From: Elusimicrobiota bacterium
GTDB taxonomy: Bacteria > Elusimicrobiota > Elusimicrobia > Elusimicrobiales > UBA9959
Direction of reading: 5' to 3'
Length of the DNA: 64,000 nucleotides
NCBI GenBank assembly: GCA_012517285.1
Contig: JAAYVG010000029.1
Coordinates: 2 to 64,001 of the forward strand
In this document: positions 1 through 64,000 of the stretch, piece by piece
How the letters are laid out: the number at the start of each line of letters is the position of its first letter
Position numbering within the stretch: position 1 is the stretch's first letter
Notes under the pieces: model-generated
Databases searched by the model: none
What the model saw: the letters and a program-made list of their open reading frames with translations, nothing else
Told to the model about the DNA's origin: nothing
Translations under genes and position numbers: made by a program

Positions 1-119
1 TCACTGACCACTGTCCACTGACCACTATTTTTGTTTTGCTGATCACTAATCACTGACCACTGTCCACTGATCACTATTTTTGTTTTGCTGATCACTGACC
101 ACTGTCCACTGATCACTAC
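1..119. repeat. Tandem ~49-bp repeat (about 2.4 copies) made of CACTGAYCACTG words plus ATTTTTGTTTTGCTG
   Basis: Unit tcactgaccactgtccactgaccactatttttgttttgctgatcactaa at 1-49 recurs at 50-~98 and partly to 119. Related words occur at 6940-7015, 22785-22815 and 62195-62240. Confidence 0.8.
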
Positions 120-1564
120 TTTGAGACAGGGGCAGACCAGACAGCATACCTTTCACCACTTGTTTCAAGAGTCCAGCCATTTCCCGGCTGCCATCCCCAA
201 TTTTTTCCAAGTTTTAATGTAATATAATAATTATCACCTGTAATCACTGCTACATAGAGCTCATTCTGAGCTGCAACAATTTTAATCGGGCTTGTAGAGC
301 TGATACCAGCCTTCTTTCTTAACTGAACAAGCTTTATAATAGCATTCTGATAATCCTTTCCCCAGTCAAAAAAATGTGGCCAGAAAACACAAGGAACCCC
401 TGGATGGGTTAATATGTATGCATATCCCATAAGTCTCTGTGTTTTATACTCTTTGCTTGCACTTGCAATAAAATTTGGATCCCTTGGTGATGTGTCATGA
501 TTTTCTACAAATGTAACAGCCTTGGCTGGCCACCAGCCTATAAGCCCTGATGGCTTACCGTTATCATTCAATATCTCATATCTCTCATTTTCTATAGCAT
601 TTATTAGATTGAACTTTGTTGGAAAATCAAAAGCACTTGATGCATTTGACTTGGCTGAAGAGTTATCTGTACCATCTATCCAGTTTGTAACGACCTGTCT
701 GTCACCATCATAAACCTCACCAACTGTAAAAACAGGCGATGATGCATTGTTATAATCCTGTATATGCGATGGGGAATAACCCTTGACCATATCATAACGC
801 CAGCCATCAAAACCTAAATCATTTTTAAGCCATCTCATAAAAATCTTTGTATCATTCTGAACAGTAGGATTTCTGTGATCTAAATCCCTGCATCCACCAT
901 CGCCCTGACCTTCATCATAATTGGAACTTTTACCGTTGTTTGGCTCTCCATGGATTCCTGCCCACTCATCATTTTGAACAATAACAGTAGTTGGCCAGTC
1001 AGGATTTTTAAAATCAGCCCAGTCATTTTTCCCGTTTCTGTGGTTTAAGACCACATCAGCTAAAACATAAATTCCCTGCTGATGCATAGCATTTATAGCA
1101 TTTCTTAAATTTTGTTCTGTTCCCCACTGTGAGTTTAAGTTATACCACTCTGTTGGATAGTAGCTTCCAATTGATACTGGTGGAAACCATATAAGACCAA
1201 AACCTGCAGCTTTTATTTCCTTTGATTTATCAGCAAGCACTCCCCACCAACCATTTGTTGGATGATACCAGTAGCTATCAGCATACCAGTGAAAGCCCTG
1301 GAGCATAACCATATAGTTTGCTCTTGAATCAAGCCTTGTTGAAGCAGAAGGGGAAAATGATTTGTCAGAGTATTTTGCAACAGCATCAAGCCAGAGCTGC
1401 CTCGCCCTATCGTTTGCTGTTGACTTTGATATATTTGTAGAGATATCCTTGCTTTTTATCTCTGAAATATTTAAACTTTCAAGCCCTGATTGCTGAGCAT
1501 TTAAAGAAATAAAAGATATAAAGGCAATAGATAAAAACAACAACCTCTTTTTCCATTTAAACAT
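116..1564 (-). CDS. Secreted alpha-amylase, glycoside hydrolase family 13
   Basis: 482-aa ORF with an N-terminal signal-like segment. GH13 signature regions are present: DVVLNHRNG, GWRYDMVKGY, FVENHDT. Confidence 0.9.
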   Translation of the reverse strand: MFKWKKRLLFLSIAFISFISLNAQQSGLESLNISEIKSKDISTNISKSTANDRARQLWLDAVAKYSDKSFSPSASTRLDSRANYMVMLQGFHWYADSYWYHPTNGWWGVLADKSKEIKAAGFGLIWFPPVSIGSYYPTEWYNLNSQWGTEQNLRNAINAMHQQGIYVLADVVLNHRNGKNDWADFKNPDWPTTVIVQNDEWAGIHGEPNNGKSSNYDEGQGDGGCRDLDHRNPTVQNDTKIFMRWLKNDLGFDGWRYDMVKGYSPSHIQDYNNASSPVFTVGEVYDGDRQVVTNWIDGTDNSSAKSNASSAFDFPTKFNLINAIENERYEILNDNGKPSGLIGWWPAKAVTFVENHDTSPRDPNFIASASKEYKTQRLMGYAYILTHPGVPCVFWPHFFDWGKDYQNAIIKLVQLRKKAGISSTSPIKIVAAQNELYVAVITGDNYYITLKLGKNWGWQPGNGWTLETSGERYAVWSAPVSK

Positions 1565-1790
1565 AACTGCCCTCCATTAAAAATATATGGTACTTATATT
1601 ATAAACTTTTTTTTAAATTTGTAATGGGCAAAAAGACCTATTAAGATATAAGACAAAAGGGGAAAATGCTCGTTTACTCTGTTATAAATTATACTTAGAC
1701 CACCCATTAGATTGGAGTATTGCAAATATTATAATTAATACTGGTCGTTTAGTTGTTTAGTCATCTAGTTGTTTAGGAAGAAGTGATGCA

Positions 1791-1836
1791 AAAAATCGAC
1801 AAAAAAAAGACGATCGTCTTTTTTTTGTCGATTTTT
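1791..1836. repeat. Perfect 46-bp palindrome AAAAATCGAC-A8-GACGATCGTC-T8-GTCGATTTTT (family F)
   Basis: Read directly; centred on CGATCG. Same palindrome at 18057-18102 and 56029-56073. Half copies at 17957-17987 and 55929-55957. Degenerate copy near 29134-29160. Confidence 0.9.
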
Positions 1837-1982
1837 TGTAAGAAGCATTTAATTTTATTAAATGTACATACAACTTTGTCATATTTCTTTTAAACCTGCA
1901 AGCCTTATCAATGTGTTATAGCTATCGTAAGTTACAATGATTTAAGAGATGTAATCTGTTATCCTTGCTATAGGCAGGCAGG

Positions 1983-3173
1983 GATGTTATGGGCGATTAC
2001 GAACACTGAAAAAGTTCAGAAACATATTGGACAGTTATCAACAGGTAAAATTGTAAAATAATTATTATTTTAGGAGGTTGTCCAATATGCAACAGATATA
2101 CCTACATAGTTATTTTAAGAAGGGAGAATTATATAATCTTTCAAAGATAGGAGAATTGATAAATCATCCGAAGAGGGCGGAAATAGCGAGGAAGATAAAG
2201 ATAATAGATTTTTTTGATAAGCATGGATGGAAGATTACAAAGGAGGCATTTGGAGTAGGTAGATCGACAATATATTTATGGAAGAGTAAAATAAGGGAAA
2301 GAGAAGGAGATATAAAGGCACTTGCGGGAGAGAGTAAAAGGCCGCATAAATTAAGGAAGAGAAAAGCAAACATATTAATAGAGGAATTTATAATAAGGTA
2401 CCGCAAAGAGCATTACCGAGCAGGTAAGGGAGTAATAAAAGTAGAATTAGATGAATATTGTAGAGTAAATGGTATAAATCTGATAAGTATAAGCACGATA
2501 GGAAGAATCATCAAGGAGTTAAAGGAGAGAGGGTTGATAGAGAATGATAAAAAAGTAAGTTTTAATGCTAGAACTGGTAAGATAATAATAAAGAAAGTTA
2601 AAAAGAAAAAGAAGGAAAGGCGCAAAGGATATATTCCGCTAAATCCTGGTGATTTAGTTCAAATAGATACACTGGATATATTTCTTGATGGAGTTAAAAG
2701 ATACATAATAAATGGGATAGACATAAAGACAAGGTTTGGATTTGGATATATGTATGAGAAGTTAAATAGTCTAAATGCAAAAGATTTCTTGAAGAGATTT
2801 AGCGAGGTGGCGCCATTTGAGATAAAGAGGATACAAACAGATAATGGGAGCGAGTTTGAGAAGTACTTTGATAATTATATCAAGCGAAACAAATTAATAC
2901 ATTACTTCAATTATCCTCATCATCCACAATCAAATGCATATGTAGAAAGATTCAACAGGACGATTAAAGAGCAATATGTGTATAGTAATTATGATAGAAT
3001 AGAAAATATAGAAAAATTTAATAGAGGATTAATGGAATATCTTTTATGGTATAACACAATTAAACCTCACAATGGTATAGAAAATAAATCGCCATTGAAA
3101 TATTACCTTGATAATTTTATTAACAACTCTAAAAAGTCCAATATGTTATGGACTCTTACAAACACTTGACATC
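1983..3173 (+). mobile_element. IS481-family-like insertion sequence (boundaries approximate)
   Basis: Single transposase ORF. Imperfect inverted sequences near both ends: GATGT at 1983 vs ACATC at 3169-3173, and AACATATTGGAC at 2022-2033 vs GTCCAATATGTT at 3134-3145. No clear target-site duplication seen. Confidence 0.55.
2087..3169 (+). CDS. DDE transposase / integrase core (rve) with N-terminal HTH, IS481-like
   Basis: IQTDNGSEF and HHPQSNAYVERFNRTIKEQY motifs. ATG at 2087 is preceded by TAGGAGG (2071-2077); the TTG at 2078 in the track is probably an over-extension. Confidence 0.85.
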   Translation: MQQIYLHSYFKKGELYNLSKIGELINHPKRAEIARKIKIIDFFDKHGWKITKEAFGVGRSTIYLWKSKIREREGDIKALAGESKRPHKLRKRKANILIEEFIIRYRKEHYRAGKGVIKVELDEYCRVNGINLISISTIGRIIKELKERGLIENDKKVSFNARTGKIIIKKVKKKKKERRKGYIPLNPGDLVQIDTLDIFLDGVKRYIINGIDIKTRFGFGYMYEKLNSLNAKDFLKRFSEVAPFEIKRIQTDNGSEFEKYFDNYIKRNKLIHYFNYPHHPQSNAYVERFNRTIKEQYVYSNYDRIENIEKFNRGLMEYLLWYNTIKPHNGIENKSPLKYYLDNFINNSKKSNMLWTLTNT

Positions 3174-3221
3174 ACATTTTTTTTAATCTACTATTTAATA
3201 ATAGCAGGAGTTATAAAATAT

Positions 3222-4529
3222 ATGAGAAAAACATATTATGTCACTTTATCTTTGGTGAGTATTTTTTTATTTATTAATAAAGCTTATAGTGAGAGAAGCG
3301 AACGAAAAATAGATGTTAGAGCTCTCTCTGATGTGGAATCATATGATGAGCAAACACTCAATAATATATTTGATGGAAGCAATAAAAATTCAGTAAAAAT
3401 CTCTATTGATATCAGTAATAATTATTTTAATAAAACTTCACAAAACAACTATGGAATAAGCTATAATAAAAAAATCATACCAGAACCACTTATTAACAAT
3501 GTCACAGATGAAATACTATTACAATCCAAGGTCATTGTTAATGGGACTCCAGATGAGAAAGAGAAAAACATAATAGATAAAGCCTTTAATCTTATAAGGG
3601 ATTCCTCTGAAAACGGGAAAGAGTTGTATTCGTTAAAGGATAAGATACAAATACTCTGGAAGGATGGAGGAGAAAATCTAAGAGCTGAATCTACTCCTTC
3701 TACATCTTTTTTATTTTTTAAATCAGGTCCAAAAATAATGTTGAATGCCAAGTTTAAAGATGTCTATATGTCAAATCCTTCTGTTCCTGCATATTTAGCA
3801 ATAATTCTTGCCCATGAACTATCACATCACAAGGATTTCCAAGATGTAGGAAACACAAATAAAAATGTAGCTCTTAAATATATATCTGAGGAAAAAGCAT
3901 ATTTAACACAGATACAGACATATGAAGCTATGATTAAGAAATACCCTTATCTTTTTGATGAGTCAAAGATAAAGGATAAAAATATACTTGATTTTATCTC
4001 TGAACAAAGATTCTTTAAAGCTGTGTGGGATTATAAAAACAATGGAGGTAAAAAGATAAACAAATCTGATTTCCCATATATAAAAAACTTTAATGAAAAT
4101 TGGAATAAAGTTTTTAATTATGATAACGGTTATATAAAAGACTTAAACTTCAATCCATATACAGAATGGTTAGATTTCAGGGGAGTTTATTCATTCCATG
4201 GATTTATAAGTATAAGCTATAATATAAATGATAGAGATATCTATTATTCAGGGCTTAAGTATAAAAACATATCTGATAACTTTAATAAAATAAGAGATAG
4301 TGCAAAGATAGAATATAAAGAATACTGTAAGGATAGGAAGATAACACCGTTATCAGATGCTCATCTTGATAAAATACCTGATTCAATTGATTACTATTCT
4401 TTAGAGGATACTATTAATAATGCAGGTGAACATAGTGGTGAACATAATCATCATGGAGAAATAAATGTAACTCCTCCAGGTCCACCACCATATCCTCATG
4501 ATGCAGATGTAAACTGGGATGGACGTTGA
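3222..4529 (+). CDS. Secreted HExxH-motif protein (putative zinc metalloprotease-like), function unknown
   Basis: ATG at 3222 follows AGCAGGAG and gives a signal-like N-terminus (MRKTYYVTLSLVSIFLFINKAYS). HELSHH motif present. His/Pro-rich C-terminus. Track start 3108 lies inside the IS end and is rejected. Confidence 0.6.
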   Translation: MRKTYYVTLSLVSIFLFINKAYSERSERKIDVRALSDVESYDEQTLNNIFDGSNKNSVKISIDISNNYFNKTSQNNYGISYNKKIIPEPLINNVTDEILLQSKVIVNGTPDEKEKNIIDKAFNLIRDSSENGKELYSLKDKIQILWKDGGENLRAESTPSTSFLFFKSGPKIMLNAKFKDVYMSNPSVPAYLAIILAHELSHHKDFQDVGNTNKNVALKYISEEKAYLTQIQTYEAMIKKYPYLFDESKIKDKNILDFISEQRFFKAVWDYKNNGGKKINKSDFPYIKNFNENWNKVFNYDNGYIKDLNFNPYTEWLDFRGVYSFHGFISISYNINDRDIYYSGLKYKNISDNFNKIRDSAKIEYKEYCKDRKITPLSDAHLDKIPDSIDYYSLEDTINNAGEHSGEHNHHGEINVTPPGPPPYPHDADVNWDGR

Positions 4530-5379
4530 TATGAAAGAAATTATTAAGAAATACAGAAAGACTTATATATGTGTTATAGCAATAGCAGCAATACTTATAG
4601 TATATGGGATACTTTATATTATTTTATTAATAACTGGACCAAAGACAACATACCCTGGGATTATGAAGTTTTACTATAATCTTGTATACAATCTTACACC
4701 GTGCAATGGTGAGGTAAAAAAGATAGACAATGAATATCTAAGCTTTGAATACCTACATTTCAAAGATTCAAGGGAGATAGGCTTTCTTTCTACTAGAAGA
4801 GATCTAACTAGGGATACATTCTACAGTTTTTTCTATTTTAATAATTTGGAAAATAATATGGAACTTAATATATGGAATGAGAAATATTTCAAGAAGAGAT
4901 TACTAAAAAACATTAAATCAGGTAAATATAATTATATGAATTGGACACCGGATGGTAAGGATGTAGAGATAGATAAAGAATTAATAAAAAGATTTGAAAA
5001 TGATCAAAAAATAACATATGATAATATTTTATATTCAACGATAAATCTGCCTATTGATAAATATAAAAGAAGTGAAATAGATATAGGAGGATACAGGTTT
5101 ATTATGCTTGATATGCCTTATCCAGATAGCGATGATTATGCAAAGGCTATATATGGAATATTAAGAAATGGTGATATATTTGAGATACTTTTGAAATATG
5201 AAGGATTTTATCAGGGCAAACTTTTAACATCACTTGGGAATGAGCTTTATTATAACATTATTCTTGGTGGTGGTGTGCATGGTATGCATTTTATTCCTGT
5301 GCCGAAAGAGATTTCTCACAACAAACAAATGGATTGCACATTTAAGAGAATAATAAAAACGCTTAAAATAAAAAAATAA
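4519..5379 (+). CDS. Membrane-anchored hypothetical protein
   Basis: 286-aa ORF overlapping the upstream stop by 11 nt. One N-terminal TM segment (YICVIAIAAILIVYGILYIILLI). No recognisable motif. Confidence 0.55.
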   Translation: MDVDMKEIIKKYRKTYICVIAIAAILIVYGILYIILLITGPKTTYPGIMKFYYNLVYNLTPCNGEVKKIDNEYLSFEYLHFKDSREIGFLSTRRDLTRDTFYSFFYFNNLENNMELNIWNEKYFKKRLLKNIKSGKYNYMNWTPDGKDVEIDKELIKRFENDQKITYDNILYSTINLPIDKYKRSEIDIGGYRFIMLDMPYPDSDDYAKAIYGILRNGDIFEILLKYEGFYQGKLLTSLGNELYYNIILGGGVHGMHFIPVPKEISHNKQMDCTFKRIIKTLKIKK

Positions 5380-5417
5380 TCTATTTGAAGATTATTCTAA
5401 TCTATAAGTGTTTTCTA

Positions 5418-5671
5418 TTGTAGTACCCCTGATATCCCCTTGTCATTTGAAGGCTCAGATTTGAGATGGAGGGGATGATGGAGAAAATTAACCCGAAAAA
5501 TTCAGTTAACACTGTTTTTGCCAATGAAACTGCCATGATAATTTTATACAGCTCTTTTTCAATACAACATGGCTTTAACTGAAACATTTGGGTTAATAAA
5601 ATAAAAATAGTTATTATAGTATTGTTTGTTATATCCGACTTTTTAAGTTAAAAGAATCAGGGGAAACAGAG
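5418..5671. repeat. Possible decayed copy of the TIR element that interrupts nfi
   Basis: 5418-5470 aligns at about 80% with the left 52 bp of the element at 23111, including an identical ATTTGAAGGCTCAGATTTGAGATGGA, and is preceded by TA. A weak right-end match ATCAGGGG lies at 5656-5663. Interior differs. Confidence 0.3.
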
Positions 5672-5725
5672 CTTTTATAACCTATAACAACATCTAATAA
5701 AAAAAATCATATGTTTATGGTCTAA

Positions 5726-6898
5726 TTATTTCTGGAAGTTAAGTATTTCAAGAACATCCTTTTTTGTATAACTCCATCCCCAGAGCTTGCCAAGTTCATT
5801 GGCATTATCAGCAATCATATCAAAGTCCTTCTCTGGAATGCCATTTTCAGAAAGTTTTGTCTTAACTCCAATCTCATTAAACCAGCCTTCAATTTTTGAA
5901 ATAACCTTAAAGGCATCATCTCTGCTCTCATTAAGCTCCATTCCAAAGACATTTCGTCCAAAATCAACAATCCTTTTAATTGCTTTCTCTCCATTCTTTT
6001 TAATCAGATGTTTTAAAAAACCGGGAAACAGGATTCCAAGTCCTAATCCATGAGGAATATCATATATTGCACTCAATGAATGCTCAATAACATGGTTTAT
6101 AAACTCCATTCCCTTGTATCCCAATGACTGCCCACCATTTAAAGCTAAGCTTGCTGTCCACATAAATGATGCCCTTGCATTGTAATCCTTTGGATCATTC
6201 ATTATTCTGTCGGTTGCCAATACAATTGATTTTATAAGCGCATAATCATAGTTATCTGTTATTATAGAATCAATGTCCTTTGTCGTAAAATATCCCTCTG
6301 ATATATGAAGCATTGCATCAACTGCACCATATGCTGACTGCTCCTTTGGAAGAGTAAATGTAACAGTAGGATCAAGGAAGGAAACCTTTGGAAATAGTAA
6401 AAAAGAACCAGCGGAATACTTCTGCTTTGTCTCTTCATTGGTTATAACACACCCACTGTTGGACTCAGAACCTGTAGCAGGAATTGTTAAAACAACAATT
6501 ATTGGAACAGCATCCTCTATTCTCGCTTTTTCTACAAAAAAATCCCAAACATCACCACTGTATTTAACACCAGCAGATATAGCCTTTGATGTATCTATAA
6601 CACTACCGCCACCAGCAGCTATTATCATATCGCAATTCTCTTTTCTAAACTTTTCTATTCCAGTTTTAACATGGGATAAAACTGGATTTGGCTTAACACC
6701 ACCGTGTTCTACGAAATCAATGTTATTATCCTTAAGACTTTTTACAATTGTATCATAAACACCATTCTTTTTTATGCTTTCCCTGCCATAAACAAGAAGA
6801 GCTTTTTTGCCATAATTTTTTGCTGACTTTCCTATTTTTTTTATCACATCCTTACCAAAGACTATTTTAGTAGGATTTTGATATACGAAGTTATCCAT
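5726..6898 (-). CDS. Iron-containing (group III) alcohol dehydrogenase, butanol-dehydrogenase/YqhD-like
   Basis: Conserved Fe-ADH layout (GGGSVIDTSKA, histidine-rich C-terminal half). ATG at 6898 is preceded by GGAGGT; the longer track start 6931 is rejected. Confidence 0.9.
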   Translation of the reverse strand: MDNFVYQNPTKIVFGKDVIKKIGKSAKNYGKKALLVYGRESIKKNGVYDTIVKSLKDNNIDFVEHGGVKPNPVLSHVKTGIEKFRKENCDMIIAAGGGSVIDTSKAISAGVKYSGDVWDFFVEKARIEDAVPIIVVLTIPATGSESNSGCVITNEETKQKYSAGSFLLFPKVSFLDPTVTFTLPKEQSAYGAVDAMLHISEGYFTTKDIDSIITDNYDYALIKSIVLATDRIMNDPKDYNARASFMWTASLALNGGQSLGYKGMEFINHVIEHSLSAIYDIPHGLGLGILFPGFLKHLIKKNGEKAIKRIVDFGRNVFGMELNESRDDAFKVISKIEGWFNEIGVKTKLSENGIPEKDFDMIADNANELGKLWGWSYTKKDVLEILNFQK

Positions 6899-6911
6899 AA
6901 TTACCTCCAGT

Positions 6912-6937
6912 GAAATTTTGTCTTTTGACAAAATTTC
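6912..6937. promoter_or_regulatory. Inverted repeat GAAATTTTGTC-N4-GACAAAATTTC just upstream of the adh RBS (putative operator or 5' UTR hairpin)
   Basis: 11-bp perfect arms read directly. A closely related dyad sits in the same position upstream of the CoA-binding protein gene at 21706-21733. Confidence 0.4.
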
Positions 6938-7019
6938 AAGTGATTAGTGATCAGTGTTCAGTTTAATAATGTATTTCCCTTTACTGTTCACTGGCCACTA
7001 AACACTGTTCTGATCTTAA

Positions 7020-9299
7020 TTATCTGCTTGATACAAATTTTTCAAATGTTTTTATCATTTTGTCTGCATTCCTAAAAACAACAAATCCATTTTTTATGGC
7101 ATATTCAACATAAGGCTCATAAATCACTCCGCCTGATACTGATAATATAACAGGGACTTTTGTTTCCTTCATAACATCTGAAACATTCTTTATAAATGAT
7201 TTTTCAATTATATCAGGATATCTCTCAGAAGCCGGCAATGTGTTTATATTTGGGCTGAATGGTGCCATTGATATAAAGACGGCAGAGTAATCACCGCTTG
7301 AAGCTACGTTTTTAACTATCTCAGTTATCGCCTCGTCATTAGCCATAGGGGTTGTATCCATAGGATTTTTAAAATCAACTATTGTATCAAGCTTGTATTT
7401 TTTAAGAACATCAATCATTTTTTTCTTCAGCTCCTCACCCGCCTCTGCAGCCTTCAATCTTAAAAGATTATCAGCCATACCTGTTGTTTCAAAACCTGCA
7501 TTGCTCATCATAAAAACATTTTTATACTCCCTATCATACTTTAATATATAACTTGAAAGATATGCCATATCACAGAACTCTTCAAAGTTATCGCAAACTA
7601 TAGCCCCAGCTTCCTTTAAAAGTTTTTCTGAAATTATATAATCACCAGCGATTGATGCAGTGTGTCCCATAACAGCCTTCTGCCCTGCTGATGTTCTGCC
7701 AGCCTTATAAAGCACAAATGTTTTACCAGATCTTTTAGCCCTTTTTATTATATTTAGCAACCTAAGTCCATCATGATACTTAAAGCCCTCAATATATGTG
7801 AGAATAAGCTTTATATCACTGTCAACAACATAGTCAAGGTAGTCAACAACTGTGATATCTTGCTGATTTCCAACAGTTACAGTGTATTCTGGTATGATAT
7901 GAGGAATCTTGCTCAAAACTGCAAGAGTAAATGCACCGCTCTGACTTATGAATCCGGTTTTTACCATATCAGGATTAAAACCTATAGGATATTTAAGCTT
8001 GTATTCAGGTATAAAAAATGTATTTATTCCCTTGGATATTACTGAGTCCTCTTGATTGGACAATATTTCAGTTTTGTTTAAAACCATACCCATACAGTTA
8101 CCACCGTTTAAACCAAAATCAGGATTGTTCTTTCGTGCTTTTTTTATAACAGCAATCAAATTCTCTGCAACATTCTCAGTTCCACTCTTTTCTCCAATTC
8201 CACCTGTTATAAGAACAATTCCATTTGCTTTTTTGCTCTCCGCCACATCATCAAGCACATCAATAACACCCTCAACAGGAACTGATACAACGTACATATC
8301 AATCTTTTCCACAGGTATATCCTTTATGCTCTTATAGGCCTTAACCCCATCTATCTCATCAACCCCTTCCTTTATAATAAATATCTTCTCCTTTGGAAAT
8401 CCTGCCTTGAATATATTGTTAAGTATAATCCTTGCCATATTCATCTTTTTTTCGCTTACCCCAACAACTGCAATTGTTTCAGGTTCAAGTATGCTTTTTA
8501 TAGCATTTCGTGATGGTATATCACGCTTTTTATTTTTTGATTCTCTAAATCTTAATACTCCATCAAGGGCATAAAACTTTCCATTGCTGAGTGCTAAAGG
8601 ATTTACTTCAATCTCCTCTATTGAATATCCTACTTTATCATCATTAAAATCCTTCATAAGACCAATGAAGGCATCCAGCCATTTAATAATCTCATCCTTT
8701 TGAACCAGCTGCTTTAATCCTCTTACTTTCCCAAAACAGTAATTGAGTATCCATACATTATCAGTGAAATCAACGATATCACCAGAACCATTTAAATTCA
8801 TAACAGGCAAAAACGAAGGGGCAGAATCACTCTTTAAAGCCTTTAAAAAACTTTCAGTATGAGTGCCTCCAGGAGCAAGAGTAACAATCGGTCCGTAGGC
8901 ATCATCGCTCTTAGCGCCTAAAAGGAGCTCCTCACCAAGCGAAAACGGAGAGTGGGGGAGAAACTCTATTGCAGCAATTCCAGATAGGTCACTGAACTTC
9001 AAGAGTTCGCCAACAGTTTTTTTTATCAGCTCTTTGTTTTTTTCAACCACCTTAACTCCACCAGAATCGGTCTTGTGAAGGTTTGTTGATGAAACTATTT
9101 TAATAACTATTTTGTTTGAAAAACTTTTATATATCTCATCAGAAAACAAATCAACATCCAAATTTTTTACATCCTTGTATATATAAAAAGGGACATTGAG
9201 CTTTAATATTTTAAATATTTCATAAACCTCTATCTCAGTTAGATTTTTCCTACCTTCTTTATATGCATTATCCAATATCTCATTAATCTTTTCATTCAT
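7020..9299 (-). CDS. Acetyl-CoA synthetase (ADP-forming) / NDP-forming acyl-CoA synthetase, fused subunits
   Basis: 759 aa. ATP-grasp-like N-terminal half, then a CoA-binding Rossmann region (IAVVGVS), SQSGAF and the phosphohistidine loop MGHTASIAG. Confidence 0.85.
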   Translation of the reverse strand: MNEKINEILDNAYKEGRKNLTEIEVYEIFKILKLNVPFYIYKDVKNLDVDLFSDEIYKSFSNKIVIKIVSSTNLHKTDSGGVKVVEKNKELIKKTVGELLKFSDLSGIAAIEFLPHSPFSLGEELLLGAKSDDAYGPIVTLAPGGTHTESFLKALKSDSAPSFLPVMNLNGSGDIVDFTDNVWILNYCFGKVRGLKQLVQKDEIIKWLDAFIGLMKDFNDDKVGYSIEEIEVNPLALSNGKFYALDGVLRFRESKNKKRDIPSRNAIKSILEPETIAVVGVSEKKMNMARIILNNIFKAGFPKEKIFIIKEGVDEIDGVKAYKSIKDIPVEKIDMYVVSVPVEGVIDVLDDVAESKKANGIVLITGGIGEKSGTENVAENLIAVIKKARKNNPDFGLNGGNCMGMVLNKTEILSNQEDSVISKGINTFFIPEYKLKYPIGFNPDMVKTGFISQSGAFTLAVLSKIPHIIPEYTVTVGNQQDITVVDYLDYVVDSDIKLILTYIEGFKYHDGLRLLNIIKRAKRSGKTFVLYKAGRTSAGQKAVMGHTASIAGDYIISEKLLKEAGAIVCDNFEEFCDMAYLSSYILKYDREYKNVFMMSNAGFETTGMADNLLRLKAAEAGEELKKKMIDVLKKYKLDTIVDFKNPMDTTPMANDEAITEIVKNVASSGDYSAVFISMAPFSPNINTLPASERYPDIIEKSFIKNVSDVMKETKVPVILSVSGGVIYEPYVEYAIKNGFVVFRNADKMIKTFEKFVSSR

Positions 9300-9356
9300 A
9301 TAGCCTCCAGGAAAACAGATGTCAGAAAACAGAAGTCAGAAAAAAGAAATCAGAAG

Positions 9357-10295
9357 TCAATGAATTCTGATTTCTTTTATTCTGATCTGATCATAATATT
9401 TTTTAATATCATTCTTACTGATAATTCCTGCACCTAACGTCTTACAATCAGATGATGCAAACGCTGTTGCAGTTGAAAGAGCTTTTTTAAAATTATAATT
9501 ATTAATCTGAGAATAAATAAACCCTGCCATAAATGAATCACCAGCTCCAACGCCTGAAACAAAATCATCTATTTTTGGTGGTAAAACCTCATAAAAGCAG
9601 TTATCATTTATTGCAAGAGATGGCTCCGGGCCATTTGTAACTATTAGTGTTTCAAGACCATTTTTTTTATATTTTATAAAAATCTTTTTTATGCTATCCT
9701 CTGAAATTTTCATCCCTGAGAAATCATAAAACTCCTTTGCATTTATTTTTACACAGTTAACGCCAGCTTCAAGGCAGGTTTTAAGTGACTCATCAGTGAG
9801 ATCAACAAATATCTTTTTATTATTTTTTTTAACCTCTGATATCAGTTTTCTGTAGAACTCTCCTTTTATGTTATATGGAGTCCTTCCAGAAATTGAAACG
9901 AGATCAGCTTTTTCTATAGTTTTTTTAAAAGCATCAAAAAATTTATTCTGAGAAGACCTGCTGATATATGCTCCCTCTTCATTTAAGTCAGTTGAAACAC
10001 CATTTTTATCTATAACACTAACACAGGTTCTGCTCTCATAATCATTCTGGTAAACAATTTTGCTTTTTAAACCTTCTTTTTTAATCAAACTCATAATAAA
10101 CCTTCCGCTATATCCCGAGCAGAATCCCATAAGCAAATAATCATCCATAAAAGACTTCAATGCTCTTGCAACATTAACACCCTTTCCACCAGCCAATACA
10201 AGATCAGGATTTTTTCTCGCAGTCATTCCATTAGTAAAATTAGGGATATAAAGCGTTTTATCAATTGCCATATTAAGATTTATTATAACTACCAT
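9357..10295 (-). CDS. PfkB-family sugar kinase (1-phosphofructokinase / tagatose-6-phosphate kinase-like)
   Basis: GGKGVNVARAL and GAGDSFMAGF motifs. Start chosen at M7 (MVVIINLNMAIDKT aligns with the usual N-terminus). Start is uncertain (10271, 10295 or 10313). Confidence 0.8.
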   Translation of the reverse strand: MVVIINLNMAIDKTLYIPNFTNGMTARKNPDLVLAGGKGVNVARALKSFMDDYLLMGFCSGYSGRFIMSLIKKEGLKSKIVYQNDYESRTCVSVIDKNGVSTDLNEEGAYISRSSQNKFFDAFKKTIEKADLVSISGRTPYNIKGEFYRKLISEVKKNNKKIFVDLTDESLKTCLEAGVNCVKINAKEFYDFSGMKISEDSIKKIFIKYKKNGLETLIVTNGPEPSLAINDNCFYEVLPPKIDDFVSGVGAGDSFMAGFIYSQINNYNFKKALSTATAFASSDCKTLGAGIISKNDIKKYYDQIRIKEIRIH

Positions 10296-10389
10296 AATAA
10301 AATAATTTACCATTTTTATATATTACTAAACAAATTAAAGAATTATCTAATCTCATTGTCTTTATTATTTTTTTTTGTATTATATTATT

Positions 10390-10749
10390 ATGGCAAAATA
10401 TAAATTATGTCTTGTAACAACTGATAACCCGGAGATAGCTCATAAAATAGCCAGAACTCTGGTAGAGGAGAGATTAGCGGCCTGCGTTAATATTATACCC
10501 AATCTTACATCCTTTTATAGATGGGATGATATGGTTAAAAAGACTCAGGAAGTTATGCTTATAATAAAAACAAAGAATGTTTTGGTAAAAGACATCATAG
10601 CAGCTGTTAAAAAGGTCCACAACTATTCTACACCTGAAATAGTATTTGCGGATATAACCGATGGTGATCCTGCCTATTTTGACTGGATTGGTGCTAATAC
10701 ACTCTTTACGAGCAATATAGCTAAGGATAGGGAAGAAAACAAACAATGA
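10390..10749 (+). CDS. cutA: Divalent-cation tolerance protein CutA
   Basis: About 119 aa with a CutA1-like sequence (LAACVNI, YRW, STPEI). ATG at 10390 lies inside the TTG-started track ORF. Confidence 0.85.
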   Translation: MAKYKLCLVTTDNPEIAHKIARTLVEERLAACVNIIPNLTSFYRWDDMVKKTQEVMLIIKTKNVLVKDIIAAVKKVHNYSTPEIVFADITDGDPAYFDWIGANTLFTSNIAKDREENKQ

Positions 10750-11009
10750 AAACTGTTTTACATATACTTGTTGTAATAGTTACTGGGACTCTTTTTGGTA
10801 TGGTTATAAACAAGCTTGGGGCTATATGGTTTCCACAGACTGGAAATGTTCACTCAGTAATTTCGACGGCAATAAACACAGGTTTAAATCCTACCACAGT
10901 TGATTTGGGTGTCGTTCAATTTACCTTGGGGCTTATCTTTAAATTTGATACAGCAACAGTGTTGGGAATATTCATAGCAGCATTTGTTTACAAACAGCTT
11001 ATAAAATGA
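10746..11009 (+). CDS. Small membrane protein (DUF4321-like)
   Basis: 87 aa with two hydrophobic segments. Overlaps the cutA stop and the maf start by 4 nt each. The family name is from memory only. Confidence 0.5.
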   Translation: MKTVLHILVVIVTGTLFGMVINKLGAIWFPQTGNVHSVISTAINTGLNPTTVDLGVVQFTLGLIFKFDTATVLGIFIAAFVYKQLIK

Positions 11010-11596
11010 TATTCATCCTTGCATCTAAATCTCCGAGAAGAATAAAACTTTTGAAAGAAAACGGTTATAAATTTAAGATTATTCCATCAAACATAGCAGA
11101 AAAATCCGATTATAAAAGGCCTGATCTCCTTGTAAAGGATTTGGCATATAGGAAAGCACTTCAAGTTGCTCAGAAATATCCTTCATCAGTAATTCTTGCA
11201 GCAGATACAATAGTTTATTGCTGCAAAAAGATAATTGGTAAGCCCAAAAATTCAGATGATGCTTTAAGACTTTTAAGGCTTCAATCAGGAAGGTGGCAGT
11301 CAGTTTATACAGGAGTTGCTCTTATTTGTCTCAAAAAAAATATTTTTCTGTGTGATTATGAAAAATCTCGATGCTATATGAAAAAGATGACCACAGAAAG
11401 GCTTAAGGATATAGCATCAAAGCATTTGGACAAAGCAGGTGGATGGGCTGTTCAAGACAGAAATGATTACCTTATAACAAAAATAAAAGGCAGATATGAC
11501 AATATCGTTGGCCTTCCTATGAACCTTGTAAACAAGTTTTTTAAAGAATTTCAAAAGCTGAGAACAGATGACAGAATTAATGGAACTGTTAAATAG
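11006..11596 (+). CDS. maf: Maf-like nucleoside triphosphate pyrophosphatase
   Basis: ILASKSPRR N-terminus and conserved Maf core. The present stop TAG is formed by TA plus the first G of the adjoining element. Confidence 0.9.
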   Translation: MIFILASKSPRRIKLLKENGYKFKIIPSNIAEKSDYKRPDLLVKDLAYRKALQVAQKYPSSVILAADTIVYCCKKIIGKPKNSDDALRLLRLQSGRWQSVYTGVALICLKKNIFLCDYEKSRCYMKKMTTERLKDIASKHLDKAGGWAVQDRNDYLITKIKGRYDNIVGLPMNLVNKFFKEFQKLRTDDRINGTVK

Positions 11597-11869
11597 GGTT
11601 CACTGAAAAAGTATATTTGAGCAATAAAGCAATGATTTTCGTTATGAGGCGAAAAGACGAGCGAGCATACTACAAAGTAGTCTGTAAGCGAGTTCTGACG
11701 AAGCCGTAGTAGAAAAGCATTATCTTTATTGCCAAAAGAAAGACAAAAAAGTGCAAGGTTTTTGCAACATTACACTAAAAATCGTGCACTTTCAAAGCAA
11801 TAATCTACTATAATCAAGACAATTATTCATTGGAAAAATCATCTTTCGTTAGACTTTTTCAGTGAACCC
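11596..11869 (+). mobile_element. 274-bp miniature TIR element (family M2), TA-flanked
   Basis: Terminal inverted repeats GGGTTCACTGAAAAAG / CTTTTTCAGTGAACCC. TA on both sides (11594-95, 11870-71). A near-identical inverted copy is at 43861-44134. No ORF. Confidence 0.8.
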
Positions 11870-11898
11870 TAAATAATATAATTTGTTATAATTTGATT

Positions 11899-12771
11899 AT
11901 GATTAAAAAAATAGTTTTTTTATTGCCTCTTTTAGTTATTTATAGCTGTTCAATAAATCTTAAAAAGGTATCAGATGATTCAAATATTCAAAAAGCACTT
12001 TTAAACATAAAGATCTCAGATAAGGAATATCTGTTAAGTTTCCTTTCAAAGTATCCTGCTGTAATTTCCTACAATCCTAACAGAGATGCTAACTGTATAA
12101 AAATTATTAAAAGAAATACAAACATTATAATGATACCATTAAAATATACTGATTCTCCAGAAATGACAGAAATTTCCATTATAAAGGGATTATATATATA
12201 TAACATTATGCAAAAATATAATCTTAACGATTATTTTTATGAGTTAGAGCAGCTATCAGAATATTCAAAGATGGAGTATCTTTTATCATACATCCCTACT
12301 GAAAAAATTAATAATGATGAACTATTAAAAAAAGAAATTTTACCAAAACTTTGTGGATATATGACATCACCGCAGGAGTTTGATAATATAATAGATGAGG
12401 AGACATCAAGACAGGATATCTCTTGCGGCTATCCGGTTGAAAAATTAGAAGCACTTAAAAATTATTATGCAAAACTTAAAGCATCTCTTTCATCTATAGA
12501 CTCTGATGAATATTTTAATCTATATTATGAAAAAGAAATGGAGAGGGTAAGAAGAGGAGAAATCACAAGGGAAGAGGCGGAAAAAAATTATTATTATATT
12601 TTTTCCGAACCACAACAAAACCTTTATAGAATACAAAGAAAAGAAACATATGAAAACATATATTCGCTTAGCAAATTTGAGTCATTTTATAAGAAAGAAA
12701 TAAAAAGATTAAGAGAAAATCGTAACAAATATAACGATTTTATAAGATACTTCCCCGATTGTGCAAAGTAA
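11899..12771 (+). CDS. Putative lipoprotein, function unknown
   Basis: Signal peptide with a lipobox-like LVIYSC. No recognisable catalytic motif. Confidence 0.55.
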   Translation: MIKKIVFLLPLLVIYSCSINLKKVSDDSNIQKALLNIKISDKEYLLSFLSKYPAVISYNPNRDANCIKIIKRNTNIIMIPLKYTDSPEMTEISIIKGLYIYNIMQKYNLNDYFYELEQLSEYSKMEYLLSYIPTEKINNDELLKKEILPKLCGYMTSPQEFDNIIDEETSRQDISCGYPVEKLEALKNYYAKLKASLSSIDSDEYFNLYYEKEMERVRRGEITREEAEKNYYYIFSEPQQNLYRIQRKETYENIYSLSKFESFYKKEIKRLRENRNKYNDFIRYFPDCAK

Positions 12772-12791
12772 TTTTATTGTAAAATATACTT

Positions 12792-13199
12792 ATGAAAGTA
12801 TTTTCAGTAAAAAAAATATTTGAAATAGCCTATGCTCACAGACTTTTAAACTATAATGGGAAGTGTGAAAACCTTCATGGCCATAACGGTAAAATAGAAA
12901 TAATGGTAGCAAGTGAAGTCCTTAACAATCAGGACATGGTAATGGACTTTACATATATAAACAGTGTTGTAAAAAAATGGCTGGATGAAAATTTAGATCA
13001 CAGGGTTATACTACATAAAAATGATCCACTTGTAAAGCCTCTTCAGGAACACTCACAAAAGCTTTTTCTCACTTCATCAAACCCTACAGCAGAGATTATA
13101 GCAGGAGTTATAAAAGAAGAGATAAGAAAATTAGGAATAGATGTTAACTCTGTAAAATTCTGGGAGACAGACACATCAGTTGCAGAGGTCAAGGAGTAA
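12792..13199 (+). CDS. queD: 6-carboxy-5,6,7,8-tetrahydropterin synthase / 6-pyruvoyl-tetrahydropterin synthase family
   Basis: 135 aa with [15 protein letters not shown] zinc-binding motif, typical of QueD/PTPS. Confidence 0.85.
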
Positions 13200-13203
13200 A
13201 TCT

Positions 13204-14151
13204 ATGCAAGAAGAAAAAATATATGATGTTTTAATAATAGGTGCTGGACCTGCTGGGCTAACAGCGGCTATATATGCTCAAAGGTTTGGTCTTAGCACGA
13301 TAATAATTGCTGGCTCAGCACCTGGTGGTCAGCTACTGCTAACAACCGATATAGAAAACTTTCCAGGATTTGATGAACCAATTAGCGGATATGATCTGAT
13401 GAATAGAATGATGAATCAGGCTAAAAAAATGGGTGCCGTGATTGTAACTGATTGGGCAAATGAGATAAGAACGGATGTAAATCCTTTCAATGTTATTTCA
13501 GGTGAAAAGACATATACAGCAAGTTCGGTAATAATCGCAACAGGTGCAAACGCTAAATGGCTTGGTGTAAAAGGGGAAGCAAAGTTTAAGGGCAAAGGGG
13601 TTTCAGCTTGTGCAACATGTGACGGTTTTTTTTATAAAGGGAAGGACATATGCGTTGTCGGTGGCGGAGATACTGCTGTTGAAGAGGCTTTGTTCTTAAC
13701 AAAATTTGCAAACAAGGTTTATATAATACACAGAAGGGATAAACTTAGAGCAAGCTATGTTATGCAGGAAAAGCTAAAATCAAACCCTAAGATAGAAATA
13801 ATATATGATACTGTTGTTGATGAAATAATTGGAGATACAAAGGTTAACGGGGTTATACTAAAAAACAATAAAACAGGAGAAACAAAAAAAATAGATTTAA
13901 GTGGCGTCTTTATAGCAATAGGGCATCATCCAAACACTGATATTTTTAAGGGTAAAATAAAAATGGATGACAGTGGCTATATAATAATTGATAAGAATTA
14001 CAAAACATCAGTATGCGGGATTTTTGCCTGCGGCGATGCTGCTGATCCAATTTATCAACAGGCAGTTGTAGCTGCTGGGAGCGGATGTATAGCAGCAATA
14101 AATGCTAAAAATTTTTTAGAAAATTTAAATAACTCTTTTGTAAAACATTAA
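13204..14151 (+). CDS. trxB: Thioredoxin-disulfide reductase
   Basis: GAGPAG FAD motif, redox-active [21 protein letters not shown] motif. ATG at 13204. Confidence 0.9.
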
Positions 14152-14208
14152 AAAATTATAAAATATATATATCGATGTAGTTTGTATATGTTTTTCTTTA
14201 CATAAGTT

Positions 14209-14280
14209 GCCCCCATAGCTTAATGGATAAAGCAACTGCCTTCTAAGCAGTTGATCCAGGTTCGATTCCTGGTGGGGGTA
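14209..14280 (+). tRNA. tRNA-Arg (anticodon TCT)
   Basis: Hand-folded cloverleaf: acceptor GCCCCCA/TGGGGGT, D arm GCTT/AAGC, anticodon stem ACTGC/GCAGT with loop CTTCTAA, T arm CCAGG-TTCGATT-CCTGG. No encoded CCA. Confidence 0.85.
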
Positions 14281-14382
14281 TGAATATACCCACACAGCAA
14301 GACTTACAAAATCTTGATTTTTTATTTTTTTAAAAATTATATTAAAATATTTATTATATAATAGATAAATGGAGCTTTAAAT

Positions 14383-15612
14383 ATGGACAACAATTACATA
14401 CAGGGTGATATATTTAATTACACAGAAGAAAAAAAAGAAAAAGAGCCAGAACACTTTGAAACAAGATCAAAAAAGGATTTTTATTTCTCCTATTCAAAAT
14501 TTTCACTCTACTCAGAATGTCCCTTAAAGTATAGATTTAAATACATAGATAAGATACCTGAAAAACCGAAAGCATTTTTTTATTTAGGAAGAGTAGTTCA
14601 TTCTGTACTTGAATTTTTTTATTCAAGGGTTCCACCACCTGATATCACCGAGCTGATAAATTACTTAAAAACTGAGTGGGAAAGAATACCATTTGATCAA
14701 AGGGGATATGCAACCAAGGAAGCTGAGAATCTTGATATAAACAAGACAATTAATATAATAAAAAACTTTTATATAAAGCACAAGGATAATGATAAAATAC
14801 CATTTCTTCTTGAGTATAAAACATTTGTTCCTATAGATAATATAGTTGCTAATATTATAGCTGATAAAATAGAATACGAGGGCAACGGGAAAATATCAAT
14901 AGTTGATTATAAAACAGGTAGAGAAGGAAACAGGAACAATGATCAACTTTATTTTTATCAGAAGATCTCTGAGATAGATCCCCAGATGATTGAGAAAATC
15001 AATAAAAAATATAATGAAAATGTAAAAAGAGTTGAAGTAAATAAAATGGTATATTATTATGTTGAAAAATTGAAAACTGTTGAATTTTCAAGAGCAAATG
15101 ACACTGAAATAGAAAGATTCTGGGAAAGGGTTTTAATGACAGTAGAAAACATTCAATCAAAGAAATTTGAACCAAAGCCTACCGAAAAAAGCTGTTCATG
15201 GTGTGATTATAAACAGGTATGTCCTGTTTATAACGATAAAAAAACTAACTCATTGAGCGAGCTTACAACAGAATTCATAAAACTTAAAAATAATATAGAA
15301 GAGCTTGAAGACAAAAAGAAAAAAATAGAGAAAGAAATTATTTCAATGATGGGCGAAAATAATGAGTTGTATGACACATCGCTGAATCTTAAATTTGAAA
15401 AAAATATGAAGTATGAATTTAAAAGCACTGATGAACTTGTAGAAATATTAAAAGCTAACGATTTATATGAGAAAGTTTCAAGACCAACTGTGAGAGCAGT
15501 GTTGGAACTATTAAAAAGTGATGAGATCAATAGTCAGATAAAAGATAAAATAAAAAAACTATCGAACATATCCTATCAGATAGTTGTAAAGGAAGAAAAG
15601 CAGAAAGAATAA
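14383..15612 (+). CDS. PD-(D/E)XK nuclease, RecB/Cas4-like, with C-terminal Cys cluster and coiled-coil tail
   Basis: IVDYKTG and QLYFY motifs of RecB-family nucleases. N-terminal Cys (SECP) plus CSWCDYKQVCP, typical of Cas4/AddB Fe-S nucleases. K/E-rich helical C-terminal ~120 aa. Confidence 0.75.
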   Translation: MDNNYIQGDIFNYTEEKKEKEPEHFETRSKKDFYFSYSKFSLYSECPLKYRFKYIDKIPEKPKAFFYLGRVVHSVLEFFYSRVPPPDITELINYLKTEWERIPFDQRGYATKEAENLDINKTINIIKNFYIKHKDNDKIPFLLEYKTFVPIDNIVANIIADKIEYEGNGKISIVDYKTGREGNRNNDQLYFYQKISEIDPQMIEKINKKYNENVKRVEVNKMVYYYVEKLKTVEFSRANDTEIERFWERVLMTVENIQSKKFEPKPTEKSCSWCDYKQVCPVYNDKKTNSLSELTTEFIKLKNNIEELEDKKKKIEKEIISMMGENNELYDTSLNLKFEKNMKYEFKSTDELVEILKANDLYEKVSRPTVRAVLELLKSDEINSQIKDKIKKLSNISYQIVVKEEKQKE

Positions 15613-15796
15613 TTAGTTGTCTGGTTATCTGGTGGTTTAGTTGTTTAGAAAGAGCTATCCTTCTACCAATACCCCAATTATTAATCATCTACTTCTCCAT
15701 TTTTATAGGTCCTTTATCCTATATACAAACAAGTCCAATATCTCTTGTTTATTATAATTTATTGTTTTATAATTTATTTATATTAGGAGGAGTAGT

Positions 15797-16279
15797 ATGA
15801 AAAAGTTTTTATCAGTTTTTATTTCTTTATCGGTTCTTTTTATGTATTTAGATCTTTCATTTGCAAATGAGGCTTTGAAACAGGCTGATCTGGCCACAGA
15901 TAATGCCTCTTTAGCCTTTGATGGGGCTCCTCAATTAAAAACCAATATTCCTGTGCCAACACCACAGATAGATAGTTCTAATAATACCACAACAAATTCA
16001 GCAGCACCAGTTAATACCGTAAATGCGAAGCCGGCACCTAAGCCATCTCTTACTATATCAAAAAGCACTGATACTCCAAAAGAATTAACGTTTGGAGAGA
16101 AGGTATTAAAGGATATGAAAACAAACAAAACAAACTATATCACAGTAGGTCTTGCGGCAGGGCTTTTAGGATTTATTTTGGGTGGGCCTTTGGGAGCTGT
16201 GATTGGTATTGCTGCTATGACCAGCTTTGTTGTAGTTCAAAGGATAAAATACATAGACTCTACATATAAAGCAGAATAA
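15797..16279 (+). CDS. Secreted or membrane hypothetical protein with C-terminal glycine-zipper TM
   Basis: RBS AGGAGG upstream, signal peptide, low-complexity middle, GLAAGLLGFILGGPLGAVIGIAA segment. Confidence 0.55.
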   Translation: MKKFLSVFISLSVLFMYLDLSFANEALKQADLATDNASLAFDGAPQLKTNIPVPTPQIDSSNNTTTNSAAPVNTVNAKPAPKPSLTISKSTDTPKELTFGEKVLKDMKTNKTNYITVGLAAGLLGFILGGPLGAVIGIAAMTSFVVVQRIKYIDSTYKAE

Positions 16280-16282
16280 CAA

Positions 16283-17674
16283 TTAGATTTTTTCCACAGT
16301 ATAGATATAAATTTCAGTATCAGGAGCATTTATGTTTTCAAAACCGATTCCTGATTTATCATCGAAAAGTGACCTCAAAAAATCCTCTTTATTTGAAAAG
16401 TTTTCCCATACCTGAGGGAGATATGTTCCACTTAAAAATCCCTTCTTCACAAAAACACCATGAACATTTTCTTTTATCTCGGATATGTTATTTATTTTTT
16501 TAAGTGGCGAAAGTATGGAAATTTCTATGTCTATTTTTTTCAGCTCACCTTCTGTAAGTGGATCAAACCTTGGATCCTCAAAAGCAGCTCTTACAGAATA
16601 ATCTATGACAGCATCGCCAAGAAGCATATGAGGAGCAAGGCATCCTATGCATCCCCTAAGCTCTTTATCAATAGTTAAAGTAACAAAAACAGCAGCAGGC
16701 AGATTTAACTTTGGATACTGGAAATAATCTATTTTTAAAAAATTGCCTGTTTTAAGATAATTCTCTATTGATTTTTTTGAAAGTGCAAGAAGATACTGCT
16801 TCTCTTTTTCATCAAGATTTAATCTAAAATCCTTTCTATTAGATTTTACAAACATGCCACTCAAATATCCAACAACCTCTTCCCTTGCCTCAGTCACGTC
16901 GCCAGAGTTTGTATACTCCATTATTTCAAATTCATTGCAGTCCATAAAATAAGCAACGCCAAGCCCTACAACCATAGGAGAAAATCCACAGGCAACAGTG
17001 TCAAGCAATTTTCTGTATTTCTGGGAAAGAAGATCCTTTGTAAGATAAAAATAATCAACATTCTTATTAGCAATTGCTGCATCATAAGAAAGACCAATAG
17101 CATTATCAGAAATATAAGCTATTTCATATGGTGGGTAATGCGAAAGATCACTTGATATTACAAGAGCAATTTTTTTATTCTTTTTCATCAGATCAGCAAT
17201 CTTTTTTGCTGCTGATAACAAAACACTCTTATCCTCAGAATTTGATACAATTGGCACCAGCTTGAAATCTTTTTTAAGAAACTGTAAGAATGGGAGCTGA
17301 ACCTCCACAGAATGCTCAGATAAATGAGCCTTGGGGTTATTTTCAAAGCCTTCGTCCTCAAGAAGAATGTCAATAACCTCGTCATCAGTTTTAACATCCC
17401 CTAAACAGTTTGAAAACACACAGTCCCTTAAAGTGGCACACCTCTTTAAATACATAGTATGAGCTGTCCCTATCACTATTACAGTTTCAAAGTCATTGAT
17501 CAAATGTGAAAAACTCTTTGCAGCAGTTCTCCCGCTGTAAACATATCCAGCATGTGGTGTAAGAATTATCCTACTCTTTCTTTCTCCATTTTCAAAAGAA
17601 GAAGAAAGAAAATACATTAATTCCTTTTTATTATCAGGGTAAAACTTACCCTCTACTATTGCTTTTCTTATCAT
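16283..17674 (-). CDS. Fusion of AmmeMemoRadiSam system protein B (MEMO1-like) and protein A (AMMECR1-like)
   Basis: N-terminal half has GKFYP...PHAGYVYSG (MEMO). C-terminal half has the LRGCIG motif and PRF (AMMECR1). Confidence 0.85.
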   Translation of the reverse strand: MIRKAIVEGKFYPDNKKELMYFLSSSFENGERKSRIILTPHAGYVYSGRTAAKSFSHLINDFETVIVIGTAHTMYLKRCATLRDCVFSNCLGDVKTDDEVIDILLEDEGFENNPKAHLSEHSVEVQLPFLQFLKKDFKLVPIVSNSEDKSVLLSAAKKIADLMKKNKKIALVISSDLSHYPPYEIAYISDNAIGLSYDAAIANKNVDYFYLTKDLLSQKYRKLLDTVACGFSPMVVGLGVAYFMDCNEFEIMEYTNSGDVTEAREEVVGYLSGMFVKSNRKDFRLNLDEKEKQYLLALSKKSIENYLKTGNFLKIDYFQYPKLNLPAAVFVTLTIDKELRGCIGCLAPHMLLGDAVIDYSVRAAFEDPRFDPLTEGELKKIDIEISILSPLKKINNISEIKENVHGVFVKKGFLSGTYLPQVWENFSNKEDFLRSLFDDKSGIGFENINAPDTEIYIYTVEKI

Positions 17675-17767
17675 AAAACTATTTTACAATTTTTAATCAT
17701 CAGGATGTAAACAGATAGAAATCAAATGAAGACAGATTAAGTCAAGATAAAAACAGACAAATTGGTT

Positions 17768-17857
17768 ATTTAATCATCGAGATAAAAACAGATAAAAATC
17801 AAATGAAGACAGACAAATTAGTTATTTGGTCATTTGGTTGTTTAGTTATTTAGGAAG
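17768..17857. repeat. ~90-bp direct repeat, copy 1
   Basis: TTTAATCATCGAGATAAAAACAGATAAAAATCAAATGAAGACAGACAAATTAGTTATTTGGTCATTTGGTTGTTTAGTTATTTAGGAAG is repeated essentially identically at 18271-18359. Confidence 0.85.
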
Positions 17858-17956
17858 AAAGGGAAAATTAGTTATTTAGTCATCTCGTTATTTGGTTATT
17901 TAGCAAGAACAAATTCGTTGTTTAGAAAAACAATTTTATTATTTATTGTCTGATAT

Positions 17957-18102
17957 AAAAAATCGACAAAAAAAAGACGATCGTCTCAAAAATGTAAATT
18001 TTTAGTTTAAAATTAGTGTTAAAACTAAGTTTTCTCCTATGGGAATGTGTATATTTAAAAATCGACAAAAAAAAGACGATCGTCTTTTTTTTGTCGATTT
18101 TT
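17957..18102. repeat. Composite element: half palindrome, ~70-nt spacer, full 46-bp palindrome (family F)
   Basis: Aligns at roughly 90% by eye with 55929-56073 in the same orientation, including the spacer AAAAATGTAAATTTTTAGTTTAAAATTAGT.TTAAAA.TAAGTTTT. Confidence 0.8.
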
Positions 18103-18270
18103 GAAAAAAACTTAATGGAATTTGTTAACAATAATTAGAGCATACTCTAAAAGTTATCTGGTTGTTTAATCATCAGTATGTAATCATCAAGATAAAGACG
18201 GACTAATTAGTTATTTAGTTGTCTGGTTGTTTGGTTATTTAGGAAGAAAAAGAGGATAGTTGTCTGATTG

Positions 18271-18359
18271 TTTAATCATCGAGATAAAAACAGATAAAAA
18301 TCAAATGAAGACAGACAAATTAGTTATTTGGTCATTTGGTTGTTTAGTTATTTAGGAAG
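18271..18359. repeat. ~90-bp direct repeat, copy 2
   Basis: See 17768-17857. The two copies bracket the family F composite element just upstream of tRNA-His. Confidence 0.85.
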
Positions 18360-18474
18360 CAAGGATAAATTAATTGTTTAATCATTCAATTAGGTGCCTT
18401 TTTATTATTTTAATATATAATAATTTTATTACAACAACTATTCCTTTAATTTTGTAGAATATTATTATAAAGAT

Positions 18475-18548
18475 GGTGGCTGTAGCTCAATTGGTAGAGC
18501 ATCCGGTTGTGGCCCGGAAGGTCGCGGGTTCAAACCCCGTCAGCCACC
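18475..18548 (+). tRNA. tRNA-His (anticodon GTG) with encoded G-1
   Basis: Hand-folded: G-1 plus acceptor GTGGCTG/CAGCCAC, discriminator C, anticodon stem TCCGG/CCGGA with loop TTGTGGC, T arm GCGGG-TTCAAAC-CCCGT. Confidence 0.9.
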
Positions 18549-18733
18549 CTTGCTATACAGAATAACAGTGGCAAGCTGTTACGCTCGGGGTTGTTTCCAT
18601 TATCAGTTTATCAAATCTATCTTTTTCTTGTGGTGAAAAAACATGCTATAATATTTTACACTAATAAAGTTAAACCTAACTAATCTCTGATGTTACCTTT
18701 CCTGATGATGAAAGTTGCAAATTTAAACCAAGT

Positions 18734-18765
18734 ATATTCTCTAATTCTGCAGAATTAGAGAATAT
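18734..18765. repeat. 32-bp palindrome ATATTCTCTAATTCTGCAGAATTAGAGAATAT (family I)
   Basis: Perfect dyad centred on CTGCAG. Second copy at 43211-43242. Confidence 0.85.
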
Positions 18766-19046
18766 TTAACATATGAAACGAGGGAAAAGTTTATAGAGAA
18801 TTTTTAAAGAATAGAGGTAAAATAGAGCAAATTTGAAAGGGTTAATGCGTTTTGTTTTAAAGAGAAATAAAAATTATATAATTTGATTAGGAATAGAATA
18901 ATAAGTGAATTGATTGCATAACCGTAACAATTTTAAGGGTAAACTTTTTATCAAAAAAGATATTTTTTGCTTTTTTATAAAAATTAATATTAACTTATTT
19001 TATATAATGATATTTGCTATATGAGAGTTATAAAGGTAGGAAAAGA

Positions 19047-19652
19047 ATGGCAATGATTCTAAAGGTTTTTATTATGAGCGGGATGATGGCGTTGGCTGAT
19101 GATGTTCTGATATCAACTCAGGATAATATTGTTCTCATTTCAAGTGAAACAGAAAGAGTTAGTGTTTCATTAAATACTTCAAATCAATTATTAAAGTTGG
19201 TTGATGATATTAAAAATCAAATATCTGGCAGAGAAATTTTAGATAATGATAGGAAACAGATTGAAGATATTTTAAGTGAAACTCAAAATAAGATTTCATA
19301 TGTTTTAAAGGAGAGTGGTGTTGAAAAAAAAGAAACAGATTACAATAAAGCTCTTATAAAGGTGAGAAAGGCACTGATGGATTATTTTATTAAGACCAAC
19401 AGGTATCCAAAAAATATTGAGGAGCTTGTCCCTTATTTTACTGATTTCATACCTGAGATAGATGTCCATAATGAGTTTAATTCAAGGATAAAGTATATAA
19501 GAACAAGGGATTTTGATAAGAATTATTCAAAGGCGGTGGATAACTCAAGCGAGTATCTCTATTTTGCTGATCCACAGTCTTTATACTGGGGACTTTTTAT
19601 AATTAATTCAAACAGAATGGATAAAAGTGGCACGGCTTTTTATGAATGGTAA
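19047..19652 (+). CDS. Secreted hypothetical protein
   Basis: ATG at 19047 gives a signal-like N-terminus (MAMILKVFIMSGMMALA). A weak resemblance of the C-terminal part to pseudopilin globular domains is not enough for a call. Confidence 0.5.
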   Translation: MAMILKVFIMSGMMALADDVLISTQDNIVLISSETERVSVSLNTSNQLLKLVDDIKNQISGREILDNDRKQIEDILSETQNKISYVLKESGVEKKETDYNKALIKVRKALMDYFIKTNRYPKNIEELVPYFTDFIPEIDVHNEFNSRIKYIRTRDFDKNYSKAVDNSSEYLYFADPQSLYWGLFIINSNRMDKSGTAFYEW

Positions 19653-19726
19653 GATGATGATTAAAAGATTTGAGGATTATAAGATTGAAATATTTTACTA
19701 GATAAACAGATAACTAAGGAGGAAAT

Positions 19727-21682
19727 ATGGTGTCAAAGAAAACTATTAACGAAAGCATAAAAGTTCTTGTTAAGAAGTATCCTGATGAAAGGGAGAGGAT
19801 AAAAATTGGGGTGACTCAGATATCAAGATTGTGGCAGAAGGAGGATGGAACTGAAAAAGATTTCATAAATTTTGCTGAGAATAATTTTGAACCAGAAAAA
19901 AGACTTGATTCAATTTTTAATAGATACAATGAAAAATATGGATACTTTGGTTATATGACGGCGATGTATCTGAGACTCAGGCTTGAGCTGGATGAGGACA
20001 GAGGCGAGCTTTTAAACATAGACAGGTATTTTGCAAACCTTAATCCGCTTATACATTTAAATGAGGATCTTTTTAAAACAAAGATAGCTTTTTTGATTCT
20101 TTTGAACTTCAAGATTGATAATCTTAAATATGTGATTGAGAATATGAACTTTATGACAAGAAAGGATTGGGGAATAAACAGGATGACAAAGGCGTTTAAT
20201 TCAAGGGTTCCATCAAGCGTTTCTGAAAAAATAACGAAGGCGACATCAAAGGCTGAGGAGTTCGTTTATTCATATAACATTCCTATGGGAGTTGTTTTGA
20301 GTGATGATAACAGAAAACTTTTTGATGATAAGTTATTGCTTATAAGCCACTGGGGACTCCGCGATGAACTAAAAAGCTTTTATACCAATAGATCGGATCT
20401 TGGAATAAAGAAGCAGAAGACGATATACAAACTTATGGAAAGGGTTATATATGGAGAGATTCCATCAAAGGTTATTGAAAAAAAGGCAAAGGCATACAAC
20501 CCTTTTTCAAATGAGATTGATGGCAAAAAAAACACAGAGATTGACCTTAGGAGATATGATAACCTTAAAAATATGTTTGAGGCAAACAGAGAGGAAGATA
20601 AATACAATCTGGTTTATGACAATTATATAGACAGAATATTCAGTGGCACAAGGGAGATTCCTTTTGATAAGGCAGAAGGAATGATGATTGATATACTGAG
20701 CGATAATGCAGGTAAAATTGTCGGCAATTTAATAAAGAAAAGACTTCAAAGAAATCTTGAGCCATTTGATATATGGTATAACGGGTTTGTGGCACAGGAT
20801 GATGGGATAAACCTTGATGAGATGGTGAAGAAAATATACCCAACGATTGATGATTTTCAAAAGGGAATAAAGAATATATTGATTAAGTTAGACTTTGATA
20901 CTAAAACAGCCGAGACGCTTGCATCAAGAATAGAGGTTGACCCTGCAAGAGGAGCTGGGCATGCGTGGGGACCAGCTTTTAAAGGAGAAGTTGCTCACTT
21001 AAGGACAAGGCTTGTTGATGCAAAGTATATGAACTGGCAGTCATTCAACACTGCTATGCATGAGTTAGGGCACTGTGTCGAGCAGAACTTTTCACTTTAT
21101 GATATTGATTACAATCTTTTGAGCGGAGTGCCAAACATAGCCTTTACAGAGGCGATGGCTTTTGTTTTTCAGAACAAGTCGCTTGATATATTAGGGATTG
21201 AAAGAAATAAAAACATAGACTATTTAAACGACATACAGATATTCTGGGATGCAAGGGAGATTGCAGGTGTTTCGCTTGTGGATATGTATGTATGGAAATG
21301 GATGTATAAAACGAAAAAGTTTACACCAGAGCAGCTGAAGAATAAAGTTATAGAGATTTCAAAGAATATATGGAATAAGTATTATTATCCTGTGTTCGGT
21401 GTTAAGGATATACCTGTGCTTGCTATATATTCACATATGATATTCTCATCGCTTTATCTTCCTGATTATACCATAGGCCATATAATAGCACATCAGATAG
21501 AAAACCATTTCAAGAAGGTTTCAATAGGAAAGGATATGAAGAGGATATGTCAGTTAGGAAATATCACACCGATGAAATGGATGAAAGAAGCGGTTGGAAG
21601 TGAGATTGACATAAAAGCGCTCACGGATGATGCAAAAAAGGCAACAATGATGGATGATAAGATGACAGTGATTAATGGTTAG
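19727..21682 (+). CDS. HExxH zinc-metallopeptidase-like protein
   Basis: 651 aa with RBS AGGAGG upstream and an AMHELGHCVEQ motif. Family not identifiable by eye. Confidence 0.55.
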   Translation: MVSKKTINESIKVLVKKYPDERERIKIGVTQISRLWQKEDGTEKDFINFAENNFEPEKRLDSIFNRYNEKYGYFGYMTAMYLRLRLELDEDRGELLNIDRYFANLNPLIHLNEDLFKTKIAFLILLNFKIDNLKYVIENMNFMTRKDWGINRMTKAFNSRVPSSVSEKITKATSKAEEFVYSYNIPMGVVLSDDNRKLFDDKLLLISHWGLRDELKSFYTNRSDLGIKKQKTIYKLMERVIYGEIPSKVIEKKAKAYNPFSNEIDGKKNTEIDLRRYDNLKNMFEANREEDKYNLVYDNYIDRIFSGTREIPFDKAEGMMIDILSDNAGKIVGNLIKKRLQRNLEPFDIWYNGFVAQDDGINLDEMVKKIYPTIDDFQKGIKNILIKLDFDTKTAETLASRIEVDPARGAGHAWGPAFKGEVAHLRTRLVDAKYMNWQSFNTAMHELGHCVEQNFSLYDIDYNLLSGVPNIAFTEAMAFVFQNKSLDILGIERNKNIDYLNDIQIFWDAREIAGVSLVDMYVWKWMYKTKKFTPEQLKNKVIEISKNIWNKYYYPVFGVKDIPVLAIYSHMIFSSLYLPDYTIGHIIAHQIENHFKKVSIGKDMKRICQLGNITPMKWMKEAVGSEIDIKALTDDAKKATMMDDKMTVING

Positions 21683-21705
21683 TGAACAGTAAAACAGTAA
21701 CAACT

Positions 21706-21733
21706 GAAAATTTTGTCAGAGAACAAAATTTTG
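21706..21733. promoter_or_regulatory. Inverted repeat GAAAATTTTGT-N6-ACAAAATTTT just upstream of the RBS of the CoA-binding protein gene
   Basis: Same dyad type, in the same position relative to RBS and ATG, as 6912-6937. Confidence 0.4.
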
Positions 21734-21745
21734 TATGGAGACTGT

Positions 21746-22117
21746 ATGAGTTTCAAGGATAAAACAATTGCGGTTGTTGGAGTAAGCGAAAATAAAAATA
21801 AATATGGATATAAGATATTTACATCGCTTGTAGAAAACGATTATGATGTTTATGGAGTAAACCCAAAGTTAGCCTCGTTGAATGGGGAAAAAATATATCA
21901 TTCTTTGAGTGAAATTCCTAAAAAGATCGATTTAGTTATAACAGTTGTTCCGCCAGCAGTTAGCGAAGAGATTGTTGATGAATGTCATAAACTCGGGATA
22001 AATCATATATGGTTTCAGCCGGGATCAGAGTCAGAGGAAGCGGTAAAAAAAGCAAAAGGATATGGAATAGAAACAACAGAGGCATGCTTTATGGTTCAAA
22101 ATAATATATGGAAATAG
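21746..22117 (+). CDS. CoA-binding domain protein (YccU/YneT-like)
   Basis: KTIAVVGVSENKNKYGYKIF Rossmann N-terminus. ATG at 21746 follows GGAGA; the TTG at 21713 in the track runs through the dyad and is rejected. Confidence 0.8.
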   Translation: MSFKDKTIAVVGVSENKNKYGYKIFTSLVENDYDVYGVNPKLASLNGEKIYHSLSEIPKKIDLVITVVPPAVSEEIVDECHKLGINHIWFQPGSESEEAVKKAKGYGIETTEACFMVQNNIWK

Positions 22118-22776
22118 ATATAAATAAGATATTAAGCGATAAATATGAAAAATACTTTGATTATTTAAACCAAAATATGATTGTAAATCAAATTATGGGG
22201 AGGGGTATAAAAAATACTGAGTTAATAGCTGCAATAAAGTTAGTGAAAAGACATTACTTTCTTCCAGATAGTCTTAAAACAAGGGCATATGATGATTGTG
22301 CAATTGAGATACTTCCAGAACAAACCATATCACAGCCATATGTAGTTGCTTTAATGATTGCTCTTGTTGATATAAAAAAGGAGGATAGGGTTCTTGAGAT
22401 AGGAACAGGGACAGGATGGCAGACAACAATACTCTCAAAATTATCAAAAGAGGTTTATTCAATTGATATAAGAGACTCACTTTTTGAGTTTGCGAGTAAA
22501 AGAATAGAAAGATATGGAAATAATAATGTTTATCTAAAGATTGGAGATGGTAAAGAAGGATGGGTGGAAAAATCACCATTTGATAAGATAATTGTTTCCT
22601 GTGCTACAAATGAGATTCCTCAAAAACTTCTGGAACAGATTAAAAATGGTGGAAAGATGGTTCTGCCTGTTGAAAAAGAAGGCAGTCAAAGACTAAATCT
22701 CATTCAAAAGGATAAAGAGGGGATGATAAAAACGGAAGAAAGCATTGATGTCGTTTTTGTTAGGATGAAGCAATAA
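22108..22776 (+). CDS. pcm: Protein-L-isoaspartate O-methyltransferase
   Basis: TISQPYVVA and VLEIGTGTGWQT SAM-binding motifs. Confidence 0.85.
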   Translation: MEIDINKILSDKYEKYFDYLNQNMIVNQIMGRGIKNTELIAAIKLVKRHYFLPDSLKTRAYDDCAIEILPEQTISQPYVVALMIALVDIKKEDRVLEIGTGTGWQTTILSKLSKEVYSIDIRDSLFEFASKRIERYGNNNVYLKIGDGKEGWVEKSPFDKIIVSCATNEIPQKLLEQIKNGGKMVLPVEKEGSQRLNLIQKDKEGMIKTEESIDVVFVRMKQ

Positions 22777-22900
22777 AGAAAGTATTCAGTGGTTAGTGTT
22801 CAGTCAAACAAGGAATTCCTTTAAATTCTAACTTTTGATATCTGTTTTCTGGCATCTGATTAGATTAGTGTTGTCCTGTCTGTTTTCATCATGATGATTT

Positions 22901-23842
22901 ATGGATACTCAAAAACTTATAGAGATACAAAAATCAATATACAAAAAGATTAAGATAAAGCCATATAACAAGGAATTTAGAAAAATTCTTGCATTTGATA
23001 TATCTTTTGATAATGACGATGGATACTGTGTTGGGGTTATGCTTGATAGAGATTTTAAAATAATTGAGGAAAAATATACATTTGAAAGGGTAAGATTCCC
23101 ATATATTCTAGTGTAGTGTCCCTAATATTTCTTGATATTTGAAGGCTCAGATTTGAGATGGATACGAGGCGCGACGAACGAGCCCCGATTTATCGGGGTA
23201 AGCGAGAAGCAACGAAGTATGCGGCCAAAGATGAGCCTCCCCAAAGGGGCTGGCCACTTTTCGGCTGCGACTGCGTCACTCGTCGCTCATATAGTCCCAC
23301 TATATTCGCTCCTCGTTTCTTGTCTCGCCCGCCTGCCGAAGCCGCTTCGGCGTAGGCAGGCTCTAAAATTGGCCAGTCAAATGTAAAGAACTGTTAGGGA
23401 CACTACACTAGGATTTCTAATGTTCAGGGAGATGCCCTTGATATTAAAAACATATAAAAAATTTAGTAATAAACCGGATATAATCTTGATTGATGGTCAT
23501 GGAACACTTCATCCGAGGAGATGCGGGATAGCTGTGGCATTCGGGGTTAAGGTTAAGAAGCCAACCATAGGTGTTGCAAAGTCATTTTTATATGGTATAT
23601 ATGAAGAACCAGATAATAAAAAAAATTCATTCTCTTATGTATATGACAAGAATGGTGATAAGATAGGTGCTGTTTTAAGAACGAGAGAAAATACTAAACC
23701 TGTCTTTGTCTCTCCCGGAAATCTTATTGATATATCATCATCAATTAAAGCAGTTAAAAAACTAATCGGCAAATACAGAATAATAGAGCCACTTCGTATT
23801 GCCCATATAGAATCAAACAGGTTTAGAAAGGGATGTATTTAG
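22901..23842 (+). pseudogene. nfi: Endonuclease V gene interrupted by a 298-bp TIR element
   Basis: 22901-23110 encodes the N-terminal part (AFDISF...RFPYIL). 23411-23842 continues GFLMFREMP...DGHGTLHPRRCGIA..GVAKS. Removing 23111-23410 rejoins PYIL|GFLMFRE in frame. Confidence 0.85.
23111..23408 (+). mobile_element. 298-bp GC-rich miniature TIR element (family M1), TA-flanked
   Basis: TIRs GTGTAGTGTCCCTAA / TTAGGGACACTACAC. TA at 23109-10 and 23409-10. One interior line counts 63% G+C with multiple hairpins. Its internal ORFs are rejected. Confidence 0.8.
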
Positions 23843-24169
23843 TGGACACTAAAAAAGTTATCTGGTTATCTAGTTATTTAGGAAAACATTGAGATGAAGG
23901 CAGATAGACATCAGGGTGAATAATTGAATAAAAGCGTTATAACCTATCCAACTTACGAAGTTGGACAAAAATTTGTAAATGGAGTTATATGTTCAACTTA
24001 CGAAGTTGGAAAGAGGTTTATAATTTTATCATAGGTAACTAAATAATGATAATCTGTATCACAAATAGCCTTCTATTTAAATTATTGATATGTAACCTTG
24101 TTAACATTGACACTATATGATTTAATTACTACAATAATACATATATTCAGGAATTAGAAGGGAGGAGTA

Positions 24170-25714
24170 ATGAAAAAGATAATAGTAGCGATTTTATCGC
24201 TTTCAGCTGTATCAGTATGGGCTGAGCAGTGGCAGGTGCTTGGAACAAGACCTATGGGTATGGGTGGGGCATATGTTGCTATGGCAAGAGGTCCGATAGC
24301 TCAGTATTGGAACCCTGCAGGTTTGGCTCAGGTTTCAAGCCAGACATTTAGCGGGCTTGAGATACCTGTTGGTGCAGGGATTGAGGTTACAGGAAAGCTT
24401 TTAGATAATGTAAGCAATATAACAGAAGTTGCAAATCAGATAGATGGGGTAAGAAAATCTAATTCAACAGATAAGGTAAATGCTGATGAGATGTCAGCAT
24501 TTATTAAAACACTCGGTTCATTAGAAAAAATTAATAAGAATGAGGATTCAGGAAGCCTCATAGAAGTTGCTGGTGGATTAAACCTAAAAATCTCAAAGAT
24601 AGCATTGTCAATTAATAACTATACAGCAGCAGGGCTAAATCCATTTATTGACTCAAGAAATATAAAGGTGGTTGACGATACAACAGTAGGTTCAAATCTT
24701 CCGACAGGTACAGGTGATCCAACTATAACTCGACCGGATTATAAAGATGCAAGGAATAATCTTTCTCAAGCGATAGATAACATTGGATTTGGTAATATAG
24801 AAGACTTATTTTGTGGAACAGGAGTAAACTGTTTTTCAGGAGTATACGGCAATTCAACCGATTTAGCCAATGCTCTTACCAATGAGGCTATTACTAATGG
24901 GATTTCAGCAGGAGAATTAACAGAGATTTCTAATGAAGCAGTTCAATACTCAAGTGACGCTGGAGAGATTATTAAAAATGTAGCAACAGGTGGTTCCTTT
25001 GATGATAACAAATCAAATATAAACCTTAAAGCGGCATCATTTTTTGAGGCAGCGATAGGGTATGGTAGGTATGTAAACTTTTTACCGGGCTTAGCAATAG
25101 GTGGAAACATTAAGGTTATACAAGGTAATATTGCCAATAAAACCTTTGAGTTTTTGAAAGAAGATGAGACAAAGGATGTGTTTGACGATTTCCTTGATAA
25201 CAAGGAAAGTTCAATGAAGCCAGCCTTTGACCTCGGATTTTTATGGGATGTTAACCAGAAGTATCCAAAGATTCCGTTACATCCAACTCTTGGGTTGACA
25301 ATAAGAAACATTAACTCACCGAGTTTTGATGGACCAACAGGAAAGTATAAATTAGACAGGCAGGCAAGGTTTGGAGTTTCTTTAAGACCATTTAACTGGT
25401 GGCATTTATCAGCAGATGTTGATCTGACTGAAAATGACACTGAGGTTGACGGATATAAATCAAGGGAGCTTGCGTTTGGAACGGAGATAAATATAATTAA
25501 CAGGAAGTCATTCAACCTTCCTTTAAGGTTAGGGCTTATGAAAAACTTAGCCAACTCAAACTCAAGCACGATGTACACAGCAGGTCTCGGGCTGACATTT
25601 GCATATATTCATTTTGATGTTGCTGCTGGTATATCAAGCGGAGAGACAGAGATAGATGGTGACAAATACCCAGAAAAGGGACAGGTAGTAGCAAGCTTAG
25701 GAATACTTTTTTAA
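24170..25714 (+). CDS. Outer-membrane beta-barrel protein (TraF/PorQ-like N-terminal motif)
   Basis: Signal peptide, GTRPMGMGGAYVAMARGPIAQYWNPAGLA motif, C-terminal aromatic residue (ILF). Confidence 0.6.
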   Translation: MKKIIVAILSLSAVSVWAEQWQVLGTRPMGMGGAYVAMARGPIAQYWNPAGLAQVSSQTFSGLEIPVGAGIEVTGKLLDNVSNITEVANQIDGVRKSNSTDKVNADEMSAFIKTLGSLEKINKNEDSGSLIEVAGGLNLKISKIALSINNYTAAGLNPFIDSRNIKVVDDTTVGSNLPTGTGDPTITRPDYKDARNNLSQAIDNIGFGNIEDLFCGTGVNCFSGVYGNSTDLANALTNEAITNGISAGELTEISNEAVQYSSDAGEIIKNVATGGSFDDNKSNINLKAASFFEAAIGYGRYVNFLPGLAIGGNIKVIQGNIANKTFEFLKEDETKDVFDDFLDNKESSMKPAFDLGFLWDVNQKYPKIPLHPTLGLTIRNINSPSFDGPTGKYKLDRQARFGVSLRPFNWWHLSADVDLTENDTEVDGYKSRELAFGTEINIINRKSFNLPLRLGLMKNLANSNSSTMYTAGLGLTFAYIHFDVAAGISSGETEIDGDKYPEKGQVVASLGILF

Positions 25715-25736
25715 ATCATAATTAAATAGTGATACT

Positions 25737-25775
25737 AACCCCGTTAGAAGTCCAACTTTTAACGGGGTTTTTTTA
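25737..25775 (+). terminator. Rho-independent terminator
   Basis: AACCCCGTTA...TAACGGGGTT stem followed by a T run. Confidence 0.7.
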
Positions 25776-25822
25776 TCCTCTATCCTTACAATTTTATATA
25801 ATTTATTTTTAGGCAGTATTCT

Positions 25823-26743
25823 ATGAATGCAATAAACATCAAAGATATAACAAAAAAATTTAAAGAAGTTGATGCACTTTCTGGGATTAGCTTTGATATA
25901 AAGCAGGGGGAGGTGTTTTCACTCTTAGGGCCAAACGGTGCAGGCAAGACAACACTGATAAGCATACTTACAACAATACTTAAACCAACGTCAGGAACCG
26001 CAGTTATAAACGGAAAGGATATAATAAAGGAACCACTTGATGTTAGAAAAAACATTGGCATCGTGTTTCAGGAACCATCACTGGATGACCTACTGACAGC
26101 AAAGGAAAACCTTTATCTCCATTCAATGCTTTATAATATGCCAAAAGAAATTGCTAAAAAAAGAATAAAGGATATATTAATAACAGTTAATCTTTATGAG
26201 AGAAAAGATCATATAGTAAAAACATTTTCAGGTGGTATGAAGAGACAGCTTGAGATAGCAAGAGGGCTTCTTCATACGCCAAAGATTTTATTTCTTGATG
26301 AGCCAACAGTGGGACTTGATCCATTTTCAAGAAGAAACATATGGGAGTATATAAAAAAAGTAAAGAAGGAGCAGAATATAACGATAATACTTACCACTCA
26401 TTATATGGAAGAGGCAGAAAGCCTGAGTGATAGAATAGCGATAATAAACAAGGGAAAGATAATAGAACTCGACACACCTGAAAATCTTAAGAAAAAAATA
26501 GGTGATGAGATATTAATAATAAAAGGAATTGTTGATGATAACAGAGTAAGAAGCCTTGATTTTATAAAAAGTGTTGATCTGAAAAATGATAAATATATTA
26601 TAACATCAAAGGAAATAACAAAAAATTTGAACAAAATTTTAGAATATGTTAAAAGAATTGATGATATAGAGATAAGAAAAACTTCGCTTGAGGATGTGTT
26701 TTTAAAAATGACTGGCAAAAAAATAGAGGAGTTAGATGAATAA
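25823..26743 (+). CDS. ABC transporter ATP-binding protein (ABC-2/DrrA-type)
   Basis: Walker A GPNGAGKTT, signature SGGMKRQL, Walker B LFLDEPT. Confidence 0.9.
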   Translation: MNAINIKDITKKFKEVDALSGISFDIKQGEVFSLLGPNGAGKTTLISILTTILKPTSGTAVINGKDIIKEPLDVRKNIGIVFQEPSLDDLLTAKENLYLHSMLYNMPKEIAKKRIKDILITVNLYERKDHIVKTFSGGMKRQLEIARGLLHTPKILFLDEPTVGLDPFSRRNIWEYIKKVKKEQNITIILTTHYMEEAESLSDRIAIINKGKIIELDTPENLKKKIGDEILIIKGIVDDNRVRSLDFIKSVDLKNDKYIITSKEITKNLNKILEYVKRIDDIEIRKTSLEDVFLKMTGKKIEELDE

Positions 26744-27500
26744 TTTGATACAGATAAGCGGAATAAAGGCAATAGTTTTAAGGGAGCTCTTAGTCTTTTC
26801 AAGAGAGAAGGAAAGAATTATATCATCGATAATTTCACCGCTTTTGTTCCTTTTTGTAATCGGTAAAAGTCTCAATCAGAACGCCAATATCGGGGGATAT
26901 TCATATCAGCAGTTTATATTTCCAGGTATCATAGGAATGGATATACTTTTCACGTCAATAAGATACGGACTTTATATCATATGGGATAAAAAGATGGATT
27001 TTTTAAAAGAAGTTTTGATATCACCGATATCAAGAACATCTCTGTTCTTAGGTAAAGCTTTAGGTGGGGTTATAGGAGCGATGTTAGAGATGCTAATAAT
27101 ATTGGTTATAGGAAATTTTTTTGTTTTGAAGATAAGTATCCTTCAGATGATACTAACTATGATTGCCTGTGGATTTGTAAGCTTTATGGTTGTAACAATA
27201 GGGCTTGCCATAGGTGGTGGTATGAAAACTATGGAAGGCTTTGGACTTGTCGTAAGTTTTGTGAGTTGGCCAATGTTTTTTTTCAGCAATGCTATGTTTG
27301 AGATCTCCAAGTCAAACACAACAGTCTGGGCTCTTTCTGTGATAAATCCATTTACATACTGTGTTGATATAATAAGAAAAATACTATTAAACTATGCACA
27401 GTTTCCTGTATCGAGATCAATAATAATAATTCTGATATGGAATATAATACTTTCATACATAACAATAAAGATATTTAACAGAATTGATACACAGAAATAA
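26736..27500 (+). CDS. ABC-2 type transporter permease
   Basis: 254 aa with six hydrophobic segments. Overlaps the ATPase gene by 8 nt. Confidence 0.85.
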   Translation: MNNLIQISGIKAIVLRELLVFSREKERIISSIISPLLFLFVIGKSLNQNANIGGYSYQQFIFPGIIGMDILFTSIRYGLYIIWDKKMDFLKEVLISPISRTSLFLGKALGGVIGAMLEMLIILVIGNFFVLKISILQMILTMIACGFVSFMVVTIGLAIGGGMKTMEGFGLVVSFVSWPMFFFSNAMFEISKSNTTVWALSVINPFTYCVDIIRKILLNYAQFPVSRSIIIILIWNIILSYITIKIFNRIDTQK

Positions 27501-27665
27501 TAATCATTAGGGCTAATTAGTTATTTAATCATCAAGATGTAAACGGATTCATCGGGATAAAAACAGATACAATCAAGATTTAGACAGATAAATTAAGAAG
27601 ATAGTTGTTTAAGAAGAAACATAAGTTAGTAATTCCCAATAATGTAAATTTGCTAAACTATTTTT

Positions 27666-29099
27666 ATGGCTGGAGATATAAAAAAATTAGGAAAAGAGAC
27701 AATAATATATGGTATTTCAACCATTCTTGCAAGATTTTTAAACTTCATACTCCTTCCATTATACACCTATTATCTTCTGCCAGATGAATACGGCGTGGTC
27801 GCAACAGTTTTTTCAATAATAGCGTTCTTTAATGTGATATATGGACTTGGTTTAAATCAGGGATATATGAGATATTTTAAAGAGAAAAACTCCCTTTCAA
27901 TGACAGTTACATCCATATTTTTCTCATCATTTATTCTTTCATTCATTTTAATCATTCTTTCAAAACCGATATCATCAGTCTTTCAAATGAGCACATACAG
28001 TTCATTTATTATATACGCCGCAGTAATACTTTACTTTGATTCACTTTCAATAATACCACTTACTGATTTAAGGATGAAACACAGATCACTCACATTTGTT
28101 TTTATAAAGATATTTTCTATTGTCTTAAATGTTATTTTAAATGTAGTTTTTTTAAAATACCTTAAAATGGGAGGTGAGGGGATATTCATAGCAAACATAA
28201 TATCATCATTTTCACAGATATTTTTTTTATGGAAATATTTTAAATATATAAACCTTAAATTTGATATGCCAGTTTTTAAAGAAATGCTTTCATATTCACT
28301 TCCATATATTCCATCATCAATGAGTTCTGTTATAGTCCAGTTGGTTGACAGACCGATAATGATGATGCTTATATCATCCTATTATGTAGGAATATATCAG
28401 GCAAATTTTAGGTTGTCAATATTTATAAACCTTATAATCTCTATGTTTGATTTTGCATGGCGGCCGTTTGTTATGGAAAAGATGGATGCTCCTGACTCCA
28501 AACAAACATTCAGCAAAGTCTTTGAATACTTTAACTTTATCGTTCTTTTGTCATGGCTTTTTTTAAGTCTTTTTATTGAAGATATAATAAAAATTTCAAT
28601 CCATAACGTATATCTGATAAGCCCTAACTACTGGTCTGGAATTGGGATAGTTCCAATAGTTATGTTGGGATATATATTCAATGGTTTATATATAAATTTT
28701 ATGATAGGGGCTATGATAACAAAAAAAACATATTATACAATGTATGCAAATATTATATCAGCAATACTCAGCATATCATTGAACTTTCTTTTAATACCTC
28801 GTTTAGGAATTTATGGGTCAGCTCTTTCTGTTTTAATATCATATTTTTTTCTTGCAGTGTTTATGTATTTCGTAAACCAAAAGATATATCCTGTGAAATA
28901 TAATTTAAAGAAATTTTCTTCTCTTTTCATATTTACAATGATTGCTTATGGAGTTGTAAAACTTCCCTTTATTATGAACCTGTGCAATTATATTCAGATC
29001 AAAATGTTTGTCTTTATAATGTATTTTCTAATAGTTATGGCAGCAGGATATTTTTCAAAGGAAGAAATTTCATCAATTAAAAAAATCATCAGGATGTAA
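27666..29099 (+). CDS. Oligosaccharide/polysaccharide flippase (MOP/Wzx family)
   Basis: 477 aa, polytopic. N-terminus KETIIYGISTILARFLNFILLPLYT is typical of the family. Last codons and stop lie in a dispersed repeat word (ATCATCAGGATGTAAACGG). Confidence 0.8.
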   Translation: MAGDIKKLGKETIIYGISTILARFLNFILLPLYTYYLLPDEYGVVATVFSIIAFFNVIYGLGLNQGYMRYFKEKNSLSMTVTSIFFSSFILSFILIILSKPISSVFQMSTYSSFIIYAAVILYFDSLSIIPLTDLRMKHRSLTFVFIKIFSIVLNVILNVVFLKYLKMGGEGIFIANIISSFSQIFFLWKYFKYINLKFDMPVFKEMLSYSLPYIPSSMSSVIVQLVDRPIMMMLISSYYVGIYQANFRLSIFINLIISMFDFAWRPFVMEKMDAPDSKQTFSKVFEYFNFIVLLSWLFLSLFIEDIIKISIHNVYLISPNYWSGIGIVPIVMLGYIFNGLYINFMIGAMITKKTYYTMYANIISAILSISLNFLLIPRLGIYGSALSVLISYFFLAVFMYFVNQKIYPVKYNLKKFSSLFIFTMIAYGVVKLPFIMNLCNYIQIKMFVFIMYFLIVMAAGYFSKEEISSIKKIIRM

Positions 29100-29207
29100 A
29101 CGGATAAACATCAAGATGAAAACGGATCTTACCAAAAAATCGACAAAAAAGAACGAATGTCAGAAAAGCAAATTTTTTAAGAAAGCTGATTATTGTATAA
29201 TATTTTT

Positions 29208-30200
29208 ATGACAAAGATTAACATATCAGTTATAGGAGCAGGAACATGGGGAACAGCAATGGCAAAACTCCTTGCTGGAAAAGGACATAATGTTAACATA
29301 TGGGCAAGGGAGGATGAGGTCGTTAAAGATATAAATCAACATAACGAAAACAAACTATTCTTACAAGGGGTTAAACTTCCTAAAAATTTAAAGGCGTACT
29401 CTGATATAAATGACTGCATAAATAATTCAACTATTATAATAAACGCAGTACCTACACAGTTTATAAGGGATACATTTTCCAAAATAAATAAAAAAATTAA
29501 GACTGACTATATACTCAGTCTTTCAAAGGGTATTGAGGTTAACACATTTGAAAGGCCTTCTGAAATTTTAAAGGATGTATTAAAAAAGGATGTATATGTT
29601 TTATCAGGTCCTAACTTTGCAACAGAGATAGCATCCCAAAAACCAGCCGCAACAACAATTGCTGGACGGGATAAAAGAGTAAGGAAATATCTTCAACAGA
29701 TTATAAACACTCAATATTTCAGGGTATATGAAAACGATGATATAATAGGTATAGAGATATCAGGTGCTTTAAAAAATGTTATGGCAATAGCTGCGGGAAT
29801 GGCTGATGCTATAGGGCTTGGCAACAACGCAAAGGCAGCACTCATAACAAGAGGACTGAACGAAATAAGGAAGTTGGGTAAAAAAATGGGGGCAAAGGAT
29901 ATAACATTTTTAGGATTAAGCGGTATAGGTGATCTACTTTTAACCTGTAACTCAAATATATCAAGAAATTACACTGTCGGATACAGAATTGGAAAAGGGG
30001 AAAAGATAAAGGATATAATAACCAGTATGAATCATATTGCAGAGGGTATAAAAACAAGCTATGCAGTATATAAATTTTCAAAAAAGGTTGATGTTGATAT
30101 GCCAATAACAAAGGAAGTTTATTCAGTTTTATACAAAGACAAAAATCCTAAGGATGCGGCTACATCGCTTATGTCAAGAAGCCTTAAGCCCGAGTTTTAA
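29208..30200 (+). CDS. gpsA: NAD(P)H-dependent glycerol-3-phosphate dehydrogenase
   Basis: ISVIGAGTWGTA, GALKNV and conserved C-terminal domain. ATG at 29208. Confidence 0.9.
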   Translation: MTKINISVIGAGTWGTAMAKLLAGKGHNVNIWAREDEVVKDINQHNENKLFLQGVKLPKNLKAYSDINDCINNSTIIINAVPTQFIRDTFSKINKKIKTDYILSLSKGIEVNTFERPSEILKDVLKKDVYVLSGPNFATEIASQKPAATTIAGRDKRVRKYLQQIINTQYFRVYENDDIIGIEISGALKNVMAIAAGMADAIGLGNNAKAALITRGLNEIRKLGKKMGAKDITFLGLSGIGDLLLTCNSNISRNYTVGYRIGKGEKIKDIITSMNHIAEGIKTSYAVYKFSKKVDVDMPITKEVYSVLYKDKNPKDAATSLMSRSLKPEF

Positions 30201-30490
30201 TACCGTTCTTTTTCAATGAGTGATTTCTTTTTTGTTATTCCACCAGAAGCACTATAACCACCTAATTTACCATCACTTCGTATAACCCTGTGGCAGGGAA
30301 CTATTGGGGCAAATGGATTTTTTTTAAGTGCAAGTCCAACAGCTCTAAAAGCCTTTGGGCTTCCAATTTTTTCTGCAACCCATTTATAACTTCTCACCTC
30401 ACCAGAAGGAATTTTCATAACACACTTCCAAACCTTCTGATAAAAAAGTGGATATTTCTTCATCTCTATTAAAACATCCTTTTCCGTCAT
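30197..30490 (-). CDS. ogt: Methylated-DNA--protein-cysteine methyltransferase-family protein (DNA-binding/active-site domain only)
   Basis: 97 aa with PCHRV active-site motif. Lacks the N-terminal domain. Confidence 0.8.
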   Translation of the reverse strand: MTEKDVLIEMKKYPLFYQKVWKCVMKIPSGEVRSYKWVAEKIGSPKAFRAVGLALKKNPFAPIVPCHRVIRSDGKLGGYSASGGITKKKSLIEKERY

Positions 30491-31788
30491 ATCAAAAAAT
30501 CCTTGCTTCTTATCTTTCTATGATATGTTATTGCAAACCTGTGTGTCTCATCCCTCACTGACATAAGAAATAATAGTTCCTTTGAATCCCTTGGAAGAAC
30601 AAATGGAGTTGATGATTTCAATGTGTATATCTCCTCGTTCTCCTTTGCAAGCGATATGAGTTCTATATCAGCATTTTCTTCCTTTCTCGCCTTTTCTGCC
30701 ATAGCTAACTGTCCCTTTCCACCGTCTATCAAAAACAGATCTGCAAGCTCATTGCTTTCCTTTGCGGCTCTTATTCTTCTTTTAACTATCTCATATATCA
30801 TCTGATAATCATTGCCACCACCCTTTTGAGGGATATATTTTATCCTGAAGTGTCTGTAATGTTGATGATTTTTTTGTCCGTTTACAAAGCATACACAACT
30901 TCCAACAGCCCATCTGTTTAAAAGATTTGATATATCAAATGATTCTATATGGTAAGGAATTTTTTTAAGCCCTAATATGTTTTTTAAACTAAGAAGAGTT
31001 TCAGTAAAATCAAGCTTTGATTTTATTTGGTCTAAATTTGTTTCATTAACACTAACTCTCTCATATATATGTTCTATTGCCTTTATAAAATCACGGTATT
31101 TGATTGCATTTTCATAATCAAGTTTTTCTGAGCTTTCAATCATCTTTATATTAAAATCATCTATAAGCTTGCTATGCTTTCCCTTAAAAAAATCAGAAGC
31201 AATTTTTACATATCTCATATAATCCTTCTGTGATATCCTTTTACTATCACATGGGGCAGGGCACTGACCAGTGTGGTAATAAAGACACTTTTCTCTTTTA
31301 TTAATTGAGAGAGGATTTTTGAGTGAAAAATTAAACTTACACCTTCTTAGGTTTATAAGCCTTATCTCAAAAAGTTTTTCAATAAGATTTTTTACGACCT
31401 CAACCTTTGGATAAGGACCAAAGTAATTTCCATTAAGTCCTTTTTTTCTTGTGATTATAAGACGAGGGAATGCTTCCTTTGTTATAACGACATATGGATA
31501 TGTCTTTGAATCCTTCCATATAGTATTGAAAAATGGCTTGAACTCAGATATAAGCCTTCTTTCAACAATCAATGCCTCTCGTTCACTGTCACAGATTATA
31601 AAATCTATCTTTGATGCAAAAAGTTTTATATTTGATGTTTTAAATGCTAACTCAGCTTGTTTTGTAAAGTATGAGCTGACCCTGTTCTTTAAGTCCTTAG
31701 CCTTTCCAATATAAATTATTTTATCAAACCTATCCTTTATTATATAGACCCCTGGGAGATGGGGGATTTTTTCCAGAGAAACACTCAT
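30487..31788 (-). CDS. uvrC: UvrC-like excinuclease lacking the C-terminal (HhH)2 domain
   Basis: GIY-YIG (GVYIIKD..IYIGKAKDLKNRVSSYF), UVR-like middle, IESFDISN, LIDGGKGQL and DETHRFAITYHR. The ORF ends directly after this, at 433 aa. Confidence 0.8.
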   Translation of the reverse strand: MSVSLEKIPHLPGVYIIKDRFDKIIYIGKAKDLKNRVSSYFTKQAELAFKTSNIKLFASKIDFIICDSEREALIVERRLISEFKPFFNTIWKDSKTYPYVVITKEAFPRLIITRKKGLNGNYFGPYPKVEVVKNLIEKLFEIRLINLRRCKFNFSLKNPLSINKREKCLYYHTGQCPAPCDSKRISQKDYMRYVKIASDFFKGKHSKLIDDFNIKMIESSEKLDYENAIKYRDFIKAIEHIYERVSVNETNLDQIKSKLDFTETLLSLKNILGLKKIPYHIESFDISNLLNRWAVGSCVCFVNGQKNHQHYRHFRIKYIPQKGGGNDYQMIYEIVKRRIRAAKESNELADLFLIDGGKGQLAMAEKARKEENADIELISLAKENEEIYTLKSSTPFVLPRDSKELLFLMSVRDETHRFAITYHRKIRSKDFLI

Positions 31789-32462
31789 ATAAAAAGATTT
31801 GCTACGGTTGAAGAATCTATCAAATAATATTTTGGTGTTGTGATATTAGATACCGGAAGTTTAAGCTTACCTGTAAAAACTGCTCTTAATGTGTTTTCCT
31901 TTTCTTTTCCACTCACAATAAAAACAGTAAATCTTGAGGAATTGAGTGCAGAATAGTTAAGTGTTATTCTGTTGCGCGTTTTATAGTTTATAGCATTTGT
32001 CCTTATTACGTAATCAGTGCTATCATATTCATTTCTAAAAAGTGAAGCAATATGTCCATCATAACCAACACCTAAAAATGATATATCAAATCTTTTATAT
32101 TTCTCAAGGAACTCTTTAACCTCGCTATTATAAAGTGATAATGCATCCTCTTTTTCTACCAATATTCTTTTGAAGTTATAACTTTTTTTATTTTTAAAAA
32201 GTCTTTCAGAAATTGAAACATAGTTGAGTTCTGATATATCATCAGTAACCCTTTCATCAGATATAAAAAATATAATCTTTGAGAAATCAATCTTAGTGTC
32301 AGCTGAAAGCTTATCATAAAACACGAGAGGGCTTTTTCCACCTGCTATTATGACCGACAGAAAGCCTTTTTCTTCCAAGGCTTTGTTATATGCCATTTTA
32401 AAAAACTTCAATGCCTCATCTGATATGATACTCATATCAGCATAGCTTAAATGTATATCCAT
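31785..32462 (-). CDS. pgl: 6-phosphogluconolactonase
   Basis: AGGKSP motif and DERV. Position between zwf and uvrC. Start could be 32435 instead. Confidence 0.8.
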   Translation of the reverse strand: MDIHLSYADMSIISDEALKFFKMAYNKALEEKGFLSVIIAGGKSPLVFYDKLSADTKIDFSKIIFFISDERVTDDISELNYVSISERLFKNKKSYNFKRILVEKEDALSLYNSEVKEFLEKYKRFDISFLGVGYDGHIASLFRNEYDSTDYVIRTNAINYKTRNRITLNYSALNSSRFTVFIVSGKEKENTLRAVFTGKLKLPVSNITTPKYYLIDSSTVANLFI

Positions 32463-33910
32463 TTTTTCCCATCCTTTTTTATTAAATTATCAGCACTCTC
32501 AATAACTTCACCCGGCTTGTAGAATTCAAGCCTTGAACCATCTTTTATAAATATTTCATCTATCCTCTTTATGTATCGCCACATACAACTCATCTCATCA
32601 GAGCTTAAAAAAAGTGTCTTATCACCGTTAACTGCATCAATTATAAGTCTTTCATAATCCGATATGATTAAATTGCTACTGCCGAAATCTTTTTTGAGTT
32701 CAGTGCTTTCAACACAAAACTTTGCTCCGGCAGATTTGGCATTGAAAGAAAATTTTATTCCGACATCAGGCTGAATAACAAATGTAAGAACGTTTGGCTC
32801 ATCTATAAAATATTTTTTTGAAAAATCATTATCACTTTTTTTATATACAACATCAATCCTTGTAAGCTTTTCCTTCATCCTTTTACCAAACTTTATATAA
32901 AACGGAACACCTTTTAGATAATCCATCTTTGTTTCAAGTCTGAAAGCCACAAATGTTTCTGTGAATGAGTTTGGTGAAACATTTTTTATTTCCTTGTAAC
33001 CCTTGATATTCTCAGCTGCAAGATACTGAGCCTTAACATAATTTTTTGATATAAAATCATTATCCGGAATTATAATATTTTTAAAAAATTCCAACTTTGA
33101 ACTTTTTATTTCACCTGCTCTCATATCAGATGGAGGGGGAATAACAAGGAAAGAGAGCATCTCAAGCACATGTGTTATCATATCCTTGAAAGCACCTATC
33201 CCCTCATAATATTTTCCTCTGTCATCAACTCCTTCATTTTCATAAACAGTCACTTGAATATTATCAATAAATTTATTATTAAATGTTGAATAAAACAAGT
33301 AATTTAAGGCCTTTACTATCAGTATGTTTAAAACGCCTTCCTTGCCAAGATAATGGTCTATCCTGTATATATTATCCTCAATATCAAGCTTTTTTATAAA
33401 TCTGTTCAAAAGCGTTGCTGAACAAAAGTTCTCTCCATATGGTTTTTCAATTATTATTTTGTTTTTCCCATCCTTTAAATCTGTTGAGCTGTTGATATTT
33501 GATATCGTCTGTTTTATTGATGATGGCGGTATGGCAAGATAAAAGATTCTGTTTTTAACATTCTGTTCATACTTTTTTTCAAGTTCTGAAATTCTTGAGA
33601 CAAGCCTTTTATAAGATTCCTGATCAGAATAATCAAGTTTAAAATAATAATTCCGCTGGAGAAATGAATCAGACTCACTCACCCCTTCTGTTTTCAATAC
33701 CTCTGAAACATATTTTCTAAAGCTCTCATCATCATAATCCCTGCTTGCAACATTTATGACAAAAAAATTCTCCCTTATATACTCCTTTGAGAACAGATCA
33801 AAGAGTGCTTTTATAATCTTTTTTTTAGCAAGATCCCCAGTTGAACCAAAAAGGCAGAACGCAACACCATTTGAAAAAAGTTCAAAACACATTCCTTTTT
33901 TTTCGTTCAT
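32447..33910 (-). CDS. zwf: Glucose-6-phosphate dehydrogenase
   Basis: FGSTGDLAKKK dinucleotide motif, RIDHYLGKE active-site motif. Confidence 0.9.
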   Translation of the reverse strand: MNEKKGMCFELFSNGVAFCLFGSTGDLAKKKIIKALFDLFSKEYIRENFFVINVASRDYDDESFRKYVSEVLKTEGVSESDSFLQRNYYFKLDYSDQESYKRLVSRISELEKKYEQNVKNRIFYLAIPPSSIKQTISNINSSTDLKDGKNKIIIEKPYGENFCSATLLNRFIKKLDIEDNIYRIDHYLGKEGVLNILIVKALNYLFYSTFNNKFIDNIQVTVYENEGVDDRGKYYEGIGAFKDMITHVLEMLSFLVIPPPSDMRAGEIKSSKLEFFKNIIIPDNDFISKNYVKAQYLAAENIKGYKEIKNVSPNSFTETFVAFRLETKMDYLKGVPFYIKFGKRMKEKLTRIDVVYKKSDNDFSKKYFIDEPNVLTFVIQPDVGIKFSFNAKSAGAKFCVESTELKKDFGSSNLIISDYERLIIDAVNGDKTLFLSSDEMSCMWRYIKRIDEIFIKDGSRLEFYKPGEVIESADNLIKKDGKKWIYI

Positions 33911-34806
33911 TTTTTAACCACCTTATGCCCGCCAAATTTATTTCTAAGTGCCGCAATAAGCTTTTCTGAGAATGGCTCGCTCATCCTTGATCTGAATCGC
34001 CTAAATGCTGCATCGGTTATTGTCTCAGCAGGTATCGCCTTTAGAAGAGCATATTCTATGCTCCATCTTCCCTCACCAGAATCATCTATGTAAGCCTTTA
34101 TATTGTTGAGATTATCATCCTCTTTTAATATATCATATACAAGTTCAAGCAACCAGCTCCTTATTATGCTTCCCCTGTTGAAAAGCCCTGCTATCTTATA
34201 TGTTGGAGTTTTTAAACCATCAAACGATTTAATCAGTTCAAATCCCTCAGCATAAGCCTGCATAATAGCATACTCAATGCCGTTGTGGATCATCTTAACA
34301 AAATGCCCCGAGCCAGAATCACCGCAGTAAAGATAAGCATCCTTCTGGGCTATGGCTTTGAGATATTTTTCTATCAATGAAAAACCCTTCTTATCACCAC
34401 CAACCATAACACAGTATCCATCCCTTTCACCATAAAGCCCACCGCTGACCCCTGCATCGACAAAATATATCCCTTTCTTTGAAACCATATCAGCTCTTTT
34501 TATTGAATCACTCCACTTTGAATTTCCACCATCTATCAAAACATCACCCTTACTGAGTATTTCTATTGATTTATTGACATAATCCTCAGTAACTTTTCCA
34601 CTCGGTAGCATAAGCCATACAACCCTTCTCCCTTCAGTTTTAAAATCACTGAAATTTTTTAACGCCCTCCCTTTCTTGCCAGCAACCTCTTTAGCCTTTG
34701 AGTAATCAATATCAAAGATATATGGTCTAAAGCCAGCTTTCATCAGCCTTCTTGATATTCCACCACCCATCCTTCCAGCACCAACAACAAGTATATTTTC
34801 AACCAT
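33907..34806 (-). CDS. gnd: 6-phosphogluconate dehydrogenase (decarboxylating), short ~300-aa form
   Basis: GAGRMGGG Rossmann N-terminus, GSGHFVKMIHNGIEY motif. Confidence 0.85.
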   Translation of the reverse strand: MVENILVVGAGRMGGGISRRLMKAGFRPYIFDIDYSKAKEVAGKKGRALKNFSDFKTEGRRVVWLMLPSGKVTEDYVNKSIEILSKGDVLIDGGNSKWSDSIKRADMVSKKGIYFVDAGVSGGLYGERDGYCVMVGGDKKGFSLIEKYLKAIAQKDAYLYCGDSGSGHFVKMIHNGIEYAIMQAYAEGFELIKSFDGLKTPTYKIAGLFNRGSIIRSWLLELVYDILKEDDNLNNIKAYIDDSGEGRWSIEYALLKAIPAETITDAAFRRFRSRMSEPFSEKLIAALRNKFGGHKVVKK

Positions 34807-36748
34807 TTATAATCTCCTTTATTTTTGACTTTATATCAGCTACCGTAAGCCCAAACTTTTTATATACATCCTTTTCATTTCCAGAGTATCCAAAGTTATC
34901 AACCCCAAAGGAATAAACCCTGTCCCCTATTATATCACTCCAGCCACAAGTCCTTCCTGCCTCTATAACAAACTTCTTAACATTCAGGGGAAAAATCTTT
35001 CTTATATAATTTTCACCGTTTTCCTTCATCATCTCAACCGAAGGCAGTGAAACAACATTGGCTTTTATGTTTTCATTTAAAAGCTCTTTTGATACAGATA
35101 TTGCTAAATCAACCTCTGATCCAGTTGCAGCTATAATCATATCAGGTGAGCCGTGCTCTATGACATTATAAGCCCCATATGAAAAGTTTTTAACTGTTAT
35201 ATCCTTATACTCAACAAGCGGACTGACCTTCTGCCTTGTCAAAATAAGTGCAACGGGTTTCTTTGATTTAAGAGCAAATTTAAAAGCCATAAGCGTTTCA
35301 TAAAAACCAGCAGGCCTTATGACATAAAGATTAGGTATGAGTCTCAATGACATAATATGTTCCACAGGTTCGTGCGTTGGCCCATCCTCTCCAACAGCAA
35401 TGCTGTCGTGAGTAAATATAAAAACAGGCGATATATTCATAAGTGCAGCAAGTCTTATTGATGGCCTCATATAATCTGAAAAAACAAGAAATGTTGAACA
35501 GAATGGTTTTATCATACCGTAAAGCGATACGCCGTTAACAAAAGCACCCATAGCATGCTCTCTTATTCCAAAGTGTATGTTCTTTTTTTCGTCTGAAACT
35601 ATATTTGTCTTTGTTGAAGGTGCAAGGTCAGCTGAACCACTCACAATATTTTCAACACTTTTTGAAAGCTCATTGATAATTATGTGTGAATACTCCCTTG
35701 TTGCAAGTGGTTTTAGATCTTTTAAATCTATATCACCGATATCAAACCTTCCCTCTAACCACCTGATCATCCTTTCATAATCAGAAGGATAACTGCTCCT
35801 GTAATAATCAAGCCTTTTATCATAATCCTTTCTCTGCTTTTTCTTTTCCTCAACAACAGTCATAAAATTTTTTCTTATATCATCAGGAACATAAAACCTT
35901 TCCTTATATTCCCAGCCAAGGCTCTTCCTTGTCTCATCAACCTCCTCATCAGAAAGCGGTTCACCATGAACCTTGTTAGAACCTTCCTTTGGGCTCTTAT
36001 AACCTATTTTAGTCTTTACTATAACAAAGCTTGGCCTTTCATTTTGAGCAAGAGCTGAATCAAGCCCTTTCCTTATCTTATCTATATCAAAACCATCATC
36101 AACAGAAATAACATTCCATCCAAATGCCTTAAACCTCATACCCACATCCTCGCTGAAGGCTAAATCGGTTTTACCCTCTATTGTAATATTATTAGAATCA
36201 TAAACAAGAACAAGATTACCAAGCCCTAAATGACCTGCAAGCGAGCCTGCCTCATACGATATACCCTCCATCATATCGCCATCACCGCAGAGTGCAAAAA
36301 TCCTTCCGTTAAAAACACTGCAATCACTCTTATTAAAATTTTTGGCTAAATATCTCTCTGCCCAAGCCATACCAACAGCCATACCAATCCCCTGTCCCAA
36401 TGGCCCGGTTGTTGCCTCAACACCTGATGTATGACCATACTCAGGATGGCCGGGGGTAATCGAACCTATTTTTCTGAAAGCCTTCAACTCCTCTATCTTT
36501 AGATCATAACCAAAGAGATGAAGCGTTGAATAAAGCATAGCAGATGCATGGCCACTTGAAAGCACAAATCTATCCCTAAAAATCCATTTAGGATCGGATG
36601 GGTCAAACCTCAGATAATACTTGAAAATAGTATAAATAATGGTTGAAGCACCCAGTGGCATACCTGGATGACCGCTTTTAGCATTTGTAACAGCATCAAT
36701 TGAAAGAACCCTTATAGCGTCGGCAGATTTTAAATCAATATCCGTCAT
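34799..36748 (-). CDS. tkt: Transketolase
   Basis: SGHPGMPLG, GDGDMMEG ThDP motif, full three-domain length (649 aa). Confidence 0.9.
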   Translation of the reverse strand: MTDIDLKSADAIRVLSIDAVTNAKSGHPGMPLGASTIIYTIFKYYLRFDPSDPKWIFRDRFVLSSGHASAMLYSTLHLFGYDLKIEELKAFRKIGSITPGHPEYGHTSGVEATTGPLGQGIGMAVGMAWAERYLAKNFNKSDCSVFNGRIFALCGDGDMMEGISYEAGSLAGHLGLGNLVLVYDSNNITIEGKTDLAFSEDVGMRFKAFGWNVISVDDGFDIDKIRKGLDSALAQNERPSFVIVKTKIGYKSPKEGSNKVHGEPLSDEEVDETRKSLGWEYKERFYVPDDIRKNFMTVVEEKKKQRKDYDKRLDYYRSSYPSDYERMIRWLEGRFDIGDIDLKDLKPLATREYSHIIINELSKSVENIVSGSADLAPSTKTNIVSDEKKNIHFGIREHAMGAFVNGVSLYGMIKPFCSTFLVFSDYMRPSIRLAALMNISPVFIFTHDSIAVGEDGPTHEPVEHIMSLRLIPNLYVIRPAGFYETLMAFKFALKSKKPVALILTRQKVSPLVEYKDITVKNFSYGAYNVIEHGSPDMIIAATGSEVDLAISVSKELLNENIKANVVSLPSVEMMKENGENYIRKIFPLNVKKFVIEAGRTCGWSDIIGDRVYSFGVDNFGYSGNEKDVYKKFGLTVADIKSKIKEIING

Positions 36749-37293
36749 AGACCTCTCCTTATAAAATTAAAATAATAGAGGATAGCTATTATCGTTTTAG
36801 CATCCTTTATAACACCGCTTTTAATCATATCAATCGCCTTTGTTGACTTAATCTTTATTACATTTAAAAACTCATCCTCGTCAGGATGACTCTTACCTTC
36901 AACAAGCCCTGTGGCTAAATAAATCTTTAGAAGCTCATTTGAAAACGTTGGTGTTGGCCAGAAATCAATCATATGTCTTATACTTTTCGCTTTATAACCT
37001 GTCTCTTCTTCTAACTCAGCCTTTGCCCTTTTCAAAAAGTTATCTCCCTTATAGTTAAGCTTTCCAGCAGGAATCTCATAAGTAACCTCTTTTACTGGAT
37101 ACCTATACTGTCTTACGAAAATAAAATTTTCTTCGTCATCAACAGCAAGCAATGCCACAGCACCATGGTGATCAATAAACTCCCTTGTTGCTTTTTTACA
37201 GTTTGGCAATACAATTGTATCCACTCTAAAAGATATCGCCTTGCCCTTGTATATAGTCTTTTCTTTATACTTTTTTTCAATTAAATTATTCAT
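36745..37293 (-). CDS. NUDIX hydrolase, ADP-ribose pyrophosphatase-like
   Basis: Nudix box GKL....AKAELEEETGY. First gene of the overlapped minus-strand operon. Confidence 0.8.
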   Translation of the reverse strand: MNNLIEKKYKEKTIYKGKAISFRVDTIVLPNCKKATREFIDHHGAVALLAVDDEENFIFVRQYRYPVKEVTYEIPAGKLNYKGDNFLKRAKAELEEETGYKAKSIRHMIDFWPTPTFSNELLKIYLATGLVEGKSHPDEDEFLNVIKIKSTKAIDMIKSGVIKDAKTIIAILYYFNFIRRGL

Positions 37294-37337
37294 ATAAATC
37301 TATTTTATCACATTTGAAAAGACTTATCAGAAAAAAA

Positions 37338-37380
37338 TCCTCCGGATAGTCAATATCAAATTTTGTTATAATCTTATTAT
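37338..37380 (+). promoter_or_regulatory. 43-bp direct repeat copy 1, containing an extended -10 promoter (TGTTATAAT)
   Basis: TCCTCCGGATAGTCAATATCAAATTTTGTTATAATCTTATTAT is identical at 38129-38171. Lies 33 nt upstream of the DUF3800 ATG. Confidence 0.6.
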
Positions 37381-37412
37381 TAATATTATATAGATAATAA
37401 AGAGTATTTAAT

Positions 37413-38042
37413 ATGTTAGCTTTTATAGATGAATCAGGAGATACTGGAAGAAAGATAGACAATGGTTCAAGCCGTTACTTTATAGTATCGCTTATTATTT
37501 TTGAAAACAATAATGTTGCAATAAAATGTGATAACAGTATAAACCAATTACGGAAGGAACTAAAACTTAATCAGAATTTTGAATTTCATTTTTCCACCAA
37601 CTCTCATAATATTCGAATAAAATTTTTAAATATCATAAAACAATATGATTTTATATATTTTTCTGTTGTAATAAACAAATCTTTAGATAAATTATGGGGA
37701 GAAGGATTTAACTCTAAAGAATCATTTTATAAATACACCTGTCATATGGTTTTTAATAATGCAATAAAATACCTTAAAGATGCAATTATAATTTTAGACA
37801 GATCTGGAACTCCTGATTTCAGAAATAGACTTTCATCATACATAAAGAGAAAAATTAATACGGAAAAAAATAATTATATAAAAAAGATAAAGCAACAAAA
37901 ATCTAATTCAAACAATTTGCTTCAATTAGCAGATTACATATCTGGAATAATAAATAGAAAAGTCCAGAACAAATCAGACTGGCAATGTTACTATGAATTT
38001 ATCAAAGCAAAAGAAAGGAACATTCAGATATGGCCTAAATAG
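37413..38042 (+). CDS. DUF3800 family protein
   Basis: N-terminal AFIDESGDTG motif and ~210-aa size, typical of DUF3800. Family function is unknown. Confidence 0.75.
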   Translation: MLAFIDESGDTGRKIDNGSSRYFIVSLIIFENNNVAIKCDNSINQLRKELKLNQNFEFHFSTNSHNIRIKFLNIIKQYDFIYFSVVINKSLDKLWGEGFNSKESFYKYTCHMVFNNAIKYLKDAIIILDRSGTPDFRNRLSSYIKRKINTEKNNYIKKIKQQKSNSNNLLQLADYISGIINRKVQNKSDWQCYYEFIKAKERNIQIWPK

Positions 38043-38043
38043 A

Positions 38044-38103
38044 AACGCCACCTCTTACCCTTTTAGGGACGCTTAGATAAACTAAACTATTTGAGGTGGC
38101 GTT
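38044..38103 (+). other. Long hairpin after the DUF3800 gene (AACGCCACCTC ... GAGGTGGCGTT)
   Basis: 11-bp perfect arms with a 38-nt loop that holds a small CCCT/AGGG hairpin. Possible terminator or cassette end. Confidence 0.45.
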
Positions 38104-38128
38104 ATATCCAAATACATTTTAGCAGAAA

Positions 38129-38171
38129 TCCTCCGGATAGTCAATATCAAATTTTGTTATAATCTTATTAT
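38129..38171 (+). promoter_or_regulatory. 43-bp direct repeat copy 2 (same extended -10 promoter), directly abutting the ATG of the PLD-like stub
   Basis: Identical to 37338-37380. Confidence 0.6.
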
Positions 38172-38360
38172 ATGATGGGAAAAGAATATACTCATTTTAT
38201 AACCAACAGAGAAAAGACTCTTGCACAAACAATATCAAACATATCTAACTCCATTGAAAACATTTACATCCTTGTTGGCTTTTTCTATTTTAGCGGATAT
38301 TTCAAGCTGAAGGATGAATTTAAAAATAAAAACATACAGATTCTTGTAGTTAGTTTATAA
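38172..38360 (+). pseudogene. N-terminal stub (62 codons) of a PLD-type nuclease domain protein (as found at the N-terminus of defence-associated helicases)
   Basis: The ILVGFFYFSGYFKLKDEF..IQILV pattern resembles the first half of PLD-like domains. The ORF stops abruptly and downstream DNA is unrelated. Confidence 0.4.
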
Positions 38361-38412
38361 ACTTTACTCCCTTACTCAGGAAGAAATCCAATTAATCGAA
38401 GGAGAAAATGCT

Positions 38413-38616
38413 CCACACCGAAAGTAACCGCGTAGGTTACTTTGGTTTTAATTCTGATATGAGAAGGGGGAAACTGGTAAATGACATATTTTCATTTGTA
38501 TATTTTTCAGCCCTTTCACAAGCAATAGAAATATTATCACTCATATTTTTAACCCAATCTTCCCTTTCTAAAAAATTTTCATCAGTTGAATAGTCAGGGA
38601 TATATTTTTTTAAGTA
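38413..38616. repeat. ~204-bp direct repeat, copy A: orphan copy of the rloB 3' end plus its terminator hairpin
   Basis: Matches 43567-43769 with a single substitution that I could find (A/G at CACA[A/G]GCAAT). Identity collapses abruptly beyond 38616. Confidence 0.9.
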
Positions 38617-38689
38617 GGGGGCAATGAAAAACTCTAAGAGTGGAGATTTAGGACAATAAAAAATTGCTATTCAAAACACTTAAAGTTCA

Positions 38690-38905
38690 CATTCTAACGA
38701 CAGGTTAAGGTTAAGATTGAGGTCAAGAAGAAAACGACAAATCCCCATCAAAATAGCGAACAGAGGTCAGAAGTCAGAGGAGAGACAAATAGGGAATTTT
38801 CTTAAATTCTGTTTCGTGCTTTCTGTCTTCTGTCATCTGTTTTCTGACTTCTGTTTCCACTAAACAACCAGACAACTAAATAACCAGACAACTAATACGC
38901 TACTC
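38690..38905. repeat. Composite dispersed repeat (GTTAAGGTTAAG, CAGAAGTCAGAG and AACCAGACAACTAA words)
   Basis: Its reverse complement aligns along its length with 61855-62046, e.g. GGAAACAGAAGTCAGAA.ACAGA...GACAGAAAGCACGAAACAG.ATTTAAGAA and CTCAATCTTAACCTTAACCTG. Confidence 0.7.
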
Positions 38906-39239
38906 TCACTGGTAAATTTCACATTATTTACGAATGACAAGATTATAATAAAGTAATTGAATTAGATATAATAGGATGTAGATACCTATAATACCCGCGG
39001 GAATGCTTATTACGATAAAGGCGAGTATGATGTGGGTTGACCGGTGTCTGTTCGCATCTTGTGATACACAAAAAAGATATATAAAATAAGCATTTATTTT
39101 TTTTCGTGAAAAAATTTCAATCCAATTTCGTATATATATAGTAGACCTTGTCCAAAAACAAACAGAACGATAACTAAAAAAGGACAAGTCAGAAAGGCAA
39201 GTGTTAATACTTGAGATTATGTCTTTATTGGAGGTATTT

Positions 39240-40727
39240 ATGGAAAAGAAGATATTGACTAAGGCAGTGAATAATGATAAAAAAATGGTTCACGACCATC
39301 TTTACTCGCAAAACTGCCTTTTACGAGAAATGGCAGCGGAATTCTTAAGCAAAACCAATTCAGTGGATGTCGCAAAGGGATTACTCGCAGAATTAACAAA
39401 TAAGGACCGCTTTATCGCCAGTAGAGCGGCATGGGGACTTACCTTGATGAAAGAGAGAATCTCGGTGCCTCTCTTGATAAAAGCTTTGCGAAGCTCAAAT
39501 CCAAATATTTGTCGTGAGGCAGGATGGGCACTAAAACGCACGACAAGTATGAGGGCGGATAAGGCATTATCTGAGGCATTGAAAGACCGAAATCCCATAG
39601 TTCAACAATCAGCTGCATTCGGTCTATGCGGAAAAGCAATTGCAAAAAACGCGAAAGTGCAGAGAACACTCATTAAGATGCTGAAAGGCGACAAGGGTAA
39701 TATCACGATAACTTTAGGAGAAACCAAAAATAAAAAGGCCATGGATGCATTATCTGCTGCCCTCCAAACCAAGACATTTCCCGCACGAGCAATGGCGATT
39801 ATGTATCTTGCAAATGCAAAAGATTCCCGCGCTCTTAAACCAGCCATAGATATGCTCAAGGAAAAAGACCACAACAGTTCTACTGCAATGTGGTCACTGG
39901 AATTGCTGGATGATACCAAAGCGATTGGTCCGGTAGTTGAGCATATTACACACCTCGGACAGAATAAATGCTTCAATCAACTGTATCATCCAATGAGAAC
40001 AATAGACAGATTAAAGCGAACTGCTGCCATTGAGTTTCTGCTTCCCTTTTTGTACAATAAAGATTATAGGGTTCGTCTTAATGCAACGGTATCTTTAGGC
40101 GCGGTAGCATCGAAAAAGGCGGCAAAGCACCTTATCAGGATGCTGAATGACGAACACTGGCTTGTTCGCGGTTCTGCCGCAGAAGCATTGGGGGCTATAG
40201 GAGATGTTAAAGTCCTAAAACACCTAATTAGTTCACTGAACGATAGGTCATGGTATGTCAGGAGATATGCTGCCGTTTCGATAGGAAAACTGAAGGACCC
40301 AAGGGCCGTTCACTCGCTTTTGATGGCATGTAAAGATAAAAATGAACTTGTCCAGTTGGCTGCTGTGGAAGCATTGAGTGAGATTGCCAGTCCCAGTCCT
40401 ATAATTGTAACTAAAATGATAAGGGGACTTTCTTGTGACCAAAATCCTCATATCCGTCGAGTTTCTGCAGAGTTCTTGGGGAAAATGAAGGTGCGCAAGG
40501 CTGTTCCTGTCCTGATAAAACGGTTGTTGGATGAACAAGGGGAAGAAAGGGCAATGTTTGCAGAGGCTCTGGGAAATATCGGTGACCGTAGAGCAATTGA
40601 GCCTTTGAAAAGGTGTCTAAAAGATAGCACCGCCGAGGTTTACATGGCGGCTGAAAAAGCCCTGAATCAGATTAATGAGCCTAAACCTACTATATTCAGG
40701 CACATATACGGATGCCGGATAAAATAA
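39240..40727 (+). CDS. HEAT-repeat protein (PBS-lyase HEAT-like repeats)
   Basis: 495 aa. Repeated ~31-aa units of the form D.n..VR..AA.ALG.IGD..A...LI..L (e.g. DEHWLVRGSAAEALGAIGDVKVLKHLISSLNDRSWYVRRYAAVSIGKLKD). ATG at 39240 follows GGAGGT. One line counts 50% G+C. Confidence 0.85.
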   Translation: MEKKILTKAVNNDKKMVHDHLYSQNCLLREMAAEFLSKTNSVDVAKGLLAELTNKDRFIASRAAWGLTLMKERISVPLLIKALRSSNPNICREAGWALKRTTSMRADKALSEALKDRNPIVQQSAAFGLCGKAIAKNAKVQRTLIKMLKGDKGNITITLGETKNKKAMDALSAALQTKTFPARAMAIMYLANAKDSRALKPAIDMLKEKDHNSSTAMWSLELLDDTKAIGPVVEHITHLGQNKCFNQLYHPMRTIDRLKRTAAIEFLLPFLYNKDYRVRLNATVSLGAVASKKAAKHLIRMLNDEHWLVRGSAAEALGAIGDVKVLKHLISSLNDRSWYVRRYAAVSIGKLKDPRAVHSLLMACKDKNELVQLAAVEALSEIASPSPIIVTKMIRGLSCDQNPHIRRVSAEFLGKMKVRKAVPVLIKRLLDEQGEERAMFAEALGNIGDRRAIEPLKRCLKDSTAEVYMAAEKALNQINEPKPTIFRHIYGCRIK

Positions 40728-40870
40728 TTGCGACACTAATTTGTCGTGATAAACGTTATGTCCGGCTCCAAGACTGGGAAAGGATGAAAAGGATAATTGA
40801 GTAAGCAGAAAAAAAGAAACTAATTGGTCACAATATTTGAACACACACAGATTATTAAGGAGGTATAGCA

Positions 40871-41800
40871 ATGAGTTATCTAAGCGATCTAATTGAAAGA
40901 TTTAATAAATCATTTAATCCATCTGATCTATTCGATGAATTAATAGAATGCACTAAGGCAAACGATATTATGATTCATAACGAAAAAACAGGAGACGGGA
41001 TATTTATTGTTAAGGGCAGAAAGCACCAGAAACGAATTGAAAACGGCAGATTAAAAGCAACGGTAAGTAGAGGTAAGGATGTTAATCAGGATGTTAATAG
41101 TGAGGTTTCTTTGTCAAGAGCTCTTTTTAATGCTGATAGAATAAATCTTCCTGATAATGGAACAAATGGAGAACCGAGACAAATGGAGTTAATTTCCTTT
41201 GAAGCGCCCTTATTACGCAGAAGCCACGGAATAGGAAAACGGGAAATCAAGTGTGATCTAATAGGCATTGAGAAAACAGAAAAAGAATTAAATATTTTTG
41301 CTATTGAGGTAAAAAACCGGGCTGGAAAGAATACAAACATTAGTTATGCAATCCCGGAAGCATTCGCTTATGGCATAGTTTTAGGAAAGTATTTGATGGA
41401 TGAAAACATGAAAAAATTGGTCATAAAACAAATTAATGCAGCGCAGATTTGGAAATCAAGAGAACTCAAAAAAGAAGACATAGAAGATAAAAATTGTTCG
41501 TGTCCAGTCTGCCATGTCTATCCCATAGTCCTTGCCCCAAGAGACTATTGGAAAACACAGTTGAGTTCAAACGAAACGCTTGAAAAATATCAAAACCTAA
41601 AAGAAATGTTCACTGTAAAATTGAACGATGAAAACTTGAGCTCTTGCTTATCAATGCCATCGTATTGGGTGTTACCATCTGGTGAGGTCAAATTCGACGA
41701 CGACAGTAATATACCAGAATTAAAAAAATTAGACGACATACAATCATATAACTCATTAGAAGAGGTCAAAAGAGGAATCTATTCCCAGAATAACTTATGA
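40871..41800 (+). CDS. Hypothetical protein with a PD-(D/E)XK nuclease-like core
   Basis: RBS AAGGAGG. IKCDLIGIE...LNIFAIEVKNRAGKN gives D129...E146-x-K148 in a beta-strand-like context. CSCPVCH knuckle downstream. No family name recognised. Confidence 0.55.
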   Translation: MSYLSDLIERFNKSFNPSDLFDELIECTKANDIMIHNEKTGDGIFIVKGRKHQKRIENGRLKATVSRGKDVNQDVNSEVSLSRALFNADRINLPDNGTNGEPRQMELISFEAPLLRRSHGIGKREIKCDLIGIEKTEKELNIFAIEVKNRAGKNTNISYAIPEAFAYGIVLGKYLMDENMKKLVIKQINAAQIWKSRELKKEDIEDKNCSCPVCHVYPIVLAPRDYWKTQLSSNETLEKYQNLKEMFTVKLNDENLSSCLSMPSYWVLPSGEVKFDDDSNIPELKKLDDIQSYNSLEEVKRGIYSQNNL

Positions 41801-43089
41801 ACATTAAACTTCACGGAGGTGCAAATACAATAGGTGGCAACTGCGTTGAGGTTACATCAGAAACAGATCGCATCCTTATAGATTTCGGTTGGCCGATAGG
41901 ATCGCCAGATGACCCCGATTTCCAGAAGAAATTTAAGGGAAAGTCTACAGACGAACTAATTAAGGCAGGGTTCATTCCTGACATAAAAGGTCTATACAAA
42001 GGCACACCTCTCGGTTTTACTGGCGCACTTCTCAGCCATTCGCATCCTGACCATTATGGATTTCTGTCGCATGTGAATCCGAAACTAAAAATATATGCGC
42101 ATAGGACAACTGGTAAAATTATATTTGCAGCGACCCTTTTTGGCCAGGCTGAACCCATAAAGGCTCGCATCTTAGGGTGTGAACCATACTCCCCTTTCCC
42201 GTTGGGTGGTCAATTCACAGTTGAACCATTTGAGGCAGATCATTCTGCTGCTGGGGCTTATTCTTTTTTGGTATTAGATAAAAAGTCTAAAAAAAGACTG
42301 TTTTACTCGGGCGATATCGCCGGACATTTAAGCAATCCTCATATGTTTAATAAGATGCTGAACCGTAAGTGGAAAATAGATTGCCTTTTACTTGAGGGAA
42401 CCAATATAAATAGCAGTGAAGGGCTTTACCCCAGCGAGGAGTCGGTTAAAGTGGGAATATCTAAAGTATGTTCACAACACGCTGGATGTATTTTTTTTGC
42501 TTGCTCAAGCCAGAATCTCACCCGCCTACATTCGGCATATACCGCAGCTCGAACCTCTGGAAGAACATTAGTTATAGATCCATATACCGCTTTTATACTC
42601 AAAATGTATGAGGATTTACCCGGCAATAGCCTGCATTACAATTCTCGGGGCATTAAAATCTTTTTTACTCGATCCTCGTATACAGAAAATTTGTTGAAGT
42701 ATCCCAATCTTATGGCTAAAATGCGGCGTACCGAAATAACAAAGGATGAGATATCATCCGCCCCCGGCAAATATATTCTTAAAGATTCATGGGATATGCG
42801 GCATAGCTTTGCTTCTCTTGCGACTCAAGGTGAAAAACCTGTTCTTATTTATTCTCTCTGGGATGGGTACTTAAAACGAGATCAACAGTTCTGGAACGAT
42901 AATAAGATTGAGATAATTAAGATTCACACCAGCGGTCATGCGTATAAAAAAGAGTTGCTAAAATTAGTCACTGCTATGCGACCGAAGTTGATAATCCCCA
43001 TTCACACGGCGCATAAAGAGATGTATAAGGATTTATTTAAAGACTTTAAAGTTGAGCCACACAATCCTGGCGAGGAATTTAAAATTTAA
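41797..43089 (+). CDS. Metallo-beta-lactamase fold nuclease, beta-CASP / RNase J-like
   Basis: HSHPDH (HxHxDH) at aa 81-86, EADHSAAG, YSGDIAGH, LLEGTN, HTSGHA and IPIHTAH motifs. ATGA overlap with the upstream gene. One line counts 42% G+C. Confidence 0.85.
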   Translation: MNIKLHGGANTIGGNCVEVTSETDRILIDFGWPIGSPDDPDFQKKFKGKSTDELIKAGFIPDIKGLYKGTPLGFTGALLSHSHPDHYGFLSHVNPKLKIYAHRTTGKIIFAATLFGQAEPIKARILGCEPYSPFPLGGQFTVEPFEADHSAAGAYSFLVLDKKSKKRLFYSGDIAGHLSNPHMFNKMLNRKWKIDCLLLEGTNINSSEGLYPSEESVKVGISKVCSQHAGCIFFACSSQNLTRLHSAYTAARTSGRTLVIDPYTAFILKMYEDLPGNSLHYNSRGIKIFFTRSSYTENLLKYPNLMAKMRRTEITKDEISSAPGKYILKDSWDMRHSFASLATQGEKPVLIYSLWDGYLKRDQQFWNDNKIEIIKIHTSGHAYKKELLKLVTAMRPKLIIPIHTAHKEMYKDLFKDFKVEPHNPGEEFKI

Positions 43090-43210
43090 AATTTTTCTAT
43101 GCTTGTCAATTGCATTTTAAAATCGCAGTATATAATAATGGACTGCAGTGAGTAAAACAGCTTTGGCTATATCCTGACTTCCACATTTTTTTAGCATCAA
43201 GTCGTTTTTG

Positions 43211-43242
43211 TTATTCTCTAATTCTGCAGAATTAGAGAATAA
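43211..43242. repeat. Second copy of the 32-bp CTGCAG-centred palindrome (family I)
   Basis: TTATTCTCTAATTCTGCAGAATTAGAGAATAA; compare 18734-18765. Confidence 0.85.
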
Positions 43243-43332
43243 CAAGATTAAAAAAACATAAGTGAATTCCATCAGTTAAACAAGGTGGCATTGAAGAGGT
43301 CTATGAGTTTTGAGTTTTACAGTAAAACCTCT

Positions 43333-43415
43333 GGCCAACTTCGTAGGTTGAAAAGGTTACAACGCTTTTATTCAATTATTCATCTTGATGTTTATCTGTC
43401 TTCATCTCGATGATT
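43333..43415. repeat. Dispersed ~80-bp repeat, inverted copy of 23885-23966
   Basis: CCAACTTCGTAGGTTGAAAAGGTTACAACGCTTTTATTCAATTATTCATCTTGATG... is the reverse complement of the 23.9-kb sequence with a few mismatches. Confidence 0.75.
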
Positions 43416-43566
43416 AACTCTTCTCAAATTCCATACGATCGTGTCAGAATGAAGGAAAACTATTTTAAATTTTATATAAATTTTTTATGTATAAAGTCTA
43501 TATTTTATTTAAAAAATGCAGAAGTCGGGTCTGAATACAAAGTGGAGTTAGTAGATTAGCTGATCC

Positions 43567-43769
43567 CACACCGAAAGTAACCGCGTAGGTTACTTTGGTT
43601 TTAATTCTGATATGAGAAGGGGGAAACTGGTAAATGACATATTTTCATTTGTATATTTTTCAGCCCTTTCACAGGCAATAGAAATATTATCACTCATATT
43701 TTTAACCCAATCTTCCCTTTCTAAAAAATTTTCATCAGTTGAATAGTCAGGGATATATTTTTTTAAGTA
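43567..43769. repeat. ~204-bp direct repeat, copy B (in situ 3' end of rloB)
   Basis: See 38413-38616. Confidence 0.9.
43573..43599 (-). terminator. Hairpin CCAAAGTAACC-TACGC-GGTTACTTTCGG after the rloB stop (family G)
   Basis: Starts 9 nt beyond the stop codon on the minus strand. Same hairpin at 38419-38445 and 51755-51776. No clear U tract. Confidence 0.45.
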
Positions 43770-44444
43770 TTTTTTTAATTCGGTTGCAATAAATACCTTA
43801 TTTGTATCTTCAAAGTGTAATAAGAACCAGTATTCTATTGAAGGATTGCTTGTTATCGTGGGGCTCACTGAAAAAGTCTAACGAAAGATAATTTTCCAAA
43901 TGAATAGTTGTCTCGATTATAGTGTATTATTGCTTTAAAAGTGCACGATTTTTAAAGTAATGTTGCAAAACCCATGCATTTTTTTATCTTTCTTTTGGCA
44001 ATAAAGATAATGCTTTTCTACTACGGCTTCGTCAGAACTCGCTTACAGACTACTTTGTAGTATGCTCGGTCGTCTTTTCGCCTCATAACGAAAATCCTTG
44101 TTTTATTGCTCAAATAGACTTTTTCAGTGAACCCTAAACAGATTTTTATTTTTATTATTTTCTTTTAACTTTTTATAGCTGTCTAAATTATTTTCCACAT
44201 CTTTTATATAAAATGCGAGGTAGTCTCTACCTGATTCTGATATATCTTTTATTTTTCTTTTAATTTTTTTATACGAATTACCTATTCCAAAATCTGCTCT
44301 TTTTAAATGAATAGAAAAATTATCAGGATGATTTAGTTTTAATTTCATTAAATGTTTTAAATAAAAAAATTCAGTCAGTCCATCGCCGTAAAAATATAAA
44401 ACCTTTTTTAATATTCTATTCCCAGATTTTCTGTAATTAGTCAT
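43590..44444 (-). pseudogene. RloB-like protein gene interrupted by a 274-bp TIR element
   Basis: 44135-44444 is the N-terminal part. 43590-43858 is the C-terminal part with SNPSIEYWFLLHFE (RloB-like signature). Removing 43861-44134 plus one flanking dinucleotide rejoins KNLF|TITSNP in frame. Confidence 0.8.
43861..44134 (-). mobile_element. 274-bp miniature TIR element (family M2), inverted copy
   Basis: Same length as, and near-identical by eye to, the reverse complement of 11596-11869. Flanked by TA (44135-36) and TG (43859-60). Confidence 0.8.
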
Positions 44445-45676
44445 AAATCTTCTATATCAGGTATAGCCCCAAACCTTCCATATTGATATGCCTTTCTTAA
44501 TGATGATATTCTGTTGACTCCGTTAAAATCTGTGAGCGGATAGACATCGCTTGAGCCATCTTCTTTTTTTGAAACGAACCATATATTATCCTTTCTTATC
44601 ACATCATCATATTCAAGAAATGTATCATTATGTGTTGTGGATATAAGCTGTGAATTCTTTCTATTAGATATAAAATTTTTTATAACGGAGATAGCAAGTT
44701 TAGGATGAATAGAATTTTCTATCTCATCAATCAAAAAGATGCTATCATCACTTAATAATTCAAATATTCCAATTGTAAATATAAATTTTATGGTTCCTTG
44801 GGACTCTAATTGTTCTGGAAGGATATATTCTTTTAAATTATTATTTTCCATTACTTTATGTATATAATTCACTCTTGTCAGCGATACCTTTTTTTGTTCA
44901 ATATTTTCAATATTATTTGCTTCATATTTTTCAGTTGATATATTGCTTATATTAAAATCCGCTATCTTTAATTTATTTATTATTTCATCCTTAAAATTAC
45001 TATTTGTATGTATTTTTTCTTTTATTAATTCATAAATACTCGATTTACCTAATTCACTCAAATTAAAGATTGGCCAAATGCTATTGGTAAACCTTAATAA
45101 ATTTTCAATGTGAACATTTTTAAAGTTAAGTTGTTCATAAGATGACAACACGCTCATATTTTTTAAACATTTTATTTCTAATTCTTTTTTAATAGCAGAA
45201 TCAATGTTTTCACTATTTCCAAATTCAATATAACTTATTTCATTTTCATTTTTTCTTTCAAATATCAATGAAGGCTTGTTTGATTTATAAACGCTCAAAG
45301 ATTCATATAAAAACTCTTTAAAATTTATTTTGAGACAATACTCATACCTTAAATTATCCTGATAAAAAATAATTTCAAATTCTGATGGTTTACCTTTTGT
45401 CTCACTGCTCAAAAGAAAAGGAGTATAGGATGGTATCTCTTTATCCTTACTTTCGGGTTTATAAGATAAAGCCATTCTAATAAAATTTATGGCTTTTAAT
45501 AGATTACTTTTTCCCGCGGCATTTGGGCCATAAATAAGAGCAAAATTTAGAAGTTTTGATTTGCCTTTTTCTGTTATTCCATAATCACCAAGTTTTTTAT
45601 CCCTCGTGGCTCTCAAATCAAATGATATCTCATCCTTAAATGATAAAAAATTTTTTACCTTAAATGTCTCTATCAT
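44441..45676 (-). CDS. AAA/ABC-type ATPase (AAA_21-like), partner of RloB; AbiL/OLD-like logic
   Basis: Walker A GPNAAGKS. Distant Walker B FLIDEIENSIHP and STTHN. 4-nt overlap with the rloB start. Confidence 0.85.
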   Translation of the reverse strand: MIETFKVKNFLSFKDEISFDLRATRDKKLGDYGITEKGKSKLLNFALIYGPNAAGKSNLLKAINFIRMALSYKPESKDKEIPSYTPFLLSSETKGKPSEFEIIFYQDNLRYEYCLKINFKEFLYESLSVYKSNKPSLIFERKNENEISYIEFGNSENIDSAIKKELEIKCLKNMSVLSSYEQLNFKNVHIENLLRFTNSIWPIFNLSELGKSSIYELIKEKIHTNSNFKDEIINKLKIADFNISNISTEKYEANNIENIEQKKVSLTRVNYIHKVMENNNLKEYILPEQLESQGTIKFIFTIGIFELLSDDSIFLIDEIENSIHPKLAISVIKNFISNRKNSQLISTTHNDTFLEYDDVIRKDNIWFVSKKEDGSSDVYPLTDFNGVNRISSLRKAYQYGRFGAIPDIEDL

Positions 45677-45825
45677 AATAACCTCTTCATCAACACAATA
45701 TACATAATTTTATCATTTTTTTGAAGTAAAATAACAAAATTATGGATTATTTTTCTATTTTTAGCATTTTTTTATCATTTTAAATAAAAATAATTTGATT
45801 AATTTTATTGTTTATAGAACAAACT

Positions 45826-45936
45826 GTTTCATATACATTTCTGGTAAGTACATCAGTTGGACAGGCTTGCATACACATGAATATCCCCTTTTATTGCGTT
45901 TCATATACATCTCTGGTAAGTGTATCAGTTGGACAG
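45826..45936. repeat. Two 39-bp direct repeats spaced 72 bp apart, start to start
   Basis: GTTTCATATACATTTCTGGTAAGTACATCAGTTGGACAG (45826-45864) and GTTTCATATACATCTCTGGTAAGTGTATCAGTTGGACAG (45898-45936). Confidence 0.75.
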
Positions 45937-46013
45937 AGATATTTTACATCTCTGACACTAATGTTGTAAGAGAATGGTATAAGATTATTATAACATCGTG
46001 ATTGTCCTATAAT

Positions 46014-46052
46014 TTTACATAAAATTTACATATCTTTTACACCATTTTAATC
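46014..46052 (+). promoter_or_regulatory. Putative Pho boxes: TTTACA hexamers at 11-bp spacing upstream of the porin-pst operon
   Basis: TTTACA at 46014, 46025 and 46036, and TTTAAT/TTAATC at about 46047. These lie 50-90 nt upstream of the porin start. PhoB/PhoR genes are adjacent. Confidence 0.5.
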
Positions 46053-46101
46053 ACTGATTACTAAAATTTATTTATGAAAGAAAAATTAAAAGGAGGTGAT
46101 G

Positions 46102-47358
46102 ATGATAAAAAAGATACTGACACCTGCCTTAGTGTGTTTGGTATTTACTTCTGCAACAGTCATATCAGCAGGGGAGTTAGACCCGCTACTCGATAAATTG
46201 GTGGAGAAGGATGTTATAAGTGGAGTTGATGCGATTGAAATAAAATCTGAAAGTGAGGAAAAGATGAAAAATGAGATATCACAGAAGCTTAACAATGTTC
46301 TTCCACTCTGGATGCAGACAGTTACCATAGGTGGGGATCTAAGGTTCAGGCATGAGGTAAATGATGATGAGAATAACTCCTATATAAGGAGAAGGGATAG
46401 AATAAGAATGAGAGTTTCTCTTGATTCAAAGGTAAACAATAAGGTTTATGCATACATCCGTATAGCATCAGGAGAAAACAGTGATCTCAGAAGCACAAAT
46501 CAGACACTCTCTGGAAATTTTGAGAAAAAGAGTGTATGGCTTGATTATGCTTACTTTGATTATTTTCCATTTGAGTTTTTATCGGTTTCTGCTGGAAAGA
46601 TAAAAAATTCTATATGGACAACGAATGATATGATATGGGACGCTGATATAAACACTGAGGGATATTTAGTTTCTTTAAGAAAGAGTTTCAGTTCAACATT
46701 TGCTGCTGATATAAGAGGAGGCAGATTCATACTCGATGAAATAAAGGATAAATCTGATCCTGAAATCCTTTACTCACAGATACACTTTAAAACGAGCAAC
46801 GATGAGCAGAATTTCAGCTTTGAGTCAGGCTTTGCTTACTATGACTTTAAAAACATAAAGGGAAAAAAACTTCTTAAATATTCATCACTAACAAACTCAT
46901 CAGCATTGCCATCAACCACAACATACAGATATGATTACAATGTTTACAGCTTTGATAATGAGATAGGATATACACTGCTCAATCCTATAAGGATTCCATT
47001 AACGGGGCTGAGCATTAATTATCTCTCAGCAAATGCAAACTATGTTAAGAACTTGAGACCATCGACTCATAACGATGGCTATTTGTTAGGGTTAAGCATC
47101 GGTCAAAAGAGTGTGATGAATACTGGTGATTTCAAGCTCTCTTACAACTATAGAAGGCTTTCTCAAGATGCGTTTCTTGATTCATATCCTGATTCTGATT
47201 TTTATTATGGTGATACAGGAATTTATGGATCAAAATATGTTCTCACTCTTGGTCTGGCTGAAAACTTTGATATTACTGTGTCTCATATAAACTCAAAACC
47301 AATAGCATCAGGGAAAAAAGACAGACTCACTCAGTTCGATGTAAACCTAAAATTTTAA
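46102..47358 (+). CDS. Outer-membrane porin, probably phosphate-selective by context
   Basis: Signal peptide, beta-strand-rich sequence ending in F. First gene of the pst cluster. Start could be 46096, 46099 or 46102. Confidence 0.6.
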   Translation: MIKKILTPALVCLVFTSATVISAGELDPLLDKLVEKDVISGVDAIEIKSESEEKMKNEISQKLNNVLPLWMQTVTIGGDLRFRHEVNDDENNSYIRRRDRIRMRVSLDSKVNNKVYAYIRIASGENSDLRSTNQTLSGNFEKKSVWLDYAYFDYFPFEFLSVSAGKIKNSIWTTNDMIWDADINTEGYLVSLRKSFSSTFAADIRGGRFILDEIKDKSDPEILYSQIHFKTSNDEQNFSFESGFAYYDFKNIKGKKLLKYSSLTNSSALPSTTTYRYDYNVYSFDNEIGYTLLNPIRIPLTGLSINYLSANANYVKNLRPSTHNDGYLLGLSIGQKSVMNTGDFKLSYNYRRLSQDAFLDSYPDSDFYYGDTGIYGSKYVLTLGLAENFDITVSHINSKPIASGKKDRLTQFDVNLKF

Positions 47359-47367
47359 GGAGGAAAG

Positions 47368-48216
47368 ATGAAAAAAATAATGTTTGTTATGATGACAGTA
47401 GTTACAGCCCTTGTTAGCAATGGTTACTCGAGGGTTATGATGGAAGGTTCTACAACAGTGCTTCCTATAGCTCAGAAGGTAGCTGAGGTCTATAACAAAG
47501 CAAATCCAGGAGCTAATGTGATTGTGAAGGGCGGTGGAAGTGGTGTTGGGATAACATCTTTAATAGATGGAAACTGCGATATTGCAAATGCATCAAGACC
47601 GATACAGAAAAAGGAACTTGATGCAGCATCAAAAAAGGGAAAGAGTATAAAAGGAAATATAATAGCAATTGATGGAATAACAATAATAGTCAATCCCTCA
47701 AACCCCATAACTTCCATAACAAAAAAGCAGCTTATGGATATATATACCGGTAAAATAAAAAATTGGAAGCAGTTAGGCGGAGAGGACAAAAAGATCATTG
47801 TTGTATCAAGGGACAGTGCAAGTGGAACATTTGAGGCATTTAGTGAATTAGCACTTGATAAAAAAAGAGTTAGACCTGATGCCCTTATGCAGGCAAGCAA
47901 TCAGGGAGTTTTAAACATAGTATCTCAGACCAATGGTGCCATAGGATATATAGGAATAGGCTATCTTAGTGACAAGGTTAAAGCGATAAAATACGAAGGG
48001 GTTGAACCAACAAGAGAAAATGTGCTTGCTGGAAAGTATAAACTCCAGAGGCCGTTGTTTATGTACACCAATGAATATCCAAATGAAGAGGTTAAAAAGC
48101 TTATTTCATTTGTTAAATCAGATGAGGGACAGGCCATAGTTGAAGAGATTGGATACATCGGAATAATGGAAAAGGCAAAGGTTAAAAAGGCAGATGATAC
48201 AAAGGAACAAAAATAA
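47368..48216 (+). CDS. pstS: Phosphate ABC transporter substrate-binding protein
   Basis: GSTTVLPIAQ, GGGSGVG and SRDSASGT motifs. Confidence 0.9.
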   Translation: MKKIMFVMMTVVTALVSNGYSRVMMEGSTTVLPIAQKVAEVYNKANPGANVIVKGGGSGVGITSLIDGNCDIANASRPIQKKELDAASKKGKSIKGNIIAIDGITIIVNPSNPITSITKKQLMDIYTGKIKNWKQLGGEDKKIIVVSRDSASGTFEAFSELALDKKRVRPDALMQASNQGVLNIVSQTNGAIGYIGIGYLSDKVKAIKYEGVEPTRENVLAGKYKLQRPLFMYTNEYPNEEVKKLISFVKSDEGQAIVEEIGYIGIMEKAKVKKADDTKEQK

Positions 48217-48238
48217 GAAAAGATAAGACTCGACATGC

Positions 48239-48278
48239 TTACCCATCCACTCAGCTAACTGGGTGGATGGGTTTATTA
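48239..48278 (+). terminator. Hairpin between pstS and pstC (attenuator or partial terminator)
   Basis: CCCATCCACTCAG-CTAA-CTGGGTGGATGGG, a 13-bp stem with one mismatch, followed by TTTATT. Confidence 0.5.
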
Positions 48279-48317
48279 ATCTAAAATCTACAAAATAAGT
48301 TTAGGAAAATAAAAAAA

Positions 48318-48345
48318 TTTACACAGAATTTACATTGATTTTACT
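48318..48345 (+). promoter_or_regulatory. Second putative Pho-box set upstream of pstC
   Basis: TTTACA at 48318, TTTACA at 48329, TTTACT at 48340 (11-bp phasing). Confidence 0.45.
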
Positions 48346-48388
48346 CATCCTTTATTATGGACTGATAAAATTTATTTAGAGGTTGAAG

Positions 48389-49291
48389 ATGAAAGAAGAA
48401 ATTATCAAAAAATTAAAAAAGGAAAAACTGATAGAATATCTGATCAAGTTTTTTTCACTTTTTTCGATAATGTCCCTTGCTGCTATATCACTTCTGCTTC
48501 TTTATGAATCATTGCCAGCATTTCGCGAAACAGGATTTGTTGCAATGTTTTTTGGTAAGGAGTGGTATCCAACATATGATCCTGCATCCTTTGGTATGCT
48601 TCCGCTTTTGTGGGGAAGCATATTTATAACAGCTATTTCAATTATTATATCTGCACCGCTTTCATTGGCAACAGCAATTTATATAAATGAGCTTGCATCA
48701 CCAAAAATCAAAAAAATTTTGAAACCTGCAATAGAGATACTTGCATCAATTCCATCGGTGGTTTATGGACTCTGGGGCGCAACATTTTTAGCACCAATAG
48801 TTGCAAAAACATTTTCACTTCCAATAGGATTTAATGCCCTGACAGCTGGAACAGTTCTTGCAATAATGTGTATTCCAATAATTACAACACTCTGCGAAGA
48901 TGCTCTTAACTATGTTCCAGTTTCTTTTAAAGAGGCATCGTATGCCTTAGGAGCAAACAGATGGCAAACACTTGTAAGGGTAACAGTTCCTGCTGCATCA
49001 TCAGGGATAATCAATGCATTAATACTTGGGATAGGAAGGGCAATAGGTGAAACAATGGTTGTTCTTATGGTAAGCGGTGGAGCTGCTGTTATATCATTTT
49101 CTTTATTTGACCCGATAAGACCAATAACATCAGCCATTGCAAGCGAGATGGGAGAGGCAAGCTTTGGAAGTCTTCACTATCACACGCTTTTTGCTGCTGG
49201 ATTTTTTCTTGCTGTGATAACACTTGTTTTAAACATCATTGCTGAGAGATTTACAGAAAGATTTAAAGTTAAATTAGGGAAATCAAGATGA
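48389..49291 (+). CDS. pstC: Phosphate ABC transporter permease PstC
   Basis: Polytopic. EAS.ALGA..WQT permease signature. ATG at 48389. Confidence 0.9.
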   Translation: MKEEIIKKLKKEKLIEYLIKFFSLFSIMSLAAISLLLLYESLPAFRETGFVAMFFGKEWYPTYDPASFGMLPLLWGSIFITAISIIISAPLSLATAIYINELASPKIKKILKPAIEILASIPSVVYGLWGATFLAPIVAKTFSLPIGFNALTAGTVLAIMCIPIITTLCEDALNYVPVSFKEASYALGANRWQTLVRVTVPAASSGIINALILGIGRAIGETMVVLMVSGGAAVISFSLFDPIRPITSAIASEMGEASFGSLHYHTLFAAGFFLAVITLVLNIIAERFTERFKVKLGKSR

Positions 49292-50142
49292 AAAAGAAAG
49301 AAGGATTTGGATTTTTGATAATAAAAATTCTGACAGCAGTAACAGTTCTCTCATTTCTGGTGATAATAGGATTCATCTTTTTCAAAGGGATTAAGGTAAT
49401 GAGCTGGAGCTTTATAACCAAATTCCCAGAAAATTTTATGACAGAGGGGGGAATATTTCCTGCAATTGTTGGAAGTTTTTATCTTGTATTGCTCAGTGTT
49501 TTCTTTGCAATAGTTCCTTCTGTTGCAACAGCAATCTATTTAAATGAATACAGCAAAAGCAGACGGCTTGCAAGAATAATAAAAATAAGTATAAACAACC
49601 TCAGTGCTGTTCCTTCGGTTGTTTACGGACTTTTTGGACTTGGTATATTTGTTAAATATTTAAAGTTTGGGGTTTCAATGCTCTCAGGTTCACTAACACT
49701 TTCAATAGTCATACTGCCGCTTATGATATCATCAGCCAATGAAGCATTTATGGCCATTCCTAACTCACTCAGGGAAGCATCTATGGCGTTGGGTGCGACA
49801 AAGTGGTTTACTATAAAAAAAATACTTTTACCCATAGCTATGCCATCTATAATAACAGGAATTATTCTGAGTATTGCAAGAGCAGCCGGTGAGACGGCAC
49901 CGATACTCTTTACAGCCGCTGTATTTTATTCGCCAGAACTACCACATTCAATTTTATCCGAGGTCATGGCACTTCCATATCACATATATGCACTTGTGAC
50001 AGAGGGAACAAGCCCTGAGGTTCAGGTTCCAATAGCATATGGAGCTTCGCTTGTTCTTATAATGCTTGTTATAATCTTATCCATTGCTGCAATAGTTATA
50101 AGAGAGAGAAACAGGAGGGTATATGATAAACTTGGCAACTGA
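49288..50142 (+). CDS. pstA: Phosphate ABC transporter permease PstA
   Basis: Polytopic. REAS.ALGATKW signature. 4-nt overlap with pstC. Confidence 0.9.
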
Positions 50143-50929
50143 TATAGCAAAATTTCAAAGGACTGAGATAAAAAATACTGTAAAGATAAAAACTAATAAC
50201 TTAAATTTTTATTATGGTGAAAAACATGTCTTAAAAAATATAAACCTTGATATATATAAAAACAGGGTTACTTCAATAATAGGACCGAGCGGTTGTGGAA
50301 AATCAACATTTATAAGACTCATAAACAGAATGAATGATTTCATATCAGGGGCAAAAGCTGAGGGTAAAATCCTTCTTGATGGTAAAAATATTCTTGATAA
50401 AAACATTAATGTTGTGAAACTCAGAAGAAAGGTTGGTATGGTTTTTCAGAAACCAAATCCATTTCCAAAGAGCATATATGAAAATGTGGCATACGGTCTT
50501 TATGTAAACGGTCAGAAAAAAGGGATTGATACAGACAAAAGGGTTATAGAGTCACTGAAACATGCTGCACTTTTTGATGAAGTCAATGAAAGATTGAATG
50601 ATTCAGCACTCTCGCTTTCGGGTGGCCAGCAGCAGAGATTATGTATAGCAAGATGTATAGCAGTAAGGCCTGAGATAATACTCTTTGATGAGCCCTGTGC
50701 AAGTCTTGACCCGATATCAACATCAAAGATTGAGGAGCTCATACTGAAACTTAAGGATGATTACACAATAATAATAGTAACACATAATATGCAGCAGGCA
50801 TTAAGGATTAGTGACTATACTGCATTTTTTCTTATGGGTGAACTTGTAGAGTTTGATGAAACAAAAAAAATATTTGAAAATCCAAAGGATAAAAGAACAG
50901 AGGACTATATAACGGGAAAATTTGGATAA
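50123..50929 (+). CDS. pstB: Phosphate ABC transporter ATP-binding protein
   Basis: [22 protein letters not shown] and ILFDEPCSALDP-like motifs. Confidence 0.9.
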
Positions 50930-50938
50930 GGAGTGATT

Positions 50939-51604
50939 ATGTATAAATATTTTGAAAATGAAATTGATGATGTAAAGGCAGAGCTTGTTAAGATGAGTAT
51001 TGATATAAAAAAAATGATATCAGACAGTTTTATTGCTCTTAAAGAACGTGATATTACTAAGGCTGAGGCTGTGATAAAATATGATGAGGTCATAGACAAA
51101 ATAGAGATAGAACTGGAGGATAAGTGCACTGAAATAATTTTAAGACATCATCCGCTTGCAAAGGATTTAAGATTTGTCATAGTTGCACTCAAGATGACAA
51201 ACGAGCTTGAAAGGATTGCTGATCTTACTGTAAATGTAAGTGAGAGAGCAATTGAGATAGCTGATAAAGAACCATTAAAACCACTCTATGACATATCAAC
51301 TATGTTTGACATTATAAACACTATGATATCAGATACTGTAAGGGCATTTACTGAACTTAACTACGAATTTGCAAAAAAAGTGATACTAACTGATGAAAGT
51401 ATTAATATATTAAGGGATAAAATTTATATTGAAATATTGGAGAAGTATATCAAACCTAATGGAGCAAAAGCTGAGGTTGGACTGCCTCTAATATTTGTTG
51501 CAAAGCATTTTGAACGGATGGGGGATCACTGCGTTAATATAGCTGAGGACATAATATATCTTGTTTCATCAAAGGTTGTAAAACACCACAATGAAGAATT
51601 CTAA
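50939..51604 (+). CDS. phoU: Phosphate signalling complex protein PhoU
   Basis: Two PhoU repeats with E.RIAD and E.RMGDH motifs. ATG at 50939 follows AAGGAG. Confidence 0.9.
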   Translation: MYKYFENEIDDVKAELVKMSIDIKKMISDSFIALKERDITKAEAVIKYDEVIDKIEIELEDKCTEIILRHHPLAKDLRFVIVALKMTNELERIADLTVNVSERAIEIADKEPLKPLYDISTMFDIINTMISDTVRAFTELNYEFAKKVILTDESINILRDKIYIEILEKYIKPNGAKAEVGLPLIFVAKHFERMGDHCVNIAEDIIYLVSSKVVKHHNEEF

Positions 51605-51754
51605 ATACCTGACTTTGCCCACAATTTTATATACTACAATTTGACAATTTTAAAATAGTCTTTTGTTCGTTTTTTAAAGTAACAATCTTGTTCCACCTGA
51701 AGTTTTTATCTCTATCTATCAACTCTACTTTGTATGCAGTTTTAACAAGACCCG

Positions 51755-51776
51755 AAGTAACCGCGTAGGTTACTTC
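51755..51776. terminator. Hairpin GAAGTAACC-GCGT-AGGTTACTTC between convergent phoU and the kinase gene (family G)
   Basis: 9-10 bp perfect stem. Same sequence as the rloB hairpin. Confidence 0.5.
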
Positions 51777-51832
51777 TCTTCTTCCTAAACAACGAAATAA
51801 CTAGATGACGAGATAACGAATTTGGGGTGAGA

Positions 51833-53557
51833 TTAATGGAGATTGTTTATTATAAATCTAACACCAGATTCAAAGTTTGAGGCAGTTATTGAAGCATTGT
51901 GAAGCATCAGACCATGTTTAACTATTGAAAGTCCTAATCCTGTTCCCTTTGTCTCTCCCCTTGATTTATCAACCTTATAAAACCTTTCAAAAATCCTTGA
52001 TATCTCAGACTCAGGAATCTTTGGACCGCTGTTTTCAAATATTATTTGGTTGTTCTGCACAAAGCATTTGACATAACCAGCCTCTTTATTAAATTTCACA
52101 GCATTATCCATAAGGTTTATGAAAACATTTTCCATAATATTTTCATCAGCATTTATTTTTAGATCAGATGGTATCTCGTTTATAAACTTTATCTTTTTCT
52201 CGTCATATAGCTGTTTTATGTATGAATAACATCTTGTAATAAAATCCTTCAAATTTATTTCTTTGATTTCAGGTTTTATATTTTCTGACTCAAGATAGTT
52301 GAGATTTATTATATCCTTCACAAGTGATATCATTCTTTCAGTGTGCTTTTCAATAACATTTAAAAACTCAGAGGCAGTTTTCTTATCCATATCATTTGAT
52401 ATCAGCGTCTCAATATTAGTTTTTATAACGGTGAGCGGCGTTTTTAAATCGTGAGATATGTTTGATATGAACTCCCTTTTAACAGTTTCTAATTTTTTTA
52501 TCTCGTCTATATCATAAAAAAATATAATTGTATTTTTTTTATTGCCAGCATTAAACGGGCAGAAATCAACCATATAGTATCTTTCGTTAATCTTTATTTC
52601 TTCACTTATAAATCTGTTTTCTGAGTTTGAGATATCAAGGTTATGCATTATACCTGAATCAAGCACAACAGAATTTATATCCCTCTGATATATATCATCA
52701 GTTAAAGAAAATATATTCAAAAATGCTCTGTTATAGCTGAGTATTTTTAATTTATTATCAACAAGGCATATGCCATTTTTCATATTATCTATCAGGGCTT
52801 TAAGATGAGCATTTGTATTCATTATCTCTCTCATATCCCTTTGAATACTTTCTGCCATAGAGTTAAGTGTCTCGGCAAGCTTCTTCACTTCTCCACTAAA
52901 GTCTATTAAAATCCGATGAGAAAAAATTCCATTAGCAAATTCTTTTGAAGCATATATGATTCTGTCAAATGGTTTCAGTATGGTTATGAAAAGATAAATC
53001 CCGATAAACAGAGCAAGAAGCATCACTCCTGAAAAATAAATAAGTATCTTGTTTCTTAGCTGGTTCAGTGAGTTCTTAACGTAGTCAAACTCTACTGCAG
53101 TTCTTACAATAAGATTTTTATCAGCTATATTTATTGCCTCAGCATAATACATCATATTGTTTTTAAGGGTCGGAGAACTTCTTACTGAAAACTCAGGAGA
53201 ACCTTCAAGAGCAGATTTAACCTCAGGCCTTGTGATATGATTTTCAAGTTTTTTTATATCCTCAGGTTTGACATCTGAATCAGCCAAAACTTCACCATTA
53301 TTATCTATGAATGTAACCCTCAGATTGAAAATATCCTTAACAAGTTTTGATATATCATCTAACTTTTTTATATCCTTTATGTTTTCACTTTTAATAATGT
53401 CCTTAGTGTATTGTGTCGTGCTGATCAATTCCCTTTTAATATTTTCTGTTATCTCATTTTTGAATATGTTATATGTCAGTATAAAAAAACCTGAGGACAG
53501 AAGAACAACAAATAAAAGATATGTGAAAATTATTTTATTTTTAAAAACTTTAAACAT
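51833..53557 (-). CDS. Sensor histidine kinase, PhoR-like
   Basis: Two TM segments, HAMP and PAS regions, H-box SHDLKTPLT, and N/G boxes (DNAVKF, GTGLGLSIV). Confidence 0.85.
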   Translation of the reverse strand: MFKVFKNKIIFTYLLFVVLLSSGFFILTYNIFKNEITENIKRELISTTQYTKDIIKSENIKDIKKLDDISKLVKDIFNLRVTFIDNNGEVLADSDVKPEDIKKLENHITRPEVKSALEGSPEFSVRSSPTLKNNMMYYAEAINIADKNLIVRTAVEFDYVKNSLNQLRNKILIYFSGVMLLALFIGIYLFITILKPFDRIIYASKEFANGIFSHRILIDFSGEVKKLAETLNSMAESIQRDMREIMNTNAHLKALIDNMKNGICLVDNKLKILSYNRAFLNIFSLTDDIYQRDINSVVLDSGIMHNLDISNSENRFISEEIKINERYYMVDFCPFNAGNKKNTIIFFYDIDEIKKLETVKREFISNISHDLKTPLTVIKTNIETLISNDMDKKTASEFLNVIEKHTERMISLVKDIINLNYLESENIKPEIKEINLKDFITRCYSYIKQLYDEKKIKFINEIPSDLKINADENIMENVFINLMDNAVKFNKEAGYVKCFVQNNQIIFENSGPKIPESEISRIFERFYKVDKSRGETKGTGLGLSIVKHGLMLHNASITASNFESGVRFIINNLH

Positions 53558-54252
53558 TATATATCAAACCTGTAACCAAAATTTTTAACTGTCCTTATCA
53601 TACCGCCGTATTTACCTAATTTTTTTCTGAGGTTCATAATATGGACATCAACTGTTCTTGTATCTACAAGCTCTGGATCTTTTATATCCCATACATTGTT
53701 TAAAAGAAAATCCCTTGAAACAACCCTTCCATTTGAGCCAATAAATATTTCAAGCAGTTTGAATTCCTTAGCCGTAAGATTTATCTCTTTTTTTGAAATA
53801 CTTACAACCTTTTTATCAAAGTCTACAGCAAAGTCTTTATAACTCCACTGTTTTTTAACATCCACTGCACTCTGACTGGTTCTTCTGATCACTGACTTTA
53901 TTCTTGCTACAAGCTCCTTTATGCTGAACGGCTTTGTCATATAATCGTCTGCACCAAACTCAAAGCCTAAAAGCTTATCAAACTCCTCTGATCTCGCTGT
54001 AAGTATTATAACAGGGATTCTGCTTGTATCCTTTGATCTATCAGCTCTTACTGCTCTCAGTACATCATATCCATTAATTTCTGGTATCATAAGGTCAAGA
54101 ATTATAAGGTCTATTTCTAATTTATTTATCTTATCAAGAGCATCCTTTCCATTGTTAGAAATCAGTGTATTATACCCTTCTTTTTTAAGATTAAAATCAA
54201 TCGCTTTGGATATATCAGCTTCATCCTCAACTATAAGTATTGTTTTGTCCAT
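53557..54252 (-). CDS. OmpR/PhoB-family response regulator
   Basis: Receiver domain (ILIVEDE...DLIILDLMIP) and winged-helix C-terminus (VDVHIMNLRKKL...GYRF). Confidence 0.9.
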   Translation of the reverse strand: MDKTILIVEDEADISKAIDFNLKKEGYNTLISNNGKDALDKINKLEIDLIILDLMIPEINGYDVLRAVRADRSKDTSRIPVIILTARSEEFDKLLGFEFGADDYMTKPFSIKELVARIKSVIRRTSQSAVDVKKQWSYKDFAVDFDKKVVSISKKEINLTAKEFKLLEIFIGSNGRVVSRDFLLNNVWDIKDPELVDTRTVDVHIMNLRKKLGKYGGMIRTVKNFGYRFDI

Positions 54253-54334
54253 AATTTATAATCTATTATATAAAATATAAGATTATATTTTCTTAGATTT
54301 TGATAAATTTGTATCATATATTCTGGAGACAATT

Positions 54335-54559
54335 ATGAAAGAAGTAATAATGAATGTTAAAAATATTATGTGTGCTGGATGTGAGAATGAGATAAGAAAT
54401 GCATTTAAAGATGTTAGAGGAATAATAGATCTTGAGCCATCCCATAAAACCAAAACAGTAACAGTAAAATATGATGAATCAATTATAAACATACCAGAGA
54501 TTAAAAGTATTATAGAGAAAACTGGCAGAAAGGTTAACGATTTTAAAGAAATAAAATAA
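54335..54559 (+). CDS. Heavy-metal-associated (HMA) domain protein, CopZ-like
   Basis: MCAGCE metal-binding motif, 74 aa. Confidence 0.8.
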   Translation: MKEVIMNVKNIMCAGCENEIRNAFKDVRGIIDLEPSHKTKTVTVKYDESIINIPEIKSIIEKTGRKVNDFKEIK

Positions 54560-54562
54560 AGT

Positions 54563-55696
54563 TCATCTCACATATTTTGCATATATCAGAGCACCACCTC
54601 TTAGCATATTTATCACATCACCGCTTACCCTGTAATCAAACGCCATACAGCCCCAGCTCCTGCCCTGTCTTACATTTGCTTCCTTTACATATGGTGATGG
54701 ATGGATGACTACTGCTCTTGAATATACATTAGAGTTGGTTGATGATAGACCATGAAGCCTTAACGATTTACCATACTTGCCATTGTATATCTCCCCTGTT
54801 TTATAAACACCGAGTGATGAAGCATGAGAATTAGGCACATTGCTGAAATAGGTAGGATACCCATCGTTGTTTGTGTCAGAGCCAGATCCGTGGGAGACAT
54901 GGTATGCTGCAACAACTTTTTTTGAGCTGAGGTTTATGATATAAAATCTTGATTTAGCAGAATGTCTTGAAAACTCAAGAACTGCCATAAACCTTCTGTT
55001 GGAAAATCTTGAACTGTTTCTGTTATAGTAATTTAATGCCTCATCCACAAGCGATATATTAGCCCCCGCAGCCCTTGCAACATTATATCTTTGAGCTGTT
55101 GCAGCAGAATAATAATTGCTTACACCATAAACCAGCTGAGAGTTAAAGAAACTGTTGCCAATAGAAGCTATATAATTTTTAATGCCTGCTGCTTTTTTTG
55201 AAAAAACTTGTGCTACTCCCTCCGGCTCTTTATACTTTTCCAGCGACTCAGTGTCATAGTAGTAATAGTAGTCCTTGTATTCATCAAAATCCTTAAACTT
55301 ATAATACTGATCAGCCATAGTTGCAAACTGAGCAATTTCTTCATCGGTGTATTGATCATCATCCTTTAGCTTAACACTTTCATCATAAACAGGTTTCTGA
55401 GTATTGGCTGGTTCAAACTCTAAGTCTCCATCGTTTCCAATGCTAAACTTTTGGCTTTTATCCTTGATTATGCTCTCGACAAATTCATCACTCAAAAACT
55501 CTTGGTTAACATTCTTTTTGCTATCAAGTGAAAAATTAGCATCAGGAACCCTTGTGTTTTTTATCTGTTTTTCTGATACTGAAAAGTTGTCATCCTTTGA
55601 CTCATTGAGATACTCATCAACCTTGCTTTTATCCTTTGAGTATCCTGCATTTATTAAAAAAAATCCACAAACAAGAGATATAACTATCTTTTTCAT
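54563..55696 (-). CDS. L,D-transpeptidase catalytic-domain family protein (YkuD_2-like), secreted
   Basis: Signal peptide. HGSGSD, LRLHGL, VVIHPSPYV and GRSWGC motifs. Confidence 0.65.
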   Translation of the reverse strand: MKKIVISLVCGFFLINAGYSKDKSKVDEYLNESKDDNFSVSEKQIKNTRVPDANFSLDSKKNVNQEFLSDEFVESIIKDKSQKFSIGNDGDLEFEPANTQKPVYDESVKLKDDDQYTDEEIAQFATMADQYYKFKDFDEYKDYYYYYDTESLEKYKEPEGVAQVFSKKAAGIKNYIASIGNSFFNSQLVYGVSNYYSAATAQRYNVARAAGANISLVDEALNYYNRNSSRFSNRRFMAVLEFSRHSAKSRFYIINLSSKKVVAAYHVSHGSGSDTNNDGYPTYFSNVPNSHASSLGVYKTGEIYNGKYGKSLRLHGLSSTNSNVYSRAVVIHPSPYVKEANVRQGRSWGCMAFDYRVSGDVINMLRGGALIYAKYVR

Positions 55697-55928
55697 AACT
55701 CCTCCGACATAACATAAAATCTAAAAGAACCGTCCAATTCAATCCAGCTTAAGTTCTATGAAAAGTTTAATATACCTTTATTATATTTATAAGTGAAAAA
55801 AGACCTAAGGTCAATAGGATAAAGGGCCTATAATAAATATCAATACATTCGTAAACACAATTTAGCTATTTAGTTATCTGGTTGTCTGGTTATTTAGTAA
55901 GACAATTTTGTTATTTGTTATCTAATTT

Positions 55929-56073
55929 AAAAAATCGACAAAAAAAAGACGATTGTCCCAAAAATGTAAATTTTTAGTTTAAAATTAGTATTAAAATTAA
56001 GTTTTATCCTATGAAAATGTGCGTATTAAAAAATCGACAAAAAAAAGACGATCGTCTTTTTTTTGTCGATTTT
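55929..56073. repeat. Second copy of the family F composite element (half palindrome, spacer, full palindrome)
   Basis: See 17957-18102. Confidence 0.8.
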
Positions 56074-56155
56074 GAAAAAAAACTTAATGAAATTCATTAA
56101 TAATACTTAGGGAAAAAGTCGAAAAAAGTTATATAGGTCAATAAGACCAAATTAT

Positions 56156-57184
56156 CTATACAAACATCTTATTTTTTATTTGTTTAAAATTGCCTCTGTA
56201 TGTTTTTTCTGACAGCATGAGATGAGAATCTAAATCACAAAAAACAAAGCATCCGTATCCACAGGCCAACTGGACACTCTGGTTAACCCCTATGCTTGAT
56301 TCGCTCATACATCCTATCATCAACTTTATGTTTGCCGAATTACACAGCTCTATTATAGAAATCGCATCAGATAGACCGCTTTTCATAAGCTTTATGTTTA
56401 CGTAATCGACCGCTTCATTCTTTATAAGCTTCATAACATCATACCTCGTTTTTGCACTTTCATCAGCACAAACCGGGTATGGTGAGTTAAATCTTACATA
56501 TTTTAGTCCATCGATATCATAGTTTATAACAGGCTGTTCAAATACTGCCACATCAATTCCCTTCAAATAGAGCGTTTTTGCAAAGCGAACCGCCTCTTTT
56601 GGAGTATAGCCCATATTTGCATCAATTATATAGTTAACTCCTTTTGTTTTTTTATATATTTCAATGATGTCATCAATATCGCGATTTATATCTTCACCTA
56701 CTTTTATTTTTATGGTTTTAAATCCTTTCTTATATATATCAACGGCTTCTTTAACCCTTTCAGCGGTAGTTCCTATGGAAACTGTCTTATCTGTTTCTAT
56801 CTCATTTTTAACACCACCTAGAAACTCCCATACTCCGATACCAATCTCATTGCACAATACATCAATAACAGCAAATTCTATTGCTGCTTTAAGCCCTGGT
56901 GATGATATCAGCTTGCTGGTTATAGAAAATATTTTCCTGTAATTTTTTACATCCTCACCTACTATCATATCCTTTGATTTTTTTGAAAGGGCTAATATTT
57001 GATCTGCGGTTTCGCCGTTTACCCTGAACGATGGCGCAACCTCTCCGTATCCTTTAAACCCTTCATCTGTAATCACACATACCTCAACATTATCGGTATC
57101 AGTTGATATTGAGTTTGTTATATGAAACGGCTTTTGATACTTATATTTATTTATAGCAAAGTTTATATCTATTATTTTTCCCAT
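56156..57184 (-). CDS. Dipeptide epimerase (L-Ala-D/L-Glu epimerase-like), enolase superfamily
   Basis: KIKVG, DANMGY, FEQP and ADES motifs in MR/MLE order. Confidence 0.8.
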   Translation of the reverse strand: MGKIIDINFAINKYKYQKPFHITNSISTDTDNVEVCVITDEGFKGYGEVAPSFRVNGETADQILALSKKSKDMIVGEDVKNYRKIFSITSKLISSPGLKAAIEFAVIDVLCNEIGIGVWEFLGGVKNEIETDKTVSIGTTAERVKEAVDIYKKGFKTIKIKVGEDINRDIDDIIEIYKKTKGVNYIIDANMGYTPKEAVRFAKTLYLKGIDVAVFEQPVINYDIDGLKYVRFNSPYPVCADESAKTRYDVMKLIKNEAVDYVNIKLMKSGLSDAISIIELCNSANIKLMIGCMSESSIGVNQSVQLACGYGCFVFCDLDSHLMLSEKTYRGNFKQIKNKMFV

Positions 57185-57337
57185 AAGTCTCTCCTCTATT
57201 GATCTTAACGACAGCTTTAGTATATATACATTATATTACTAAATTTTATATCATTTAATTATATAAAATAAGGTTATATGTGAAATAGAAGACTGGTGAT
57301 TTAAAAACTTATTTTAAATCTGTTTTGCTGGAGGTTT

Positions 57338-58306
57338 ATGATAACATATAAGAAGTCAGGTGTTGATATTAATTTATCTGATAAATTTACAGAGTTCTTA
57401 GAAAAAAAATCAAAGGCTATAGGTGGATTTGCAGGGCTTTTTAATATAAAGGATTATGGTACTGATTGTTCTCTTGTAGCCTCAACTGATGGGGTGGGGA
57501 CAAAGCTTAAATTAGCGTTTGCTTTAAATATTCATAACACAATAGGGATAGACTTGGTAGCCATGTGTGTCAATGATCTGATATGTGTTGGAGCAAAGCC
57601 GCTTTTCTTCTTAGATTATTATGCCACAGCAGGGCTTGATTTAGAAAGATCTAAAAAAATAATAGATGGAATAATGGAAGGGTGCAGGCAGTCTAACATG
57701 ATTTTGCTCGGTGGTGAAACAGCTGAGATGCCTGGATTTTATAAAAATGGTGAGTATGATCTTGCAGGATTTGCTGTTGGGATAGTAAAAAATTCAGAGA
57801 TAATAGATGGCAGTAAGGTCGGTGATGGGGATGTCATAATTGGCTTGAAATCAAGTGGGTTTCATTCAAACGGTTTTTCTTTGATAAGAAAGGTAATAGA
57901 AAGAAAAAAACTTAACAGCAGTTATATTAAAAGGCTTTTAACCCCAACAATCATCTATGTTAAGACAATAAATAATATAAGAAAACATTTAAAAAATAAT
58001 GGCGGGGATATACTTTCATTGGCTCATATAACAGGAAGTGGAATAGAGGGAAATCTTGTCAGGGTTATACCTAAACATGTTAACTGTGTAATTAAAAAAT
58101 CATTATGGAAACAGCCAAGGATAATGAAGGATATACAAAAATTTGGTAATATATCAGAAGAGGAGATGTTTAAAACATTTAATATGGGAATAGGTATGAC
58201 AATAATAGTAAAGAGAGAGCATTCAGGCGATGTGTTAAAGATTGAAAAGAATGCTCTGGTTATAGGCGAGGTTGTTAAAGGTAGTGGAAAGGTTATTATA
58301 GAGTAG
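57338..58306 (+). CDS. purM: Phosphoribosylformylglycinamidine cyclo-ligase (AIR synthetase)
   Basis: YKKSGVDI, DGVGTK and GGETAEMPG motifs. Confidence 0.9.
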   Translation: MITYKKSGVDINLSDKFTEFLEKKSKAIGGFAGLFNIKDYGTDCSLVASTDGVGTKLKLAFALNIHNTIGIDLVAMCVNDLICVGAKPLFFLDYYATAGLDLERSKKIIDGIMEGCRQSNMILLGGETAEMPGFYKNGEYDLAGFAVGIVKNSEIIDGSKVGDGDVIIGLKSSGFHSNGFSLIRKVIERKKLNSSYIKRLLTPTIIYVKTINNIRKHLKNNGGDILSLAHITGSGIEGNLVRVIPKHVNCVIKKSLWKQPRIMKDIQKFGNISEEEMFKTFNMGIGMTIIVKREHSGDVLKIEKNALVIGEVVKGSGKVIIE

Positions 58307-58331
58307 AAGCTTGCTTCTGACTTCTGATCCT

Positions 58332-58362
58332 GCCTGCCGAAGCCGTTTTGGCGTAGGCAGGT
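58332..58362. repeat. Hairpin GCCTGCCGAAGCCGTTTTGGCGTAGGCAGG (family H)
   Basis: Near-identical hairpin lies inside the nfi-interrupting element at 23331-23361 (GCCTGCCGAAGCCGCTTCGGCGTAGGCAGGC). Confidence 0.8.
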
Positions 58363-58390
58363 TCTGACATCTGTTTTACAGGAGGTATGA

Positions 58391-59665
58391 ATGAAAAAAA
58401 TAATACTGATATTTATGACAATAGTGATAGGCATATCTGTTTATGCCCAACAACAGGCTAATAAGACGGTAAATCCATATAGAAAAATTATGGTTACTGC
58501 GTGGAAGCTGTCATCAAGGATAAGCGAAAATCCGATAAAGCTCAACTATGTTTTTGATAAATCATTTTTTACAGCTATAAGTGAGGATGAAATAGTTAAA
58601 ATTTTAAAGGAACTCTATAAACAAAATGGAAGCGTTGTAAGCATTACAACCGTAACATATCGCAGCGAATTAAGCGGTGATTTTTTGTTCCATACAGATA
58701 AGGAATATGCCATCCCAGTATCTATTACAATAAATAAAAATGGTAAGGTAACATCATTATTTTTTAAGCCATCGTTTGGAAAAACTCTTTCATTTAATGA
58801 TATAACAAAAAAGTTTGAATCACTGCCATATGAATCTAAAGCAATGCTTGTCGAAAGGTATGATAATATTACTGATAAAATGTATTCATTAAACGAGGAT
58901 ATGCCTATTGCAGTTGGTTCCTCATTCAAGCTTTACATACTTGCTTATATAATAGAAAACAAACTAAGCTGGAGTAAGGTGATAAACATACTTCCATCTG
59001 ATAGATCACTTCCTTCTGGAAGGATGCAACTCTATCCAGACAATGCTCCTGTAACACTTTTTTCGCTCACAGAAGCGATGATATCCCAGAGCGATAATAC
59101 AGCAACGGATACACTTATAAGATTTATTGGGAGAGAAAAATTAGAAAAGTTTATTAATTCTTTTTCTGAAAAAAAAGATTTAAATGTTCCCTTATTAAAG
59201 ACATCTGAACTTTTTAAAATAAAATCATCAACAGATGTAGCAGAAGAATATCTAAGGCTTGATATAAAAGGCAAGAGAAAAATGTTGGATGAGATAAAAA
59301 ACAAAGAAATTAATATAGACAGTATTGATTTTTCTAAACCATATCTGGTAAATTCACTGGAATGGTTTTTTTCACCCAAGGATATGTGCAATATAATGAG
59401 CTACTTCAAAGGAAAAAATGATCCATATGCAAACACAATCCTATCAATGAACACAGGTCTTGATACAAAAACAGCTGGTTATGTATGGGCAGGCTACAAG
59501 GGTGGATCAGAACCCGGTGTTCTATCAACAACGTGGTTTTTAAAGGCTAATGATGATAGGTATTACTGCATAACTGCTTCCGTTAATGACTCTGATAAGA
59601 ATATAGATGAAAAGGAATATTTTTCAATAATGCAGGATATCATAAATATTGCTAATAAGGAATAA
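58391..59665 (+). CDS. Serine hydrolase, class A beta-lactamase-related, with N-terminal extra domain
   Basis: Signal peptide. SSFK (SxxK), SDN and KGGSEPG (KxG) motifs in the correct order. Confidence 0.7.
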   Translation: MKKIILIFMTIVIGISVYAQQQANKTVNPYRKIMVTAWKLSSRISENPIKLNYVFDKSFFTAISEDEIVKILKELYKQNGSVVSITTVTYRSELSGDFLFHTDKEYAIPVSITINKNGKVTSLFFKPSFGKTLSFNDITKKFESLPYESKAMLVERYDNITDKMYSLNEDMPIAVGSSFKLYILAYIIENKLSWSKVINILPSDRSLPSGRMQLYPDNAPVTLFSLTEAMISQSDNTATDTLIRFIGREKLEKFINSFSEKKDLNVPLLKTSELFKIKSSTDVAEEYLRLDIKGKRKMLDEIKNKEINIDSIDFSKPYLVNSLEWFFSPKDMCNIMSYFKGKNDPYANTILSMNTGLDTKTAGYVWAGYKGGSEPGVLSTTWFLKANDDRYYCITASVNDSDKNIDEKEYFSIMQDIINIANKE

Positions 59666-59706
59666 ATTATTGATTAGCTGCATGGCTTTTTTATAAAGGA
59701 GGTGGA

Positions 59707-61848
59707 ATGAATATTGCTGTTTTTGCTTCTGGCAATGGTAGCAACTTTAAAAACCTTGTTGAGCTTGAAAAAATTGGTTACTTAAAAGGAACCATAAAAG
59801 TTCTTATATCCAACAGGAACTGTGTAGCAGTTGATATTGCCAGTGAAAACAAAATACCAAGTCATATAATAAAGCCATCAGATTTCAATAGTGATCTTGA
59901 TTACTCAAAAACCCTTACAGAAATAATCAAAGAAAACAATATAGATTTGATAGTTCTTGCAGGGTATCTTTTGAAACTCCCAGAGGATTTTGTTGGTTTT
60001 TTTCAAGGGAAGATAATAAATATACATCCAGCAATCCTTCCATCGTTTGGTGGTAAGGGCTTTTATGGTGATAATGTCCATAAAAGTGTAATTGATAATG
60101 GTTGCAGGATAACTGGTATCACAATCCATTTTATAGACAGTGATTATGATAAAGGAAATATAATATTTCAGAAAGCGATATCTGTTATGCCAGATGATAC
60201 AGCAGAAACATTATCTAACAAGATTCACAAACTTGAATACTTCTATTATCCATTTATAATAAATATGATAGCTGAGGGGATAGTCACATATGATAATGGC
60301 TCTGTTAAAATTAACTCAAAGCTTAGCAGAACCGTACATGCGTTAGTATCGGTGAGTGATAAAACAGCTATTCTGGATTTTGCAAAGGAGCTTAATAAAA
60401 ATGGAATTCTTATAATATCAACAGGGGGAACATATAGGACGCTTGTTGACTGTGGTATAAAGGCTGTTCCTGTTGAGGCTGTTACAGGATTTGATGAGAT
60501 ACTTGGTGGAAGGGTAAAAACTCTCAACAACACTATATTTGGTGGAATGCTTTCTTTAAGGGATGATGGAAATCATATAAAGGAGATGAATGAGAACTTT
60601 ATACCAAGAATAGATATAGTTGCAGTTAATCTCTATCCTTTTGAGGCTGCAGCTAAGGAATACGACCCATTTGATGCGAGGCTTATAGAAAATATAGATA
60701 TAGGAGGCGTTTCGCTCTTAAGGGCTGCGGCAAAGAACCATAAATATGTAGCTGTTGCATCTGATTGCGATGATTATATAAAAATAGTAAATGATTTAGA
60801 AAATAATAAAACTGTTTCAGATGATACAAAGAAGTTTCTTGCAGTAAAGGCTTTTAAAAGAACATATGAGTATGACAGAGCTATTTATCAAAAGCATACT
60901 ACAGATGACAATGAAAAAATTAATATAAATCTAAGTAAGCTTTTTGATCTTAGATACGGTGAGAATCCTCATCAGAGAGCAGCATTGTATAGCTCCAAAG
61001 AAAAACTTCCATTCAATAAATTATGGGGAAAGGAGCTATCATACAACAACATACTGGATGCATATCAGAGCTGGCAGGCTGTCCTGGATTTTAACAAACC
61101 AGCATGTGTTATATTCAAGCACATAACCCCATGCGGTATAGCAACAGATGATGATATAAATACAGCATTTGAAAAGGCATATTCAGCAGATCCGCTTTCA
61201 GCCTATGGTGGAATAATATCAATAAATAGAAAAATAACAAAAGAAATTGCTCAATTTTTATCACATAAGTTTGTTGAAATAATATCAGCACCAGAGTTTG
61301 ATGATGAGGCAGTTGAAATATTTAAAAAGAAAAAGAATTTAAGAATTCTTGAGTGGAAACAGGACATAAGGGATAGAAAAGTTTATAAATCAGTTGGTGA
61401 TGAGTTTCTAATAAGCGATCCTGATAACACAGTGATTGCTGATAAATGGGAGATTGTAAGCGGCGATGATATAAGCAGTGATGAAAGAGAAGCTCTTGTC
61501 TTTGCGTTTACCTGTGTTAAACACATAAGATCAAACGCAATAGTCCTTACCACAAAGGATATGACTGTTGGCATTGGTGCCGGTCAGATGTCAAGGATAG
61601 ACTCAATTCATATGGCTGATTATAAATACAAACAGTATCTCAGCTCAAACCCAAAACCATCTTTTATAGTTATGGCATCCGATGCATACTTTCCATTCAA
61701 TGATTCAATAATAAAGGCAAAAGAAATTGGGGTATCAGCTATAATACAACCGGGTGGCTCTGTAAGGGATCAGGAGGTTATAGATAAGGCAAGGGAGCTT
61801 GGTATAAAGATGGTTTTAACTGGCATAAGACACTTTAAACACTCTTGA
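59707..61848 (+). CDS. purNH: Fusion protein: phosphoribosylglycinamide formyltransferase (PurN) + AICAR transformylase/IMP cyclohydrolase (PurH)
   Basis: aa 1-~200: FASGNGSNF, INIHPAILPSFGG, HFIDSDYDKG (PurN). From ~aa 205: ALVSVSDKT, ISTGGT, NLYPF, DIGG, RYGENPHQ, KHITPCG, GGSVRD (PurH). Single 713-aa frame. Confidence 0.85.
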   Translation: MNIAVFASGNGSNFKNLVELEKIGYLKGTIKVLISNRNCVAVDIASENKIPSHIIKPSDFNSDLDYSKTLTEIIKENNIDLIVLAGYLLKLPEDFVGFFQGKIINIHPAILPSFGGKGFYGDNVHKSVIDNGCRITGITIHFIDSDYDKGNIIFQKAISVMPDDTAETLSNKIHKLEYFYYPFIINMIAEGIVTYDNGSVKINSKLSRTVHALVSVSDKTAILDFAKELNKNGILIISTGGTYRTLVDCGIKAVPVEAVTGFDEILGGRVKTLNNTIFGGMLSLRDDGNHIKEMNENFIPRIDIVAVNLYPFEAAAKEYDPFDARLIENIDIGGVSLLRAAAKNHKYVAVASDCDDYIKIVNDLENNKTVSDDTKKFLAVKAFKRTYEYDRAIYQKHTTDDNEKININLSKLFDLRYGENPHQRAALYSSKEKLPFNKLWGKELSYNNILDAYQSWQAVLDFNKPACVIFKHITPCGIATDDDINTAFEKAYSADPLSAYGGIISINRKITKEIAQFLSHKFVEIISAPEFDDEAVEIFKKKKNLRILEWKQDIRDRKVYKSVGDEFLISDPDNTVIADKWEIVSGDDISSDEREALVFAFTCVKHIRSNAIVLTTKDMTVGIGAGQMSRIDSIHMADYKYKQYLSSNPKPSFIVMASDAYFPFNDSIIKAKEIGVSAIIQPGGSVRDQEVIDKARELGIKMVLTGIRHFKHS

Positions 61849-61854
61849 ATGGTC

Positions 61855-62046
61855 ACAGTTATCTATTTAGTTATCTGGTTGTCTAATGGAAACAGAAGTC
61901 AGAAGACAGAAGACGGAGGACAGAAAGCACGAAACAGGATTTAAGAAGTCAGAAGAATAAAAAGAAATCACTCTTTATCTGCTTTCTGTTTTCTTCTTAA
62001 CCTCAATCTTAACCTTAACCTGCAGTAATCTACGAGGTTACTTCTG
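61855..62046. repeat. Composite dispersed repeat, inverted relative of 38690-38905
   Basis: See 38690-38905. Ends with a family G variant hairpin, AGTAATCTACGAGGTTACT. Confidence 0.7.
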
Positions 62047-62251
62047 GTCTTTACACCCCCTTTAAAAACAAAAAGAATCTGCTATAATAAATATATTATA
62101 GTAGCTAATTGCTTTTCATCAAGTTTAAAATTTATGCATCATAGTTAGTGTTCATAGAGCAGTTTAGCGTGGTCGCATGCGAGCACAGGGGTTATATTCT
62201 GATCACTATTTCGTTTTGCTGTTCACTGATCACTATTTAAGGGAGTTTTTT

Positions 62252-64000
62252 ATGGTTAGAAGGATATATTTATACATAAGCATTGTATTTACGATATTAT
62301 TTTTAACAGGTATTAACAAACTTTGGTCAGCACCAGATAAGACCATAGTATATCAGGGGACACTGAGGAAGGATGGCAAGGTAATTACTGGTAATGTTAA
62401 TATGGAGTTTAATATAGTGGATGGTAGTGGTAATGAATATTGGACGAGTGGCTCAACAGAGGTTTATGTTAACAGAGGTCTATTTAGATATCAGATAGGC
62501 ATAGATAACAAATCCCAATTTGACACCATACCATGGGGTGATATAACACCATACATAAGGGTAAAGATAACAGATGACGTGGTTGGAAATATTACATTTC
62601 CTGACGAAGGATTTAGCTGGACCCCATATGCTATGTATGCGGACAATATCGTTGGAGGAGCACTACTTAACTCCACCCAAACATTTACAGGGATAAACAC
62701 ATTTAACAATTTAGTTAACATAACTGGTGATTTAAATGTAGGAAATATTGTCATATCATCAGGTGGTTATATAACACTTGATAAATTAGATACAGCTCCA
62801 TCTGTTAGTAAAGGCAGGTTATATTTTGATTCAGCTGGTGCGTTAAAGATAAGTCTGGATGGGACAGATTATGTATCTGTTTCTACAAGCACAATCGCAT
62901 CTATAGTTAGTGATAGTCAACAATTTACTGGTGATGGTAGCCAGTCAAGTCCGCTTAGATTAAAGACTTCATCAGTAACATTACAGGGAAACATTTTCAA
63001 CGGTGCAGACCAGTTGGTTAAGCTGGACAGTACAGGCAAACTGCCTGCTGTGGATGGTTCATTGCTTACAAACATCAAGGCATCTGATCTAAATGAAAAT
63101 ATAATATACTCAACACATATACTGGATGGTCAGATAAAAGATGCTGATGTTTCATTGTCGACGGCTGCTATTATATCAGGTAAATTTGATGACAGTCGCA
63201 TAAACATAACTACGGGAGCTATTAGTTCAGGTAAATTTGGTGATAATCTCATATTGATAACGACGGGAGCGATAAGTGGTGGAATATTTGGTGACGATAG
63301 AATAGCAGTTAGCACAGGAGCTATTGTGAGCGGCAAATTTAGTGATGATAGGATTGCTATAAGCACAGAAGCGATAACGAGTGGAAAGTTCAATGACAAT
63401 AGAATATCTATAACAACAGGAGCAATAACCTCAGGGAGATTTGGAGATGATAGAATATTCATAACAACGAGAGCGATAAGTGGTCAGTGGGAGACAGATA
63501 GTATAAAAGATGAAGCGGTTACAGATAGTAAAATAGGATGGATGTCAGCCAGCAAACTGACAGGGACAATAGCGAACACATCATTAGACAATTCATCAGT
63601 AACATTACAGGGTAATGAATTTAATGTGGCGAACAAATTAGTGAAGCTTGATTCTGGAGGTAAACTGCCAGCTGTAGATGGTTCACAGCTTCAAAATATT
63701 GGAGCTGCAGGTATATCTGATAATAGCATTACGAGTGCAAAGATAGCTGATGATAGTATCATGGATATAGACATAAATTCAGCAGCAAGTATAACATATT
63801 CAAAACTAAGTATATCAGATGGAGATTTAACGATATCAAAGACGAGTGGATTACAGGGACAGTTAGATTTAATATCTACATCTACAAATAATTTACAAGG
63901 ACAAATAACTACATTAAATACATCAACTACAACACTAAGGACAGACTTAACGGAAGAAATAAACACAAGAGCATTACAAGTATCAGCTTTGGCAGATTCT
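62252..64000 (+). CDS. Large surface / tail-fibre-like repeat protein (5' part; runs off the window)
   Basis: Not in the supplied track. ATG at 62252 follows GGGAG. I translated 583 codons to the window end without a stop. Signal/TM N-terminus. Duplicated module SSVTLQGN.FN.A..LVKLDS.GKLPAVDGS. 17-aa tandem repeats. Confidence 0.8.
   Translation, partial: MVRRIYLYISIVFTILFLTGINKLWSAPDKTIVYQGTLRKDGKVITGNVNMEFNIVDGSGNEYWTSGSTEVYVNRGLFRYQIGIDNKSQFDTIPWGDITPYIRVKITDDVVGNITFPDEGFSWTPYAMYADNIVGGALLNSTQTFTGINTFNNLVNITGDLNVGNIVISSGGYITLDKLDTAPSVSKGRLYFDSAGALKISLDGTDYVSVSTSTIASIVSDSQQFTGDGSQSSPLRLKTSSVTLQGNIFNGADQLVKLDSTGKLPAVDGSLLTNIKASDLNENIIYSTHILDGQIKDADVSLSTAAIISGKFDDSRINITTGAISSGKFGDNLILITTGAISGGIFGDDRIAVSTGAIVSGKFSDDRIAISTEAITSGKFNDNRISITTGAITSGRFGDDRIFITTRAISGQWETDSIKDEAVTDSKIGWMSASKLTGTIANTSLDNSSVTLQGNEFNVANKLVKLDSGGKLPAVDGSQLQNIGAAGISDNSITSAKIADDSIMDIDINSAASITYSKLSISDGDLTISKTSGLQGQLDLISTSTNNLQGQITTLNTSTTTLRTDLTEEINTRALQVSALADS
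63158..63490 (+). repeat. In-frame tandem repeat, 51-bp (17-aa) unit, about 6.5 copies
   Basis: Units such as TTGAISSGKFGDNLILI, TTGAISGGIFGDDRIAV and STGAIVSGKFSDDRIAI. Explains the long antisense shadow ORF at 63130-63462. Confidence 0.8.

Follow-up and report, generated by a model that had tools for sequence, protein, structure and literature searches.

The two MITE families found in the window (the whole 64,000-nt stretch of Elusimicrobiota DNA analysed here) share a folded core module of approximately 75 nt, which recurs, nearly base for base, in at least seven phyla. The module comprises a closing stem (P1), a 5′ purine-rich strand (CGAGGCGCGACGAGCGAG), a variable hairpin (P2) and a 3′ purine-rich strand (UAAGCGAGGAGCAACGAAG). 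In the best explanation, to which we assign a rough probability of 45%, the core is a conserved fold-back module at the apex of non-autonomous DDE transposons (MITEs) that form an old superfamily spanning phyla, and it would act there in cis as a folding nucleus. A literature search with core, TIR and motif strings returned unrelated primers only, and the module is apparently an undescribed conserved transposon part.

Elements M2 and M1

M2 and M1 are real MITEs, as seen from their TIRs, duplications, small size (274–300 bp), multiple copies and, for M1, an empty site. The TIRs of M2a are perfect (17/17 nt, GGGTTCACTGAAAAAGT), and a TAAATA direct repeat lies on both sides of the element (positions 11,590–11,595 and 11,870–11,875). 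M1 is flanked by a TA duplication (23,109–23,110 and 23,409–23,410) of a CTAG target and splits a gene for endonuclease V (Table 1). It is absent from a syntenic, otherwise 98–99% identical locus of an Elusimicrobiales genome (GCA_018000795.1, locus L103), where the empty site reads ATATTTCAGGATTT and endonuclease V is intact (213 aa, 96% identity to the reconstructed protein). M2 occurs twice in the window and at least 14 times in the metagenome Ga0302250. These MITEs have been mobile recently. Neither family contains a transposase ORF, the sole ORF being a spurious one of 84 aa that spans M1. An autonomous partner with the same TIRs, for which the initial annotation had proposed a search, was found neither in the window nor in approximately 520 kb of retrieved loci.

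Table 1 Positions of the MITEs, their core modules and the interrupted gene in the window.
Feature	Positions	Strand	Description
MITE M2a	11596-11869	+	TIRs 11596-11612 and 11853-11869; insertion on the stop codon of maf (11006-11596)
M2a core	11639-11716	+	CM R1 56.8 bits, E 4e-14; fold; P1 flanks on each side
M2a 5′ purine strand	11647-11665		
M2a P2	11666-11684		CATACTACAAAGTAGTCTG
M2a 3′ strand	11685-11703		TAAGCGAGTTCTGACGAAG
Endonuclease V, N-terminal 70 codons	22901-23110	+	Gene interrupted by M1
MITE M1	23111-23408	+	Imperfect palindrome with two modules; TIRs (TA)GTGTAGTGTCCCTAA, 17/17 nt
M1 core module A	23154-23230	+	CM R1 69.6 bits, E 7e-18
M1 module A 5′ strand	23165-23182		
M1 module A P2	23183-23198		CCCCGATTTATCGGGG
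M1 module A 3′ strand	23199-23217		
M1 core module B	23258-23333	-	Diverged second copy; third hairpin type (ATATAGTGGGACTATAT); CM R1 47.2 bits, E 3e-11
Endonuclease V, C-terminal 143 codons	23411-23842	+	Same M1-split gene
MITE M2b	43861-44136	-	93-95% identity to M2a; adjoins the stop codon of ORF 44124-44444 (-)
M2b core	44014-44091	-	CM R1 48.5 bits, E 1e-11

The initial annotation had placed and quoted the sequences of the two cores correctly. Its further claims, that the flanking blocks are common to both families, that the hairpin between them is swapped with its structure kept, and that TIRs and interiors otherwise differ, are borne out. The gapped pattern CGAGC-N8–25-GTAAGCGAG matches the window at three sites only, in M2a, M2b and M1, and is absent from 100 shuffles (0 expected), and GTAAGCGAG with at most one mismatch has 13 matches in the window compared with 3.9 expected. 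Plain local alignment of M2 with M1 is only marginal (score of 37–40; shuffles with a mean of 25, s.d. of 4.2 and maximum of 40), and the significance of the shared core therefore rests on its block structure and on the copies outside the window. The P2 sequences of M2 (CAUACUACAAAGUAGUCUG) and M1 (CCCCGAUUUAUCGGGG) are unrelated and have the same closing C-G pair. P2 is swapped even inside the M2 family, as some M2 copies in Ga0302250 carry the M1-type hairpin CCCCGATATATCGGGG, with the rest of the sequence being that of M2. Across core-bearing elements, TIRs and arms differ as well. Module B of M1 was left out of the training set of the covariance model (CM) R1 that scores it in Table 1.

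Fold and covariation of the module

The two purine strands pair with each other, forming a rod of G-C pairs spaced by tandem G·A mismatches. Paired cells amount to 78.6%, compared with 20–36% when the partners are slid, and the covariation score is 0.414, compared with at most 0.104 in the slid controls; none of 500 shuffles reaches this value. A larger sequence set gives the same picture. Covariation across copies, named as a check in the initial annotation, is strong. In some families, Watson–Crick pairs take the place of tandem G·A. At rod positions 9/10, the replacements are G-C/G-C, G-C/C-G, A-U/G-C, U-A/G-C or G·U/G-C (loci L007, L016, L062 and L079, and the L063 family).

For the canonical core, the minimum-energy structure from RNAfold is exactly the G·A rod, and the complementary strand is unstructured. 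As the pyrimidine strand is unable to form the rod, the fold is strand-specific, and a folded single strand, either RNA or single-stranded DNA, is indicated. In P1, G·U does not outnumber A·C (37 versus 50 cells, or 20 versus 26 at the family level), counts that are atypical for a strand-specific RNA helix and uninformative as a strand test. Some of the covariation in P1 could follow from the palindromic construction of the elements.

These pairings bear on whether the core might instead be bound as double-stranded DNA, for example by a bending or architectural protein of the host or the transposon, which would aid synapsis between the two ends of so short an element. The location of the core in the middle of the elements, its sequence conservation across phyla and the GCGAG/CGAG units repeated in the same direction on either side of P2 would fit such a site, and the IHF site of Correia elements is a precedent (PMC2229807). 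However, a duplex site would not be expected to show covariation in P2 or between the purine strands, and the free length and sequence of P2 alter both the spacing and the helical phase of the half-sites; we consider a duplex site very unlikely.

Conservation across phyla

The similarity extends far beyond the two copies compared in the initial annotation. A scan of genome contigs with the pattern CGAGC-N8–25-GTAAGCGAG-N5-ACGAAG gave 59 loci, approximately 48 of them genuine, frequently in multiple copies per genome and at the ends of contigs. They span at least seven phyla (Planctomycetota, Elusimicrobiota, Myxococcota/delta, Verrucomicrobiota, Acidobacteriota, Clostridia and Actinomycetota). 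Genomes or populations with many copies include Planctomycetota DeMMO2_28, delta MFD09286.bin.2.143, Elusimicrobiales GCA_018000795.1 and Ga0302250. The CM matches number 108, of which 30 were not ascertained by the search pattern. No match was found in viral contigs, and the core, M1 and M2 were all without a match in plasmids and Escherichia coli genomes.

Between phyla, the core is approximately 90–100% identical, whereas TIRs, arms and P1 are completely diverged. The module sits at the apex of hairpin-shaped MITEs of 155–300 bp, most with TA or TNA duplications; three kinds of duplication (TA, TNA and 6–7 bp) occur among core-bearing elements. M1 and many other loci have a module on each strand, and in several lineages both the A and the B module of two-module elements are kept. 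At locus L007, from a Clostridia MAG, four modules follow one another on the same strand, without TIRs. Comparison of the flanking ORFs by all-against-all BLAST, together with Pfam scans, detected only housekeeping genes near the cores, with no recurrent neighbour and no transposase.

It is quite unlikely, in our view, that this distribution reflects recent horizontal spread of a functionless sequence with homogenization by gene conversion or template switching, the hairpins being kept by palindrome-correcting replication errors. Such processes would agree with the hairpin swap between co-resident families, which resembles short-patch exchange, with the neutral-looking decay within families and with the symmetry of mismatch types. 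They do not agree with a near-identical core amid fully diverged TIRs, arms and P1, with the retention of both modules in several lineages, with non-Watson–Crick G·A pairs that are kept rather than ‘corrected’, or with changes from G·A to Watson–Crick pairs that preserve the pairing register.

The variety of element ends could also be explained if the core were a very small mobile or invasive unit in its own right, entering the apex of palindromic elements. The same core in elements with three kinds of duplication, and the tandem cores without TIRs, would be consistent with this. Nevertheless, the core itself lacks ends, duplications and coding capacity, members with an ‘empty’ apex were found in none of the families, and the additional copies retrieved through their TIRs all carry a core, albeit mutated. 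An independent unit is highly improbable.

RNA gene or part of the element

The initial annotation had described the core as a functional module rather than neutral filler, and suspected an RNA cargo. The first part is upheld by the covariation and by near base-for-base conservation in at least seven phyla; ‘RNA’ and ‘cargo’ found no corroboration in Rfam matches, promoters, terminators or gene orientation. Against Rfam 15, the module has no match at gathering thresholds or even at E ≤ 10, the best being group-II-D1D4-1 on M2 only (16 bits, compared with a gathering score of 35). No internal promoter or terminator was found in the elements. Orientation is unbiased with respect to flanking genes (13 versus 14 in tandem-gene contexts) and to GC skew (25 versus 28), and within families the polymorphism of the core equals that of the remaining element. 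The P2 loops are mostly arbitrary, of 3–4 nt, rather than GNRA or UNCG.

A rather unlikely alternative is that the MITEs carry a structured RNA that functions in its own right, whether as a protein-binding sponge, as a signal for mRNA stability or processing, as reported for ERIC, or as a small ribozyme or aptamer. Such RNAs typically show two variable helices with an internal loop of conserved purines between them, and the Shine–Dalgarno-like GAGG/GGAG and the A-R-N triplets in the purine strands would suit a sponge. Also in its favour are the covariation, which supports a folded single strand, and the strand specificity of the fold, and all three window copies lie in sense orientation beside or within genes and are therefore probably co-transcribed. 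Four tandem modules on one strand, without TIRs, in the Clostridia MAG point in the same direction. V_AS5 and Ysr49, both sRNA families in Rfam, match ERIC copies (E down to 1e-8), so that relatives are seen as RNAs, and an effect of ERIC on mRNA decay has been reported (PMC2229807, PMC10969869). Set against this are the missing Rfam match, promoter and terminator, the lack of orientation bias over all loci, the absence of extra conservation of the core within families, the rarity of GNRA/UNCG loops and the failure of G·U to be favoured over A·C. The module does not have the appearance of a passenger RNA gene but that of an ancestral component, integral to a MITE superfamily, with selection acting on propagation of the element.

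Several other identities were rejected. A group II intron fragment (RF01998) is a chance match (16.3 bits on M2, gathering score of 35, E of 0.5–1; none on M1). The hammerhead-like CUGANGA of M2 is, by inspection, missing from M1 and the canonical cores. Likenesses to the kink-turn, the UAA/GAN motif, SRP, 5S loop E, boxA and retron msr do not hold across families (GAG, for instance, changes to GCG opposite UAA) and have no Rfam match. A kink-turn has a 3-nt bulge followed by tandem G·A/A·G; here, the strands are equally long and, judged by inspection, a conserved 3-nt bulge is missing. The purine strands contain approximately one-third C and are not homopurine, as H-DNA or a mirror repeat would be. 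A protein-coding core is contradicted by stops and by length changes in P2 that are not multiples of three.

Relation to ERIC

ERIC (also IRU or RU-1) is a MITE-like imperfect palindrome of approximately 127 bp that has TIRs, a duplication and TA at each end (PMC2229807, PMC3184786), which folds into one long hairpin with A-G mispairs (PMC2229807) and has been described from Enterobacteriaceae and Vibrionaceae only (PMC10969869). It modulates mRNA decay via RNase E in an orientation-dependent manner, as reported (PMC2229807, PMC10969869). A long hairpin with purine mispairs and terminal TA is seen here too, with M1 flanked by TA and element sizes of 155–300 bp. To our knowledge, the parent transposase and the function of ERIC are likewise not established.

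The consensus of seven Enterobacterales ERIC copies reads GGCGGCGAG.GAGCGAAT-[hairpin]-GTGAGCGAG.GCAGCCAACGCA, and ERIC resembles the module in the succession of closing stem, 5′ purine-rich strand (GGCGGCGAG.GAGCGA), hairpin and 3′ strand (GTGAGCGAG...CAACGCA). On the matrix of the core 3′ strand, the ERIC 3′ strand GTGAGCGAACGCAAACGCAG scores 17.4 bits, above 5,000 shuffles and above every unascertained site in 1.47 million positions. CM R1 aligned five of the seven copies over the full length of the model and in register (9–14 bits). Conversely, an ERIC-built model (CM R2) ranked M2a third in the window (13.2 bits, E of 0.36) and missed M1. Pairwise alignments of ERIC with core elements were not significant (z ≤ 2.6). 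ERIC copies match V_AS5 at E values of 1e-8 to 0.06, and the V_AS5 and Ysr49 matches lie on the purine-rich strand; the ERIC-derived families V_AS5 (RF02818) and Ysr49 (RF02766) themselves gave no match on M1, M2 or the canonical cores (E ≤ 10 or E ≤ 1).

The two differ in their hairpins, the central one of ERIC being much longer and conserved (CCCCAG...CTGGGG, with inner CTTAC/GTAAG), whereas P2 is short and variable. They also differ in range, with two families for ERIC and at least seven other phyla for the module. Sharing the architecture of the module and a motif, ERIC may be the closest known relative, a distant enterobacterial branch of the superfamily. ERIC, a typing tool that is functionally unexplained, may thereby join a much larger family.

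Comparison with other mobile elements

Core-bearing elements with TIRs of the GGGCTCGT...AAATAA / GAGCCTGTTT.AAAA type resemble MITEs of the IS5 family. Most core families have flanks of C|TAA...TAA|G or C|TTA...TTA|G, and M1 has CTA|...|TAG; TA or TNA is duplicated at CTAG/CTNAG in the families from Planctomycetota, Verrucomicrobiota, Acidobacteriota, Elusimicrobiota and JA2. We tentatively take these MITEs to be of the IS427/IS1031 type within IS5, from the duplication and target features that ISfinder gives for these subgroups. M2, with A/T-rich duplications of 6–7 bp, is unlike IS5-family MITEs. We know of no conserved apical module described in that family.

The Correia/NEMIS elements of Neisseria are hairpin MITEs with a TA duplication and a central IHF site, the transcripts of which are cut by RNase III (PMC2229807, PMC10969869). 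They are confined to one genus and unrelated to the module in sequence, and the motif at their centre is a protein site in AT-rich duplex DNA, in contrast to the covarying GA-rich fold of the core. REP/BIME sequences (REPINs, mobilized by RAYT) are similar to the module as short GC-rich extragenic hairpins, at times in tandem, as are the modules in L007. REPs are 20–40 bp long with a GTAG or CGTC tag (PMC3733652). They are without TIRs or duplications, whereas the core module is embedded in elements that have both; with these present and the tag missing at the foot of the hairpin, REP/RAYT membership was rejected. The Chunjie MITE, A+T-rich and with 9-bp direct repeats, is a different element.

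Proposed mechanism and significance

In the preferred reading, that of an apical folding nucleus, the superfamily would consist of MITEs that duplicate TA or TNA at CTAG/CTNAG-like targets. Their purine-rich single strand would fold from P1, a variable closing stem, through a rod of isolated G-C pairs with tandem G·A mismatches between them, to P2, a hairpin of arbitrary sequence; elements of approximately 280–300 bp, such as M1, carry one module per strand. The element would be single-stranded in read-through transcripts, such as those documented for ERIC, or on the template at a replication fork. Whenever this happens, the module could nucleate folding in cis, and both arms would then zip into one long hairpin that ends in paired TIRs. 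P2 would be freely exchanged because only a helix is needed there, probably in part by short-patch recombination between co-resident families, as the M1-type P2 in M2 copies suggests.

The absent orientation bias and the equal polymorphism of core and remaining element within families point to selection at the element level. Such selection would act on the element lineage, through mobility or the tolerability of insertions, rather than on each inserted copy. We infer that selection maintains the function of the fold itself, which would act in cis and be of benefit as a folding nucleus, by juxtaposing the TIRs or by making insertions tolerable. Weighing against this, we know of no need for a single-stranded fold-back in cut-and-paste DDE transposition. 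Moreover, physical chemistry alone explains near-identical sequences across phyla poorly, and the module may have a binding partner that is conserved.

The middle of a MITE normally drifts freely. Core-bearing MITEs are reversed in this respect, the middle being best conserved and the ends diverging with their hosts. Near-identity over seven phyla suggests a common origin or a shared constraint, with a function that depends on a highly conserved partner or on a strict physical demand, namely a helix that can be formed by one strand only. A more speculative and rather unlikely reading is that the GA-zipper hairpin represents a new class of structured nucleic-acid motif that spans phyla, has a molecular partner or activity both specific and conserved throughout, and includes ERIC as its enterobacterial form. 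It could be read by a host protein or transposition cofactor that recognizes the tandem-G·A rod, or could be a catalytic or ligand-binding RNA. Were this true, the mobilization or tolerance of the whole MITE superfamily would be explained, the 35-year-old puzzle of ERIC included. The G·A rod, P1 and P2 are concrete mutable targets for asking why bacterial MITEs succeed. The covariance model also flags these repeats in metagenome-assembled genomes, where they break assemblies and many copies lie at contig ends.

Elements M1 and M2

The window carries two MITE families, M2 (copies M2a and M2b) and M1, which share a core module, and the sequences that the initial annotation quoted from them were found at the positions it gave. 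The gapped core pattern CGAGC-N8-25-GTAAGCGAG is confined within the window to these three elements, against a chance expectation of none. A plain local alignment of M2 with M1 scores 37-40, which is marginal against shuffles (25 ± 4, maximum 40), so homology is argued from the block structure and from copies found outside the window.

M2a is inserted at the maf stop codon, with TAAATA on both sides, and M2b adjoins the stop codon of another ORF. M2 copies in Ga0302250, a metagenome rich in them, are flanked by A/T-rich duplications of 6-7 bp (TAAATA, TATTTA, TACTTA, TATAATA), whereas M1 and most other families show TA or TNA duplications within CTAG- or CTNAG-like targets; the two window families thus follow different end and target rules, as had been claimed for them. 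We take the TA/TNA duplications and the TIR type to resemble those of the IS5-family (IS427/IS1031-type) elements of ISfinder. Direct repeats of 6-7 bp that start and end with TA flank M2-family copies in the outside loci L060, L061, L068, L072, L077, L090 and L097 as well as M2a; further copies have TA alone as flank, and a duplication length so variable is unusual for a MITE.

Features of the window, in window positions
Feature	Position	Strand	Remarks
M2a	11596-11869		Perfect 17-nt terminal inverted repeats GGGTTCACTGAAAAAGT
Direct repeats flanking M2a	11590-11595, 11870-11875
M2b, second M2 copy	43861-44136	minus	93-95% identical
M1	23111-23408		TIRs GTGTAGTGTCCCTAA; TA either side
Fourth core	23258-23333	minus	47 bits
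Endonuclease V (nfi), N-terminal 70 codons	22901-23110		Ends ...RFPYIL
Endonuclease V (nfi), C-terminal part	23411-23842		Matches Pfam Endonuclease_5 positions 70-197
tRNA	18476-18548
Indel relative to L103	18893-19593		~0.7 kb
8-mer-like tandem runs	1726-1791, 15598-15655, 17803-17910, 18192-18362, 55847-55904, 61859-61884; also 9313-9359, 38799-38882, 61864-61947
46-nt palindrome, five copies	1790-1836, 17957-18002, 18056-18101, 55929-55974, 56028-56073		Perfect; AAAAATCGACAAAAAAAAGACGATCGTCTTTTTTTTGTCGATTTTT
204-nt repeat, two copies	38413-38616, 43566-43769		100% identical
46-nt repeat, two copies	37335-37380, 38126-38171		100% identical
51-nt-period tandem array	63128-63484		5-7 units, 63-75% identical
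30-nt palindrome, two copies	18735-18764, 43212-43241		Perfect; TATTCTCTAATTCTGCAGAATTAGAGAATA

M1 interrupts the gene for endonuclease V. Deletion of M1 and one TA rebuilds a protein of 213 aa, which matches a 213-aa 'endonuclease V [Elusimicrobiales bacterium]' (96% identical). The intact gene was located in L103 (GCA_018000795.1, an Elusimicrobiales MAG), which is syntenic with window 19.6-33.7 kb at 95-99% identity and in which the M1-empty site reads ATATTTCAGGATTT, compared with ATATTC-TA-[M1]-TA-GGATTT in the window. Given this intact, 96% identical orthologue, the insertion is recent and probably inactivating. M1 and M2 are recently mobile MITEs. The two genomes also differ by a strain-specific indel that adjoins a tRNA, where L103 has ~6 kb (441-6643, with ORFs of 1401 and 614 aa).

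Distribution of the core

A single pass over 185,579 species genomes with the pattern CGAGC-N8-25-GTAAGCGAG-N5-ACGAAG yielded 59 loci, of which about 48 carry the full module; the other 11 or so match by chance in ordinary sequence. The core that the initial annotation saw in two families is confirmed and reaches far beyond the window, with carriers, going by their record titles, in Planctomycetota, Elusimicrobia, delta-proteobacteria/Myxococcales, Verrucomicrobiota, Acidobacteria, Clostridia and Solirubrobacterales. Copies are frequently many per genome and frequently contig-terminal. The elements of each core-bearing family are shaped like hairpins, measure 155-315 bp and have TIRs particular to that family; the core consensus is CGAGGCGCGACGAGCG(A/C)G - C-A-x-x...x-x-U-G - UAAGCGAGGAGCAACGAAG, and the complementary stem around it varies in sequence between families. 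The flanking genes are ordinary and unrelated, with no transposase close by. A second scan, run on metagenomes, selected for variants in which N5 starts with a pyrimidine; it recovered the M2 family, probably from the window's own population, together with related families. No copies were found in the viral contigs, plasmids and E. coli genomes searched.

Fold of the core

The module comprises a closing stem (P1), a purine-rich 5' strand, a hairpin (P2) and a purine-rich 3' strand. The purine strands pair in a fixed register to form a rod; with numbering that starts next to the closing C-G pair of P2 and runs outward, positions 1 to 17 are G·U, A·A, G·A, C-G, G-C, A·G, G·A, C-G, A·G, G·A, C-G, G-C, C·A, G·A, G-C, A·G and G·A, after which P1 begins. 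Lone G-C pairs thus stand between tandem G·A mismatches, in the context 5'-CGAG-3' throughout. Families deviating at positions 9/10 have Watson-Crick or wobble pairs instead (for example L007, G-C and G-C; L016, G-C and C-G; L062, G-C and A-U; the L063 family, G-C and U-A; window M2, A-U and G·U; L079, five consecutive pairs). The base of P2 is conserved (C-G, A-U, often a U·C mismatch, then A-U); beyond it P2 varies freely, its stem having 5-8 pairs and its loop 3-6 nt of arbitrary sequence.

Covariation, the test put forward at the outset, was scored on two alignments. In the first, of 31 sequences, 78.6% of cells in P1, rod and P2 are paired, compared with 20-36% after partners are shifted 1-3 columns along. 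Covariation scores 0.414, the controls 0.104 at most, and none of 500 shuffles reaches the observed values. The second, a model-fitted alignment of 87 sequences, is 79.5% paired with a score of 0.495. RNAfold independently gave the same rod as the fold of lowest energy for the canonical core, and no stable structure for its complementary strand.

Two-module elements and the swapped hairpin

In the window, R1, a covariance model built on the core, recovers the three known cores and a fourth on the opposite strand of M1. M1 thus has two modules, a purine-rich one on each strand, and their P2s differ. In the fetched loci it finds 108 modules, 30 of them outside the search pattern; most of these are B modules, the second cores of 280-300-bp two-module elements from Elusimicrobia and other lineages. 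The B-module consensus, CAAGGAAC-GAG-GAGCG-AGC-[P2]-GUGAGCGACGAGCGACGCAG, again alternates G-C pairs with tandem G·A. L007 (a Clostridia MAG from sheep colon) carries at 3660-4042 a single-strand tandem array of four modules that lacks TIRs and is built of ~105-nt units each opening with CTTTTTCTTTTTAGAGGCG; this array is a different amplification mode of the same core module.

P2 of the M2 copies in Ga0302250 is either CATACTACAAAGTAGTCTG or CCCCGATATATCGGGG, the latter being an M1-type hairpin (P2 in window M1 is CCCCGATTTATCGGGG), and the other 5'-strand polymorphisms are common to both hairpin types. The simplest reading is that short-patch exchange between co-resident families would have swapped P2 across identical flanks (...CGAGC / GTAAGCGAG...).

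Comparison with ERIC

ERIC, compared as a sequence from E. coli and as a consensus of seven Enterobacterales copies, folds with the architecture of the core module. Against the 3'-strand matrix of the core, the ERIC 3' strand GTGAGCGAACGCAAACGCAG reaches 17.4 bits, more than all 5000 shuffles and all unascertained sites in 1.47 million real-sequence positions. The consensus is GGCGGCGAG.GAGCGAAT-[hairpin]-GTGAGCGAG.GCAGCCAACGCA, and in global alignment its 5' strand falls on core GCGACGAGCGAGC. R1 aligned five of the seven copies full-length and in register, at 9-14 bits. Pairwise alignments are not significant. With a model built from ERIC alone, M2a comes third in the window (E 0.36) and M1 is missed. 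We regard ERIC as the nearest relative known by architecture and motif, its membership being unproven. Reviews describe ERIC as a TA-flanked MITE found only in Enterobacteriaceae and Vibrionaceae, for which no parent IS is known and which acts on mRNA decay via RNase E in a manner that depends on its orientation (PMC2229807, PMC3184786, PMC10969869).

ERIC copies from E. coli, Pantoea, Klebsiella, Lelliottia and Rahnella (L102, L104-L108) match RF02818 (Vibrio RNA AS5) and RF02766 (Yersinia sRNA 49) with E down to 1e-8, under gathering scores, so both of these 'sRNA' families look like copies of ERIC. Neither family (V_AS5, Ysr49) matches M1 or M2.

RNA gene or element part

The initial annotation had proposed a structured RNA cargo. 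The structured module is borne out; the RNA cargo is not. The Rfam search suggested with it (Rfam 15), whether cut off at the gathering threshold or at E<=10, gave no match for M1, M2 or canonical cores, and no convincing promoter or terminator was found in or around the elements. Across loci, module strand bears no relation to which way the flanking genes run (between tandem genes, 13 co-oriented and 14 opposed; a further 14 contexts are convergent and 7 divergent) or to local GC skew (25 against 28). In the three large families, core and arms are equally polymorphic, so individual insertions seem to decay neutrally, and G·U is not commoner than A·C in P1. On these results taken together, conservation arises in the lineage of active elements rather than at each insertion, which fits constraints on a part that the transposon itself needs or that makes insertions tolerable. 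A strand-specific rod, together with two-module elements carrying it on either strand, indicates that the single-stranded form, as transcript or single-stranded DNA, is what matters. The reading we prefer is that the core forms the apex of elements in an ancient MITE superfamily, where it would fold back strand-specifically and act in cis, and that P2 is a helix open to free replacement; how the fold would benefit the element is inferred.

Other repeats in the window

Many intergenic spacers hold runs of degenerate 8-mer-like tandem units (TTAGTTAT/TTGGTCAT..., and AAACAGAAGTCAGAA... on the other strand) that recall short tandemly repeated repetitive sequences. The 46-nt palindrome, which generic CM searches also match as a plain hairpin, may be a repeat that resembles a bidirectional terminator, or else a further small mobile element. 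The complete identity of the 204-nt and 46-nt repeat pairs suggests that they were duplicated very recently or form another repeat family close to M2b. The 51-nt-period array overlaps a 110-aa minus-strand ORF.

Follow-up and report, generated by a model that had tools for sequence, protein, structure and literature searches.

A GC-rich insert splitting the endonuclease V gene nfi of an Elusimicrobia bacterium is very probably a non-autonomous IS630-family MITE

Results

An element inserted in nfi

The window, by which we mean the whole 64-kb stretch of DNA that was analysed, comes from a metagenome-assembled genome and carries the endonuclease V gene nfi at 22901–23842, where it is interrupted by an element of 298 bp at 23111–23408 (+ strand). 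The 5′ part of nfi (22901–23110, + strand, codons 1–70) ends in the left copy of a TA dinucleotide, and the 3′ part (23411–23842, + strand) holds codons 71–213 and the stop codon. Both ends of the element are formed by GTGTAGTGTCCCTAA, a perfect 15-nt inverted repeat that occupies 23111–23125 at the left end and continues imperfectly to about 32 nt in the left terminal inverted repeat (23111–23142, + strand); the right terminal inverted repeat lies at 23377–23408 (− strand), and the imperfect extension can be followed out to 38 nt (87%). The TA is duplicated (23109–23110 and 23409–23410), the target being C-TA-G, with the left copy lying within the original CTAG. The left junction reads ...CCATATATTC-TA-GTGTAGTGTCCCTAA... 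and the right one ...TTAGGGACACTACAC-TA-GGATTTCTAATG..., after which nfi is open to 23842.

At the left junction the nfi frame reads ...FPYILV*, where the stop is the second codon of the element; three stops in the nfi frame lie inside the element and the PYIxGFLxFRE motif is split. As it stands, the 5′ ORF stops at 23116 and encodes 71 aa (NCBI NLH39360.1, annotated as hypothetical), and the 3′ part retains an open frame of 140 aa that begins with the ATG at 23420, represented at NCBI by a fragment of 134 aa annotated as endonuclease V (NLH39361.1). When the element and one TA (300 bp together) are deleted in silico, an ORF of 642 nt and 213 aa results, the product of which matches Pfam Endonuclease_5 (PF04493) over residues 13–202 (2e-60) and, among solved Nfi structures, PDB 2w35 over residues 4–212 (2.7e-52). 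An earlier note on this DNA had described the 298-bp insert with its terminal inverted repeats of 15 bp and a TA at either side, the stop two codons into it, the split motif and the exact recovery of the frame upon its removal, and all of this is confirmed here. Nonetheless, the recovery of the frame, which the note had regarded as special, is true of any target-duplicating insertion, and the length of the element plus TA (300, indeed a multiple of 3) has no consequence, as each of the six reading frames of the element contains at least three stops. The internal ORFs of the element have no Pfam match, its 84-aa ORF has no homologue among 5.8 billion proteins, and the 64-kb window was found to contain no transposase.

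Composition and folding

The G+C content of the element is 52%, with peaks of 59–61% (80–100-nt windows), against 33% for the whole window; the insert is thus GC-rich, as first described, in a genome of 33% rather than about 30%. Folded as RNA, it reaches −147.7 kcal/mol (z = −11.4 against dinucleotide shuffles), in agreement with the hairpin-packed interior noticed earlier. The opposite strand folds almost as well, and rod-like and two-arm folds compete. The hairpins, all given on the + strand, include a left-arm hairpin, GAGCCCCGATTTATCGGGGT (23180–23199), common to 8 of 10 aligned family members, which were retrieved by that same 20-mer; a central hairpin, GCCTCCCC-AAA-GGGGCTGGC (23235–23254), which varies in sequence and length across the family; a right-arm hairpin, ATATAGTCCCACTATAT (23289–23305), which covaries among family members by pair count (helix 6); and an extra GC-rich hairpin of 31 nt (23331–23361), absent from all other aligned members, a copy of which with 3 mismatches lies at 58332–58362, downstream of a gene.

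A scan of the locus for promoters and terminators found fewer sites than in shuffles. The search of the element against Rfam that the earlier note had proposed brought nothing relevant: at E ≤ 10, Rfam 15 gave a single spurious snoRNA match (E = 6) for 22800–23700, and at gathering scores just two tRNAs for the whole window. Besides the one complete copy, the window contains one fragment, the solo left end of a related element in an intergenic position (5418–5470, + strand), in which a diverged terminal repeat is followed by about 26 nt that match the start of the element interior (TTTGAAGGCTCAGATTTGAGATGGA).

Terminal repeats and partner insertion sequences

The 18-mer CTAGTGTAGTGTCCCTAA has exact matches at 109 loci of the species-representative genome collection, distributed over Nitrospirota, Planctomycetota, Omnitrophota, Elusimicrobia, Acidobacteriota, Methylomirabilota and others, and frequently lies at contig ends, as is expected of a dispersed repeat. 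Both ends were found at 21 loci, comprising 10 elements of 1133–1211 bp and 11 MITEs of 119–272 bp. All complete paired copies show cTA...TAg at both sides where the flank is present; the search pattern had set the flank at one side only, and the same arrangement was seen at the other side as well. The 1.13-kb elements contain one gene, whose product of 354–364 aa has HTH and DDE_3 domains and reaches 247 bits with the IS630 family transposase model of NCBIfam (NF033545, cut-off 100), and a full-length IS of this kind (L082) was found in an Elusimicrobia MAG. Over 35 positions, the right end of the window element has 31 in common with the left end of the 1.13-kb IS, and its left end has 25–28 in common with either IS end. 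When the element interior was compared with the 109 loci by blastn, only the terminal 30–34 nt matched, while a profile search of the same loci recovered one family member (L062) and the fragments L020, L052 and L061.

A family of elements with a shared core

The family was found by a scan with an interior 20-mer, followed by profile search. The scan yielded 119 metagenome hits, mostly the tip of a 23S rRNA helix, the remainder including one in 16S rRNA as well as terminators and unrelated small repeats. Derivation from rRNA, or a shared protein-binding motif, was considered and rejected, since the similarity ends at the hairpin; with a 7-bp stem, a 4-nt loop and 2 flanking bases, such a 20-mer has about 13 free positions, and a stable hairpin will therefore recur by chance in so large a collection.

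Ten complete elements were aligned and have a common core of about 200 nt, in which the blocks GATTTGAG, TTCAAGG, GACGA, GGCCAAAG, CTTTT, CTGCGTCACTCGTC, TCCTCG, CCTTG and AAAAT are conserved and the hairpins between them are variable; the right arm aligns poorly. This core lies between at least four types of terminal repeats, mostly with TA flanks: GTGTAGTGTCCC in the window, L115, L160 and L062, with the variant GTGTGGTGAGTC in L210; CTGAGGGTCACTAAT in L178 and L182, the latter in the sister strain of the window organism; AGTGCTCTGTAA in L145/L151; and TTGACCKTTAACTAATAATGGATAC in L130 and L208b. A conserved and quasi-palindromic core of about 200 nt travels between different IS630-type ends. 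L145/L151 is one element nested in another, which provides one route for recombining cores and ends. Family copies occupy unrelated sites in other contigs, sister strain included, and all copies other than that of the window are intergenic or at gene ends, so that the mid-gene position in nfi is an accident. Every member is richer in G+C (0.44–0.52) than its flanks (0.32–0.44), the hosts being mostly low-GC bacteria; high G+C and dense hairpins are a trait of the family.

Conservation of the interior structure among copies, a point raised in the earlier note, was borne out. With the terminal stem excluded, 89.4% of the positions in the interior helices are paired, compared with 33–40% when the partners are slid by 1–3 columns, and both sides have changed in 21 of 35 interior pairs, values that 0 of 500 column shuffles reach; the ten related sequences used for the pair test, 8 of which were retrieved via one shared hairpin 20-mer, were also those from which the structure had been predicted. 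The same strand folds better in all ten members (about 6 independent lineages), by 1.3–14.6 kcal/mol, with an excess of G-U pairs on the better-folding strand (e.g. 11 vs 0); purines predominate in the left arm and pyrimidines in the right. With respect to the adjacent genes the copies point both ways, about 5 lying in sense and 4 in antisense orientation, and no conserved internal promoter or terminator was found in the family members.

No earlier description of this MITE family was found in Rfam, in plasmid or phage records or in the searchable literature, where the terminal-repeat sequence retrieved unrelated PCR primers only. Among viral contigs, plasmids and phages there was one unrelated match to the terminal repeat and none to the interior. 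The family of MITEs to which the element belongs is undescribed, and its folded, GC-rich core is conserved to an unusual degree.

Empty sites and the CTAG target

Relatives with an intact nfi, the search for which had also been proposed in the earlier note, were found on six related contigs (L110, L234–L237 and L111), where the gene is uninterrupted and the gene order matches that of the window (CoA-binding protein, PCMT, nfi, TraF-like). In the five contigs of the same species, nfi is about 97.5–97.8% identical to that of the window. The uninterrupted gene in such close relatives indicates a recent and lineage-specific insertion, with which the perfect TA duplication, the perfect 15-nt repeats and the open state of both nfi halves are consistent. 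A breakpoint at the element, considered in view of an identity to the relative of 94.5% upstream of the insertion vs 99.0%, was rejected, the divergence lying in patches at 20.6–21.0 and 21.6–21.8 kb.

CTAG occurs 10 times in the 64 kb, where trinucleotide counts predict 74 occurrences and base composition predicts 197, which amounts to an approximately sevenfold depletion; two of the ten are the junctions of the element itself. As the window contains 5,901 TA dinucleotides, the choice of one of so few CTAG sites was not random. At the split site, the intact alleles of the relatives read ATT-TCA-GGA (Ser) and the sister strain has CCA (Pro), while the window has CTA (Leu), the three codons being linked by single transitions; the empty, element-free junction of the window allele would read ...ATTCTAGGATTT.... 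Among 89 homologues this position of PYIxG is Pro in 78, Ser in 7, Thr in 4 and Leu in none, as opposed to PYILGFL in the window. Since Leu is never seen among them, the nfi allele was already unusual in a conserved motif before the insertion. The change of a Ser/Pro codon to Leu created the CTAG target, one of very few in the region.

A second lesion in the sister strain

The sister strain (L233, contig Ga0302250_1000099) is 96–98% identical to the window across about 10 kb, and its nfi is broken in a different manner, reading ...CCATATATT-CCAG-ATGTTC... without the eight bases GATTTCTA that follow the insertion point in the window. This 8-bp frameshift leaves nfi fragments of 82 aa and 140 aa, and the frameshifted product is present on three contigs. 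Two lesions no more than about 10 bp apart in a 642-bp gene would be expected by chance in about 1–3% of cases; the same contig also holds, elsewhere, the family member L182 with its type-2 ends. The lesion of L233 is independent of the MITE insertion in the window strain, and the frameshift indicates that the species tolerates the loss of nfi. In addition, the counts of synonymous to nonsynonymous codon changes (5:8, 3:7 and 5:6 in nfi; 9:6, 6:4, 2:4, 4:0 and 3:1 in the neighbouring genes) suggest, with small numbers and after two misaligned comparisons had been set aside, a relaxed constraint on nfi.

Discussion

The insert in nfi is, with a high degree of confidence, a non-autonomous MITE of the IS630/Tc1-mariner family, most likely inactivating the gene. 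Every trait of an IS630-family MITE that could be examined was found here, namely the TA duplication, the CTAG target, the IS630-type ends, a non-coding interior and the contrast between filled and empty sites. Insertion of IS630 is known to take place at the TA within CTAG, with duplication of the 2-bp TA (PMC2577343), and transposition of ISY100 uses TA targets only and needs just the transposase and the inverted repeats (PMC2170065). The element is regarded as non-autonomous because there is no transposase in the window and every frame has at least three stops. It would be mobilized in trans by an IS630-type transposase encoded elsewhere, as is thought for other short elements with IS630-type ends, e.g. 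RUP (PMC2229807). The view in the earlier note that such an insert is not a typical MITE can be kept for its composition only, since by all defining features it is an IS630-family MITE.

We propose that a Ser/Pro codon of PYI(P/S)GF mutated to CTA (Leu), which would have placed a rare CTAG inside nfi. An IS630-type transposase, from elsewhere in the genome or from a transient element, may then have bound both terminal inverted repeats, excised the element from its donor site and inserted it at the TA of this CTAG, the repair of the staggered joint presumably giving the duplicated TA. The outcome is a frame that stops after two codons and a split lesion-recognition motif, with endonuclease V most likely inactive. 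In fact, the three stops, the absence of an intron or ribozyme match and the scar-leaving excision of the IS630 family together make it most likely that nfi is dead, and we consider it a pseudogene in the window strain. As an insertional knock-out, the disruption of nfi is ordinary, and the modular, compensated core is the sole part that goes beyond the ordinary.

Perhaps the core is a functional structured RNA, or some other selected structure, hitch-hiking on several sets of IS630-type ends, in which case the insertion in nfi would be one landing of a mobile RNA module and not junk DNA. Its recurrence with at least four terminal-repeat types, the helices paired at 89% with 21 of 35 pairs changed on both sides (0 of 500 shuffles), the preference of 10 out of 10 members for one strand with its G-U excess, and a G+C content above that of the flanks in every host all speak for this possibility. 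The strand bias hints at selection on a transcript, because IS630-type transposition uses double-stranded DNA. Yet there is no Rfam match, the orientation to genes is mixed, no internal promoter or terminator is conserved, the rod and two-arm folds compete, and the other copies are intergenic or at gene ends. Moreover, complementarity in palindromic repeats can be maintained by processes at the DNA level, and the structure was tested on the ten relatives from which it came, 8 of them found via one 20-mer. On balance, we find a functional structured RNA unlikely, and doubt a little more strongly the specific proposal of a selected, strand-specific structured RNA (or single-strand structure) that repeatedly swaps its terminal repeats. 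If the latter is true, several different IS630-type transposases could move the core, which would make it not a decayed IS but a mobile RNA module, and its landing in nfi would also put its structure inside an mRNA. A role at the RNA level is thus possible, though unproven and not what we expect, and would resemble the proposals for Correia, ERIC and YPAL elements, in which transcribed stems alter mRNA stability (PMC2229807). Such a role does not bear on what becomes of nfi, a gene in which the core probably has no part.

It could also be asked whether the 8-bp deletion of L233 was left as a scar when an earlier MITE insertion was imprecisely excised, which would make this part of nfi a recurrent transposon target. 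The closeness of the two lesions (about 1–3% by chance), the type-2 copy L182 on the same contig, whose ends finish in ...CAG, and the report that ISY100 sometimes cuts 1–8 nt outside its ends on linear substrates (PMC2170065) would be in line with such a history. However, ATT-CCA-G/ATG is most simply one 8-bp deletion from a CCA (Pro) allele, the TA-NN-TA footprint is absent, and the intact alleles nearest to L233 have no TA at that position, all of which renders a scar improbable.

Removal of the element at the DNA or RNA level, which the earlier note had put forward as the alternative to a dead gene, finds no support, given the three in-frame stops and the lack of any match to an Rfam intron or ribozyme; nor is a rescue of nfi needed, as the other copies are intergenic or at gene ends and the sister strain has a frameshift of its own. 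At the DNA level, a reversible switch would require precise loss of the element by slippage or recombination between the CTAG repeats of the junctions (23108–23111 and 23408–23411), assisted by the palindrome and restoring nfi in a subpopulation. The junction repeats are brought together by the 38-nt terminal stem, and both nfi halves are intact, as such a switch would have it. On the other hand, excision by the transposase in the IS630 family leaves TA-NN-TA, a scar of 4 bp, instead of a clean site and shifts the frame (PMC2170065), and a repeat of 4 nt is very short for slippage. Furthermore, the intact alleles of the relatives read TCA and not CTA, so that none of them is a revertant, and the exact sequence of the restored 213-aa protein is absent from 15 billion catalogued sequences. 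Such a switch is accordingly very improbable.

Removal from the mRNA, either by intron-like splicing or by processing and ligation, with production of full-length Nfi, deserves hardly any credence. The element plus TA does measure 300 nt, and the long stem of the paired ends would place the exon ends side by side; nevertheless, Rfam gives no match even at E ≤ 10, intron and ribozyme families included, every other family copy sits between genes or at gene ends, and a long perfect RNA duplex lends itself to cleavage rather than ligation, RNase III being known to act on MITE stems (reviewed in PMC2229807). The product of such splicing would have Leu where 89 of 89 homologues have Pro, Ser or Thr, and the sister strain has a plain nfi frameshift. 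A self-splicing intron (group I/II) or a known ribozyme was rejected for want of a covariance-model match (Rfam 15, E ≤ 10). An assembly artefact, in which foreign GC-rich reads were joined into an AT-rich contig, might come to mind with a metagenome-assembled genome and so sharp a contrast in composition between insert and flanks, but has next to no probability, for the duplicated TA, the CTAG and the perfect inverted repeats are the exact IS630 signature and not something an assembler makes, no repeat is available for a chimeric join, and a related fragment occurs elsewhere in the window and the same MITE family in the sister strain.

As a MITE of the IS630 family, the element is best compared with RUP, which is likewise short and non-autonomous, has terminal repeats matching an IS630-family IS and inserts at TA (PMC2229807). 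RUP is thought to be moved in trans by IS630-Spn1, is mostly intergenic and can inactivate genes (PMC2229807). It differs in being 107 bp long, AT-rich and restricted to one species, whereas the window element has 298 bp, is GC-rich relative to its host and belongs to a family with a core of about 200 nt that is unrelated to the IS, occurs in several end types and is found in uncultured, mostly low-GC bacteria. The Correia/NEMIS elements of Neisseria are also TA-flanked MITEs with terminal inverted repeats and long stem-loops (PMC2229807), and the stems in their RNA are processed by RNase III, altering the stability of neighbouring mRNAs (PMC2229807). Nonetheless, they show no sequence similarity to the window element, measure 107–155 bp, contain an IHF site and form a simple stem-loop, in contrast to the branched multi-hairpin core described here.

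With IS630 of Shigella and ISY100 of Synechocystis, the window element would share its insertion chemistry (TA duplication, CTAG; PMC2577343) and the binding of its terminal repeats by an HTH-DDE transposase (PMC2170065), although it has no transposase and has no more than its terminal 30 nt or so in common with the 1.13-kb IS. The RPE of Rickettsia and the in-frame ERIC/YPAL fusions are, like it, small palindromic mobile repeats inside conserved genes (PMC2229807). In these fusions, however, the frame is open, an extra peptide is translated and the protein is active, whereas the window element truncates its host gene with at least three stops per frame. An RPE-like, in-frame translated palindromic element was for this reason, the three stops in the nfi frame, rejected.

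With regard to annotation, nfi should be listed as a pseudogene into which a MITE has inserted, in place of the two fragments at NCBI, one of them a hypothetical protein, and the window strain is probably without endonuclease V repair of deaminated bases. The understanding of how such elements work is unchanged by this case. It does offer, for Elusimicrobia, an IS630-type MITE that can be cleanly compared between filled and empty sites, and illustrates that, where a genome avoids CTAG, a single codon change can make a rare preferred target. The MITE family may be useful for asking how MITEs come by new ends and whether selection acts on the structure of their interior. As a side observation, the conservation of the core across end types and the better folding of one of its strands exceed what a passive MITE would need.

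Strand bias and relatives of the nfi element

When folding was compared across ten members of the element family, namely the nfi element itself (23111–23408) and the MITEs at the comparison loci L115, L160, L210, L062, L145, L178, L182, L130 and L208, the same strand folded better in all ten, by 1.3–14.6 kcal/mol. G-U pairs are more numerous on this better-folding strand, the left arm of the family being purine-rich and the right arm pyrimidine-rich. For a family that transposes as double-stranded DNA, such a strand bias is unexplained.

Members with different end types can also lie one within the other. In L145 (1657–2185) and L151 (1134–1662), a 529-bp MITE contains a 263-bp MITE of another end type, the inner copy lying at 1770–2032 in L145 coordinates; nesting of this kind is a possible route for the exchange of ends and cores.

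In the window, the left end alone of a related element is found in an intergenic region at 5418–5470. Past a diverged terminal repeat (TTGTAGTACCCCTGATATCC), this fragment matches the start of the nfi element interior over about 26 nt. The additional GC-rich hairpin that the nfi element carries at 23331–23361 (GCCTGCCGAAGCCGCTTCGGCGTAGGCAGGC) likewise has a second copy, with 3 mismatches, directly downstream of a gene at 58332–58362, and by chance no second copy would be expected in the window. Possibly this hairpin is a small unit, mobile or REP-like, or else a sequence that the nfi element has captured.

Among the metagenome loci L113–L231 (e.g. L116, L127 and L125), the 20-mer from the left-arm hairpin, GAGCCCCGATTTATCGGGGT, is identical to the tip of a helix in numerous diverse 23S rRNA genes and in one 16S rRNA gene, and it is present in several terminators as well; we judge this to be probably a stable hairpin recurring by chance. 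The same hairpin is carried by a separate small repeat, GTCATT(G/C)CGAGC-hairpin-GTGAGG(C/A)AATC (L142, L167, L168, L174, L187, L193, L219 and L221), apparently a widespread family of structured short repeats in which the hairpin tips are swappable.

A second lesion in nfi

The homologue of the split gene (window 22901–23842) in a sister strain, at 6001–6634 of contig Ga0302250_1000099 (L233), has lost 8 bp (GATTTCTA) directly beside the position of the insertion. The adjoining Ser codon reads CCA, and the deletion breaks the gene into ORFs of 82 and 140 aa. It is a second lesion, independent of the insertion and about 10 bp or less from it; it could mark a hotspot, be the scar of an excision, or lie there by coincidence.

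Other sequence features of the window

Across the whole window, CTAG occurs at 0.14 of expectation (sites at 1765, 2568, 4793, 4808, 19698, 23870, 51801 and 56818), and GTAC (0.29), CATG (0.34) and GATC (0.46) are depleted as well, a pattern that agrees with avoidance of restriction or with effects of very-short-patch repair.

Between genes, short AT-rich repeats in dense families (e.g. TTAGTTATTTGGTCATTTGGTTGTTTAG), together with a perfect 46-nt palindrome, AAAAATCGACAAAAAAAAGACGATCGTCTTTTTTTTGTCGATTTTT, in several copies, were noted at 1726–1853, 15598–15655, 17692–18404, 55847–56110, 61859–61947 and 38799–38896. Two longer repeats are present: a 276-nt inverted repeat of 93% identity with arms 32 kb apart (11594–11869 and 43861–44136), and a 204-nt direct repeat, 100% identical, with copies 5 kb apart (38413–38616 and 43566–43769).
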